Notes under the pieces: model-generated
Databases searched by the model: none
Told to the model about the DNA's origin: nothing
What the model saw: only the letters and a program-made list of their open reading frames with translations
Assembly (NCBI GenBank): GCA_965637545.1
Contig: OZ281499.1
Span: forward strand, 9,548,001 to 9,612,000
Source of the DNA: Phallusia mammillata
Lineage: Eukaryota
Reading direction: 5' to 3'
DNA length: 64,000 nt
Made by a program: the position numbers and the translations under genes
Shown here: positions 1 through 64,000 of the stretch, piece after piece
Position numbering within the stretch: position 1 is the stretch's first letter
Layout of the letters: each line of letters opens with the position of its first letter

Positions 1-1
1 G

Positions 2-232
2 CGCTTAGGCTGTGAATACGAAGTGGCGTTAGTTGCAAATGCCTACGTGGCCAGGGCTGCTGCAAAGCAAAAGGAAGATGTTTGCACGACGCGTGAAATT
101 GCATTTTGTGACTACGTGGACCCTGAAACTGGCGTGAAACCAAATCTGGAGTTACTGCCTGTTCATACACACGCAATAACGGCGTACAGAAAAGTACGCT
201 CTGCTTCATTTCGACATGCTAGTAAACTGTAA
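2..232 (+). CDS. aaNAT-like GNAT N-acyltransferase, 3' part only (5' end outside window), ends in SKL
   Basis: Open frame from base 2 (RLGCEYEVALVANAY...EIAFCDYVDPETGVKPNLELLP...ASKL*), clearly paralogous to the three complete minus-strand copies. Confidence 0.85.
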   Translation, partial: RLGCEYEVALVANAYVARAAAKQKEDVCTTREIAFCDYVDPETGVKPNLELLPVHTHAITAYRKVRSASFRHASKL

Positions 233-1274
233 TTGATTTTAGTCACATTATTTTTTAAATAACACTATCCCTTTAAACCCACTAAAACTGTATAATGTCT
301 ACCCAGGATTTGATAACCATAGCCATTTCTATTGTTGTTGCTACAATTCTGACTGCTTGTATTGGACATACTAGTAAACTGTAGTGTTGAATTTAGTGAG
401 ACTATTTGACAACCAACACGACACCTCCTGGTCTCGAAAATTTGTCTATTTTAGTATTTTTAGTTTTTTTCATCATCTTTTTAGCACTTTTCTACAAACA
501 GTGTATTCTCATTTTCGACCTCCTGCACTTAATATGCACCTCAAAAGTTAACGTTTGTGGTTGTTTGTGTTTTAACGTGATGAATCGGATTAAATATGAA
601 TTTAAATAAAGTCGTGATTCATGTACAGTTTTTAGCATAGCTTTTAGGGCCTCGTCGAGTCATAGTACCCACAATACCACAACTTCACTTTCCTGTGACC
701 CTAGTTACATAACGCCGTGCAATGACGGGGTAGCTGTAGCGCATTTAGTCCTTATTCACCAAATGTGACCTCAACATTTCGCAATCAATAACGTTTCAAC
801 GTTTTACAGCTAATTTTTGCTTGATAGTTCAAAAGTTTTCTTTCACCAAGCGATATAAACTCAATTCAATTGGTGGCGTAACAGGGTCATTATTTCAACC
901 CATTGTGCACTGTAGCGATGCTCGCTCAAATTTTACAATAACAATGGTAATACTGCAGCAGCTTTGTAAGAAACAATTTGCACCACTGTTTTAAATTTCT
1001 TTATGGAAATGAAATATTTTAGTCTTGTCCACTTTTTAACTTTGTTGAAAATTTGCGGACATAGTATTTGCAGGGGTTGCGCTCAAAATAGTAGAAGTAA
1101 AAACCTAATTATAGCTGCTATGTCATCATTTGGTAAATAGATTACAGATTTTTGCCCAAAAATGTTGCCAAATTCAGTTCAATCGTAAGGTTGCAAAGAA
1201 AATTACTTAACCTAACAAAACACAATAAACTTGATCATATAAATAAAAGTTGTCACTAAAACTTGATAAAAACG

Positions 1275-1958
1275 TTACAGTTTAGTCACAAGTTTGGGAG
1301 ATGCAGGACAAACTTTTTTGTGTATAATCATTGCGTGTGTATAATCAGGCAGCAATTGAAGATTTGGCTTCATGCCAGTTTGTGGGTCAACGTAGTCACA
1401 AAACGCAATTTCATGTGACCGATCAGGAGCATATGCCTTTGTAGTAGGTCTTTCCCAATGACGCTTTGCAATTAACGCTATTTCGTAATCACAGCCAAGG
1501 CGCTGAGCTAGTTCCTCTGTCAAGTTTCTGACAGTTCTAATCAGCCCATTTCGTTTAAATTCGTCCGCCACTGCACCACAACTGTGCATTAGCACTTTTT
1601 TGGCGTTCAACTCTGTAAAAATATCTTTTAACATCCAGTCCACGAAGCGTGAAAGCGCTGAAAGCTCTGGTGAACAATTTTCCTCGCATTTCAGTTTTGT
1701 CTGTGTTTCGTCTTTTACCAGTACACTGCATTGAAGTATGGCTACAATTTTTCCTGACATTTTGTGAAAACAACCGTATGATGTCCCGTTTTTTATCATT
1801 TGCTCTGTCTGCTCCATGTTTCTTCTTCCCATTTCCTCATCCTTTACCCGAAAGATTTTTGCAAGTGGTAGTTGCTTTGAGTAATATCGGTACACAAACT
1901 TCTTTGCTTCATCCATGTCAACCTCGGTTAAAATGCGCCAGACGAATTGTTGATCCAT
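1275..1958 (-). CDS. Intronless insect-aaNAT-like GNAT N-acyltransferase, 227 aa, ends in TKL
   Basis: Motif order matches what I recall for insect aaNATs: YYSKQLPL (cf. FFKDEPL), SYG...GKIVA, helical insert, AVADEFKRNGL (motif A-like), AFCDY (cf. FADY), terminal KKV. No database search was run. Confidence 0.8.
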   Translation of the reverse strand: MDQQFVWRILTEVDMDEAKKFVYRYYSKQLPLAKIFRVKDEEMGRRNMEQTEQMIKNGTSYGCFHKMSGKIVAILQCSVLVKDETQTKLKCEENCSPELSALSRFVDWMLKDIFTELNAKKVLMHSCGAVADEFKRNGLIRTVRNLTEELAQRLGCDYEIALIAKRHWERPTTKAYAPDRSHEIAFCDYVDPQTGMKPNLQLLPDYTHAMIIHKKVCPASPKLVTKL

Positions 1959-3194
1959 AAGTTTTTGTTTTCTGAAGTACTGACAGAAAAGCTCAGCCAG
2001 ACTAAAGTACCGAAGTTTTAAAGTGAAGAAGCCTTGTTTTTTGCCGACTCTAGTGCTATTCAGAATTTAGTTTCTGCATGAGACAATTACAAATAGAGTG
2101 AGCTTTATTTCAATTTTTGACGCGAAGTAATCTCAAAAATATGCTATAAACTTACTTATTCTATCTCCTCACAACTTTATGGTTTATACACAACATTTCT
2201 TCTAGATTTTAGGTAAGCAAATAAACAACCAATCATCAGCTTTCTGGTGTGATGAGTGTTAAATTGAGGCCAGGTATTGCGTACCTTTAGCGATAACCTC
2301 TAAATCGAACAGTAACAACGTTCTGGATTCTTTATACCCCAATGTTACTCCTAGTTTTGTACCATGTAGACCTTTAATTACAATAAATGCTTTTTAACGA
2401 GCCCCGACTTTGCCTGAAACTGGCAATAAACTTTTATTCAGTTCGACCATTCTTTGCTGTTAGTCTATTTTCCGACCTCCAGTACTTTCACCTCTTTTAG
2501 CCCTGTTTTTCATGTGTTTTATACCCAGGTGCCATTTTTTTCTTCTTGAGACGGTATAACAATTGAAGTTAGAAAGCAGACACAAAACCTCGGTTATTAA
2601 TCAAACACTGTACAAACATCTGCGATCTTCAATCCAAATGTTGCTGCTATTATCAATTTTTCATTCTTTTAGATTATCTTAAATTATTATCCGCTTTATT
2701 GTTGTAAAAAATAACTTCCAACCATTCTTTCTGTCCTTCTAGCCACAACAGGAGACTGGGTAAGCTCATAAGCCTATGATTTTGTTTGTTGTTCTCCACT
2801 CGACAGCGGGGAACGTTAATTTGTCAACCACACACGCGCCATATAGTCGTTCGAGCGTGCAAAGTGCGGACGAAGCTAAAAAGCAAAATACGTTTACTTT
2901 GCCAATTCAAGCGCGACTGTTATAACTGTTCTGTGGTTATCCATCCCTGAACTAAAGTGACAGCACTGTACAGTACCTTCTTCTACAGAAGAGTATGGCA
3001 CCTTACCATAAGCGTACCTTACCACCGTACTGGTATGTCAATTGTTTTTAATAGTTATTTCAAGATAGTTTGCATTTGCTGAGCTGAGTTGAGTCCATTG
3101 GTAAAAAACGCATGCAACAGCAACGAGTGCCAAAACAAAAGTTTGGACAGTTAAATATTGTTTAAATTGAAACCAAGATTTGTTTTATAACCAG

Positions 3195-3875
3195 CTACAG
3201 TTTACTGGAATGGTTAGATGAAGCATACACTTTGTCGTAAATGATCTTCGCGTGTGCGTGAACAGGCAGTAACTGCAGATTGGGTTTCACGCCAGTTTCC
3301 GGATCCACGTAGTCGCAAAACGCGATAATACGCGTCGATAGAGATTGTTCATGTTTAGCAACAGCTTCGGCCCAGTGGGCGTTTGCGACCAATGCTATTT
3401 CGTATTCACAATCTAAGCGCTGAGCTAATTCTCTTGAAAATTTTCCTGCTTCTTTTGACACTCTTTTTCGTTTAAATTTGTCCGCCACAGCAATACAGCT
3501 AAGCATTAACACTTTCTGAGCGTTTAACTCTTTGCAAATGTCTTTGAGCATCCAGTCCACAAAACGCGAAAATGATTTAAGCTCTGGTGAACAATTTTCT
3601 TCGCTTTTTAGTTTTTTCTGTGGTTCATCTTTTACCAGTATACTGGTTTGAAGTATTGCAGCGAGTTTGTTAGAAGGCTTGTGAAAACAACCAAATGAGG
3701 TTCCGTTTTTGACCATCTTCTCCGTCTGTTCCAAGTTCCTTCTTCCTATTTCCTCATCTTTTACCCGAAAGATTTTAGCAAGTGGGAGTTGCTTTGAGTA
3801 ATATTTATACACAAAGCGTTTGGCTTCATCCATGTCACTTTCAGTTAGAATCCGCCAAAAAAATTGACCCTCCAT
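3195..3875 (-). CDS. Intronless aaNAT-like GNAT N-acyltransferase, 226 aa, ends in SKL
   Basis: Paralog of 1275..1958. ATG at 3875 (MEGQFFWRIL) aligns with the paralog starts; the ORF-track TTG start at 3914 is upstream of the homologous region. Confidence 0.85.
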   Translation of the reverse strand: MEGQFFWRILTESDMDEAKRFVYKYYSKQLPLAKIFRVKDEEIGRRNLEQTEKMVKNGTSFGCFHKPSNKLAAILQTSILVKDEPQKKLKSEENCSPELKSFSRFVDWMLKDICKELNAQKVLMLSCIAVADKFKRKRVSKEAGKFSRELAQRLDCEYEIALVANAHWAEAVAKHEQSLSTRIIAFCDYVDPETGVKPNLQLLPVHAHAKIIYDKVYASSNHSSKL

Positions 3876-4914
3876 GGATTTGCCTTTCAGAGACAAAGCT
3901 GCTGACAACTGCAATTAGAATATCCTGTAATACTCGATAGCCTCTACTGATGAATGGTTTGTTTACTTTAGCCCAAAAGATGTTCAGACCTGTACCCTAG
4001 TGTAAACTTTAACAGTTCTGCAAAAAAAAAGTGAACTTATTCTGTGAGAAAAAAATGTTTTCTGTTATGTACGCTGCTGTCTAAATTTAGTCAATGCACG
4101 CGAAAAACATCGTGACTGCTGTTGCGTAACAATTCTGGCACTAAAATTATATCAAAGCAAAGTGACACTATGGCAAGATATATGTCTTGCCGGTTCTGCA
4201 ACATTACATTTGGACAAATACATTATATTGACTTGCAACATTACTTGCTCAAAAGACGATCACTTTATTCCCAAGTCAACAAATGCCAGAATGATTTTAA
4301 AATCGCTTCCAGACTAACACAATGGCAAAGTTATTGAGTTTTATCTTATACAAAACAACAACAACAACAACAATACTAATAAGCAGTCAAAAAACTTTGA
4401 CCTTCAACTTAATTTCGTTGGTTCTTGATCATAGTCTTATAGTCAGTCAACTTTTGTTGCCTGATGTGAATGATAAATCAAGTGTTATCTCAATTACTTT
4501 TAATCCGTGGGTAATAACTTTTTTTACTACACTTTTGTACTGTTGCAAGTGCATGCTAAACTTGAAAGGTAATACTTAACCCCAGTATAGCCTTTTTTCT
4601 GGCAGTCTTGCAAATAACTGTTTAACCTGCCTACGGAAACCATCTGCTGCTTCAGAACTCAAAGCCCGTGTCAAAAACAATTTCGCAAACATACAATCAA
4701 GCACAGTACTTGACGCAACGAAAAGCCGCCAATAAATTTGCAAAACTGCCCAAAATGATTTTTCATGTCTACTGCATGGGTTCCCAAAACGACAAAACTC
4801 GCTGAAACCGAGTTTATGATTTATGGTGAGTTATGGCGTCACTTTGCGCAAGCGTGTTTTGGGACGTAGATCACTTGCATGTTGTCAATAACACTTTTAC
4901 AAACAGTGTAGTCA

Positions 4915-5368
4915 GTCGGTGCTCGGCAATTTTGCCGAAAAAATTCGGCCGAATCAACCGAATCAACCGAATCATTCATTACGTCACGTAAAGTCGTACG
5001 CGACGAGTTTGAAATGAAAACAAAAGTTTATCTACCAGGCAATTAGTGCAGATAGTTGTGTTTTGTCCTTATTTGAATTCTGTGGGGTTTAACATTGCTC
5101 ATGCATAGTTGCCAAGCTGTCAATGAAAAAATATGCAAGATTTTTGGTTTACAGTGGGAAAAGCAATAAAGTATTAAAAATTATAATAATCGACGCGATT
5201 TTAGTTAAAATGTAGTTTAATAGATTGCGTGGTACCTTATTAAGTAAAAAAGACACGTTTCACGCTTAAAATTTGTGTTCGTAGAAAATTCGGTTTCGGC
5301 CGAATCTTTGCAAAAGTGGCTGATTCTGCCAAATAAATTCGGCAAACCGAATATTCGGTAAATCTCTA
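4915..5368. repeat. Degenerate element with clustered palindromic CCGAA/TTCGG motifs, possibly an old hAT-type MITE
   Basis: Both ends carry repeated TTCGGCCGAA, CCGAATC and CCGAATATTCGG motifs; right end reads TAGAGATTTACCGAAT on minus. No clean TIR pair or TSD found. Confidence 0.4.
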
Positions 5369-5798
5369 GTTTAAAGCAGAAGTGCATGGGAGATTTACGT
5401 TCAAACCAGTGGAAGATAAACTGTAGGTGATGTAGTTGAAGATGCTAATAAAGCACCAACAAGTAAATAATTTGCACAGGCAGTCTTTTTCTATGATACT
5501 GTATCCAAAACCTAACTAAGCTTAAAAAAAATTATGAAACGCTTTTTGGTAACATGATATAATTAATGAGTACACGAAGTCGTGTGTAGCAGATAACGAA
5601 ATATATTAACAACTGACAATATTTGTGAGCACAGGATGTACATTAATTTGTTGTGTACAGACGTACATACTGTAGATGTAAACTATGTGTATAAATAAAA
5701 ACAGAACAAACTGTTATAGTCTGAAGGCATGAAGAAAGATGTTTTAGATTTTCACCCCAAAAGGCTTCAGGTCCAATAAATATTATTCTCCTAAAACA

Positions 5799-6482
5799 CT
5801 ACAATCTTGTCGAAAGTTCAGGAAATACAGGACGCACTTTTTTGTACGTAATCTTGGCGTGTTTATAAACAGGCAGTAACTCCAGATTTGGTTTCATGCC
5901 AGTGTCCGGGTCCACATAGTCGCAAAACGCGATTTCACGAGTGAAACTAACAGGTTCTTCTTCCTTCATAAAAACCCTGGCCGTGTGGGCGTTTGCCATC
6001 AATGCTATTTCGTAATCACAATCGAAGCGTTGGGCACATTCCCTCACCAAACTTTCTGCCTTGTCAAGCAATCCATTTTTGAATTTGTCCGACACTGCAG
6101 CACAACTATGCAGCAATAATTTCGTAGCCCCCAACTCTGTGAAAATGTCCTTGAACATCCATTCCATAAAACGCAAAAGTGCTGAAAGTTCTGGTGAGCA
6201 ATTTTCATCGGTGCTTAGTTTTGCCTGTGGTGCATCTTTTACCAACACACTGCTTTGAATTATGGCCACAAGTTTATTTGAAACTTTATGGAAACACCCG
6301 TATGATGTCCCGTTTTTGACCAACTGTGCCGTCTGTTCTATGTTTCTTCTGCCTATTTCCTCATGCTTTACCTCAAAGATTTTTGCAAGTGAAAGCTGCT
6401 TTGAGTCATATTCATACACGAAGCGTTTGGCTTCCTCTAAATCATTTTCAATCAAAATGCGCCACCCATATAGCTCCTCCAT
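5799..6482 (-). CDS. Intronless aaNAT-like GNAT N-acyltransferase, 227 aa, ends in TRL
   Basis: Full-length paralog (WRIL, KQLSL, NGTSYGCFHK, ENCSPEL, EIAFCDYVDP, KPNLELLP). Confidence 0.85.
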   Translation of the reverse strand: MEELYGWRILIENDLEEAKRFVYEYDSKQLSLAKIFEVKHEEIGRRNIEQTAQLVKNGTSYGCFHKVSNKLVAIIQSSVLVKDAPQAKLSTDENCSPELSALLRFMEWMFKDIFTELGATKLLLHSCAAVSDKFKNGLLDKAESLVRECAQRFDCDYEIALMANAHTARVFMKEEEPVSFTREIAFCDYVDPDTGMKPNLELLPVYKHAKITYKKVRPVFPELSTRL

Positions 6483-8267
6483 TTAAACAGATATCAGGCC
6501 AAAAATACAGACAAACAATTCCAACGGTGGCACGGATATACTTCGATATAAGTTCAGTCAGAGGCAGGTTCCATTACTAAAGTTTAAAATGCCATATCAA
6601 CAAAGAAATACAACAGGTTAACATAACGAGCCACCAAGCAACCACGTTTCGCTTCGGTCACCTTTCAGTTGCTGCATGCGGATAAGAACCTTCTCAAATA
6701 GCGCCATGATTGGCATTATAAGGCATATGGCGAAAACGTGATCAAATACAACGATAATACATCCACAGTCTTATTACAGGTCACCAACACCAATACAAGC
6801 TTTCTTTATTCCACTTTTAGGACTGTTGTAAGTACTAGCAATTAGTGTATAAATTAGTGCCCTAAAAAGTCAGTAAAATTCAAATGATTTTTTCTCTAAA
6901 GTTAGTTGATAAAATGTTAACAAAGTAGAGGTAAACAGAAAGACTTAGCAGTTGTGTAATTAGGCAAATACATGACAACACTACTTTTTTGCAGTTGTCG
7001 TTGGTTGTTTGATTGTAGCTTGGGGAAAAGGATGTTAGTGCTATTGTTTTGTTATTGTCGTCTATTCTACACTAGAATTAAACTTTTCTGCAGTATCACA
7101 ATAAACTGTAAAACTTGACTCGTCTATTCAACCACTCATTGACTGGTTTTTATTCAGCCGTGTCTGTTCGACTATTGTAAATCGCAACACTAATATTTTT
7201 TTACGACTGGGACGGCACTGAAACGCTAAATGGGTGTGAAAATGCTGATGGTCAGTGCCATTTAGATTCCTGTGAGCTCTTGTAATAACCTAATATACAG
7301 TTAATAACCAGTCCTAGTTTCAAAGAATGTTTACGATTTCTTCATGTTAAGAATTTGTTTTTACATTTGCTGTTTTCCATATTAAACTCTATTAATAGAT
7401 TTTGCTATCAACTTTCATCCTTCAGGATTATCTGGCCAAAATACAAAGTTGTAAAAGCGGTAGATCTTAGATTTACTTACTTTTGCATGGACCGTCTGAT
7501 ATAGAAACGCGTTTTTTGCAATACAAAACCTTGACGCACTAATGATTTCCAGTTTATTGTCGTAGCTTGATGAACTTTGCATAGTAATAATTTGCAGATC
7601 GATAGAAGTTGGGAAACGACATCGTATGATTGAGGCAACAATTAGTGTACACAAGTCAAACTTGTTGTTTTTTGTTTTCAAAGATTTCCAGAATCGCGTT
7701 ACAAACAACAAGCTAAGCACAAATTTCAGTTTTTAAAAACTTTGTAATATCCATACAAAGTAAATAGGAAAGGCTGCTTAGGTTATGTCGTAACAAAGTG
7801 TTGTGCAGTTTTGTAAACTGCCTTGAATTCATACGATTACATGTCAATGTTTGTTTTGTATGGCATCGTGCACAAATAAATGTAGTTTGTAAGTGAATTT
7901 CCTAATAGTGCTGCGGTCGAAGAACGTACAAAGTGCATACTTTTAAGTTACAAACAATTCTGGAATAGAAACAGTTCTGTAGGATCAATTCCAATGAAAT
8001 TTCAAGTTTCCATTTTAAATCCAAAATAAATACTATGTGTGGTTTATAATGCAGTGAATGATCACAACGGTTGTGTTTCAACATGTCTTCTCAATGTATG
8101 CATCTGTCAGTGATTGAGTCGACAGACGGAACAATATGTGTTCAGCTGTCGAAAGTTCGAAGCGACGCGTGCCAAGTAGTAGCACAGATATCCATATCTT
8201 GTGCACTTTTGTCTAGATTTGTAATGTTTAACATTTTGCCTTTCGAAAAAGGCCTAATAACCTTTTA

Positions 8268-11200
8268 TCAATGAGGCTTTGTTTTTGCTAAATGCGGTAA
8301 AATTTTATCCATAAAAGTTTTACCGCGGTTGATACTTCCAGTTACTTCCTTTAGCCATGCGAAGGCGTTTTCGCGAAACTGTTTCGCTTCTTCAACACGA
8401 TATTCCATAGTTAAATGCTTTACTCGTTCATACAAGTCCAATGTAACGTCTCGGCGTTCCCGAAAGTGCACCCCTGGTCTGGAAAGCGGCGGACTTAAAC
8501 CGAGTCTGGGAGCAAAGAAACTACGCTCTGTACGAGTGCTGCGCGGCACGATAAGCAATGGTGTCGTCTCACTTTGACCCACAGCAGATAACAAGTCGTC
8601 CAAATCGATTAAGACCAGCCGTCGGCGCGAATCAAATGTATTTATGTATTCCTCCCATGGAGTAAAATCGCATTGGCGAGTCTGATGTAAAAATAAATCT
8701 CGTCTCCTAGAAGACGCTGCTGATGTCCTAAAAATTGAAGAACCTGTGGGTTTCGTTGCAACATCCTCTTCTCGTCTTCTTCGTTTCAGGGCTTCTTCTT
8801 CAACAAGCTCAGGAAACTCTTCTCTTCTTGCCTCTTCCATGTTGATCACTTCATCTAGCACAAGATCCAACATCTGTCGGAGGTTGATGAGAAGATCACG
8901 ATCAGCCTCCACGATCCTCTTCAGACGACGGATGATAAGTAATTGATCCCTGAGAGAGCGTAAGAGTCGGTTTTCCTGAGTCACATTTTGGAGCACTCGA
9001 TCTCTCTCCAGGATGATTTCACGAAGACGTTTATTGTTATTGATCGGGAGGCGACTTTCTAGTTCTTCGTTGGCCTGAAAAATGATAATTAATAGGAGTT
9101 AATAAGCGAAACATGAAAGCTTACAAACGTTAGAGTACTCGTGTCACTTTTATTATTTGACCATAGTCAACTGGGTTTTTTCAGAAAAAACAAAAACCAA
9201 TTCCAGTTAATCTATAATTTTTTTCTGTGTAATTTGTTTTGTCAAACAAACTGTAATTTTCGTCCGACGAAATCAGAAAATTGCTAATTGATTACAAAAC
9301 TCGTTGCAAAAAAACGTCGTAAGCGTTTCTTCAATACTCCAATCTTAAGTTAACATTATGCTTTGTAAATCAGAAATCGGTTTCGTCGAAAATACTGACC
9401 TGGTTTGAAATTTCTTCCGCTTGTTCGGCGGCCAATCGAAGCCGTTCAATTTCTCGTCGAATTCTCCTCAGGCTCTCGGGTGCGATTTCTGGAGCGGTTG
9501 AGTTATCCTCGTGTCCAGTGTTATCTAAAGCATTATTCAGCACTCTCTGTGCACCCTCTTCCAGATTTAGTGCATTCTTTCTAGCAGCTCCCATGTCTTG
9601 CTCGTTCGAGTTTAAAAATCGGATCTAAATCATTGCAAACTAATAGTTAGAAGGCAACCAATACTTACACAAAATCGTTTGGTTATGGTGTGTACTTGCG
9701 AAGAGGTTTAAGAATAAAGAATAAAGAAAAAAAATAAAAGTTTGAATCTAATGATTCAAGTTGCCTGCAATCTTATTTAGATTGCCTGTTTATTGTGCAA
9801 AAGGATCGTTTAAGGCAGGCCAAATAAATTAGATATGAAAATGGTAGAACCGTCTTTACATAAAGCAAAACCATTTGTAATGCTTTTATGGCAATGTGTT
9901 TGCCTTTACTTTTTACCAATAGACAGCCAAATTAACCTGCACGTAATTTAACGTGAAAACTGACAGTTGACATGACCATATTCTAATCTTACATAACAAT
10001 TTGGTAACAATCATCCGTTGGGTAATTTAGGACCAATTTTTCGAGTCAAAAATTCAGTTTTTTTCGAATCGTTTGGAACAACCCATAGTTTCCTAGTGCT
10101 AGTCCACCGAATAAAAAAAAATATTTTACACCACTTACAGTTTGAATGATGTCATCAATTTCACGCGGTGCTTGATTCCGATCAATGCCGAGTTGGTTGA
10201 GAAACGATTGAAAGAGTTGACTGGCCCGAGCGTCTAGAGTTGCAATTACTTCTTGTTTTGCAGTGACCTCTCTGTTAAAAAAGTGGACCTTGTTTGAATA
10301 TGCAATAGTTGACAAATTACTAAAATTTATTTATGTCCAAAGGGTTTTAAAAAATTAGATTAAAATTAGATAAATTCTTAACTGGAGTAACAATACTTCA
10401 AATGCATTCGATCCCGAAAAAATTAAGCTTGTTTAAATGCTTAGCAACAAAACTTCGGTAGGAAATGCTTAACATAAAATCTTTGGAGTTAATCCCCGTT
10501 TAAGGCCAATTATGTCCTTGAAAATTCACCGCTCTTGAGGTACTCGTTTACAACCCACAATGACAAATCATTGATCTTAAAAATCGTAACACACCGCACT
10601 TTGTGTAGGTTGTCCGAAGGTTTTTAAAAAAGTAAAACAAAATTGACCGGGACTAAGTAGGGTTAATGAATTTGTGCCCTCGGGTATTAGCTAAAATTGG
10701 AAAAAATGCAAGTAGGTGTAACCGCAAAGATATATTTACAGTCACCGGCACTGCGGTTTTTAAACTACACAACTGTATTTTCCACCAATGAAAACTGATG
10801 CAATTATGCTCCTAAACTAAGGCAAGCCTAAGTGTTTTAACCATTTAACTGCTGAGTTTGTTGTGATAAAAAATAATGTTTAGACACGTTCTTGCTCTTT
10901 AAGCAATGATAAGTTAAAAAGATACATGTCCGTCGCAACTTGGAATTTAAATGTGTTATATGCAGCCTACGCAATCCCACGAATGAGATTTTTTGGTAAT
11001 TAAGTTCAAGTATGTAAATGGCAACAAGTTATAATGATGTACAAACATTCTTGTCTAGAAATGGCTTACAAAATTCCTCACCGCTGAGCTAACGACTCCC
11101 GGTCATGCAGTTCTTCAATCAAACCGGTCAAATCGGCTTCTAGTGATGAAAGTCGATCAATCTGGTTCATTGTCCACTGCGAAGTTGGATAACATGAGCT

Positions 11201-13466
11201 ACAGAGAAAAAATATTCAGAATAAAAACTTGACATTAAAACGCATACACTGGAACAATGCCAGGAGCATAACAAACAGTTTTGTCGATAACAGTAAACGA
11301 TCCAACAGTCTGCAAACATGACATTGGCAGGTAAAAAGGTCAAAGTGCTATCCTTGCAGGCACGTTGAAGATATAATATTTGCTGCAATGTTTAATGTTT
11401 TGCGACCGTATCGACCAAAAATCTAATTTACGTTGAGTGAGATAATAAATATAGCAGTGGGGTATAATTGTTCGATTTTCGGCATGCCCAAACACCGCAT
11501 GACGTCACAATGGTTTGTTTCGTAGTAAAAAATACAGGCTGGGCGATTGATAGGAATCCCGTTGTTCACCCTAAAACTTTCTCGGTGGAAAAAGTTTGAT
11601 CAGGTGTCGTGATTACAGGCTATTTGGGGTAAACCTATCGCATTGAGCCGGTTGGTTTTCATCAAAAGCGCCCCAAGGGAACCGGGAGATACAATCTCTG
11701 TCTCACAAGAAATCACTGATGCCGAACTGCAAGCACAAAACAAATTGCGCAAAACCTGATGATCTCTACTTAGGACCTATGAGTATTTATTGTTTGAAAC
11801 AAAATTTTTGTCAATTTTATATGTAAGTTATACATATATACATCTATGCATATAGATTTTTGCGGGGGGAGTCATGTCCACATAAAATTATCTTATAAGA
11901 TTTTCTGAAAATGAAATAAAGATAAAACCAGGCACTCTTTGCACAAAATATCAGACGAACATTTCAAGTGGCATTACTGACACCGCCAAGTGGCCTGTCG
12001 TTATGGCAACTATGTAATCGTGTATTTACAGTCAAATTGTACTATACTCAAAGCCACACAACGTGTAAAGCCACTTGTAGCAAAAGCATCCCTTCGACAC
12101 ACCAAATAGCAGTAATTTTCTGCATAAAATTGGACAAAAGCAATTGTTCACGCCCAGATGGCAATGTATCGCGTTAATAAAACCCGTCATTATGGCACTA
12201 TATGTGAAGCAACGTTTCCGTTTTCGTGCACTTTAAGTCCATGTTTATAGAAAATATGGTATTTTTCTTTCCCACGTGGTTCCGTTCGAATTATGAATGG
12301 AGTGTTAAGACAGGTACATAATTCCAACACAAAATTTCGACCAATATTGTTGAGCGTTCGATAACTGCGATTTAAATGAAGTTAAGTTACAAGGTAAGAA
12401 TTTGAAGCTGTTTTTTGTTTTGATAGTTCGTTTGTTAAGGGTTTTTAACCGCTCCACGTAAAATGTTAATTTGTATGCAAATAAATTACACCAGCAATCT
12501 TTCAATTGAATAAACTTACCACCGACTTGCAATCGGCACATTGGTTCCATCCAGGCAACATTTCCTGTGAGTCTGGCTCAGAACTCTTCCTAAACAACAC
12601 ATACTTGCTTCTGAATTAAACGGACGTCCTCCGCAGCAATGAGTGGCTCGTCCTCCTCCAGTTCTTGCTCTTACCGGCTTTTGTGTTGTACCTTTGCAGA
12701 AACGGAAAGTTTAAAAATATTTGAGATGGGTATATTTTGCTTGGTGAATATAGCGACACAACCGCACTGAAACAGTCACCGGGTCAGAAATAGCTGCACA
12801 ACATTGAAATGTTCCAATATTTTGCATGATGACTTTCTTTTACTTGTGTTTAATGACTTATTGTTTAAGAATGTTTTGGAAATCTTAGAAAACAACTTTT
12901 TATAAGCAGCTAGGTTTTGTTAGGCTGAGTTAACACTAAGCCAAGCATGCACCGCACGTGTTGTTCTCTGTTTGCTAGAGGTAGTTGCTTAAGGCATTTG
13001 ATTGGAAGTCCTTGCGTTTCTTATCTTTGCGCTTATCGTGACGCCGTTTGCGTTTTTTGCCCTTTTTCGTTTTGTTCATTGCGGTTTTTACTTTGGAGTG
13101 TTGTTACTCTTATGAAGGCCAGAACAGGACGTTGAAACGTCGGTTACATTTGTCAGAACGTAATTTAGCTTTTATATGAAGCCTGGTAGCAACAGTTTAT
13201 ATAAAGCATACACCGTTGTTAAATGGTTTAAAAGTCATCGTTGGCATTTAATGCAAAGATAAGAAAGCTTGACCCAAAATAACTGCGTCAATATGCATTA
13301 ATCCGGCCAATACAAAAGATGAACCAAACTTACTGGTGACAACCAAAGTACCACTGGAGCTAGCTTGACATGGCAACCGGTTGATGACTTGAAGCTTTGC
13401 CAAATCCATCAACAGCAACAACAAGGTACATAGGAAAATCCGATTCGTAGGTTTAGTTGTCATCAT
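8268..13466 (-). CDS. Multi-exon secreted protein: signal peptide, galaxin-like di-cysteine repeat, Cys-containing middle, long coiled-coil/charged C-terminal half
   Basis: Exons with GT-AG sites: 13334-13466 (MMTTKPTNRIFLCTLLLLL), 12520-12691 (HCCGGRPFNSEASMCCLGRVLSQTHRKCCLDG), 11635-11697, 11432-11570, 11248-11309, 11082-11198, 10139-10271, 9400-9624, 8268-9074. Phases join in frame except the 12520 to 11697 junction, which is unresolved. Confidence 0.7.
13097..13170 (+). repeat. Hammerhead-like repeat, family B copy 1 (decayed core CTTATGA, GAAAC, stem III ACGT/ACGT, GUA site)
   Basis: Homologous to 26471-26557 and 60030-60118 (AGTGTT..TTACT-CT[G/T]ATGAAG ... GAAA[C/T]GTCGG..TTACATTTG[C/T]CAGAA). 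Lies in intron 1 of the secreted-protein gene, antisense. Confidence 0.45.
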
Positions 13467-15447
13467 TTTCGCCCACAAATTCGCCATGCAAAGATGTAGT
13501 GCTAGTTTGGGTAATCCGTGGTGTAAGACAAAAAGGCTTATCGCATACACAGGGTCTCTTCAAATTTTGGTCTAGCATTTTATGGTTAGGATCCACATTG
13601 AAGCATTGTGTGGCTATAAAGTTTAACTATTCTATATCGTGATCTGTGGATATTAAAAGTAGTGTCCGTGATCAACAAATAAAGTTAGAACGACTGACCG
13701 CCAAGGCGCTGAAATGATCTCGAAATGACGTTATGTGGTTGTAATCCATTATAAAACCCAAAATGTCGCCTCGAAGTTGGCTTTGACTGACATGAACGGT
13801 CGTGGTGTAACAATAGCATTCCTGTCAACAGGTTACGTCATCCAGCCCACATAATCTCTACCCTTGTGTAAACCTGTTGGTCTCTTTTCTTATTTGTAGA
13901 AAACACATTTCTAGTTGTAACTTCAAAGCCCCATACCTATTTAGGATATAGTTTTGTGGCCGCTGCAAACATTAATGCTATTTTCGCTGTGGATTGAACG
14001 CGAGGTTAAATACGGTGTGTCTTGTTCGATAGCATCCATAGCTAGTGCATTTTCTATCGCTAAACAACGTAGGGACTGTTCGTAATAGCAATTTGTATCA
14101 AGAGAACAAATGCCCTTAAGATTTATGCAACAATACAGTGAAATATTTTACTTGCACAATACCAAATTTTCTGCTATATTTCAAAACACCTCATAACTTT
14201 CCTCCTTGTCATTGTCTTCAGTTTTACCGACAGAACCGTAACTTTAGACCTCCTTTGGCACTTTTTTGTCATAATTCTCGATATACATTGCATTGACACT
14301 GTTACAAGTCATTTTGTGCGTCATGCCTAACTATTTCCTTTAACTCTTATTATAGTCTATGTTTCAACTTAGCCCAGCATTTTCGTGCCCAATAGCGTGA
14401 CAGTCATTTAGATTCTACACCTGTTGCAACTGTATCTGTACAAAGAGACAGAAGTTATAGCAAATATACCGCCTTGAGTCAATTATGCACTTGTTTAAAT
14501 AGCTACAGCTGTTTAAGTATGCTCTTAACGAACAAAATTGCCAAAATACGTAACAATTTTCTCAGATCACTGGCTAAATTAAATACAACTGCTAACTATC
14601 GCCAATTTGAAAGGCTTATTTCTTAAACAAGCGCTATACTCGATTTTCAAACTTATTTTGTTTATTTAGTCTGCACGCGTAACGATATATATAGCATTTT
14701 TGTACCACAAATGTAGACTGCTTAGGTTTCAAATATGCGATTATGTCAACTTTAAGCATTTACAGGGTACTCTTAAACAGTAAACTACTTAACATTGGTC
14801 TAGGTTATTGAGCAAATCTAGCCACATTTATACCTCTAACGTACATTAAAGTAAAAACTACCGCTAAAACGATTAAATTCAATGTGTCTGCAAAGCCCTC
14901 TCTATCAACTACTGATTCCAATTGTGCTGGCTTAACAAGCCGCGTTGATCCTTTATATGCGACGCTGATCTCTCTGTGGCTCGAGGCGCCGAGTTGCTTC
15001 ATGTTCTTATCGTTCGTCGCTGGTCGTTTGACCGATTTAGTCCGACATGAACGTTGTTTGTTTCCACGAGAACAAGCGTTGGCGCGAAGCCGGTTACACT
15101 TTTTGCTTTGGATATTTTTTAAAGAAACGCGTTAAGCTGGTGGGAAAAGCTTTCGAGAAAATCCGCATTAATTGTCAGGTTCATCATGTCAAGACAATGT
15201 AAAAACGAATTAAGAAAAATATCTTGGCCTGGTTATAGCTGCCGCATATGGCTTGGGACGAACACAAAACGCCTAAATATGTATACACATGTAGTTTAAC
15301 CTTGAACATATGTCGCTTCTAAATTACCGTATTTTGAACGTTGTTGTGGTACTTTGCGATGATTTTATTATATTTCAATACTTATTTTTCTGTTTTCTGC
15401 AACTAAATTTATTATGTTATGTAAACCCTTAAGGCCTACATAGTTGG

Positions 15448-15463
15448 ATTCTATTTGAATAAG
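15448..15463 (+). other. Exact genomic match to the Ciona-type 16-nt trans-spliced leader ATTCTATTTGAATAAG, not followed by GT
   Basis: Sequence ggATTCTATTTGAATAAGacagtgacgctgtctaatcgccATGatg. The leader identity is recalled from the Ciona intestinalis trans-splicing literature. Confidence 0.8.
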
Positions 15464-17145
15464 ACAGTGACGCTGTCTAATCGCCATGATGAAATATGTT
15501 TATACATGTTCAACCAAATGTGTGATTACATTCAAAATTTACATGTTCACATAGAATTAATAAGCTTGACAATTAATCACATAATCCCTTATCACAAATC
15601 CAATCGCCACAGTTCCACTTGTTTGAACATTTAAAAGCGCCTTGCATGCTGACGTGAAATCAGAAATTACAGACAATAGCCTGCGTTTCCCGTCAGTTTA
15701 AGTTCGGCGGGAGATGATCTACGCAATTTTCGTGTCTACCACTTCACACCTTGCAAAGTGGATTCTTACCGCAGCTCAACCGCAAAGTAGAGCCCAGCGA
15801 CGGTTATCTTTTGAAATTCCCCACTACTGCGACAAATCGTTTCAAAAGTTTGATTTGAAAGGGTTTATGTTTATTGTTTCACATCTTAAAGTTTAGAAGG
15901 CTACGAAACAAATAATAAATCAAAAAGCCGTGCATTTGAAAACTTGACATAAACTATTTTTTAAGATGATTGCTGTGTAAACTAAGCAACATCCAAGATT
16001 TCAAAATTCAAAGTTGTACTTTTTATTATTTAAAAACTTTATTGTCTGCATACGACACCAGAGAATATATTTTCTACGCGTTAACTATTTACTAATTATC
16101 TGCGCTCTATACTTTTTACACATTTTTTTTTGAATAAACAACCAACATATATACCTGAAACGACGACGATTTTTAGCTGCCATAGTAGTAAAATGCAACC
16201 TTTTACCATTGAGCAACCATAAAGGTAAACAAGAAGCTTTATACAACATAACGACGTTAACTTAAACTTAGCAACTACTGCCACGACCTTTTAAATTGGC
16301 GACCGGCGAAAAAGGTAGAAAAGACATACCAATTTGTTACTTCTCCTATCGCTACTTTCTCGTAAGATCTCTGTGGGGAAACACTAAGACAATGTGTCAT
16401 ATCTGTTAACCTTTTTCTATACGCCTGCACACTTCCTTAAGGCTTGAAGTTTCTCCTTTTTAAAAACATTTCGTATTGCGAAACGCTGTACACGGATGTG
16501 CTCATGAGTTCCGTGACGAATATAACGGCCCAAACAGACGTAAAAAGCGACATGATAAAACTGATGTAGCCTGTGTTACTAATGAAACATAAGTATTTGC
16601 CAAAATGGTTGAATACTAGTGCATTTTTTGTCTGTTTGGACCGTTATTTTTTATCATTAAATTTCGTATTGCGTTTAAAGATCAATAATATTTTTCAATA
16701 TTTTTTTTGTCGAAGTCATTTTCGTGATTGACTCAACAGAGCTTGCCTATGAACGTAAGTACACCTCTTCCGGCAGAAACAGTTGTAACATGACCTCACA
16801 CGAAGTGGCCCTGCAAACAATATACTGTCCTTCACAAAAATAGCGTAACAACTACCTTTTTGGCGGAAACATTTCTTAAGCCTGGCCCAGGAAACGTGAA
16901 CACAACAACAATGGCTCTCCTGATAAACAGGAAACAACAGCAGTTGTACCACAATCATGACACTTAGCTATAAGCTTGTAAACACGTTGTGTCATATAAT
17001 AACGTAGGTTTAGGCGTCATAAGCTGGGTTGTGGCAAGGAATGTGGTCGCGCAGAGTGTGAAAATTTGTAGTTCTCATGCGGCTGTCTTACTCGGTCATA
17101 TGAAGGCTAAATTTTGATCTGCTTTGTGTTCATCTTTTTTTCTAG

Positions 17146-17272
17146 CTTTGTGGGCGACCTTTTTTCTATTGCGGACCTTTTTTGAAACTAAAATTTTATC
17201 TCGGACTGGCCTTTAAAAAAACTACACATATTTAGCAACGAAAAGGCCTAAATTAGTGCTCGCCGACCACAG
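17146..17272. mobile_element. Degenerate short hAT MITE (family of 21116 and 31931)
   Basis: Internal TGCGGACC..TTTTGAAACT.AA.TTTT and TATTTAGCAACGAAAA.GCCTAAATTAG are shared with 21116-21232; right end CGCCGACCACAG; left TIR and TSD decayed. Confidence 0.6.
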
Positions 17273-19842
17273 GTTTAGTCGAGTTCTATGCACAACATAA
17301 AATGCAAACTTTACTTTGCGGTTATAGGTCGGATGGTTATCTCTTCAGCGTGCCGATCACGATGTAACTACGAAAAACCCTGGAAGCCAATAAACTGTAG
17401 GCCATCACAATGCAATGAGAACAATAGCAGGTAAAACTTAGATTTCGCAGATTAGAACTCGCCCTGTATTTTGAAACGACAGTAAATGTTTGATAAGAAA
17501 AAACATTTGGAATTACATTTTTTTGACTTTGCAATAATTTAACTACAACCATAATTACACAAATCATTCAACGCGAAAACACGAAATTGGTAATATTGTA
17601 TTTGTTTAGCGTATGAAGGATAGGTCACATCAAGTTTGTAGTGGACAATCCAGATTAACGTTGACCGCTGTGGAATTTCGTTCGCTTGTCCAGTGACCTG
17701 ATACGAAGATTAGGCTTATTTTCGCTTGCAAATCTCTCTATCCCTGCAGCAAGTAGGGCGGTTAACGTAGGAGCTGATGACATGCGCGCTTGTTTTGATG
17801 TCACCAGCAACAAACCTGAAACCCGAAACCGGTATTTCTACTTCGTATTTCGGTGGCTGGTTGAGCGCAGCCGAAATAACAAACATAAAAGTCAGGTGTT
17901 TGTCTTATGGCAGTTTTATAATGCACTAACAGTTTTAAAGTACATAACTTGTGACATGTGAACAGCAATTTTAAGCAGGTGCGTTTACATCAAAGATCAT
18001 TACGTTGATTAAATCTTTTCACCTCGGATATTTTTTGTCTGATGTATTTCGAAACTAAACGGCCAGATTTCCGATAATGGACTCGTTACCTAAAGTGCGT
18101 AAGGGCGTGAAATTGATAAGGTTGGTCTTTAAAGTGGCAAATGTTTACCACAAATCGGTGCATTTATGACTGGCAATGTATTTTAGAGGCAAATATCGAC
18201 CACAAACGGCGCATGTTAACCACAAATCGCTGCGTTTATGACTGACTGAAAATATATTTTAGAAATTTATACCTAAATGAAAGTCTAAAAACATACCATC
18301 CACTACTTTCTAATTAATGTTATGGTATATTTGTGTTTTGATTAAAATTACGCAATTTCACAAGTTAAATCCAAAGCTGGGGAAAACAAAATTCCATCGA
18401 TGTTTTTTAATAGCATCAAATAAAAAGACTAAATATTAGGCCTATGCTATGTATAGATACCAACAGCTGATTTAAAAATTTGCTTAATACCACAGATATT
18501 TAAAAACCACCAGCTTGATCATTCCATTCTCATTATATCGTGGATAAATTACATGTGTGTTATACGCACGTAAGGTATAATTTAAGTTAGTACTACGGCG
18601 TAATACATTTCGCCACGACAGATTCAACCGAATAATTGTAGTGTACATCAGATTTGCGACGGTTTCTAGTCAATTTGGTTACCGCTGGCGCAGCAACGTA
18701 TACTATAAGATTGCTGCAGAATTGTTAGTTTTCTCTCAGCATACCGTAATGACACACACGAAAATTCATACCACGTAAATATACTACAAATAGCACTCCT
18801 TAATTGCACAGTTCACGAAATGCCTGAACGAAAAACATATACATTGCCAATAATTTCTCTGCCCAAAGCAACAGCATTGCTCAAACTGACAATCGCGACT
18901 AGCGTTTTGAAACCTTGAACCAAATGCTTATTTCAACTTACATCGCCAAACATGCGAAATATATATTCCTTCTACTTAACTGACTAGTTTTGTTTTTCGA
19001 TTAGGGCATCTTAACACCCGATAGTTTCAACGCTTTCTGGTTGCAGTTGATACTATTTTGTTCTAGCTATAATTTGGTCTTCAAACTAAAATCACAGCAA
19101 ATTTTACATTACTGCACCATTCAAGCTTGTACTTAATATTCCATGAGTGTTTCGTCTTAAAAAGCAATAGAGTCCCTGCAAAACACAAGCCTTATCTACC
19201 GTCACAAAATTAACATATGTCCGATGTTTATGGTAAGCCTGCGAACAGACACACCCATACTTAACAGTGCAAGTAAATGTCGGTCAATCGGTAACGATCA
19301 GAAACAGTTGTAAACAAAAGTCAAAGGACGCTACGTTGCTTATCCGTGACCTTTAGACATTCCTTTGGGCCGATTGTTAACAGTTACCTGACGGCAAAGC
19401 AGCAATTAACCGATTGTACTAATTTGACTGCAGCAGACTTGACAACATTTCGCCTACTTTGCAGTTTTGATTGACACACAACTGATTCGCCAAAACTGGT
19501 TTTGTTCAAATTGGTTTAATGTTAAGACCTAAAGAATGGTTAGCTGGTTGGTTGTTTCTATTTGCTGGTATTGAATGATTTCTATTAATTCTCTTTTTTC
19601 TTTTCTACTGCAGGTGTTGCAACACAATGCGTTGTGTGACGAAACAATCAACTGCTAGTTTTGTGTGATAATGCAACGTGGTTTAGTTCTTTTCATTCAT
19701 GACTTTCGTGGAGCACGGTGCTACGTCGGTTGCATTAGAAATGCGTTTTTTTGTCGCCTGGATTATTGCTATCGGTGAGTCGCTTTGTACATATGTGTTT
19801 AACCCAACGAAATTTAATTCACAAAATAAGTGAACTACAATT

Positions 19843-19894
19843 AGCTGCAGACAGAGTAAACTGTTTCGACCCATAAGTTCTCACCAGTGCAACT
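19843..19894 (-). ncRNA. Type I hammerhead ribozyme motif, family A copy 1 (core CUGGUGA, GUC site)
   Basis: Minus strand AGTTGCA-CTGGTGA-GAACTTATGGGTC-GAA-ACAG-tttact-CTGT-C-TGCAGCT: stem I 7 bp with one GU, short imperfect stem II, stem III 4 bp, GUC triplet. One core substitution from CUGAUGA. Confidence 0.65.
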
Positions 19895-20760
19895 GGTGAC
19901 AAGAGATTTGCCGTATGAGCTAATCTGGACACCGTACGGTATTCAGTTTGTTGAAGATTCAGTATGTCACAACTGGACAACAACAGCGGAAGAACTGTTA
20001 ACAATGCCCAAGCAACTGTTTGAGAAACAAAGTGATTGGTAAGGATTGTGTGTGCCGTTATAGTAAAGCATTGTGTCTTGCTATTCATTCTATATTTATG
20101 TGTCTGACCATGTTTTCTGTTCCCAAAACAGATGGTGAGGATTGTGTTGTATTGATACATGTAAAGCGCAGTTATTAACGCAATATCTTTTGTGCAGAAA
20201 CCGTATCATTTCATCCCTGCATTTTGACATGTTTGCCCAAACACTTATATGAATTGATAACTTTCCATTCCCACGGTGTGACACATTCAGAAGGAGACGT
20301 AAGGTTTTGAATTTGCTTGTTTTTGAAAAATTTGCAAATTTGCTTGTAACTTGTTTAACTGTTTCTTTTTTACATTGATTAGTAATTTACTCGACAAACT
20401 TGAGTACAATTTTATTTTTGAAAGTCGGCGTAAATATTTTCGATTTTGAAGCAACTCTCAATTTCTATGTCAAGATGTATGTTTCATTGAAGTTTTGCCT
20501 CCGATTCTGTACACAGAAATATCTACAAGTGGTCGTTACAACCATCCCATTTTTGCTTCCTTGCTGTCCTAGAAGTTTCTGCAACAAAAACATACAAAAG
20601 CAGTTACATAAGAATAGCGACAGCATTCAAAATGGTTTCGCGTGCCAATGCTTTAACGCGTAAAGGTGCTTTTGTCCCAGCCGATTTAAATAGCGCAAAA
20701 GTTGCCGACCCATGAAGTATGTAGTAAAGCAACGTGAAACGACAACTTTTAACTCAGCAC

Positions 20761-22752
20761 TTACGTCGTCCATATCACATGCATATGGTAAAAATGATTA
20801 GCTGATGAGCCTCCTCTACCCAGAGCAGGACACTGAGTCCTGTATCCATATCTATTTAACTTTTCTTTTGCATTGCGTGTACCAGAACATCTGCCATTGT
20901 ATTGCAGTGTGATGGTGAGGTAGCCTCGATTATACGCAGCTTGTAAGCATTTTTGGATTGCTTCATGTCGTTTCCAATAATACCCGTCGAGAATAGGGTC
21001 GAGTCCTTCGAGAGTAGGAATAGCGAGTTCTCCCCCACTATCACCCCAGCATCCAAGGTCATCAAGGAGAACTTCAAAGAAAAAACGTGGTCGAAAAAAA
21101 TTCTGTCGTTTAGGGCAGGGGTCGGCAACCTTTTTTCTAATGCGGACCGTTTTTGAAACTGAAATTTTGTACAAAAAATACAAAAAATATTTAGCAACGA
21201 AAACGCCTAAATTAGGCGGTTGCCGACCACTGGTTTAAGGTGTAGAGCAGGGGTGGGGAACCTACTTAGTACTGCGGGCCGCATGATTTGCACAACATTT
21301 TCGGGCGGGCCAAATATTTTTTTACTTTCAAGTTCCGTGTAATAATACCCTCAGCATACAAGTGATTTTATATTTCATCGCTCCAGATTTGATTTTTTCT
21401 TTGCTGCTACATGTTTGCAACAAACAAAGCTTACAGGTTCATCACTTAATTCGACTAAAATCTGTCCATTCTTTCTGGAACACCCTAGCTCCATTTGAAA
21501 CTAACACCGCATGGCAAATGATTTGTTACTGGAAGAAGAGACAATCGAGTGACTGTTACGTCACAAATACAGCAAGTGTTTGAATGTGTGGCAATTTTAA
21601 TAAGTTTGGCGTCAAATATAGAAATGTCGAAGTCTTTTCAAGTAAATGTTTGTACATAAACATTTTATTATTGTTTTTTTATGCTACGTTATATGCTGTA
21701 CTTTAACAAAATTGTGACGCGGGCCACTTTCAAAATGCAAGCGGGCCGCAGGTTCCCCACCCCTGGTGTAGAGCTATTAGTTTTAGCAAAAACAGCCACA
21801 GGTTCTGCAAAATAGCAAACAAATCTAAACTGGTGTGAAATGTTTTGTGCAGTGATACATATTTTTTGATAAGTTTATGATGTACCTTTCGAAATCGACT
21901 TGATTTCGTAAACTTGAAATGTCGATAGTCCACCTTTACCGTCTGAACTACATTCTTTACTCGGGCCATTTTGTCGGTAATTTTCTCGGGCTTTAGCTGA
22001 ACTTAGGCACAGACCTCCATCCTGCAAAACACATTAAACTATTCTATACACGTACATGCGATTTGAAAAGTAGCGTCTTATGTCAGGCGATAAACAACCG
22101 AAAGGTAAGTTAGTTGCCCTAAAAAAAACATAAGATGTAAGGACAAAAGTAGATTGAACACATTGTGGGGACTTCCGTTTGCACGAAATAATAACTTTCA
22201 TTCGAACTCCTACTAGGATACTAAAATATGGGCTTGAGTCAATTGCTGCAAACACTCGTTAATTCGATGGTTTTTAGTACTGATACCTGAAGGGCAAAAA
22301 CGTCGTCGCCGTATTTGAAAGCAACTACGGCACACTTCACAATGGCATTGGATCTATGTTTGTAGTTTCCAAATAAATCTCTATCCCACTCTCTAGACGT
22401 ACCGGTAAAACTTTTCCAGCATCCCAGATTGTTGTAGGTCGCTAGACAAGAAATATATACGCTTTGATTTCCAAATTGTGTTATTTTATGTCACAATCGA
22501 CATAGCTGTATCAAATGCTGTTTGATTAATTAGTTTCGGCTTTTAAACTGTCTGGAATTTTTCAAGTACCTTCAAGATGACTGTTTTAAAGACTTTCAGT
22601 CTTTTTAGTCAACACACGTACGTTGCGCTTTGGTATCAAGTGTCGATTTTGACGTATGTGTTACAATCAATATTACCTGGATAATAGTATATTTTACTAT
22701 TCTCCTGTGCTTTAGCAGCAGCAAACGCGATGAGAAAGACGAGTATCTTCAT
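20761..22752 (-). CDS. Secreted protein (about 225 aa) with two invertebrate WSC-like domains
   Basis: Exons 22677-22752 (MKILVFLIAFAAAKA signal), 22287-22441, 21886-22021 and 20761-21071 join in phase. Two repeats of LGCW...Y..R..AI.KC...A...G.....Q..G.C......Y..G....C...G.GG....Y resemble the WSC-like repeat I recall from cnidarian and amphioxus proteins. Confidence 0.85.
21116..21232. mobile_element. hAT MITE in an intron of the WSC-like gene
   Basis: TIR CAGGGGTCGGCAACC / GGTTGCCGACCACTG; 8-bp TSD GTTTAGGG / GTTTAAGG (1 mismatch). Confidence 0.85.
21248..21765. mobile_element. hAT MITE, 518 bp
   Basis: Perfect 16-bp TIR CAGGGGTGGGGAACCT, GCGGGCCGCA subterminal motifs at both ends, perfect TSD GTGTAGAG. 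Confidence 0.92.
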
Positions 22753-25700
22753 TTCGGCTGAAGTGCCTAAATCTTCTTATCTCTTTAAAATATAAAAGTA
22801 AATGTAATCTCAGCACTTTTTATAACAACACAATTGTAAGCATTTTTTCGCGTCGGTTTTGTTTATGAAAAAGTTGGCTCTGTTTGTAAAAAACCCAAAA
22901 GGTCGATTCTATATTTGAAAACTATGCCGGAAATATAAACATGTCTAACTTAGTGCCTCTTCTTACATCCGCTAATACAACTGTGGAGAGTCGCAGACTT
23001 TTCATCACAACAACATCGTGCCATACAGTTATTGTTTGATATAAAAGCATTCTTAATTGAGAAACATTAAAAAATGCGCTAAACAGTCTCTTTGACAAAC
23101 CAAGTTCCCAACATGCTGTTTTCAATGTATCTCCATCAGTCATAGTATGTCTATTTGTTTACCGCCTGTGTTAACCTAATAGATGGCTACATAGGTCGCG
23201 GGTTTTGTTTCTCCTGTAAAGCTTTGAAGGCTGGCCACACACAACATTGAAAAAGTGACGTCATTGTTAACATTACATCACCAAATAACATTACTGACTG
23301 GCATTTGGTGCCAAACTGGCGTAGTTCATAATAGTTTTTATAAGTATGGAACTTAGCAGACTGTATTTAAAGCTAAAAACCTAAGCTGGTGGGAATACAT
23401 CCAACAGCTTGGTTACAGTTTAAACTTTTAGACATTATTGTGTCTTTGGATAAATGTTTGATTTTATGTGCTTTCTTTTGATATAAACTATATGTACTTC
23501 AACAGACTTGATTTTATTCCCCTTTGTTTATGTTTCTGTGTGCACAAACAGCAGAATGTCGTGAAAAAAATGATCATTCTTTTTTTTGCAGAATTGTAAA
23601 CATTTTGAAACACAAATTATGGAAAAGTATATGCGACAACACCGACAATTAATGTTTTTTGCACTTATCGCAAAATGGGGACGAGATTACGGATTTGGTG
23701 AGATAATGGAAAATGTAAGAAAACATTTATTTACTGAACAATTAAGCATGTCTTTTTGACGTCTTTTTTTGCCGTTATTTTCGTGTACTTCGTGCTGTCC
23801 GGTATATGCACCAACGACCTTTCGTAAATAAATATTAATGTTTGCCTGCAAAACTACAGGTTTATGTTTGGTGCAAAAACAATCTCGTTTATCAAAAAAT
23901 ATCTTCCAAAAAACTGCGGATGGGTTGGTTGTTAACTAAACATTTATTAAAAAATAAATGATCTCCTGGCAAATGTTTTGTTTTGTCCACGTTTTAACGA
24001 TATTTTGTGCCTGCTGGTGCTCTAGCGCTCCCTAGGGTCAAGGGCTGACTTCAAACATTAATTTATCGTTATCACCAAAATCCAACTGAAGCTGCCAGAG
24101 CCCGCTGACACATTGGCTATCAGTGCTAAACCAAACACAGAAATCATGCATCTGCAATATTGACATTTTGCGTCTAAGCAATTAAACCGACTTACATAAC
24201 ACACCTTTGTTGTTTTTTTCGTTGGTACTACCACACCTTTAACACTCTTTTGGTAAATATTATTCTAATAAGAATGTAAACTATAAAAGTAGCTTAGGTG
24301 GTGTTTGATACCCATTGACGGCATCAGACTTCACAAAATACTGATCATTAACATATCATGCTTAGTTACTATGACAAAAAAAACTTAATAAATTCGCGCA
24401 GATGTGATTTGAAGTTTAACAAATAACAGTTGTTTGGTTCAGTAAAGGATATTTTAGTAAAGTTCTTTATACGATACAAGCAACTACTTGATGTGACACG
24501 ACACAAACATGTATGACAATGAAATTGACGCTTGGCCCTGTTTAAGTTCTGCAACCCAGGTTTAAGGCCTTCGTTCGGCTCACTGTACAATGACGCTGAG
24601 ATATGGGTTTGACATAACAAATATTTGGTACATCATCATTAAATCAACCTAAGAAATTGGCTTACGACCGAATGCGTTTTTTCCCAGCAAATACCGGTTT
24701 GTTGACCCTCAACATTTTGATCGCTGTATTTATCAGTTGCATTGCTGTAACAAACACTTGAGTAGTGTCTGCCCTTCGACCGCATTATGAGTCTTTTGCG
24801 CTCCTTATCAAGCGTATAATGTTTACCCGGGGCGCTAATCATAAGTTGCCAGCGGTTCAACATTACAAAATCTCATAAACGGATGTTTTAGATCACCCAT
24901 CTTAGGATTAGCCTGGGTGCCTGTTATTTTCAACTCAACAGTATCGTATTGTTTTATTTTTTTCACAAAACTGCACAGCTTAGACGAAACTTGTTTATCG
25001 AATTTAAATCTAACAACCTATAATTTCTGTTTAACATGTATAAGAACTATATCAACTCTACATTCATTAAACCCAGTATGGTAAAAATTACACTATCAGC
25101 ACCACGCATTTAAGCATACCAAAACGCAAAAGCAATTTTATTACTGCACCTTGCATAAATGCTTTTTTATCATCGTCAATTAAACATAGGAAACGAAAAG
25201 CAAGCGTTTTGAAGATAAGGCAATTTACTTGTAAACTATTGGACGGTAACAAAAAAAGGTAAATACGGCTTTAAGTGAAGCGTACAAACGTTAAGAAAAG
25301 AAAAAAATACACTCCAAAGAATTAAAACTACAAGTTTTGTATTCATAACGCTTTGTAGCAACATATTTTTCCGTCAAATGCTACAAGTTGCTTAAAACGG
25401 CATAAAGTGAGACTAAACAGATTGTGGTGGTATTGTATGGCTGGCCCTTCTGTGAGTGCCCAAAGCGTGCATTTAATTATTTGAATGATTTTCTACACTG
25501 CAGACTTTTTCAGTACAAACAACATGATATAAAAGCATTCAAGACCTGATTAATTATTATTGTCCTTAAAATCACTGCACAGTGATATGAAATAGCGCAA
25601 CAGCATTCAATCAACTTTGTTAAGAAAACCAGGACCATGTTGAACAACATTGAAATTGAAGTAATAATTGTGAACACGAACATTTTCAAAACAATAAAAC

Positions 25701-25763
25701 AACAACGGTTTAGAACAGGCAAAGACTGAACCATGTGCGTTTGGTTTGCACAGACATTGCGTG

Positions 25764-28700
25764 CTAGACATTGTCCGTGTCATAAGTAAAATGTGGGTTA
25801 GATTTAATGTCTTTCATTTCCTTTTCGGAATCGAACTGGCGGTACCCAAGCATGTCCAACGCCTCTGAGCAGATATTTTGTATCTCCTGTACTCCTTCGT
25901 ACGTTAAACTTTTTCTCCATTCTGACACAACTGCTACAGAATTCCGTTTTGTGCTTTGTTTACTTGTAATCGATAGATTTCTGTTGTTATCTGCTGATGT
26001 GGCATCTTTAAGCCAAGCCTCAATCCGTGGGTTCATGTTGATTCCAATGAAATCATAAACGGCCTGCATGTAAGAAAATACCACGAATAAGTGTCTCAGA
26101 AAACACATACACTGTACATTAAAATTCCAAACATTGTAGCATTAAACTAACTGAATTTGTTGAATAACGCAGATAATTATGTTATAAGCAAATGGTAAAT
26201 AGACGTTTTAACTGCAAACAGAATTGGATATCTTATCAATAAAAATACTACATATATATATCCATAAGGAACACATGGTTTATGATCAATCTTGTCACCT
26301 TCAGTAATCAATGCCTGTCCCTTTACACGCCCGGAAAGGCAAATTTGCCTTTCAACAGACTCATGGCTAGTGTTTTAGAATAAGAAATTGAAGCTCTCCA
26401 CAAGAATCCATTGACTTGAATGGTGTGTACTATTGCTATTGCTACCAGGCATAATATCAAGTTTATTGCGAGTCGCATTCAGTGTTATTTACCCTGATGA
26501 AGACGACCTGTATATGACGTCGAAATATAAGAATAAATTACATTTGCCAGAAGAGCCCTCTATAAACTTGAATGGTGTGTGTTTTTATAATTACAATAGG
26601 TTTCAATATGTTGCTGGTTCACATGGTTAAGATTTAAACCTTCAAGATGGGAAATTCTTTCATAATCATTACCTGTGTTACTTCTATTGGATTTATCGCA
26701 AAATCTTCGTGTCTGATTCGCATGTATTTGTCTTTGAGCTCTCCAGTTTTAAGCACGTTTTCTGCAAAGATGATGTTTTCGATCATTCTAGGGCAAATTC
26801 CATTCGCTACGTGTCTGAAAAAGTTAGGTTCTTAGCTGAGATATGAATTCAAAAATGAGCGTGTACTCTACACTCTGCAACGAGGTGCAAGTACGATATA
26901 ATTCCAGTAGCATATTTTACAATGTTTGCCTTATATTTTTCACATATCAAACAGTGGTTTCGAACTTTTCAAGCATGCGGCGTGCTAACAAACTATGTTT
27001 TTTCGCGGGACACTTGGTAGGTCAACGACACAAAAGTTGTTTAAAGAAAGTTCATTTAGAACTTTAGGCTTGTGGATGAGACTACTTTTTTGACACATGA
27101 GTAAATTCAAACACCAGACAATATTTGCACTTTGAAATATCAAATACTTCCTGGCAAACTTTAAACTATTTGTGCAGCGAAACGAAGTTTGAGAATCATT
27201 GATTTAAATGTGGGAATTGCTAAACAAAAAGAAAAAAATATTCGAAAATACTTGATAAGAAAGCTAAAACAGTGTACATTGTTTTTGCCTAGCTATAGGT
27301 CACATCAGTGCAACTGTTGTCTGCGATGTGCACTGTATGCAGTTTACCCATCGAAAACCTGCTGTTAATGCTACATAGGCCTAGTTAATGTATAACACAA
27401 CGTCGATCAAAGAGAAAGTGACATTCTTGCATGTTAAGTTCCAATTTTATTTCACGGGACAACTAATATTTGCCCCAGCTCTTTACAACCTTATTATTAG
27501 GGTCTTGCCTCTAGGTAATTTGTAAAACTAGACTATAACTTATATGGTTTTGTTAGTCATGAATTACATTGTACCGATACCGTTTTTTGTGGATGTGTTT
27601 AGAGGTTGAAATTAACCAAAACAAAAACGTCAATCAAATAAGTCACATATAAGACATCCGCAAATAACCAGAAATGCCGTGAACCAAAATAATATATTTT
27701 TGTTCAAATTTCTTTCATTTAGATTTCGTCAGATTTGGCCCAAATTAATTTCAGTCTTTTTACAAGAAAGCGTTATTTTTGTTAGCAAAGTTTATGAAGT
27801 TGGTTTACATGTAACTTATTTACATGGTCAAACTGGGCATTACATTTGCGTTAAATCTATTAACGTTTTCTGTTTTCACAATGACAAGGTTGCTATAATT
27901 TCATTAAGTTTTGAAAAATGGACTGCAAACTTTTAAATAAGTTCGATTTTAAAATTTATCAGTCAGTGTTTTCCAAAATATGGGTCCTAAAGCATTACTT
28001 TTAACCTCCCTTTATTAAGTTTTGTTTTTCATTTTTCACAGCTTTAAACTGTTGCGTATAGCGATTGTATAATTAATGTGTGCACATTTGGAAGTAGCCA
28101 AATCAGCTCATTTCGACTTGTAATTCACGGCTTGTGAGTAAGTTAAATTGTGTAGCAAGTTAAGTTAAATGTACTGACCAATCATGTTTGAACTTTGCAA
28201 TGTTTCCTGGCGCAGTTAATGAGGATGTAGATGTGACCTCACGAACTGGTGTTACGTGCTTTGACCGTATGTTTTGTCCTGTGCCGTGATTAGACTGTGC
28301 TTTGTGCAGGAAACAAAACTTCGTTGGCTTCAGACTATAGTATTTTCACTACGACTTATTTTGACGAGCTAACGTTGCATTTGTTGTGGCGAGACAGGTT
28401 ATATGGCTGATAATGCATCGGACTCGCTTTCAAATATGCGTCAATCGAATTGTTTGGACATACGACGGAATCATTTCGATCAAAAAATAATTTTCCAACC
28501 CAAAAAAACAAAGTTTCGAAAATCTTATTCGTAAATAAAAAAATTCTTGATTTATAAAGATGCATATTCATTGATCGTAGGTAATCTTTAATCAATTCCT
28601 TAGATATATTTAGGTCGCGCCAAAAACCAGTCTGGTTTAAATGAATAAACAAGTTCCAAAACTTTTACAAACCTCAATAACCGATAAAGTTTAACCAAAG

Positions 28701-30625
28701 AAACAAAAAGACAATAACTCACCTGACAAGTGAAACACGGTTTTTCGATGGGTTACTCCGGGTTCTTGAATTTATTGTAGCTCGCGGGTCTCGTACCAGA
28801 TGTACGATTTTGAGGTTGACCGTATGACTAGATAACAGTGGAACCAGCCACTCCAATTTGCAGAGGTATATCACCTGCATGCATAGGAGCGGTAAAGGTT
28901 TTTTTAAGACAACAATTGTAGTCTGTTATTCTTTAAGGTGCCTATCCCTGTGATGTTAAACCACAATCCCGACAAAACAATCCGTTTTTAATTATTACGA
29001 CCCGCCATTTATTTGCAAAGATTCAGTTCTGAAGTTATTCATAACAAAGACCAGAACTGTGCTTTCTGACTTATGAACCATGAGGAATCAGTAGGCGAAT
29101 AACCAGCATGTGTTTGTAGGCACTCACCTTCATTGCTCGTAACATGCTCTGTTTACAGTATTTTGCCAAGGCCGGAAGATTGATTGGTTCAGGGCACTGC
29201 TGCTTATTGTTTCCCAAATTGCACAAACCCGCGTCTCTCGACAGAAACCTGCTGTATTTATCTCCCCCAGTGAAGCACACCTTTTTCTTCAGGCACCTAT
29301 AAAAGACATAGCTACTTTGTAGTGTGAATTTAATGGGTAAGAAAACAGTTAAACTATGGAAAGTGCGGTTTGCTAGGTGTTTAGACAAAGCCGTTAGTCT
29401 TTCGAGCAAATGAAAAATATTTTTACCACGTTTGCGAAATTAATCTTTAAGTTTGAAACGCATTTGTTAACTAATGTTTGAGGAAAAAGACCAAAGCTTA
29501 TTATTCCACCCAATACGACCGAATGTTAAATCAAACTGACCTTCCACTAGGTTTTACAGATTGTTTTGCTTGTTATAGTAGTAAAGAAACCCCTTGACCC
29601 AATTTGAATTTTTGTGTCCGAATGGTGGGGCTAATTACAATGAATAAGCCTTTACCTTTAAGTGTAAAAAGGTTCCTTTTTTAACATGGTTAAACTCCAT
29701 TGGAATTAAAGTTTGTGTTCGTCTACTGCCTGCTTCTCGTTATCAGCTTATATAAGAATGAAAGAATTTATAATTTCATTGTGGCGAAGCCTAGATTATA
29801 GAAAACACTTTTTAAAGCTTTATTTCGGCCTTTGAAAAAACAACCTTGACCAGGGTTTCACACTTCGCAATAACTTTGATTTAGCCTCCCTTACTTAAGG
29901 GTGATATTGATTTGTCGTTCGTTTTCATTTAGGCATTTGCCAGATCGCGTTGCTTCACATAAAGGAGTCGGTTTCAACTTGACGCAGGCACGGTTCATTG
30001 AAGTTAAACATTAACATAAGGTCCGTTGTTAGAACGAAACGTTTAAGAAACTCTGGCGTCAAGATAAAGATTTGGTACCTAGCACCACAGGAACATGAAA
30101 TGTTGACCAAAAATTTTTGACTGGCATTGTAATACACAACAGCCTAAACTTTGTGCGTTTATGGGTTATTGTGTTTCTTTTAGCAAAATGTAAATTATGT
30201 TACTTTGTAAATAAAATTATTTTGTCAGAAGATACAACTTACTGGGCATATTTGTCCGAGCATTTACTGGCGTTGAAACCGCGAATGTAGTGTTCTTCCA
30301 AGTCAAATCGGCAATTGACAACTTTTTGCAACACCTGTAGTCTGTCCTGCAACAATTCCTCACAATTTCGTTCGGAAAAGGGCAAAAGAGGTTCGTAAAA
30401 GTATGCCACGTCCGTTCGCTGGTTAAAAATCTCCCCTAAGACGCTGGAACCAGAGCGTTTTTGGGTAAACAGAATCACAACGTCCGTTCGTTGTGGCGTC
30501 TGTATGATTGCTTGCTTGCTTTCGATTTTGGTTGAAGGCATGGTATAATGATACCATACTGTAGATAGGAAGGTTACTGTCAAGAGGAGCAACGTAAACT
30601 TGACAAATCTACGGATGTTTTTCAT
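25764..30625 (-). CDS. Golgi type II carbohydrate sulfotransferase, CHST1/3/5/6-like, copy 1 (381 aa)
   Basis: Exons 30243-30625, 29128-29296, 28723-28874, 26673-26814 and 25764-26063 join in phase. N-terminal signal anchor, 5'-PAPS motif TQKRSGSSVLGEIF, FYEPL, 3'-PAPS motif IVHLVRDPRA..NSR, YMRIRHEDF. Confidence 0.92.
26429..26580 (+). repeat. Hammerhead-like repeat, family B copy 2, bounded by a 15-bp direct repeat
   Basis: CTGATGA at 26494-26500, GACG..CGTC stem, GAAA at 26522; near-identical to 60030-60118. ACTTGAATGGTGTGT occurs at 26414-26428 and 26566-26580. Intronic in CHST copy 1. Confidence 0.6.
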
Positions 30626-31147
30626 TTCTTATACCATTGGGTATACATGTGAAGGAAAATTGTGATCTTTTGACGACGTATCAGCTACTGCATTTACGTT
30701 AGTCCTGTTAATTGCCTAAAGCTGTACAGAAATAAAAATATGAAGGTGTGTTAAAACAATAATAAAACACACTGGATTGAAAAGTAGCCTGATAAAACAA
30801 ACTGTCAGAACATTGTAAAAATTATGTTCCTTTTTACATCCACTGATTTTGTTTCTATGAATGTTTCCACATTCAGTATAGTTACTTTGACAAAAAATTA
30901 GGTTGTCCATCGTAAGGACAGATGTTGCTGATCTTGATAACTTTCAAATGCCTCAGTGTGTGTATATTGTGTAAACCTTCATTTTAGCTTTTTTGACAAT
31001 TATTGAATATTTTTTTATTATCTACACAAGATCTATTGCAATGTGGAGTAAACTTAATACCCAACATCTTTGTTCACAACAGATTTAATAATGTTTGTTG
31101 TGTGATGTTCCCCCGTTATTCCCGTTTTAAATACCTTAAGTTTTAAC

Positions 31148-31540
31148 CAGGGTTGCCATACCGTCCTTATTTCTAAGATTTGTCCTTATTTTGAAGGGTA
31201 GTGTCTTAGAAAAATGTATTGTCCTTATTTCTAAAAATGTCCCTGTTTTTGACTTACGTCCTTATTTTGTCTTATTTTCAACAATTACAAGTGAAAAAAC
31301 CTGCTACAAGTAAAAGTAAACCTAGACCTGAGCTGTCGTGAGTTGCACTAAATATTTTCTACGAACAAGGAGTTGCTGGAACAGATTGTTTCTGGCCAAA
31401 AAATGGCATGTGATATGTCATGCCTCGTATAAATGCAAAGATTTATTCGAAAACGTTTGTTTCGTTTCGAATGCAAACTTAATTTTTCGGTTGTCCTTAT
31501 TTTCGGATCCGTGTCGATGGCAAACACTAGTTTTAGCCTG
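31148..31540. mobile_element. hAT MITE with GTCCTTATTT subterminal repeats (same family as 39310)
   Basis: Left TIR CAGGGTTGCCA; right TIR interrupted (TGGCAAAC[ACTAGTTTTAG]CCTG); perfect TSD GTTTTAAC; body highly similar to 39310-39682. Confidence 0.85.
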
Positions 31541-31799
31541 GTTTTAACACTAGTTTTATCATTTGGCTGTAAGATATATGCCATTAAAAACACGTTGGAA
31601 ATCACTGCCTTGAAGTGGCCACCATAAACCAAATGTGTTGTAATGAGTATGACTGATACCTTTGTACACAAAGATTATTGAAAGCCACCTGTGGAATTTC
31701 AGTTCCGAAATCGGCATCAAACGCACGTGGGTGATATCTAACGCATCCGATATGAATTGCTGCCTTCGCTTTGCTACGTCATGATGCTTTAGTTTCAAA

Positions 31800-32480
31800 A
31801 TAGATTATATCTTTGCACCGGAAAGCGCGGAAACTCGGCTGTTGCGCGTTGTTAAGTTGGTGCATGGCAACCAATACCATGCTTATATAAGTTATTGATA
31901 AAAATCTTCAACAAAAAACATCACGTGCAACAGGCGTCGGCAACCTTTTTTGCACTGCGGACCGGTTTTGAAACTAAATTTTATCGCGGACCGGTCTTTA
32001 AAAAACTACAAATATATAGCTATAAAAACGCTTAAATTAGTTTATCATCCCCGGGATACATGGGCAAAATGTTTTAAAGCATTTAACCTGAAAACTTATA
32101 CGGCCCGGTAACGAACTCCTCGCGGACCGGTACCGGGCCGCGGACCGGCGGTTGCCGACCACTGACGTACAACACTTTGCCAAAATTACTAGTTAATCGG
32201 ACGTAGCCTAAGTTTTGTTGTTACTCCTTATCCGTTAATCCAAAGCGTTTTCAACAGGCAAGAAGGAAGGCATTTATAATTTAGTCACAACATATCCAAA
32301 CACTTAGGTGTCGCTATAATGTTGTATGATTTAAGCGACAACCGTGGTGGCCTTTTTTGTGGGATCGCGACACATCACCTATGAAAAGTAAATTATTTAT
32401 AAGCAATAAAAAGTTCACGAACATCAGTTTAATACAGGAAAACAGAAAACAAACTGCTCAAATAGAATGCATGACTGGCT
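31800..32480. promoter_or_regulatory. Non-coding block conserved between the upstream regions of the two CHST paralogs (partner about 42380-42770)
   Basis: Collinear shared segments such as ATCT.TGCACCGG.AAGCGC, CCAATACCA.GC, TTTTTTGTGGG, ATGAAAAGTAAA and CACGAACATCAGTT; regulatory role is inferred only. Confidence 0.45.
31931..32164. mobile_element. hAT MITE, longest copy of the 17146/21116 family
   Basis: TIR CAGGCGTCGGCAACC / GGTTGCCGACCACTG; TSD ACGTGCAA / ACGTACAA; empty site visible in the paralogous block near 42495. Confidence 0.88.
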
Positions 32481-34061
32481 GAATGCTCGACCTGACTTAC
32501 TATATATATCTAAAAGTTAAGTTATCATTTGTCAACGCCCAATGCGTAGGAAATAACTATTATTTAGTTTAACGACCAGCGGCTTGTGCATATGCTGGAA
32601 CAACGCTATCTGCGCAAAAGCCTGGGCATAAGAGCTTTCGTACAATAACAAGTGGATACCCAAAAACGAAAGACCGCCCCAGAAAATCATAAAATTATGA
32701 CGTTTCCAGACAAACATTATTTAGGTCGTTGATAAAATACCAGCAGTAAGGCCACCAACCTACAAACGTCGCGTTGCTGAAAAACAAACAAACAAACAAA
32801 CAGTTACAAAACAATACAAGTTTTGACTGCCGCGCTTATGCATATTAGTATGTGTGTTTTGACGGCCGTACTTACCTAATCTGCTATTCAGCGTACTTTG
32901 CTATTCATATTGCTTCTAAAATTGGTCTTAAACGGCTAAAATTGGTCTTAAACGCAGGAAGCTGCAGTTGCATTTTAGAAAACTTACGAATATGCTCAAT
33001 GCAACCTAATATTAAACGGAAAGTTTTGCGCAAACACTGCAAAAAAACTTGTGCGTCTCCTGCAAAGTTTATAGTACACCAACGGTCTTAAAAGGCTCAC
33101 TGCTGCTGACTTGTGAAAGCCCTATAACAAAACCGGAAAGGGAAACTTCGCAACATACAAATTTTGTGTATGCTTGAATATGCTTCGGTTTGGTGCTAGT
33201 AAAGGTAAATTCATATTGTTTTGACATAAATAGCGTTTTCCAAAATATTTGCTTCCAGACCTCTACTCCACACCATCGGGTCTCAATAAGCGGTGGAACA
33301 AAAATTTTAGGATGTGTAATAACAAAGTGTGTCTGTATTATTAGAAACACTAGTATAGACACGGACTTTACCAATTGACTAGCACAAAGCCTAAACCATA
33401 CCAAACATGAATATGTGTGTATTGGCACTTTGTCCAATTTACAAAAATTGTATTTATGAAAGATTTCATCTAAAAAGTGTTTAATTAAAAAAATACCCGC
33501 CTAAACTACTTTCCTTCTTAAATTGACTACATACACTGAGTCTGTTTTGATGGGTAGATCGTAAACTTGTCACAAACACCTGGACAAAACAAATTAACAA
33601 ACTGGTTAATGACATAAACACAGCTGGATAAGTACAAAACATTTCAATTTGTACTATTAAGCTATACATTTAAACATACGAAAATGTAACGTTCAGCTGT
33701 ATCACGAATATTGATTTGTGGCAACCATGTCTCAAACCTGACACATCTAGGAGCCAGACTAACAATGTGTTTAAGTATAACTCTTGCCGGATACCCTTTG
33801 TTTTTACCTACGTTGGAGTGACTGCTGTATCAATACCAGCAGACTATAATGCAAACATTGGATCAGTATCGTGCTGAGAACATGTGTCACAACAGATTAT
33901 ATCTGTCTTAGGCGTTTTTTTAACCGAATAAATAAGGTAGGAATTTTTACGTCACAAACAACATTGTTTGGTTTTTTGTGGCTTCTGTTAGCATCTAATT
34001 TAGATTCTAAAACGATTTTTTTGGTTGTCTCTTCTGTTGTCTGCGTGTTTTCTGTCTAAAC

Positions 34062-34561
34062 CAGGGTTCCCAACCCTTTTTCGATCTCGTACCACTTCGA
34101 CGCTTTGTACTGCCACGCGTACCACTTCTTGCAGAACAACTTATTTAATCGAATCATATTTTATTAAGAAAAATAATATTGGCCTACTAAAATAACACTA
34201 AAGCAAATTTAATGATATTTTTGCTTTTGTTTACTGTCCACCAATTGGCTGAGCAATCGTTTGCCGTAATCAACGCCCACTGTACCACAGCGTTGTACAG
34301 CTTTTCAAAGCAACTGTGCTTCTTGTTGGCAATTGACATGACCTGTAGTTTGTAGATCGTAATGATACGAAACAACAGAAATAGTTACGTAACAATAAGA
34401 GGAGGCTTGGGGAATTTTTTTTGTAAACAAAACCAGAGAAACAAAATAGAAAGTTGTGAATCCAAATTTTTGCGAAAAAAAAAACGAAAGCTACTCGCGT
34501 ACCACTTAAAAAACCTTCGCGTACCACTAGTGGTACGCGTACCACCGGTTGGGAACCCCTG
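34062..34561. mobile_element. hAT MITE, 500 bp, with CGTACCAC subterminal repeats
   Basis: TIR CAGGG(G)TTCCCAACC at both ends; perfect TSD GTCTAAAC. Confidence 0.92.
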
Positions 34562-35464
34562 GTCTAAACGAACTGACTGCAATTGTTATTTAACCTGGTT
34601 CAGCAACACTTCTATGCGCGAAGTCTGTTTATTTATACTGTGTATTATTCTTGGGTTTAATTCATTTCTGTCCTGAGTTGATGGAATTTTTCGTTGGCAA
34701 GCTTTTTGCCAGTGCGTTTCTAGCAACGCAACGTTTGACGGTTGCTTGCCAGCTATCCTTGTATTTAGTGCAACGATCTAAATATTGTTTGACCAGTAAC
34801 GTTCTAACTTTATGATTGCGGTAACGGTCGTTTAATTGGACAATAGCTTCTCGTTATTACCCGCGCGTTGAGCCCTGGTAAACAATATTTACATTACCGA
34901 CATTACTTTTAGATCCATATATATATGTAGGAAGTTAGACAGTGCTCATTCAGTCGATTCGAGTACCCTATCTATTTTACAGCTTTGAACTCATGTTTGT
35001 GGATGGGTTAAAGTAGAATTAATGACAAAAAACTTCCGGAGCGTTTAATATCCAGTCATGAGCACACAAGGTGAAAGCCTAAATCCTGTAATGCTCAATC
35101 AAAACCTCCCGGAAGTTAGTTTGTTGTCTCATAAAATCTGGTATTACTACATGGGGTTCGCAACTTATAGTTGCATTATTACAGCGCTAACTATAAGCAA
35201 GCGGTGTGACAAGTAGGCTAACCTGGTTTTACTAATGCACTTCTCACTACATAAAAGTATTTTTGTTTCATTCTGTTTTACAAGACATTACAATTTAAAC
35301 CCTAAATCTAACCATATTTCATAAAGACCAAAATACATCTGCGACTTCTTAATTTACCCTTACTTACACAAAAATGAATCAACAACAGACATTTAACATA
35401 CCACGTCAAAACCTCTGGCATCTGGGCAACATTAATAACCTTCTTGAGGGTAGACCAACAATTA

Positions 35465-36490
35465 AAGGAGAGAAATGCCGCTTAAAAACCTCTTTAAAAC
35501 CATGCTTGCAAAAAAAAGTTACATTATTTTGTCGTTTCTGTTACCAACAAAAAACGATTTGTCTCCTCATGTATTTTCTATGCAACAAACCAACTACAAA
35601 CGTGAACTTACCTGATTCAGCAAGAACAAATAGTTGCTTGGTGGAATGTATTGTTTAGCAAAGTTGTGGTTTCGATTCAAGTACGTAAATAAATGAAGCG
35701 ATCGCATGCCACAGTCGCGTGATTTGTAAAGTTTTCTTCACAGTTAAGATTACTTAAGTAATTGCTGCCAACGTTCATTATTTTAATGTCAATTACCTGC
35801 CCTATAAATGTGTGCGTTACGCAACTATTTTTTAGTCTGTGGTTCACACTGTAGGAAAGTAAATGGCGAGTGGCTATATCACAACACGCGTTTATTGTTT
35901 CACTCGGGTAACTTACTTAATTGCATCAGGGCTATTATGTTTGATCACGAATACACAGTGCATAGTTTGTTGCCTCTCGAAATCTCGTAATACAACGTGG
36001 GATTGGACGACACAAAAAACGCTTAGTTTTGTAGCGCTAAATACGTAATAAGTGTTCTGTAAATGGCAAAAGTTTCGTAGACAATTGCTTTGAGCAAGTT
36101 TGATGTTTTTAACAGCAAAAAACAAGAAACTGGCACAAAACTAATGGTTAATTACTATTATTTGATGCTTGGTTGGTAGTATGTTATACATGATTAAAAT
36201 AGTAAGACTTGTTTTGCTAGTTAACCACAACTGATTTATTAACATAAATGGACACGTGCAAAACATTACAAAATACATTAATCTTAACAACCAAAACAAA
36301 CCTTCCAGTCCTTGATTTACCTTTACACAGAAAAAGTAGCCAGCACAGCACTGAAACACCTGGCAAATATAGGAGAGAAATGCCGCCTAAAAGCCTCTGT
36401 AAAACCATGCTTGAGTACTAGCTATTTCAATAGCAACAGACCATTGCGTAAACATTCTGAAAAACGATTTGTTTTATTGCTCCTTCCGTC
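35465..36490 (+). repeat. Local degenerate duplication (about 35465-35580 and 36370-36490)
   Basis: GGAGAGAAATGCCGC.TAAAA.CCTCT.TAAAACCATGCTTG and AAAAACGATTTGT occur in both places. Confidence 0.6.
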
Positions 36491-37559
36491 CTTGTATTCA
36501 TTTAAACCTTCTAGATTTGTGTAGAGCTACTAACACTATAACTCACGTAGTAGACTATCAATCACCCTATCTCAGGTTGACTCACATTTAGCTAAACTTG
36601 GATAGGTACCGCAAAGAGCTGAACTATTGTGTGTTACTCACAGAAAGAAAGTGCTTTTGACCAAATTCGATCTTTCTGTACAGCTACACAGCTGACAAAC
36701 AAAAAAGCTCTTTCTGATTAAAATCCTGATTACTTTTGATTATCATTTAATGTACGGCTTGTAGTATGTTATACATGATTTTAGAAGAAAGACTTGATTT
36801 ATTTGTAACACTTACGTTTTCAGTCACAACAAATATTTAAAAAGCAAAAAGCACTTTACTATTCCCATATAACTAGTTTCCTAACCCTAACCTAACTCCA
36901 ACCGTATGGGCAGTTTACACCCCTGATTGATGTAAACAGCCACACGTTTGCCAGATAATGCGGCCGACAGTTAAGCCTATCGAGTCAACCAATATGGCCG
37001 ACAGGCCCACTCAAATATGTGCTAGATGTGCGGCTGTACGCAGTAGATAAACACACACCCTGTGCGCATGTATTTGTTAACCAGAACTTTGGAGTACCTT
37101 ATTTCCATCTCTAAGCCAAATTAGGGTAGTCTATCACTTGCACCTCCACACAGCACAGCACATTGGCTTTCCAATGTCTTTCCAACTTTCCGTAGTTCTT
37201 AGTCACAAACAAAATAAATGCTGTAGCGCTCTCAGCATAGGCGCTATACTGCCACCCTGTGTGCGATTGCTATTATTAAGAGGGCGCTGGAGAATATTAT
37301 GTGCGATTGGAAAACTCTTCGACAAAATGAGCAGTTAATACGACATAGAAAGACAAAGTAAATTAAGGGAATTGCTTGCGCCTAGAAAAAAAACATACAG
37401 TATTAAAGACCACACGAGGTTTCGGGTTAAAAGCAATTTGACACTTATTTCTACAGCATACTAGTTTGATGGTGAAATAACCATTACAATATTTACATTT
37501 TGTGCTATAACAGGCTATTAATGTAAAAGCATCGAGCCAATAAATGATCTCTCGTCACC

Positions 37560-37611
37560 AGCTGCACTAATGGGAACTTACAGGTCGAAACAGTGTGCAC
37601 TGTCTGCAGCT
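37560..37611 (+). ncRNA. Type I hammerhead ribozyme motif, family A copy 2 (core CUAAUGG, GUC site)
   Basis: AGCTGCA-CTAATGG-GAACTTACAGGTC-GAA-ACAGT-gtgc-ACTGT-C-TGCAGCT: perfect 7-bp stem I, 5-bp near-palindromic stem III, GUC. Two core substitutions; homologous to 19843-19894. Confidence 0.6.
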
Positions 37612-38414
37612 TATAACAGGCTATATCTTGTGAAATATTAGGTGTCTTTGTAGCAGCCTCAATAATCGCATTTGTATTGCTTGTGAAACATATTCGTTTT
37701 GAATTTTGTATATTTTGAGGAAAGGCGTTTGAAAATTACGTACGCGAAAAAGTGAACAACAGAAAACAAAGGTTGAGAAAAATGCTGTGTAGTGTTTAGT
37801 CTTCCCCGCTCTTTACACATTGGGCGTGGCCAAACAAAACAGTGTGCAATATTGGCACGGAAAAATCTTCAAAACTTTCCCACAGTTTTATGACGCGCCA
37901 CAGCGTTGTTCGTTAACCCAAGCACACACTAACTCTTCAAAGATAAATCCTTATCATGAAATTATAATTCTTACAACAACACGAACGTTTTTCCCCAATC
38001 ATGCAGGATTACCTAGTTTAGGATAATTTTAGGGCTGCTGAATGCCACACAGTCAAAACAAAAGTATTTGGATCATGCACACGCAGCATTGCTCGACACT
38101 GGAGAGTTGTGTACATTCCACATTAATTAACATTTGATTATATAGTCACACGCTCTACCCGTCAATGCCCACCGCTTCAACGTAGACATATTACCGTCAC
38201 CCCATGCCAAATTAATTTGCATCATTCTCTACTGAACAGTATACGCTAAATTTGTCTCGTTTTAAATCATTTTGCAATACCAACCTTCTTTGTCGAATTT
38301 AATATGCCTTCTTTAATAGAGAAATATCTCGTTGTTGGCTAATACAAAGCCACCAGTTTAAAATCTTAGGGATTGCTTGTTAGACTTGTTGTACAAGTTA
38401 AGGATTCACAGTGT

Positions 38415-41400
38415 TTAGCTGAAATGTGGATTGAATTCAATGTCCCTTATTTTCTCTTCAGAGTCAAACTGACGGTAACCAAGCATGTCTAAAGCTTCGG
38501 AGCAGATCTTTTGTATCTCTTGTACCTCATCATAAGTTAAACTCTTTCTCCAATCTGACACAACTGTTGCAGAATTCCGCTTGGTGCCTTGTGATTCTTT
38601 CACTGAAAGGTTATCGTCGTTTTTTGCTGACGTGGCATCTTTGAGCCAGGTTCGAATCGAAGGATTCATGTTGATTCCAATGAAGTCATAAACAGCCTAT
38701 ACAAATGCACATAAACTTTAAACTCGTTGGAAACAAATCGTAGGCATATCTAAAGGTGCTAATGTTTTTACGGTTACTACTCAAAAAACGAATTTTGCAA
38801 ACTTTACAAGATTCGAATCTTTGCTATTCTTATAACCTGCGTGACTTCGATTGGATTCATTGCAAAGTCCTCATGTCTGATCCGCATGTATTGCTCTTTG
38901 AGTTCTCCTGCATTAATCACGTTCTCTGCAAAGATGATGTTTTCAGTCATCTTGGGACAGATAATGTTGGCGACGTATCTGTTTTAACACATCATTTAAT
39001 TGATTAATTTTTGGTAAATTTAAATCAAAAATACGAATAAAAGTCAATAAAAGTTGATTTGTTAAAGCAATCTCTTAATTAAAAAAAAGCAAAGAGGCCA
39101 ATGTATAATAATTTTTTAAGGTTAAGTGCAAAATACATTTCCTTTTGAAAAAATTACCAACAAAAGCTCAGATAAGATTACATAGGCCTACACATAATTA
39201 ATACACTTATCTGCAATTACGTGTTTTTGACAAGACTGGTTTGGTTGGTTACAATGTTTTACACGTGTGATGCTGAACACACAAGTAGGAAATAAATTTG
39301 AGTTATATACAGTTGCCATATCGTCTTTATTTCTAAGATTTGTCCTTATTTTGAAGGGCAAAGTCTTAGAAAAGTTCATTGTCCTTATTTCTAAGATTTG
39401 TCCTTATTTTTGACTTGAGTCCTTTTTTTGTCTTATTTTCAACAATTACAAGTCAAATATCTGCTACAAGTAAAAGTAAACCTAGACCTGAGCTGTTGTG
39501 AGATGCACGAAGTATTTTCTACGAACAAGGAGTGGCTGAAACAGATTGTTTCTGCCAAAATATGACATGTGATATGTCATGACTCGTATAAATGCAAAGA
39601 TTTGTTTAAAAACGTTTGTTTTGTTTCGTATAAAAATTTAATTTTTCGGTGGTCCTTATTATTGGTTTCGATGGCAACCCTGGTTATATATGATCGATGG
39701 CAACCCTGGTTATATATGATGTTTTAGAAGTTTTAGCGATTTTCAGGAGCATTGAACACTGAACAGGATTGTGCAAATCATTAAAAAGTAAAAAAAATCA
39801 AACATTGATACCTGATACGGGTAAAACGGGTAAACGTAGGATCATAAATTACGTACAAGCCCAAATTACTATCAGGTAAAATATTAACCAAAGTAAAAGC
39901 AAACTTAAACAGCAGTGGCGGTTTGAGCAGTTTTAACAAACCAATAGGAGCACTTTAAATATTACATGGATAGAATTATCAAATTGATTTTTTTAAATAT
40001 AACAACCCCAAAATAACACAAAGTGGACCAACATAAAAGTTTAGGTTTGTACATAACCTTTGACTGATTTTTAATACGTTTAAAAAGTGAGATATAACAT
40101 ATTGTTGTGCTGGTGGTATAATTTTTTGATGGTATAATTATTTTCCAGTGGTTGTCAGCAGTCATTTGCAAGCCATTTTTTTGTAAAAAGGTGCAGGATT
40201 TTACCACGTATCAAATATCAGTAACGCAGTATCACTAAGCAAATTGAAATATTTTTCTAGGAGTTCTTATAGCAAGAGTGTCCTACCGATGGAATTTAAC
40301 CTTTTTAACACAACCCCTAGATTTAGCATTTTGGGGGTTAATTTACTGCACTCGGAATCAGGCACATAGTATTGATTCCGAAAACAACATATATGCTTGC
40401 TATTTATACCTGACAGCTGAAATCCGATTTTTCGATTTGTTGGAACGCACTCTTGAATTTATTGTAGCTCGCGGGTCTCGGACCAGATGTACGATTTTGA
40501 GATTTACTGTGTGACTTGATAACAAAGGAACCAGCCACTCCAATTTGCACAGATATATCACCTAAATACAATGGAATTGCCTAGATCAGTAGTTCTCAAA
40601 CTGTGCGTCGCGACGCCCTGGTGCGTCGTTTCAACTTTCCAAGGGCGTCGCAGAATAGTTCCGTTTAATGGCTATTTTGTTGTTGTATCAATAAACACAA
40701 CTTTAATAATCAGTTTCCTCATTAGTATTGGCTGGTCCGTCGCAAGTCCAGAAAACTTTTCCAGGGGCGTCACAATGAAAAAAAGTTTGAGAACCACTGG
40801 CGTATCGACCGGTTTTATACCGATGAACTTAGTTTTATCGCAACGCATGGTGTCAGTCTGAAGCCACACAAGCTTTTATTACTGTTTTGTTTGTTTTGAT
40901 CCTTTTGTCACTTTATAAGAACTTATACTGCATTGACAATTATACATATACCTTAATGTTTTTGTACCTACCTTCATTGCTCGTATCAAGCTATTTCGGC
41001 AGTGTTTAGACAATTTGTCCAAGTCCATGGGCTTTGAACATTGCTGCATGTTGTACTTGTCCACCTTGCACAGATCCGCGTCTCGAGACAGAAACCGACT
41101 GTTTTTGGTGCCTTTCGTGCTACAGATTTTTGTGGTCATGCATCTGTTCATATGAGTTAAACATTAGAGTTAGTGGTCTTAGAAATTGCCGATTTAATTT
41201 ACAAATAAGTTATTATAATGTAGCCTATACATAATATGATTTAACCGTTTGTAGTTAAAAGCCCCCTTCTCTTGCGTGCACACAAGAAAATATTCCTTTA
41301 AAATAGTACATATAAAATGTAAAACATGAGTATCTTCTTTGCTAATGGTACAACCTTTAACTGAAGAAAATATTCCTTTAGGATACGAAAAAACTATTTG

Positions 41401-41935
41401 TTCGTGACTAGATGTACGTAAAATGAAGGGTGTTACTACAAAAAATGTTGGGAACCACCACTGCCATAATCGATTGGTAATGCAAAGTGGCCCAGGTAAA
41501 AAAAATGAATCTCCAACTCGTGTTCTTAACTTACTGTGAGTATTTATCCGTACATTTGCTGGCGTTAAATCCACGGGCATAATGTTGCTCCAAATCAAAT
41601 TGGCAATGCACGATTTTGCTTAAAACTTGAAGTCTGTCGTCTAGTAGTTCTTCACACTTCGTCTCCGAAAACGGTATTAACGGTTCATAGAAATACGTGA
41701 CGTCGGTACGTTGGTTGAAAATCTCCCCCAAAACGCTGGAACCCGAACGTTTCTGCGTGAACAAAATCACGGCGTCTGTGCGGCCGCGATGTTTCGTGTT
41801 TAGAACTGTCCCCTGTTTGGTCTCAATTTTAACTGGTTTGCTTGAAGACAGAACAAGATGATAATAAGCGAATGAAACCAGGGTAATTGTCGGTAGCATC
41901 ATCGCAAACGCAGCGAGTTTCCGGTTAGTATGCAT
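38415..41935 (-). CDS. Golgi type II carbohydrate sulfotransferase, CHST1/3/5/6-like, copy 2 (382 aa)
   Basis: Exons 41535-41935, 40972-41143, 40410-40561, 38837-38978 and 38415-38696; same intron positions and phases as copy 1; both PAPS motifs intact. Confidence 0.92.
39310..39682. mobile_element. hAT MITE (same family as 31148), intronic in CHST copy 2
   Basis: Left end CAGTTGCCA (degenerate), right TIR TGGCAACCCTG, perfect TSD GTTATATA; a 26-bp tandem duplication of the right TIR and TSD follows (39694-39719). Confidence 0.85.
40587..40799. mobile_element. hAT MITE, 213 bp, intronic in CHST copy 2
   Basis: TIR CAGTAGTTCTCAAACT / AGTTTGAGAACCACTG; TSD decayed (GCCTAGAT / GCGTATCG). Confidence 0.75.
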
Positions 41936-43306
41936 ATCGTTAACTGCATGTGTGGACGCAGTATCCTTTTTAATTTGAGCACTGTATCCTCTGTAGGTTG
42001 GTGAGTAGGTTGGTTTCCTTTATTCAGTAAATTAATATTATGGTTAAGTCCACATTATAACGATCTGAAATCAAAACATTAATTTATGGATACCATTTGT
42101 TGCGGCAGCAAATATTATGACACAAAATTTCGTTTTTTAGTTCATAAAACAAAAAAAAGCCACCAGACAAAGTGCTGCAAGCACAAAAACGTAATTTAAT
42201 GTTTAAAAATCGCTTGAATAGAACGCGCCGCGCTTTTTCGATGCAAGGATACAATCAATTTTGAAACTAATAGTTATATGAAGTCACCTGATACTTCAGT
42301 TCCGAAATAGGCCTCCAGCGCGCATGGGTGCATTGGATTGCTGTCGTCCCTTTGCTACTTCATGTAGTTTTAGTTTCAAAATCGATTGTATCTCTGCACC
42401 GGGAAAGCGCCAAAAGGCGGCTGTTAAGCGTTGTTAATGTATGGAGACCAATACCACGCAAATTTATCAATAAAATTTCTTCAACAATAACCATCATGCA
42501 CAACACTGTGCGCAAATAGTTTTCAACATGCAAGAAGGAAGCCATGTATGATTTAAACAGATCTAATGAAGTCGATTTCGCAAAATTGTATGATTTAGGG
42601 CCAATGTTTTTCAACCTATCGCTCGCGACACCGGTGCTGTCGTATGCCCTTTTTTGTGGGGTCGCAACGCTTTTAAATCACCAATGAAAAGTAAAATACA
42701 GCGATCCACGAACATCAGTTCAACGCAGTAAAACTGAATATGAATACAATTGCTCGAATTAAATGACTACGTATATATGTAGAACTTTAGTCACTAGGAA
42801 AATACTTTCCATTCTTAGAACTTATAAAGTACGATTTTTTAGTTAACATATAATTTTTTTCGACAAAATTTGATTTTAGAGACGTTCTTTAATCGAATAA
42901 AAGAGTCAATATTTATGTCACAATCAACATTTTTTGTCTTTGTGATCGTTACATACTTTTGTGGCCTTTTCATTGCTTGTGTTGTTCCTTACTTTTTTCT
43001 ATTCAAACAACTGCAATCGTGCCTTAAACCGCTTAATCAAGAACAAGTAGCTGTTTGGTGAATGCATTGTCTTGCAGCGTTGTGCATGCTTTCGCATCTT
43101 TTATGTTCCCACTATATAAAGCACTGACATGTCATAATTAATACTAGCAGACCCTGCCTTATAAATTTTTGTGCTACCAAAAAAAATGTATTCTTTTGTT
43201 GACACTACAGTATAACTCAATGGAAGAAAGCGAGATTAAACAGGGTCGATGAACCCCCAAGCTAACTTTTGTGGTTGAAAATTTAACGAAGGACATTCCC
43301 CTAAAG

Positions 43307-44155
43307 CAGTGGTTCTCAAAGTATGGGTCGCGCAGGGTCAAAAAATGGGTCGCGCTACGGTAATTCAATTCTGCCCAAACGAACTATTACTGAATTAAGT
43401 AAACACAAACGAATTTATTTAATGCAGTAATATGGTCACCACACTCGACCACGTTGTGCAGTAAATAGAACCAATCATTACCACATACAGAATATAGCCT
43501 TTCAACTTTACTGTTACGCACATGGCGATTGTAACGTCATAGCACGGGAAGTAACAGGACAAGTTAATCATGCTAAACTGAACCTGGAGATGTAACAGTT
43601 AGCGTGTGAGGATGAGTAAGTATTCGTACAAGGAAAATTTTTTGGATTTGGGATTCACTAACAATAATCATGGTGCTGTAAAGCCGCAATGTGTGCTGTA
43701 AAGCCGCAATGTGTGCTGTGTTATGCAGTGTTGTCCAACGAACCAAGCTCGTTTAAAGAGCTCGTTCAGCCTGCAGCCATTTTCACATGGCCACAATCCT
43801 ATGCGGCAATAACGGTGGACTCGAAATTGCAGTCCGTCTCGTTATCCAACATCACAGTTAAAAGTCGAATCACAGACCTTTCACTGAATATAAAGTATCA
43901 AGTGGTCTCCCGAATGAAAAATAGAGCCGCGCATTGAAGATGTTATGAAGGAAAATTTCGGTTTCATCAATCACATTAAATAAATAAACCATTTGTATGT
44001 AATCAATCATTGTTTCATAGAACTGTGTAGTACAAATGGTTGTCTGTGTCTATCATTTCATGCATATCAGAAAAATACTTTTTTTGAGGTTTGGGTCGTG
44101 AGGTGTTCATAAAACTCAGATTTGGGTCGCGGTCAAAAAAGTTTGAGAACCACTG
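43307..44155 (+). mobile_element. Internally deleted hAT-Charlie/Buster element with transposase remnants
   Basis: TIR CAGTGGTTCTCAAA, perfect TSD CCCTAAAG. Internal peptides KPQCVLCYAVLSNE and SLSNITVKSRITDLSLNIKYQVVSRMK resemble Charlie/ZBED5-type transposase segments (PQCVIC..VL.NE; LSN.TV.RRI.DM). Confidence 0.88.
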
Positions 44156-46568
44156 CCCTAAAGGATTAATGCTGGACCAGGCTGAGGTATCGTTTGTAAA
44201 CAACAATCAAATCTCACTATAGTATGCGCAAATCTTTAACATAGTTTTACGGTAGGCAGTAATGTTACTCGTCCAAAACGCAATCAGTAATGTGATTTAG
44301 GTTGTGCTTGCATGAAGAAAAAATTCATCCCACTTTTAAGTCAATGCTATGCTTGGCACATTTGGTTATAAAAACATTTAAAGTCATTTTTGAAACTGGA
44401 CATTTCTACTGCTTTTGTTCTGCTTTTATACAGGAATTGAAAAGGAGCACGTCGGTTGGTCGTACCACATTTTCTCGCGACAAAAGGTAGAGAGAGTTGT
44501 TTTAGCTGAACAAAGGCGTCTCAAAGATCGCGCTGCCATGCGATACCAACAGACTCGGTAAGACTATTCGAGGATGTCACATTTTGAGGCCAAAAGATCT
44601 TCTCTGGTCTGCCGCATTTTAGCTATAAAGTGCAAGGGTCCCATTTTAAGCATGTACAACAAACCGCTGCGTTGTCATTTTGTCTGTCACACAAAAGACA
44701 CACTATGTTACTTGTTACAAAACTGTATGTAATGGCCTCTTTTCACATGAAACTACCAAATAAAATTTGTCGGCAATGTTTTATAGATCACACCAAATTC
44801 CTAAACTAGCTTTCCTAGTTTCAGTACTTTCGTAGGCCTTTAATAATGATTCCTCAAATTTCTGCACTAAATAAAAAATTGATGCTACATTTCTCTGTAA
44901 GTCTATAATATTACAAATAAAACTATTACAAATGTTACTGAATACAATCTAAAAAATGTATAACGATGTTTTAGGAAGGGATATTATAGCTAACTTGTAA
45001 GTCAGCACACCCATTATGTACTGCATTGCCAATAAGCAGAAAGATAAATTCCTAAATTCTACTTAAAAATTAGTTCCTACATTTCCTTTGCGAAATTCCA
45101 GCCAATATGGCTGACATCCAGTACGGACGTATGCCTGCCGCAAACACGTACACTAGCAATTGTACAGCTCTGACGGTGCTGTTGTCTAATTGTAAACGCT
45201 GGAATATTTGGTCTCTGTCCTATGTCACTACAAGCTTGTTGCTGTTTAAACTGCGCTCGTAACTCTTGCGCTTTGCTGCCACCAAACGTAAACGACACAT
45301 TTATCTTAAATCGACAAGGGGTTTATGTCTAATATTTATACTGCTAGGACAGCGATTTCTTAGCCCATACATAGCCTAATTGACGTTTCTATTCCCTTAA
45401 AACATATAGCAACTTAACTGATTGTATACAAGTGTATTAAAATAGAGGTCTACAATGTTTTAATGTCGTCCCCTCTGCTCTGTGGTGCCACTTATATGCT
45501 TTTAAACTTATAAAACAGAAATGTTAAAGAGCAGACATTTTTAGATGTTTACGTTCTAGGAAACAAGAGAAAGCTCTTTCGCGCAAAAACCCACTATGCA
45601 TAATAGAAGTTTGCCTATGTTGTCTTATCCAAGGCCGTTCGGACAGGGGGGTGAACAATCAGTTCCTTTGCCGATTTGTATGTACTTGCCACAAAGTATG
45701 GGACATGCTCACTAACCACCATTTCTAATCGTAATAAAACTTGCTCTGTATTAACTCAAGTTCATATGTCATACATTGAAGTATGTCATTTATTATTACT
45801 TACTCGCAATTTGTTAAGATACATTTCTACTATGTTGCACCAAAGTGAACCATTTCAAACAAAACGGTAAGATAGTTAGGTTAGTTTTATAAATTTTACA
45901 ATGTACAATAAGTTAATCGTGATTGCGAGTAATATCTACAAAATACACATAAATTAACATATGTGCGGGAATAAATAATGTCACTGGCATTTCCAGCAAC
46001 TACAAACTACTGTAAAATGAGTTTTGTGTATTTTAGTCTTCTTTGCAAAATTTAATCTTCGAAATCTGTACTACAAACCTGCATGTAAAAGTGTAAAAAC
46101 CAATATTCACTTTCCGAGTCAAAATTTTTCAACTGTACATTTTTAGTTGATGGTGTCGCAGCAATTGCCGTCGTATAACACACAAAAAATGTTAGTTGCT
46201 TTTTTTTCTTTTTTAATAAGCTATGGGAACCAGTTGCGGATTCGGTATAAAAAGTTTGTCACAACGTGTAGTAATTTAATTTTCTGCAGTCGATCAGTTC
46301 CACCAGTGGGTACAAAAGTTTTTTTTTGGAAACTGTGCCTTTCTCAATACCAAAGCAAAAACGAAAAATAAATAATTGCTACGCGAAACAAAGTCAACCA
46401 GCAAATTACCTTCTTGTTTTTTAAACATGTTAAGGAATAAATATGATATGCACCGCTTGTCATTGAATGCGATTACAGAGAGACATCAGGGAGACACAGT
46501 CCACCAGAGTACGCCAGTGTGCCAAAACCAACTGAAAGTTGAATTACAGTAAATCTTTGGGAAGCTAT

Positions 46569-46678
46569 TGTCATGAACGCACACACCTTTTACACGTTTA
46601 AGACGCGGTACACGGTTATATACGAAACGTGACGTCATAACTCAGGGACGACATCTAGCGGTAAATACATACATCACA
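46569..46678 (-). repeat. 3' LTR (110 bp)
   Basis: Identical to the 5' LTR except that 23 bp are replaced by TA; preceded on minus by PPT AACGAAGGGAAGT (46679-46691). Confidence 0.95.
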
Positions 46679-46690
46679 ACTTCCCTTCGT

Positions 46691-49600
46691 TTAAATTGAA
46701 CTTAACTGAAGTCTCGAAGGGTAAGGATTCACAATAACATTCAATGGACGTAAATGAACACGATTACGCCGATATAATACACCATCACTAGTTTTTACAA
46801 GATAAGAGCGATGAGATAACTGTTTTTCTATAGTTCCTTGTTGATCCCATAGTTTGTTTTGGGTATTGTACAGTTTTACAGGAGTGTTCACTTGTAATTG
46901 CAGCATGTTTCTTGTTCCCCTGTCATAATACTTCTTTTGTTGTTTTCTTTCTTTTCCAAACGGACGGCAAGTTGAACTTTTTAACGTTTCGATATCCAGG
47001 GGCATCGTGTGTCTGATTTGCCGACCCATGAGAAGCTGTGCAGGTGATTTTCCGCAAAGGAGAGGAGCACTCCTAAATATTAACAAACTTTTGTTAAAAT
47101 CCTGTACACTGGCATGAGCTTTTTTAAGTAGTTGCTTCGTTGTCTGGACACTCCTCTCAGCCAGTCCGTTGGATCGTGGATAATGTGGACTCGAGGTTAA
47201 ATGATCAAAGCCCCATTCCTCGGCTAATTTTGCAAACTCCTCACTAGAAAACTGAGGACCGTTATCACTAATAACAGTTTCGGGAATTCCAAACCTGGAA
47301 AAAATAGTTTTCAAACCACTTATAACAGACGCCGCAGAAGTTGTAGTCAACGGGGTTACTTCTGGATATCCGGAGTAGTAGTCCACTGTTACCAAAAACA
47401 TTTTTCGGTTCCAATAGAACAGGTCAGTTGCCACTTTCTGAAACGGATAAGAAGGAGCTTGGTGAGGTTCTAACGGTTGGCGTTGTTGCTGTGACCTGAA
47501 TTTTGCACAAATGGCACAAGAAGAAACCAAACCAGATATGTCGTTGGATAAGTCAGGCCAATATATACTTTCCCGAGCTCGTCCTTTGCATTTTACTTCA
47601 CCCAAATGGCCTTCATGCACACGTTCTAAAAAATAACTGCGCATAGATATTGGAACAACTATTCGAGATCCACGAAACAAAATACCGTCAACAACAGAAA
47701 GTTCATTTTTGACATCCCAAAAGGGTTTTGCTAAAGCAGGACAAGCACGCTTATGTAAAGGCCAACCATTATTTACAAGACGCATTACAATTTGCAACTG
47801 TTCGTCACATATGGTTTTACTTTGTAACTTTTGTTTAACTAATGGCATACACGCAATAGCGGATACAATTAGATCTACATATTCACATACACTATGACAA
47901 GAAAGCGATTGTACGGACACACTGTTCTCCACACATCTTGATAACAAATCAGCTGTGTGCATGAATTTACCTGGAGTAAACTCTGCGGTGAAATGAAATC
48001 TTTGCAACCGGATCATTAGACGTTGAATGCGCAACGGACAGTTATTTAACTCCTTGAGAAACAACGCTATGAGAGGTTTGTGATCAGTTTCTACCACAAA
48101 TTTCTGACCATAAACATACTGATAAAATCTTTCACATGCAAAGGTGATAGCAAGCAATTCCTTTTCAATTTGTGCATACCTTGTTTCAGCGGTTGTTAAA
48201 GCTCTTGCCGCATAAGCCACTGGCTGCCACATGTTGTCATGCTGTTGCAAAATTACAGCTCCAAGTCCATGTTTAGATGCGTCTGCCGAAATTTTGATCG
48301 ATTTCTTGGGGTCGAAAAACCGAAGGACTGGGGCAGTTCTAACCAGCCGTTTTAAATTCCTCCATTCCATTTCGTGTGCTTCCGTCCACTCCCAGTTGCT
48401 CCGTTTATGCAATAACAAACGCAAAGAAGATGTTTTAGTAGACAAGTCGGAAATGAAACGACCTAGGTACGTGACCATTCCCAAAAATTTCAGCAAGTCA
48501 ACCTTAGACTGAGGACGCTTTAGTTGCTCTATTGCATGAACTTTATTTGGATCAGGTTGAACACCTGAAGCACTTACAACTTCACCAAGAAAAGTAATCT
48601 TGTCTACACCGAACACACATTTTTCCTTATTGAGTTTCAGATTATTGCGTTGCAAAACCGTTAACACATTTTTAAGCCTCATGTCATGTTCCTGCTTAGT
48701 TGAACCCCAAACCACAATATCGTCCATAGACGTTACAACGCCGTTCATGTGTTCAAACATCATGTACACCAACTTGTGAAACACTTCTGGAGCAGAACAA
48801 ATGCCGAACGGCATGCGCAAAAATCTATACCGTCCAAACGGAGTGTTAAACGTACAAAGCTTAGAACTATCTTCATCCAACTTTACTTGCCAAAACCCAG
48901 ACAAAGCGTCGAGTTTAGAAAATACTTTAGCATTTGAAAATTGACTAATAATTTCTTCTCTAGTCGGAAGACAGAAATGCTCACGCAAAATTGCTTTATT
49001 TAAATCTCGCGGATCTAAGCAAACTCTTAGTTTTCCGTTTTTCTTTTCTACTATTACAAGAGAGTTCACCCACTTAGTTGGTTCTTCTATTCTTTTGATT
49101 ACTTGCATGCTTTCCATTCTTTGTAGCTCCTGTTGTAGTTTGTTTTTGAGTGCAAATGGAATTTTTCTGCTGGGACGGACTACGGGACAAACTTTGTTAT
49201 CGGTCTTTATTCGGTGACAACCTGGAACACAACCCAACCCTTGAAATAAATCTGAAAAGCTGGACAGCAAATTTTGTTCGTCACTGACAATCGGTTCCAG
49301 CTTATTTATTAGGCCAAGAGTTACTGCTCCATTTAATCCTATAATAGGCAATGCATTAATCTCCACAACAACAAATGGTAGAGTAAATGATTGCTCTCTG
49401 TATTGAAGTGTTAAACTAATTGTCCCACAAACTGGAATATGGTGGCCAGTATATGAGATCAATCGAATATTAGTAATAGAAACATATGGACGTCCCTGAA
49501 GTTTTTGAAAATCATTTCGTGACAAAATATTTACTTGGGCTCCCGTGTCTATCTTAAAACGAAGTGTACATGAAAGCACAAAAATTTCAACAAGCCAATC

Positions 49601-50401
49601 TTTTGGTGAACTAGTAGTACTTACAGATTGCATGTTGTACGTCTGAATTGTATCCGCGCGTTGCGCTTGCGGGTGATTAGCTGCACTGCAACATCGAGCG
49701 AAGTGGTTTCTTCCACCACACTTCAAGCATCGCCTTCCCCAGGCAGGACACGCTCTGACGTCATGTCGCAAGGCACAGAATCTGCAAACTCGAGGCGCTG
49801 GTAATTGATTACCACGTGGTTCGCGTTGAACAGCATCCAAGCTAAAACTTTTAGAATTTGTTGATCGAAACATTGTCATTTGCGATCTTACTGTTTCGTT
49901 TGTTATGCACATTTTAATAGCTTTTTCAAGCGTTAGTTCCTCTTCCCGCAACAAACTTTGACGAAGTTGAACACACTTGATACCAATAATAATTTTGTCT
50001 CGGATTAATGAGTCGCAAAGTTCACCGAAATCACAGCTTTTAGACAGTTTTTTTAAATCGGTTATAAAAACATCTATTCTTTCACCATCATTTTGATTTC
50101 TAGAAAAAAACCTGTATCGCTCGCTGGTGATATTCTTCCTCGGACAACAGTAGCTTTCGAAGGCATTGACCACAGTTTCAAAGTGCATTTCTTGTCCTTC
50201 TTCAAATTTAAATGTTGAGTGGATGGTTTGACCTTGCTCTCCCAACACGTGGAGCAACATAGATGTTTTAACTTTTGCAGCCTTTCCGTCATAACCAACA
50301 GCTGTCAAATAAAGCCTAAATCCCCTGATAAACTTAACCCAGTTTTGTGACACATTGCCACTCCATTGCATAGCTTCAGGCAGTGAGAACGAACCTTCCA
50401 T
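46691..50401 (-). CDS. Gag-Pol polyprotein, 1236 aa: gag with two CCHC knuckles, protease, RT, RNase H, integrase
   Basis: ATG at 50401 just after the PBS. Motifs CRFCALRHDVRAC, CLKCGGRNHFARC, IDTGA, LDALSGFWQ, SMDD, DAS..G, ETDHKPL, HEGH..C..C, TDLF, SDNGPQF, NGLAER. Confidence 0.95.
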   Translation of the reverse strand: MEGSFSLPEAMQWSGNVSQNWVKFIRGFRLYLTAVGYDGKAAKVKTSMLLHVLGEQGQTIHSTFKFEEGQEMHFETVVNAFESYCCPRKNITSERYRFFSRNQNDGERIDVFITDLKKLSKSCDFGELCDSLIRDKIIIGIKCVQLRQSLLREEELTLEKAIKMCITNETVRSQMTMFRSTNSKSFSLDAVQREPRGNQLPAPRVCRFCALRHDVRACPAWGRRCLKCGGRNHFARCCSAANHPQAQRADTIQTYNMQSVSTTSSPKDWLVEIFVLSCTLRFKIDTGAQVNILSRNDFQKLQGRPYVSITNIRLISYTGHHIPVCGTISLTLQYREQSFTLPFVVVEINALPIIGLNGAVTLGLINKLEPIVSDEQNLLSSFSDLFQGLGCVPGCHRIKTDNKVCPVVRPSRKIPFALKNKLQQELQRMESMQVIKRIEEPTKWVNSLVIVEKKNGKLRVCLDPRDLNKAILREHFCLPTREEIISQFSNAKVFSKLDALSGFWQVKLDEDSSKLCTFNTPFGRYRFLRMPFGICSAPEVFHKLVYMMFEHMNGVVTSMDDIVVWGSTKQEHDMRLKNVLTVLQRNNLKLNKEKCVFGVDKITFLGEVVSASGVQPDPNKVHAIEQLKRPQSKVDLLKFLGMVTYLGRFISDLSTKTSSLRLLLHKRSNWEWTEAHEMEWRNLKRLVRTAPVLRFFDPKKSIKISADASKHGLGAVILQQHDNMWQPVAYAARALTTAETRYAQIEKELLAITFACERFYQYVYGQKFVVETDHKPLIALFLKELNNCPLRIQRLMIRLQRFHFTAEFTPGKFMHTADLLSRCVENSVSVQSLSCHSVCEYVDLIVSAIACMPLVKQKLQSKTICDEQLQIVMRLVNNGWPLHKRACPALAKPFWDVKNELSVVDGILFRGSRIVVPISMRSYFLERVHEGHLGEVKCKGRARESIYWPDLSNDISGLVSSCAICAKFRSQQQRQPLEPHQAPSYPFQKVATDLFYWNRKMFLVTVDYYSGYPEVTPLTTTSAASVISGLKTIFSRFGIPETVISDNGPQFSSEEFAKLAEEWGFDHLTSSPHYPRSNGLAERSVQTTKQLLKKAHASVQDFNKSLLIFRSAPLLCGKSPAQLLMGRQIRHTMPLDIETLKSSTCRPFGKERKQQKKYYDRGTRNMLQLQVNTPVKLYNTQNKLWDQQGTIEKQLSHRSYLVKTSDGVLYRRNRVHLRPLNVIVNPYPSRLQLSSI

Positions 50402-50410
50402 TTTATAAAA

Positions 50411-50425
50411 CCACTTCTGACACCA
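50411..50425 (-). other. Primer-binding site TGGTGTCAGAAGTGG
   Basis: Immediately inside the 5' LTR; complementary to a tRNA-Leu 3' end (CCACTTCTGACACCA), as I recall for Mag-clade elements. Confidence 0.85.
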
Positions 50426-50556
50426 TGTCATGAACGCACACACCTTTAAGCGGTTACCTGTATTGACTGCCACGTTTAAGACGCGGTACACGGTTATATA
50501 CGAAACGTGACGTCATAACTCAGGGACGACATCTAGCGGTAAATACATACATCACA
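50426..50556 (-). repeat. 5' LTR (131 bp)
   Basis: TG..CA termini, TATATAA box on minus, TSD GCTAT at 50557-50561. Confidence 0.95.
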
Positions 50557-50994
50557 GCTATTAAAGTGCACAGTTTGCAAAAACAGCTGTGAGGTTTCGA
50601 TTTTTTTTATGGTGTTTTTTCCTTTCTGATTATCAACAATACTCATTTCGTACGTTGCTCTACTCCATACAACAGTTGTGTGATTGAGAAAATTGTGAGA
50701 CAGTACTATAATGAGTAACTATTTGTATAAACAACTTAAACAGTATAAAGGGGATCATGAAGACTTATTTAATTCCTAGTTATATTCAAAAATGGCAAAG
50801 AAAGTTTTATTTTATCAACCAGCAATGACCAATCTTTACATTACTCGGAAAACACTAGAGCGATCATGAAGACAATGTTATGCAAAATGTGGTTTATTAT
50901 TCTTGTTGTTTGTAATGTGTCTCGAATACTAAAAACAAGAAACTGCATTTATGTTGGAAAATAGAAATCAATTAACATTTTGATGTTGTAAAAG

Positions 50995-51214
50995 TGTTTC
51001 TAGTTTTGCTGTTACAGCTATCACTGGATTTTCAGTGTCTGATTTGGAAGGAGGAAATCTGGGTACAAATTTCAATCTTAAAATTGTTGGTGGCCTGTTT
51101 TCGGGTTTTATCTATCTCGGCAAAGCTTGCATTGAAAACCCAAAGGCGGAAAGTCATTCTGCTAAACAAAGTCCTGAAACTGGTCAAACGATCAATATTC
51201 TGACTGAAGTGTAG
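50995..51214 (+). pseudogene. Orphan terminal exon of the claudin/PMP22-like 4-TM family (TM3-loop-TM4)
   Basis: VSSFAVTAITGFSVSDLEGGNLGTNFNLKIVGGLFSGFIY aligns to exon 4 of 52164-53980. The homologous acceptor reads GTAAAAG rather than GTAG, and I found no upstream exon homologs. Confidence 0.6.
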
Positions 51215-52163
51215 CTGTCTGTAAAAATTAATATTGTTGACTTTCACGAACGAAATTTGAGTATACTAAAGATATTGTGTAAACCATTACTGTGATTATT
51301 TTTTGAACTTGACTAAAAACAAAAATAATACAACAAGCTTAGAGGGAGTTTATTTTTTTGGTTTGTCTTTCTCGTTAATTGTAGCTCAGACTTTTATCGG
51401 AGACATTTCTGTGTGTACAGTCTTAATTTTTACTGGTGTCAAAAGTACAGTGGAGAAATCAATTTCTTTGAGCAGTTCCTGTAAGAAAGTATATGTTAAA
51501 AGTGTAGCGGTATTGCTTAAATTCAGTTAAATTATAAAGTTTTTCATTTAGAGAGGTTTTAACCACTATGTGAAAAACTGTTTTAATTATAAACCGTTTG
51601 TTAACCGAGCTAAGATTGACTTTTAAATGGATGTACAAAAACAATAGCATTTTTCTTGGCTATAAACGTAAATTTTATGAGGAGTCACCATCACCGTAAA
51701 TCGTATCCAATGTTGACATACTAAACGTAAAATAAAGATTCAGTGATTTTACGACCCCCTTTACTACTATAAAACTCGTTAAGGTGTTTCTTGCGGAGAC
51801 CTTGCCTTTTGTCATCAAATTACCTTCACTAGCAGTTCCGGTTGTAATGGTTACAAATTTGCGTTTAAGTTGATTTTGGTAGGAATTGTTATTTGATCAT
51901 TTGCGTGGGCATCAAATGTGGAACAACAGAGAAGCATAGACAGTTTGGATCGAGACTAACAAAACAGTCTTGATCTTCCTTTTCAGTTTTTGCAGTTTTA
52001 TCGTTTTATGCAGAAATGTTGATTTTTTTCCTTTGGAGAAACTGTTATTTTGTACGTTTCAGAGACAAATTATTATTTTAAGCGAGTGTAACAAAGCTTT
52101 TTTGTCAAAACTTAGATAAAAAAATCTAAGATCGTTTGTAGCTTCAATAATTTAGTTGAGGAT

Positions 52164-53980
52164 ATGGATCAACAAACTCAGAAAGATAAAATCCCCCAAA
52201 CAATAATGAAAAAATATGAAAAATTTGTGAAAATTATGCTGGTAGTGTCCGCCGCGGTTCAAGTTACCCTGTGCTTCATAGCCCTTATACTTCCGGAATT
52301 GATTGTTGGTGAAATGTCCAAGTAATGTTTGCTGTGTGGTAACGGAATATTTACTTTTGTACAAGCTTTATAACAAGTACTTATGAGAGCATGTAATGAA
52401 AAAAATGCTTGTCTTGACTTGAAAACATAAATGTAGTTAATGGGCATAGGTTTTGTCCAAAACCATTTACAATTTTGTGTTCTTTGGGGAGTTTTTGTCC
52501 AATATCAAAAAAGTAAACACCACACGAGAGAGAATAAAAAGGTTGTTGACTTAGGGAAGATGCGTTGGATTTCATGGAAAGTTTACACGAAAACGGAGAT
52601 GACATCACTCAATCATCTGTAGTTAAAGCTAAAATCGGATACTTTGAAAGCTTGATTAACAATACGAAAAATGACTCGAACAGAGAAGGTTAATTTACTT
52701 GTTTTATAAAACATCGCAATACGCTGTTATGGTTGATTTTGACTGACATTTATTTTCATGTAATGATTATAACATGATAATTATCACTCGAGTTACACCA
52801 AAAAATAAAATAAGTTAGTACTTGCATTTTAACTGAAACTCGCTGTGTCAACAACCTAACATTGTGGTGTGAAAATATGTCTTCTGAAGAGCTTTCGAGA
52901 TGAAAGTAAAAATGTATTTTTCTGTATTCCGTAACGCTACCTAAAACAAATTGTATATTGCAGGCATGGTCAGTATTTTTGCCTTCTCACTCTTATCGAC
53001 TGTTTCGTCTCTTTTCACATTGCTCTACGCAGTTCAAGTACTATGTCACTGCTGCACTTCCCAGTGTAGCCAGGAGGTGTCTGATTGCTGTAACAGCATT
53101 AGCGATTTCTGTCGAAAAATGGCCAAATCAAACTTTTCCTCGGGTACTTTGTTTGTTTTCCGTTTGCAGCTTTTGTTGCTTACTAAGTACAATTTCAAAC
53201 ATATCATAAGTTTTATCTAAATCAAACTGGGTAAATAGCTTTGCTTGCCACACTAAACTACAGGGATTAAATGTCCAACCTGCTAACCACATGGTCAAAC
53301 TTTCCCTCCCAAAACTTGTATGGTATTAATTTCCAACTTTTAATCCTTTACTGTGCCGAACTAATTCAAACAATTCTAACAAAATTTTCAGTGTATTCTT
53401 GTTTAACAGACCATTTTGGTACTCAGGAATCAGAAAATAAAACCTTTTTTTCTTACATGTAGGAGTTTCCAGCGTGGCTGTAGCCGGTATGACTAGTTTC
53501 GCTATTTCTGATCTGGAAGGCGGAAGATTTGGCACAAACTTCTATTTGCAAATTACTGCGGGTGCATTTTCTTGCCTCATCCAAGGTTTGAAAATCCTTG
53601 TTAAAAAAGCAGACAAAACTGGAAATAATCTTGAGAAGGGAAATCAGACGAGTTCTCATGGATCTCCCTCAAGTACTCCAAAGTCTTTCTCAGGCACTCC
53701 AGGAACACACGATGATGCCCACATTAATGACAATCCAAGTCCTGAGAACCATAACAGAGATAGCTTATTGGTTCATGGCACTCGAGTGGAGTACAGCCGT
53801 GGCTCCATGAACCCGTCGTTCTCAGGTGATTCTACAAAGAAATTAAAGAAATCAAGATCTGGTTCCGTTTCAAACTCTAGCAAGGATTCAATTGAGCCAA
53901 AAGATAACGAAACACAAGCGGATGTAAAGGTTCAGCGAAACCATCATGAGGAAGACTTTGAAACCGGTTCAAATGCATAG
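52164..53980 (+). CDS. Claudin/PMP22-superfamily-like tetraspan membrane protein, 329 aa, Cys-rich inner loop, long Ser-rich tail
   Basis: Exons 52164-52321, 52555-52688, 52964-53143 and 53463-53980 join in phase. Four hydrophobic segments, IGYF in loop 1, CHCCTSQC..DCC..FC after TM2, FGTNFYL before TM4. Superfamily call rests on topology only. Confidence 0.8.
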
Positions 53981-54604
53981 TTTTTCAAATCGCAATTTGT
54001 TTGGACGAAAATTGTTGTATCGTCAAAACACAAATACGTGTTAACCATAATTTGTTTTAATTAAGATGACCGGCCGTTACAGTTTTTTTTTAATGATGTT
54101 TAAAGTAATTACATTTAAACCGTGTGTTTTCTTGTGATTTTTATATTTTTAACATAGACGAATATTGTTCTATCTGACCTTACTTTTGGATTGGCAATCA
54201 TAAGCCTGGCTTTAAACGTGCTATAGGTGGGGGAAAGTTGGTTTCCCAAAGCGGTAATAATTGGATAAATTTATATTTTGTTAAACATTTAGGGGCACAA
54301 TACGGCTGTGCAAAAATATTTTCAGCAACTTGGATGCCACGAAACACTAGAGTCTAGACAATTAAAACTAACCTCTAGAAATTAATAAAATACGGTACCG
54401 TCAAAATTAGTAATTGTAAAATATTAGTATTCTTTTGTGGGGTAAAGCAAATGTTGTGTGTTCTCAAATGCTGTGAGTGAAAAAAGGTTAGTTAAATCCG
54501 CCAAAAGTTAAATCACAAGCACCGTTGGGTCAATCTGGCAATCCATAGGGGATTCTGACATGTGCCGCATATGAGACAGGCAAGGGTGCTTGTGACTCAA
54601 CTTT

Positions 54605-54850
54605 CGGTGGATTCTCAAGGAAGCTTAGTTGGTAGAGCGCGAGTCTCGGAAAGACTCTTTGGTTCGAATCCCACCGCATGTTAGATTTTTCTAGCCTACG
54701 CCCTGCCGTATGGTGGTGAATGCTTGCTGACCAGGTGATTCGCTATGGTGGCTGTAAGCAGGCTTACTGTGATTTACATATGAGTGTGCCGTGATCGCTG
54801 GTCTGCATAGACGCTTCAGGGCTGATCCCAGTTATGAATTTATGTGTTAC
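54605..54850 (+). mobile_element. tRNA-derived SINE-like element
   Basis: Pol III A box AGCTTAGTTGGTAGAGC (54622-54638) and B box GGTTCGAATCC (54661-54671); cloverleaf incomplete; followed by a GC-richer body; ends approximate. Confidence 0.65.
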
Positions 54851-55513
54851 TTAAGTTATAGTGTTCTTAATGGTTTTAAATGTACAGTGTCGAAATAAAT
54901 TTCTTTGAGAAGCTTCTGTAAAAAGTGAATGTTTTCCATTTAAAGATGTTTTGAATATTATTTGAAAAAAGCTTTATTATTATAGTCCGTTTGTAAACCG
55001 ACCTGAGCTAGACTTTTAAATGGAGGAAATAAAAAAATCGCATTTTTCTCGCCCATAAAAGAAATTTTAATGAGGATTCACCATCACTATAAATCGTATC
55101 CCATGTTGACATACTAAACATAAAACAAAAGTACGGTGTTTTTACGACCCTCTTTACTGCCAAAAAACTCGTTAAGTTGTATCTTGCAGTTGAACACACT
55201 GTCAGTAAATAAACTTAGGCGCTCGTTGAAATTTATAGCATCTTGACGATACTTTTAACGGATTTATTAGGTCTTGCCTTTTTGTTCCTAAGTTAAATTC
55301 AGCGGCAGTCTTATTTGTAAAGGTTACAAAACTTTGTTGTGATAGAAACTTTTGTTTGAGAATTTGCATGAGTTGATGTAGAATAATTAAAAACTTTTAA
55401 AGTGGTGATGTTAATTTTTTTAAGGAAACTGTTTTTCTACATTTTAGAGATAAAACATTGTTTCAAACGAGCGTACCAAAGTTTTTTCTGTCAAAACTCC
55501 TGAAAATATTTAA

Positions 55514-58156
55514 ATGTCCGTTATGGCCGATTCAGCTGAGGGTAGGGATTTTGAAAACCAGAAAGATATAACAACAGAAAAAGGAGATGAAAAACCTGCA
55601 ACAATGGTAAAAATTGTGCTGGTAGCGTTCGCCGCGGTTCAAGTTACCCTGTGCTTTATAGCACTTATACTTCCGGATTTGGTCGTGGGAAAGTTGTCCA
55701 AGTGATGTTTGCTGTGTGATAAAGCATTATTTCATTTTCATTCAAGCTCTGAATTTTAAGTAGCCTACATATCGAAGCACGTAACTATTAAAGTACTTGT
55801 CTTGACATTTTTTTAATTTGTGATTTCTGACAAAAAATTTGTTCAGTCTAATACAAAGATAAATAGCATACAGTCTGAGAGAAAACAAAAACAAATTTGT
55901 TGTTATTTTAGGGAAGATGCATTGGATTTCATGGAGAGTTTGCATGATGACGAAGATTTTATCACACAATCATCTTTGGTTGAAGCTAAGATCGGATACT
56001 TTGTAAGCTTTATTAACAACACAAAAGATGGCTCTAGCAGAGAAGGTCAGTAAAAACCAAACTGCTGCGTAAATGTCTGTGCTTGTCTGAAAAACCCTAC
56101 ATACGTTGTAGGTTAAAAAAAACACGTTATTACCGATTGGAACCATAAATTTCTACACTTCAACGCTTACTGTTGTATTAGTAAACGTATACAAAAGTAG
56201 TGTTGTTTTGATCTAAGTTATTACTCGTAATATATTACAACAAAAACGTTTCCTACTTTGCGTTTAATTTGATCTTGCTGGGCGAACAACCTTGACTTAC
56301 GACTATGCATCTTAACTCGAGCATAGATACTTTAGCACTGGTGAAAATTGATTTCTTTTCGTGGGAAAAAGTACAATTGTTAAAAAAAGTGTTTCGCTCT
56401 TTTCTTAGTAGTTACCATTGGCAACTGTATTGCAGGAATGGTCAGTATTTTTGCCTTCTCACTGTTATCGACGGTTTCTTCTCTGCTCACGTTGTTGTAC
56501 GCAGTTCAAGTAATGTGTCACTGCTGTACCTCCAAACCCTGCCAACAAGGGTCGGAATATTGCGACCGTATGAGCACTTTCTGTCGAAAAATGGCCAAGA
56601 CAAACTTTTCCTCTGGTAATTTGTCTGCTTTTCCGATTGATGTTTTCCCTTTTTTTTACCAAGGCAAGCACTATTTTGCACATCTCTGAAGGATAATATA
56701 AACCCGTAAACCAGGTAAACGGCTGTCGGCCTGCTGTTAGCCGTCAAGTGATGATGTTCATATGAACCTTTTAATTTGTTAACATCGCTCACAACTTTCC
56801 GTCAAAAAACTTAGCAATACGATATAATGCGCCACATACGTTTTTTAAAGATTTCTGTTGACATTCGAGTAACCATTTTCCAAATTTCATTAGTTTTAAT
56901 TGTAAAAAGATTTAGTCGTACCATACTCTACCACTACTAGTCAAATATGACGAAGGGATCGGAAGATAAAACAAGTGTATCTTTCCTGTAGGAGTTTCCA
57001 GCGTGGCAGTAACAGGGATGACTAATTTCTCTCTTCCTGATCTCGAAGGCGGAAGATTCGGGACAAACTTCTATTCCAAATTGCTGCGAGAGCATTTTCT
57101 GATCTCATCCAATATTTAAAAACCCATGTTAAAAAACCAAACAAAAACAATACAGACACAGAAAATGCTAACATTCCACTAACTGGAAATAAAAATGAGA
57201 AGGGAACGCAGTGCAGCGTTCATAATAGGCTGAAGGATATTTTAAACGGCCCAGATGTTTCAAATACTTCAGAGGCTTCCCCAAGCAGAGACGTAACAAA
57301 CCGTTTTAACACTATATTAATTGGAAATAACCATCAGGCAGGAAACCACTTTAGCAGTTATGCACAAGAGACGCCTGACGATATTTCGAACGGACCATGG
57401 TGTGTCAAATACTTCAGAGTCTTCCACGAGCACAACAGGAGCTATCAATAATGCCTACGATACGAGTCCTGGGGACCATATAGCCGATCATAATACAGGT
57501 AACTTATACCCTAATGGCAGTCAAGAGGAGCGTGGATATCAAAACTCTACGTTTTCAGATGATTCTTTAGAGCAGGGGTCACCAAACTACGACCCGCGGG
57601 CCAGATCCGGCCCGCGACCACATCTTTGGTTTGCCAAATTGTATTAATAACTTTGTAACATTAAAAGTTAATCTACTCCTTCCAAAAGTTTTCCTGTGGC
57701 GATATTCAGCATTGATATTACAGAGTTTCATAGGATTATAACGCCCAAGATTGATCCAAAGCCAGTTTGTTACGTCACAGACAAGACTACAAGTGTTAAT
57801 TATGCGCAAACAATTGCCTTCTTGTGGCGTAATATACAAGCATTGCTTGTAAAATGAGACTAATTATACAGTTTAACAGTCGCATGACCAGTTTTTGAAT
57901 GGGATTGTAGAAAGACCATATCTTAGCGCACCTAAGGACATGTAAACTAATCATTATTAGCACTCATCCGGCCCGCAGCGAAAAAAGTTTGGTGACCCCT
58001 GCTTTAGAGGAATCAAACAAATCAAGATCTGGCCTTTATCCAAACTTAACATAAGAAGACTCTGCAATCGATCAAGAGAATGTTTAACTCCAAGTACCTG
58101 CAGAGGTTTATCAAAGTCAACAGGAGTATGACCCTGAAGCCGTTTTAAATGCATAG
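55514..58156 (+). pseudogene. Disrupted paralog of the 4-TM gene
   Basis: Exons 55514-55701, 55912-56045 and 56436-56615 are intact. Exon 4 (from 56992) has a 1-bp deletion near 57075 (stop at 57117-57119), a +1 shift near 57398 and a MITE at 57573. Confidence 0.8.
57573..58001. mobile_element. hAT MITE inserted in the last exon of the 4-TM pseudogene
   Basis: TIR CAGGGGTCACCAAACT at both ends, ATCCGGCCCGC subterminal motifs, perfect TSD CTTTAGAG. Confidence 0.93.
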
Positions 58157-60029
58157 TTTTTCTAATTGCACTTTAAGGTTATTTGTCCGAAAATCGTATT
58201 ATTAAAAAAAAAAAAAAAACATTAACCATAATTGACAGTGGCTTATCGGACCAGGTCTTACAACTTTTTCTTGACGGCAATTGTTTACTAATCGGTCTGG
58301 TTATTTGACCTAATAATCCGCTTTAAAAGATTGGCGCTTCACGACGTAAAATAGCTTTGCGAGACAAGGTTGTGCAACCAAGAATTTGCATTTAAGTTTA
58401 ATACTAATAATTTGCGGCCCATAAAAATCAAACGGAGTTGAAATAGGGCTGTTTCCTATTTGTTAGCTAAACCTGGTTGATAAGGCTTCCAAACGGTGTC
58501 GTTATTATTAGTGCTTTGTTTTGAAATGTGGAATTATTGTACTTAGTGACATATATTTACAAACATATTCTTAAATTGCCACAGCTGTTTGATGTAATTA
58601 TATTCAAATTAAGTCTATGATTTTTGTTGTTTTTAGTTGTACTCAATACGCGTTGATTGTAGTAGGTGGTTTGACTTTATCTTCTTTTCATTTGCAAACA
58701 TGAACCTTTAAAAGGACAAGGTCGGAAACAGCTGATTGCAAAACGCAATACTACGGATAGATTACTAAAAACTTATGTCACAAACGGTTGGGCTAGTCCT
58801 TTTAAAAACTATTACTTTCATAAAACAAAACAAAAAACACGTTACGCTTGAATTAGCCTTTTAAAATGTCAAAGACAAATGTGCTTGCATAGTCACGTCA
58901 TCATTGTATTTCTATTGTTAAACAGCTACGTAAACAACAAGGACAACTACCGAAAAAAACATGGTTCATCAAATCAAATGTCCTAGTCTTTAAATTGTGC
59001 TTTAATTTCGTTCTCTGGGTATGTTCTGCCGTTGGATCGCAACCGTCTGCTCAAACCCGGCGGGATACGTTCGGTTGCATATGTCGGTGATTGAGCCTGC
59101 GGGTTCTGCTGCATGGTTAAATGAAACCCTCTCAAACGGATACACCCACGCGGTTCCTCGGAACGTTTCCTGTGGTGCCATAGGCAGACTCGGGTGTTCT
59201 CGTAGGCAGACCAATATTCTGATATAGTTTAAAGCAAATGTTATTTGTTATGAAATGTTTGAGATGAAAAAAGCCCAACGCAGACAATCACGTCTTTGTG
59301 ATTGTTTTGTTGTTGGTCAAACCGCCAAATATCCAAAAAATATTTGTGTAGTGTTTTGTGCATATTTGATGTATATTATGTGTGCCATTTTTAATACCCG
59401 AACATCGAATCACCCTAGATTGCGTATTGCTCAAGAAATGTCGAGGGGAATTTGTAGGGATTGCGATAATTATTTGTGCAAATAATGCAACAGTTATTAA
59501 CCAATTTTCCTTGTTTTAAAGTGTTAGATTAAAGGTAGCGAATGGGATAAAAATTGTAATTCATATGTGCTGTCAAATCCTGCTATGAACTTTCCAATAT
59601 TATATTTTACAGTTAGTTAGGTTTGTGTGAAAGCCAATTGCAAGAGCACATATGTGCAGTTTATCTCCTTTAAACCGCACTTATTGCTTTGTTAGTCATT
59701 CTATAATTGTTTTACAAAAATATTCAACCAACGAACTGAAGTGCATGACGGTGTTGAGGATTAGAGTTTCGGACCTAAAAGCTTAAGAGTTTAAAAGGTT
59801 ATCAAGACTGTGGTTTAAATGGTGCTGACATTATATGCCTACAAGAGTTTTGTGTGAGGGTTAACAGACAACCAAAGCGTTGCTCCGCATCGGCAAAAAA
59901 TTTACATTCTTCAATTATACAGCAAACGGTAAGTTACAACTATGTTGAGGTTAGAACCCAAGGCGCTCTCGAGGAAGAATATCGATAAAAGTTCCATTCT
60001 TTTTTCCTTTGTTTATCGCGCACTGTACT

Positions 60030-60130
60030 AGTCGCATTCAGTGTTATTTACTCTGATGAAGACGACCTGTATAGGACGTCGAAATGTCGGAATAAAATTA
60101 CATTTGCCAGAAGAGCTCCACACACTTGAT
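60030..60130 (+). repeat. Hammerhead-like repeat, family B copy 3
   Basis: CTGATGA (60053-60059), A, stem GACGACCT-gtat-AGGACGTC, GAAA (60081-60084); near-identical to 26471-26557. Confidence 0.6.
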
Positions 60131-60854
60131 ATGTGAAATGATGCCTACACTCATGACACCTACACATAATATCTTGTACGTAATATGACGTAAACGGCTG
60201 ACAGACAGCAGTGATCTACATGAGCATATATCTTTACTCCGTGGGCGAATTAGACCCACGTATTGCGTCAGGACAAGGACGTATATACGCAGATTAAAGC
60301 CCATCTGCTATAAAAAAAAGTTCTAAATTGTTTGCGAAGTTGTGAAGCATAAAGAGATTAGTTGGTGTATAATAGAGTACAGAAGAGTTGTGTTTGTAGT
60401 TATGAATAGGGAAACAGAAAGCAGAAATCTGCGCAGTTTTATCCGTAAGTTAAAAACGTTTTCACGCACAATAATCTGAAGTTGGAAAAATTTGATTTCC
60501 ACACTGCCTTGCCTTTATCAAGCTGATACTACAAGTTGCATCACGTTGCACTAAACACATTGTGCCAAAAACTACAATTCTGACAACTGTAGTATATATC
60601 GTGGACTTTTAAACTCACAGAATAGCTGCCATTCAATCGTTTTTCACAAAAAAAAATATGCAAATTTTAGATCGCTTTTCGCAATCGATAACTGTCCTTT
60701 TCTCGTAAATACAAATTTTTGAGAAGCTCTTTCGGATTTGGCGATTTACGAAAACTAATAGTAAAGCATTGTTAATTTTTTTCTGTTTTGCTTTTGATGT
60801 GTATGGAAATATTTGCATAAATTAGCTATTTAATTATTTAATATTCAGATTACC

Positions 60855-61598
60855 ATGTCTCAAAGTGAAAATGAAGGGTACCCCTTAATACAACCTCGTG
60901 CTGGAGTATTTATTTACCATCGAAGAACCAACCTTCTAGTTATCTTCTTTTTGACCATGCTTCAACTGAGTCTTTGTTTGCTGTCAATTTTTTACAAAGA
61001 TGTGGATTTAGAAGCGACAACAGCGTAAGTGGCTTACTAAAACGGGTAGTGTGGCAGATATTTTCAATTTGGTAGTTATAAGGTTTACTTTTGTGTTTGT
61101 ATAACATTTTTATTAAATTGATAGGCACAATTTGAGTTTTGGCTTGGCGTTGCATTCGGCCATTTTCTCAGGATTGACGTTGATCTTTTCAATACTACTG
61201 CTCTGCACTTGCTGGAGTAATAAATGTTCCTCGGCGTTTGACGTGATGCTGAGTGGGCTGTCTGTGTCATACATCGCATCTGGTAACGCTAACTTCACAA
61301 GCATTATAACTGTCAGTTTGTGTTAAATAAATTAATACCATATACTCAACTATTTAAATATGTCACAATTGACCGTTAGTAATCTTGTGATATAGTACAT
61401 ATAAAATTGTAGCTTCAGCCTAATAATCATGCTTGTTTTTTAGGTTCGCCGGGCATTGTTGCTTTTGCCTTGTTTGTGTACACATTTAAAACAGAAATTT
61501 TTGGCCTTGGCTTTTGGGTCCACCTAACAGCTACTCTACTCTCTTTAGCCATTCACGCCCTGAAGAGAAAAATACTTTCAACAAATATCAACCATTAG
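60855..61598 (+). CDS. Minimal 160-aa member of the 4-TM family with a very short first extracellular loop
   Basis: Exons 60855-61024, 61125-61282 and 61444-61598 join in phase. TM1 LQLSLCLLSIF (cf. VQVTLCFIALI), LLLCTCW after TM2, FGLGFW before TM4. Confidence 0.75.
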
Positions 61599-62248
61599 AA
61601 TCTGTTGTTCAGTGATTTAAATCTGAAAATTTTCGCATGCAATTGTGAAATGTGTTAAACACAGCTTACTCATAAATTATATTTTTCCAATTTATGTCTC
61701 GTATTCGCACATGAATTTTTTTGATTGATTTTTTTACCTATTGACTTCATCTATAGCTACAATCTAAATTGGTTCTAATAGGATTTGATGTTGGTTTTGT
61801 GTCTATTCTTGTTTTAATGTCTATTTGATATGTGGAATTGATTTTGGTTCGATTTCGGACATTATTTTGGAATATTCAGTCGCTAATTAGGTACTGCTTT
61901 CTTGTTGCTAGAACCTTCAGCGATAGCTTGTTCTAAGGATACGACTGGTATTTTTATCCAACAATGAACAGAAGCCGTTCCTAGAATTCCTATTACGCAG
62001 TTATACTGAAAGGCTTCTGTAACATCACGGAACATTGATCTACTTTTCTGTGTTTATTCATTCTATAGTATATTATTGCACATCATATGTATCCATAAAA
62101 AGCAAGATCCAAATATTACAACATTCAGACTACTAAATTAATTATCAAAACATTTGCTGCCCAAAAAAAACTTCAACAGAAAAGAGAAAAAAAGTGTCGC
62201 CAGTAAAACAGGTTGCGTGCACAAATAAATATCACATTGTTATGTACA

Positions 62249-62790
62249 TTATTCCGATGCATCAATATCAGATGAGACAGTGGTTATCTTCACGTCTTTC
62301 TCCCAGGCATTGTAAATAATTCTGGGTCTTCTTGAATTTCCAGCTTCCACAGCTTCATCACCTTTGTAAGCAGATTCAGACAGAACCACTACTTTCGTAG
62401 TTTGTGTGCTTGACAACAACTTAAAGGGGAACAACCTTGTGCCGTAATCAGGAAAAGAACATATTAAAGCGGCCACGTTTAATATAAAGTTTCCATAGAC
62501 GAGATGCCCAATGAACATTTCCGAGACGCGACTTTTTAGATGTGGCGAAAATACTGTAATAACAGGAATTAATAGATCTGACACAACGCATACAGCAGCG
62601 GTGCTTGCTGAACGAACGTAGACCGTGTTGATAATAATTAGTTTGCTCCAAAACTTTTCATTCTTGAGGCTCTGCACCTGCACCAATCAACACAAACTAA
62701 CATTTGCCGTGGTGTAATTTCTATCTATCAATAAAGAAACCGACCAACAAGATGGAAAAAATAATGAACAGCAAAATGTACCCGTCAAAA
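62249..62790 (-). pseudogene. Decayed C-terminal part (TM5-TM7) of an orphan 7TM receptor-like gene
   Basis: Open frame with TAAVCVVSDLL (TM6-like) and LVYGNFILNVAALICSFPDYGTRLFPF (TM7-like), a pattern I recall from ascidian orphan 7TM families. An upstream TM5-like stretch GYILLFIIFSILLVGFF is out of frame and stops. Confidence 0.4.
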
Positions 62791-62985
62791 AATTGATTAA
62801 AGCGTTACGGAATTTAAATAAATAGAATGTTTCCATCTCTATAAAACGTGTTAATGTATGTTAAGTATTTACAAATATTGTTGCAATTAAAACAAACCTT
62901 TTTTCAGTTCGAGTTACAAATATATGCGCAGTTTAGTGGCAACAGAAACACCAATCAAGAATGAACCAAACAAGAATGTCATTAG

Positions 62986-63979
62986 TTAAATCACGAACCA
63001 ACCGAGAACCACGAGACCCATCGTCATCAAAATATTAATTTGTGCTGCGTCTTTAGCACCATTTGTTGTTGTTGTTGCTGCCGTAGTGGCAGTTCTTGTG
63101 TCGTAGTGCGTAGTGATTGTTGTTGATACTGTGGTTGTAGGTGTTGTTGTTGCTGTTGTGGTTGTAGGTGTTGTTGTTGATGCTGTGGTTGTAGGTGTTG
63201 TTGTTGCTGTTGTGGTTGTAGGTGTTGTTGTTGCTGTTGTGGTTGGAGCTGTTGCTGTTGTGGTTGTAGGTGTTGCTGTTACTGTTGTGGCTGTAGGTGT
63301 TGTTGTTAAGTTTGTAGTTGTTGTTGCTGTTGTCGTTACCGGTGTTGTGTTTCCCGTTACATTCAGTTCATCCACACTCAGCAAGTTACATTCGTCGTTT
63401 TGGCAACAGGCAGCCACACAGTTACTGTAAAAACACGTGTATTTTACTAATTATAGATATCTTCAAATCAAATCTGACTTTGGAAATTCGAAAAACTTGT
63501 TCATTGCTCTTTTTGGATCGAAGTTTATTTTTAGTTAATTATCTTCAGGTCGCTACTGTAAGTCCTTGGCCAGTCTAAACTTAAAAATAACTTACGTTCT
63601 GTTTCCACAAAGTCCGGCATCACAGGCAGCCGCTGTCTGACACGAAACTTCAACTTCTGAAACAGAAAGAAGTTTCGGTTTCAAACGACTTTCAATCGCA
63701 TTTCAGACAACTCACAAACAAGTGCTTTGTTTCTCGTTTAATTCAAATTTTACAAACCATCATCAACAATGTCTCCTTTCAGTTGTTTTAGTTAAGGACC
63801 AACCTTTTTGGTTCCCATCTTCTATTCTTCCACACTGATGGCCCGGAGCACAAGTGCTGAGTTGAGCAATATTTCCATCCGGTACAAGTTTTGTCAGACA
63901 GCGCACAATGTTGTTTATGTCAGGAACAGACCTAGCGTTGCACTGATCCGCATCAAAACAACATGCAGATACACAATTT
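62986..63979 (-). CDS. GPI-anchored Ly6/uPAR (three-finger) protein with at least two LU domains and a Thr-rich mucin stalk; 5' end outside window
   Basis: Exons 63804-63979, 63596-63656 and 62986-63424 join in phase. CCFDADQCN ends one domain, the next has 10 Cys ending CCQNDECN, then TTTPTTTTA repeats and NGA plus a hydrophobic terminus. Confidence 0.88.
63065..63345 (-). repeat. Coding Thr-rich tandem repeat (about 27-nt units, TTTPTTTTA)
   Basis: Repeated GTTGTGGTTGTAGGTGTTGTTGTTGCT units on the plus strand. Confidence 0.9.
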
Positions 63980-64000
63980 CTGAACAAGAAATGCGTGATT

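What the first reader, a model, noticed from the sequence alone, without database searches (positions are those of the whole stretch)
15448..15490. Spliced-leader sequence fixed in the genome: likely retro-inserted 5' end of a trans-spliced mRNA
Seen: ATTCTATTTGAATAAG is followed by ACAG rather than a GT donor, then 22 nt to GCCATG and a 22-codon ORF; G residues precede it. Known: this 16-mer is the Ciona SL and normally reaches mRNAs only by trans-splicing; SL RNA genes have GT directly after it. Inference: this is cDNA of a mature trans-spliced transcript inserted into the genome, as in SL relics described for dinoflagellates. My rough chance estimate, assuming A=T=0.32, is about 3e-4 per window. 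I found no poly(A) tail or TSD, so only a short 5' piece may have been captured.
Basis: partly seen in the sequence, partly recalled or inferred. Interest (0 to 1): 0.8.

Follow-up and report, generated by a model that had tools for sequence, protein, structure and literature searches.

The report
Orphan spliced-leader copy in sea-squirt DNA
An exact copy of the 16-base leader that sea squirts splice onto their messenger RNAs sits in non-coding DNA without the features of a leader gene; it is probably a small relic of a leader-bearing RNA copied back into the genome, but none of the usual retrocopy hallmarks could be found.

Summary
The exact ascidian spliced leader (SL) lies at 15448-15463 (+). 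GG precedes it and ACAG follows it rather than a GT donor. A GCCATG lies 22 nt further on and opens a 22-codon ORF.

The sequence is real genomic DNA: contigs from two independent DNA studies run straight through it with no variant.

Over a whole 120-160 Mb genome, 0.2-0.6 chance hits are expected, so chance is not negligible.

No independent sign of a retro-inserted mRNA was found:
- no poly(A) tract or target-site duplication;
- no protein domain in any + strand ORF for 4 kb downstream;
- no RNA contig on the locus in two RNA assemblies, and no shared words in 12 RNA runs.

It also fails as an SL RNA gene: no GT donor, no Sm site, no tandem unit.

Some DNA contigs link SL+8-13 nt to an abundant 180-nt repeat. 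These are most simply a polymorphic insertion or low-copy paralogs, and they say nothing about where the SL came from.

Best reading (about 0.5): a short, inert relic of a reverse-transcribed SL-bearing RNA of unknown source.

This scan has already reported better-supported SL-tagged retrocopies, LINEs and hammerhead repeats elsewhere in this genome. This locus is a weak extra case.

The parts
15446..15447 (+). GG directly before the SL. This fits non-templated G from reverse transcription of a cap, or it is chance (about 3%).
15448..15463 (+). Exact 16-nt ascidian spliced leader.
   Evidence: The sequence is as in PMC1488885 Table 1. It is present without variants in DNA contigs of runs X3 and X1.
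15462..15478 (+). Perfect 7-bp hairpin (AGACAGU-GAC-GCUGUCU) that overlaps the last two SL bases. It contains the 13 nt (15464-15476) that other contigs share with this locus.
   Evidence: the fold of 15448-15530 gives -20.7 kcal/mol, z -3.3; joints at 15471 and 15476.
15486..15554 (+). 22-codon ORF plus TAG stop, opened by GCCATG. No evidence that it is coding.
   Evidence: no Pfam match for + strand ORFs
15542..15557 (-). Inverted SL-like 16-mer, 13 of 16 matches. Its 12-nt arm is 11/12 complementary to the start of the SL.
15367..15382 (+). Weak SL-like 16-mer, 12 of 16 matches, 81 nt upstream. Together with the inverted copy it forms a marginal local cluster.
   Evidence: Composition-matched shuffles give two or more such flank hits in 1.4% of trials; the test was chosen after seeing the data.
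16481..16660 (+). Context, not part of the SL relic. A 180-nt hairpin-forming dispersed repeat flanked by a perfect 13-nt direct repeat (16468-16480 and 16661-16673). Its 41-nt core (16514-16554) has roughly 1,500 copies by depth and occurs in RNA contigs. In other contigs, copies of it are linked to SL+8-13 nt.

Best explanation
The 16-mer is a true derivative of the spliced leader, not a leader gene. It is most likely a short DNA relic of the 5' end of an SL-trans-spliced RNA, either a host mRNA or (at least as likely) a repeat or retroelement transcript. That RNA was reverse-transcribed and became fixed in non-coding DNA.

Shown here:
- an exact SL with a sharp end of identity at the SL 3' end;
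- no donor;
- GG in front;
- presence in independent genomic samples.

Inferred, not shown:
- the RNA intermediate;
- the identity of the source RNA;
- how only a short 5' piece came to remain (capture of a short cDNA, or loss of the rest by deletion).

The locus shows no sign of transcription or coding and is taken to be inert.
For: - Exact SL, followed by ACAG rather than GT.
- SL identity confirmed from PMC1488885 and PMC7986045.
- GG precedes it.
- DNA contigs of two studies cover it unbroken with no variant: X3 record 21 spans 13001-16546, and X1 record 4 spans 14141-16109. Runs of a third study hold 0.88-0.91 of the 1-kb words.
- It fails the SL RNA gene features.
- Base rates: chance gives only 0.17-0.6 hits per genome. 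Against that, Ciona assemblies hold several donor-less SL loci (PMC7986045), and earlier notes of this scan report SL-headed retrocopies, LINEs and repeats in this same genome (not re-tested here).
Against: - No poly(A) tract and no target-site duplication within 6.5 kb downstream.
- No ORF with a Pfam match on the + strand up to 19.5 kb.
- No RNA contig lies on 13554-16488 in runs X10 and X18 at 80% likeness or better.
- None of 12 RNA-labelled runs share words with the locus.
- Target-primed reverse transcription starts at the 3' end of the RNA, so a copy that keeps the 5' end should be full length. A 5'-only piece needs an extra event.
- Nothing shows that homology with other copies begins at SL base 1.
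Confidence: 0.5

Rival explanations
1. This is a retrocopy of the 5' end of a host protein-coding trans-spliced mRNA whose 5' UTR is the 22 nt after the SL and whose start codon is the GCCATG. It is a sub-case of the best explanation, and its share is counted inside that 0.5.
For: The layout SL, then 22 nt, then a Kozak-like GCCATG, with GG in front. Short 5' UTRs after the SL are usual in Ciona; this last point is from my own knowledge.
Against: - The ORF stops after 22 codons, and all frames downstream are full of stops.
- No Pfam match.
- No matching RNA contig in two RNA assemblies and no shared words in 12 RNA runs.
- No extra DNA depth over 15547-15680 that a parent exon with 80% likeness or better would give.
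- The intact SL means that decay cannot explain the lost coding frame.
Confidence: 0.12
2. This is a fragment or pseudogene of an SL RNA gene, spread at the DNA level or as a retrocopy of the 46-nt SL RNA, whose donor and intron part have been lost or replaced.
For: - SL RNA pseudogenes are described as rife in Ciona, and some SL loci there lack a donor (PMC7986045).
- There is a marginal cluster of SL-like 16-mers around the exact copy: 12/16 at 15367 and 13/16 inverted at 15542. Composition-matched shuffles reach this in 1.4% of trials. The cluster could be the remains of a small SL-related array.
Against: - No GT after the SL.
- No AGCTTTGG-type Sm site in the next 60 nt.
- No tandem unit and no second copy in the window.
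- No Rfam match.
- A 16/16 intact exon next to a totally unrecognisable intron part is not what neutral decay gives.
- The SL RNA gene of this species was not available to compare.
Confidence: 0.2
3. This is a chance occurrence of an AT-rich 16-mer in AT-rich non-coding DNA.
For: - 0.17-0.6 exact hits are expected per 120-160 Mb genome, and the scan looks at every window.
- Every independent hallmark of retroposition is missing.
- The flanks are 66-68% A+T and rich in short repeats and hairpins.
Against: - The per-window probability is 1-2.4e-4.
- GG precedes the match.
- Donor-less SL copies in ascidian genomes are reported at numbers well above 0.6 (PMC7986045; scan notes). Most such copies therefore cannot be chance.
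Confidence: 0.13
4. This is the 5' head of a member of an SL-headed repeat family in which SL+ACAGTGAC is fused to the abundant 180-nt repeat. The window copy would be broken after 15476.
For: Contigs in two DNA runs link a piece of 28 nt or more ending at 15471 or 15476 to the repeat core starting at 16526. X3 has two such contigs (depth 313 and 367) and X1 has one (depth 26.7). Earlier scan notes describe SL-headed repeat families in this genome.
Against: - The joints are labelled 'between: not known', so direct fusion is not shown.
- The main contigs run unbroken through the locus in both runs. In a 31-mer graph this fits short side branches, meaning a polymorphic insertion beside the SL or low-copy paralogs, better than a dispersed family.
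- No mismatches are listed in the extra pieces.
- The SL locus does not align significantly with the local repeat copy or with the pieced family consensus (shuffles score as well 20-49% of the time).
- No hammerhead or reverse-transcriptase ORF follows the SL.
Confidence: 0.1

Closest known systems
Relic spliced leaders at the 5' end of dinoflagellate retrogenes (reviewed in PMC6050394, PMC5585692, PMC12014239)
   Same: A trans-splicing leader is written into genomic DNA at a place where no leader gene lies. It is read as the mark of a reverse-transcribed mature RNA.
   Different: Dinoflagellate cases carry an intronless coding sequence with an identifiable parent. They often have stacked partial leaders and are transcribed. 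Here there is no coding sequence, no parent, no poly(A), no target-site duplication and no transcript.
Ciona SL RNA genes and their pseudogenes (46-nt SL RNA, 264-bp tandem unit; Yeats et al. 2010 as cited in PMC7986045)
   Same: The same 16-nt exon sequence.
   Different: No GT donor, no Sm-binding motif, no tandem repeat unit. The sequence on both sides is unique within the window.
SL-headed retrocopies, LINE families and hammerhead repeats reported earlier by this scan in the same genome (s1-395739, s1-375379, s1-408599)
   Same: An exact SL not followed by a donor, in the same genome. One LINE case also has an inverted SL-like copy after the leader (s1-382231).
   Different: Those cases have a recognisable body after the leader: a retro-copied gene, a LINE or a hammerhead repeat. 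This locus has none. No hammerhead motif or Rfam hit follows the SL, and there is no reverse-transcriptase ORF.

Membership tests
SL RNA gene | SL exon sequence | tested here: met
   Exact 16/16 at 15448-15463.
SL RNA gene | GT splice donor directly after the exon | tested here: not met
   ACAG follows. The nearest GT is 3 nt further on (ACA|GTGACG).
SL RNA gene | Sm-binding motif (AGCUUUGG in Ciona) within about 25 nt of the donor | tested here: not met
   No such motif in 15464-15530. The motif is taken from PMC7986045; the motif of this species itself is not known to me.
SL RNA gene | Member of a tandem gene repeat | tested here: not met
   Only one SL in 64 kb at up to 2 mismatches. No repeat of 14800-17500 around it.
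Processed retrocopy of an SL-trans-spliced mRNA (SL-relic retrogene) | Leader at the exact 5' end of the inserted unit | tested here: inconclusive
   The 5' boundary cannot be set without an empty site or other copies. GG before the SL is suggestive only.
Processed retrocopy of an SL-trans-spliced mRNA (SL-relic retrogene) | Poly(A) tail and target-site duplication | tested here: not met
   No A-rich tract up to position 21170, and no direct repeat of the upstream 35 nt next to one.
Processed retrocopy of an SL-trans-spliced mRNA (SL-relic retrogene) | Intronless coding sequence related to a parent gene | tested here: not met
   The ORF has 22 codons. No Pfam match in any + strand ORF from 15425 to 19471.
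Processed retrocopy of an SL-trans-spliced mRNA (SL-relic retrogene) | Parent transcript with the same sequence after the SL | tested here: not met
   No RNA contig on the locus in X10 and X18. No words held by 12 RNA-labelled runs. The search was limited to assembled contigs of the runs on offer.
SL-headed retroelement family (LINE or Penelope-type hammerhead repeat) | Reverse-transcriptase ORF or hammerhead motif after the leader | tested here: not met
   Pattern scan, Rfam at E up to 10 and Pfam all negative.
SL-headed retroelement family (LINE or Penelope-type hammerhead repeat) | Many copies that share the sequence after the leader and differ before it | tested here: inconclusive
   Two or three extra contigs share SL+8-13 nt. 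Their upstream sequence could not be read.

The most novel reading that the evidence does not exclude
The locus records a short cDNA of only the 5' end of an SL-capped RNA, captured in the germ line without poly(A) or target-site duplication, for example at a DNA break. With the inverted SL-like copy 78 nt downstream, it would form a small SL-bounded unit. This would be a second, non-LINE-style route by which leader-bearing RNAs re-enter a chordate genome.
Probability: 0.1. Interest if true: 0.6.

Novelty: new member of a known kind. Interest (0 to 1): 0.3.

Why it matters
Leader tags in DNA are a clean marker that an RNA went back into the genome after processing. In tunicates this would let retroposition of trans-spliced RNAs be counted, as is done in dinoflagellates.

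This locus adds little. It is a bare tag with no body, so it neither dates nor identifies the RNA. Its main use is as a caution in two respects:
- An exact 16-mer is expected by chance about once in every two to six genomes of this size.
- An orphan tag needs a genome-wide alignment before it is called a retrocopy.

Tried and rejected
- **Hammerhead after the SL.** A pattern scan for CUGANGA...GAAA found motifs only at 26494 and 60053, far away. Rfam found none, either over the whole window at E up to 5 or over 15350-15750 at E up to 10.
- **C/D-box snoRNA.** There are weak Rfam hits at 15403-15463 and 15479-15527 (E 0.8 and 9, about half the gathering score). Each has a C-box-like AUGAUGA but no D box, and 49 nt is too short. 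Rejected.
- **LINE or other coding body.** Nothing in Pfam.
- **Homology of the SL locus with the neighbouring abundant repeat.** By eye, ATAAG-(3-4 nt)-GTGACG is shared with 16504-16518. Local alignment against shuffles is not significant. Dropped.
- **Similarity of 16571-16615 to the hammerhead-like copies at 26494 and 60053.** MAFFT did not support it.
- **Other copies outside the window.** Metagenome scans and viral scans for SL+8 nt and for the repeat core found nothing.
- **Allelic contigs.** The look-up of encoding contigs on five window ORFs found nothing on record.
- **Literature.** Vandenberghe 2001 and Matsumoto 2010 are not held. I found no paper on SL-tagged retrocopies in tunicates.
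- **The search of earlier findings by sequence.** Blank.

Full report
**The observation**

The window holds one exact copy of ATTCTATTTGAATAAG, at 15448-15463 on the + strand. There is no other match with up to two mismatches. This is the Ciona spliced leader (SL) as printed in Table 1 of PMC1488885 and in PMC7986045.

- GG precedes the leader.
- ACAG follows it, not GT.
- 22 nt separate it from a GCCATG.
- The ORF from that ATG has 22 codons and ends at TAG 15552-15554.

**Chance**

With the window's composition, the 16-mer is expected 2.4e-4 times per window with independent bases, and 0.9-1.3e-4 times under Markov-1 or Markov-3 models. The same numbers give 0.17-0.6 hits per 120-160 Mb genome. 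The scan reads every window, so one such hit somewhere is not surprising in itself. The case against chance therefore rests on context and base rates.

**Is it real genomic DNA?**

Yes.
- The 1-kb stretch is held at 0.88-0.96 of its words by runs of three studies.
- When contigs were laid on 13001-17000, an 11,198-nt contig of run X3 covered 13001-16546 with three differences. A 1,969-nt contig of run X1 covered 14141-16109 with one difference, at 15157.
- Neither run shows any variant in 15448-15490.

cDNA contamination of a single assembly is excluded.

**Is it transcribed, or is there a parent transcript?**

No support was found.
- None of the RNA-labelled runs offered holds words of 15000-16000 or 15440-15700.
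- In the two RNA assemblies laid at 80% likeness or better (X10, X18), no contig touches 13554-16488. RNA pieces lie only at 13006-13553 and on a dispersed repeat at 16489-16556.
- A parent exon elsewhere in the genome with 80% likeness or better to 15547-15680 would have added DNA depth there. None is seen.
- These are assembled contigs, which are poor at 5' ends, so the negative result is limited.

**Retrocopy hallmarks**

- No A-rich tract occurs before position 21170. No direct repeat of the 35 nt upstream of the leader lies beside an A-rich tract.
- All + strand frames downstream are broken. None of the seven + strand stop-to-stop ORFs between 15425 and 19471 has a Pfam match above cut-off.
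- The leader is intact at 16 of 16 bases, so age cannot explain the missing marks. Either only a short 5' piece was ever inserted, or the rest was removed.
- Target-primed reverse transcription starts at the RNA 3' end, so a 5'-only copy needs an extra event.

**SL RNA gene features**

Going by the description of the Ciona gene in PMC7986045, the locus lacks all of the following:
- the GT donor;
- any AGCTTTGG-like Sm site;
- a tandem unit.

Rfam gives nothing at gathering level and no SL RNA or hammerhead at permissive E-values. A perfectly kept exon beside an unrecognisable intron part fits a junction better than a decayed gene. I could not compare with this species' own SL RNA gene.

**Local structure**

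- The last two leader bases and the next 15 nt form a perfect 7-bp hairpin (15462-15478). The region 15448-15530 folds better than all 200 shuffles (z -3.3).
- An inverted SL-like 16-mer (13 of 16) lies at 15542-15557.
- A 12-of-16 copy lies at 15367-15382.
- Two such flank hits arise in 1.4% of composition-matched shuffles. The test was chosen after seeing the data, so I treat this as marginal. It could hint at an SL-related array, or it could be noise in AT-rich DNA.

**The link to an abundant repeat**

One search shows contigs in which a piece ending at 15471 or 15476 is joined to sequence starting at 16526. X3 has two such contigs and X1 has one.

The target, 16481-16660, is a 180-nt hairpin-forming repeat flanked by a perfect 13-nt direct repeat. 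Its 41-nt core has a depth that corresponds to roughly 1,500 copies.

I first read the joints as an SL-headed subfamily of this repeat. Four points weaken that reading:
- The joints are marked 'between: not known'.
- The extra pieces show no mismatches.
- The main contigs pass unbroken through the locus in both runs. In a 31-mer graph this points to short side branches.
- The SL locus does not align significantly with the repeat.

The simplest reading is a polymorphic insertion of the repeat 8-13 nt after the leader in other haplotypes, or low-copy paralogs. Either way, the joints do not show that homology begins at the leader.

**Base rates**

- PMC7986045 reports that SLFinder found 28 SL loci in Ciona, of which 21 had a donor, and that SL RNA pseudogenes are rife.
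- Earlier notes of this scan report SL-headed retrocopies, LINE families and a hammerhead repeat family with a few hundred copies in this same genome. They name the species as Phallusia mammillata and state that its genes receive this leader. I did not re-test those claims.
- If they hold, donor-less SL copies far outnumber the chance expectation, so an SL-derived origin is the better bet for this one too.

**Verdict**

| Reading | Confidence |
|---|---|
| Fragment of an SL RNA gene | 0.2 |
| Chance | 0.13 |
| Head of an SL-headed repeat family | 0.1 |

It is a weak further example of something this scan has already found in better form on other DNA of this genome, and of a kind well known from dinoflagellates. 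I found no paper describing it in tunicates.

Noticed in passing
window 16468-16673: A 180-nt element (16481-16660) that folds into a long hairpin (arms about 16506-16549 and 16620-16663), flanked by a perfect 13-nt direct repeat ATTTCGTATTGCG. Its 41-nt core (16514-16554) is nearly invariant, has roughly 1,500 copies by contig depth in two DNA runs, and occurs in RNA contigs. A duplication of that length suggests a retroposed SINE-like element rather than a classic MITE. Contigs that join it to 15471/15476 suggest recent or polymorphic insertions.
   Followed up: partly
window 17150-17277, 21121-21237, 31936-32041: Three copies (78-82% alike) of a short repeat with GGCAACC...GCCGACCAC ends, probably a MITE.
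   Followed up: partly
window 26494-26526 and 60053-60085 (+): Two near-identical copies of a CTGATGA...GACGTCGAAA hammerhead-like core with shared flanks. Rfam does not report them, even at E up to 5 over the whole window. Another note of this scan concerns hammerheads in 19843-37611.
   Followed up: no
window 46691-50491 (-): An intact 1,266-codon ORF with reverse transcriptase, RNase H, integrase zinc-binding and integrase core domains: a Ty3/gypsy-type LTR retrotransposon pol.
   Followed up: partly
window 13001-13163: A dispersed repeat of roughly 8-14 copies by depth, with many variant letters. A low-depth RNA contig also covers 13331-13553, and its first 157 nt lie elsewhere, which suggests a spliced transcript.
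   Followed up: no
window 8271-10330 (-): Three long open frames (276, 84 and 94 codons) that are charged and coiled-coil-like, probably exons of one minus-strand gene. No Pfam family reaches its cut-off.
   Followed up: partly
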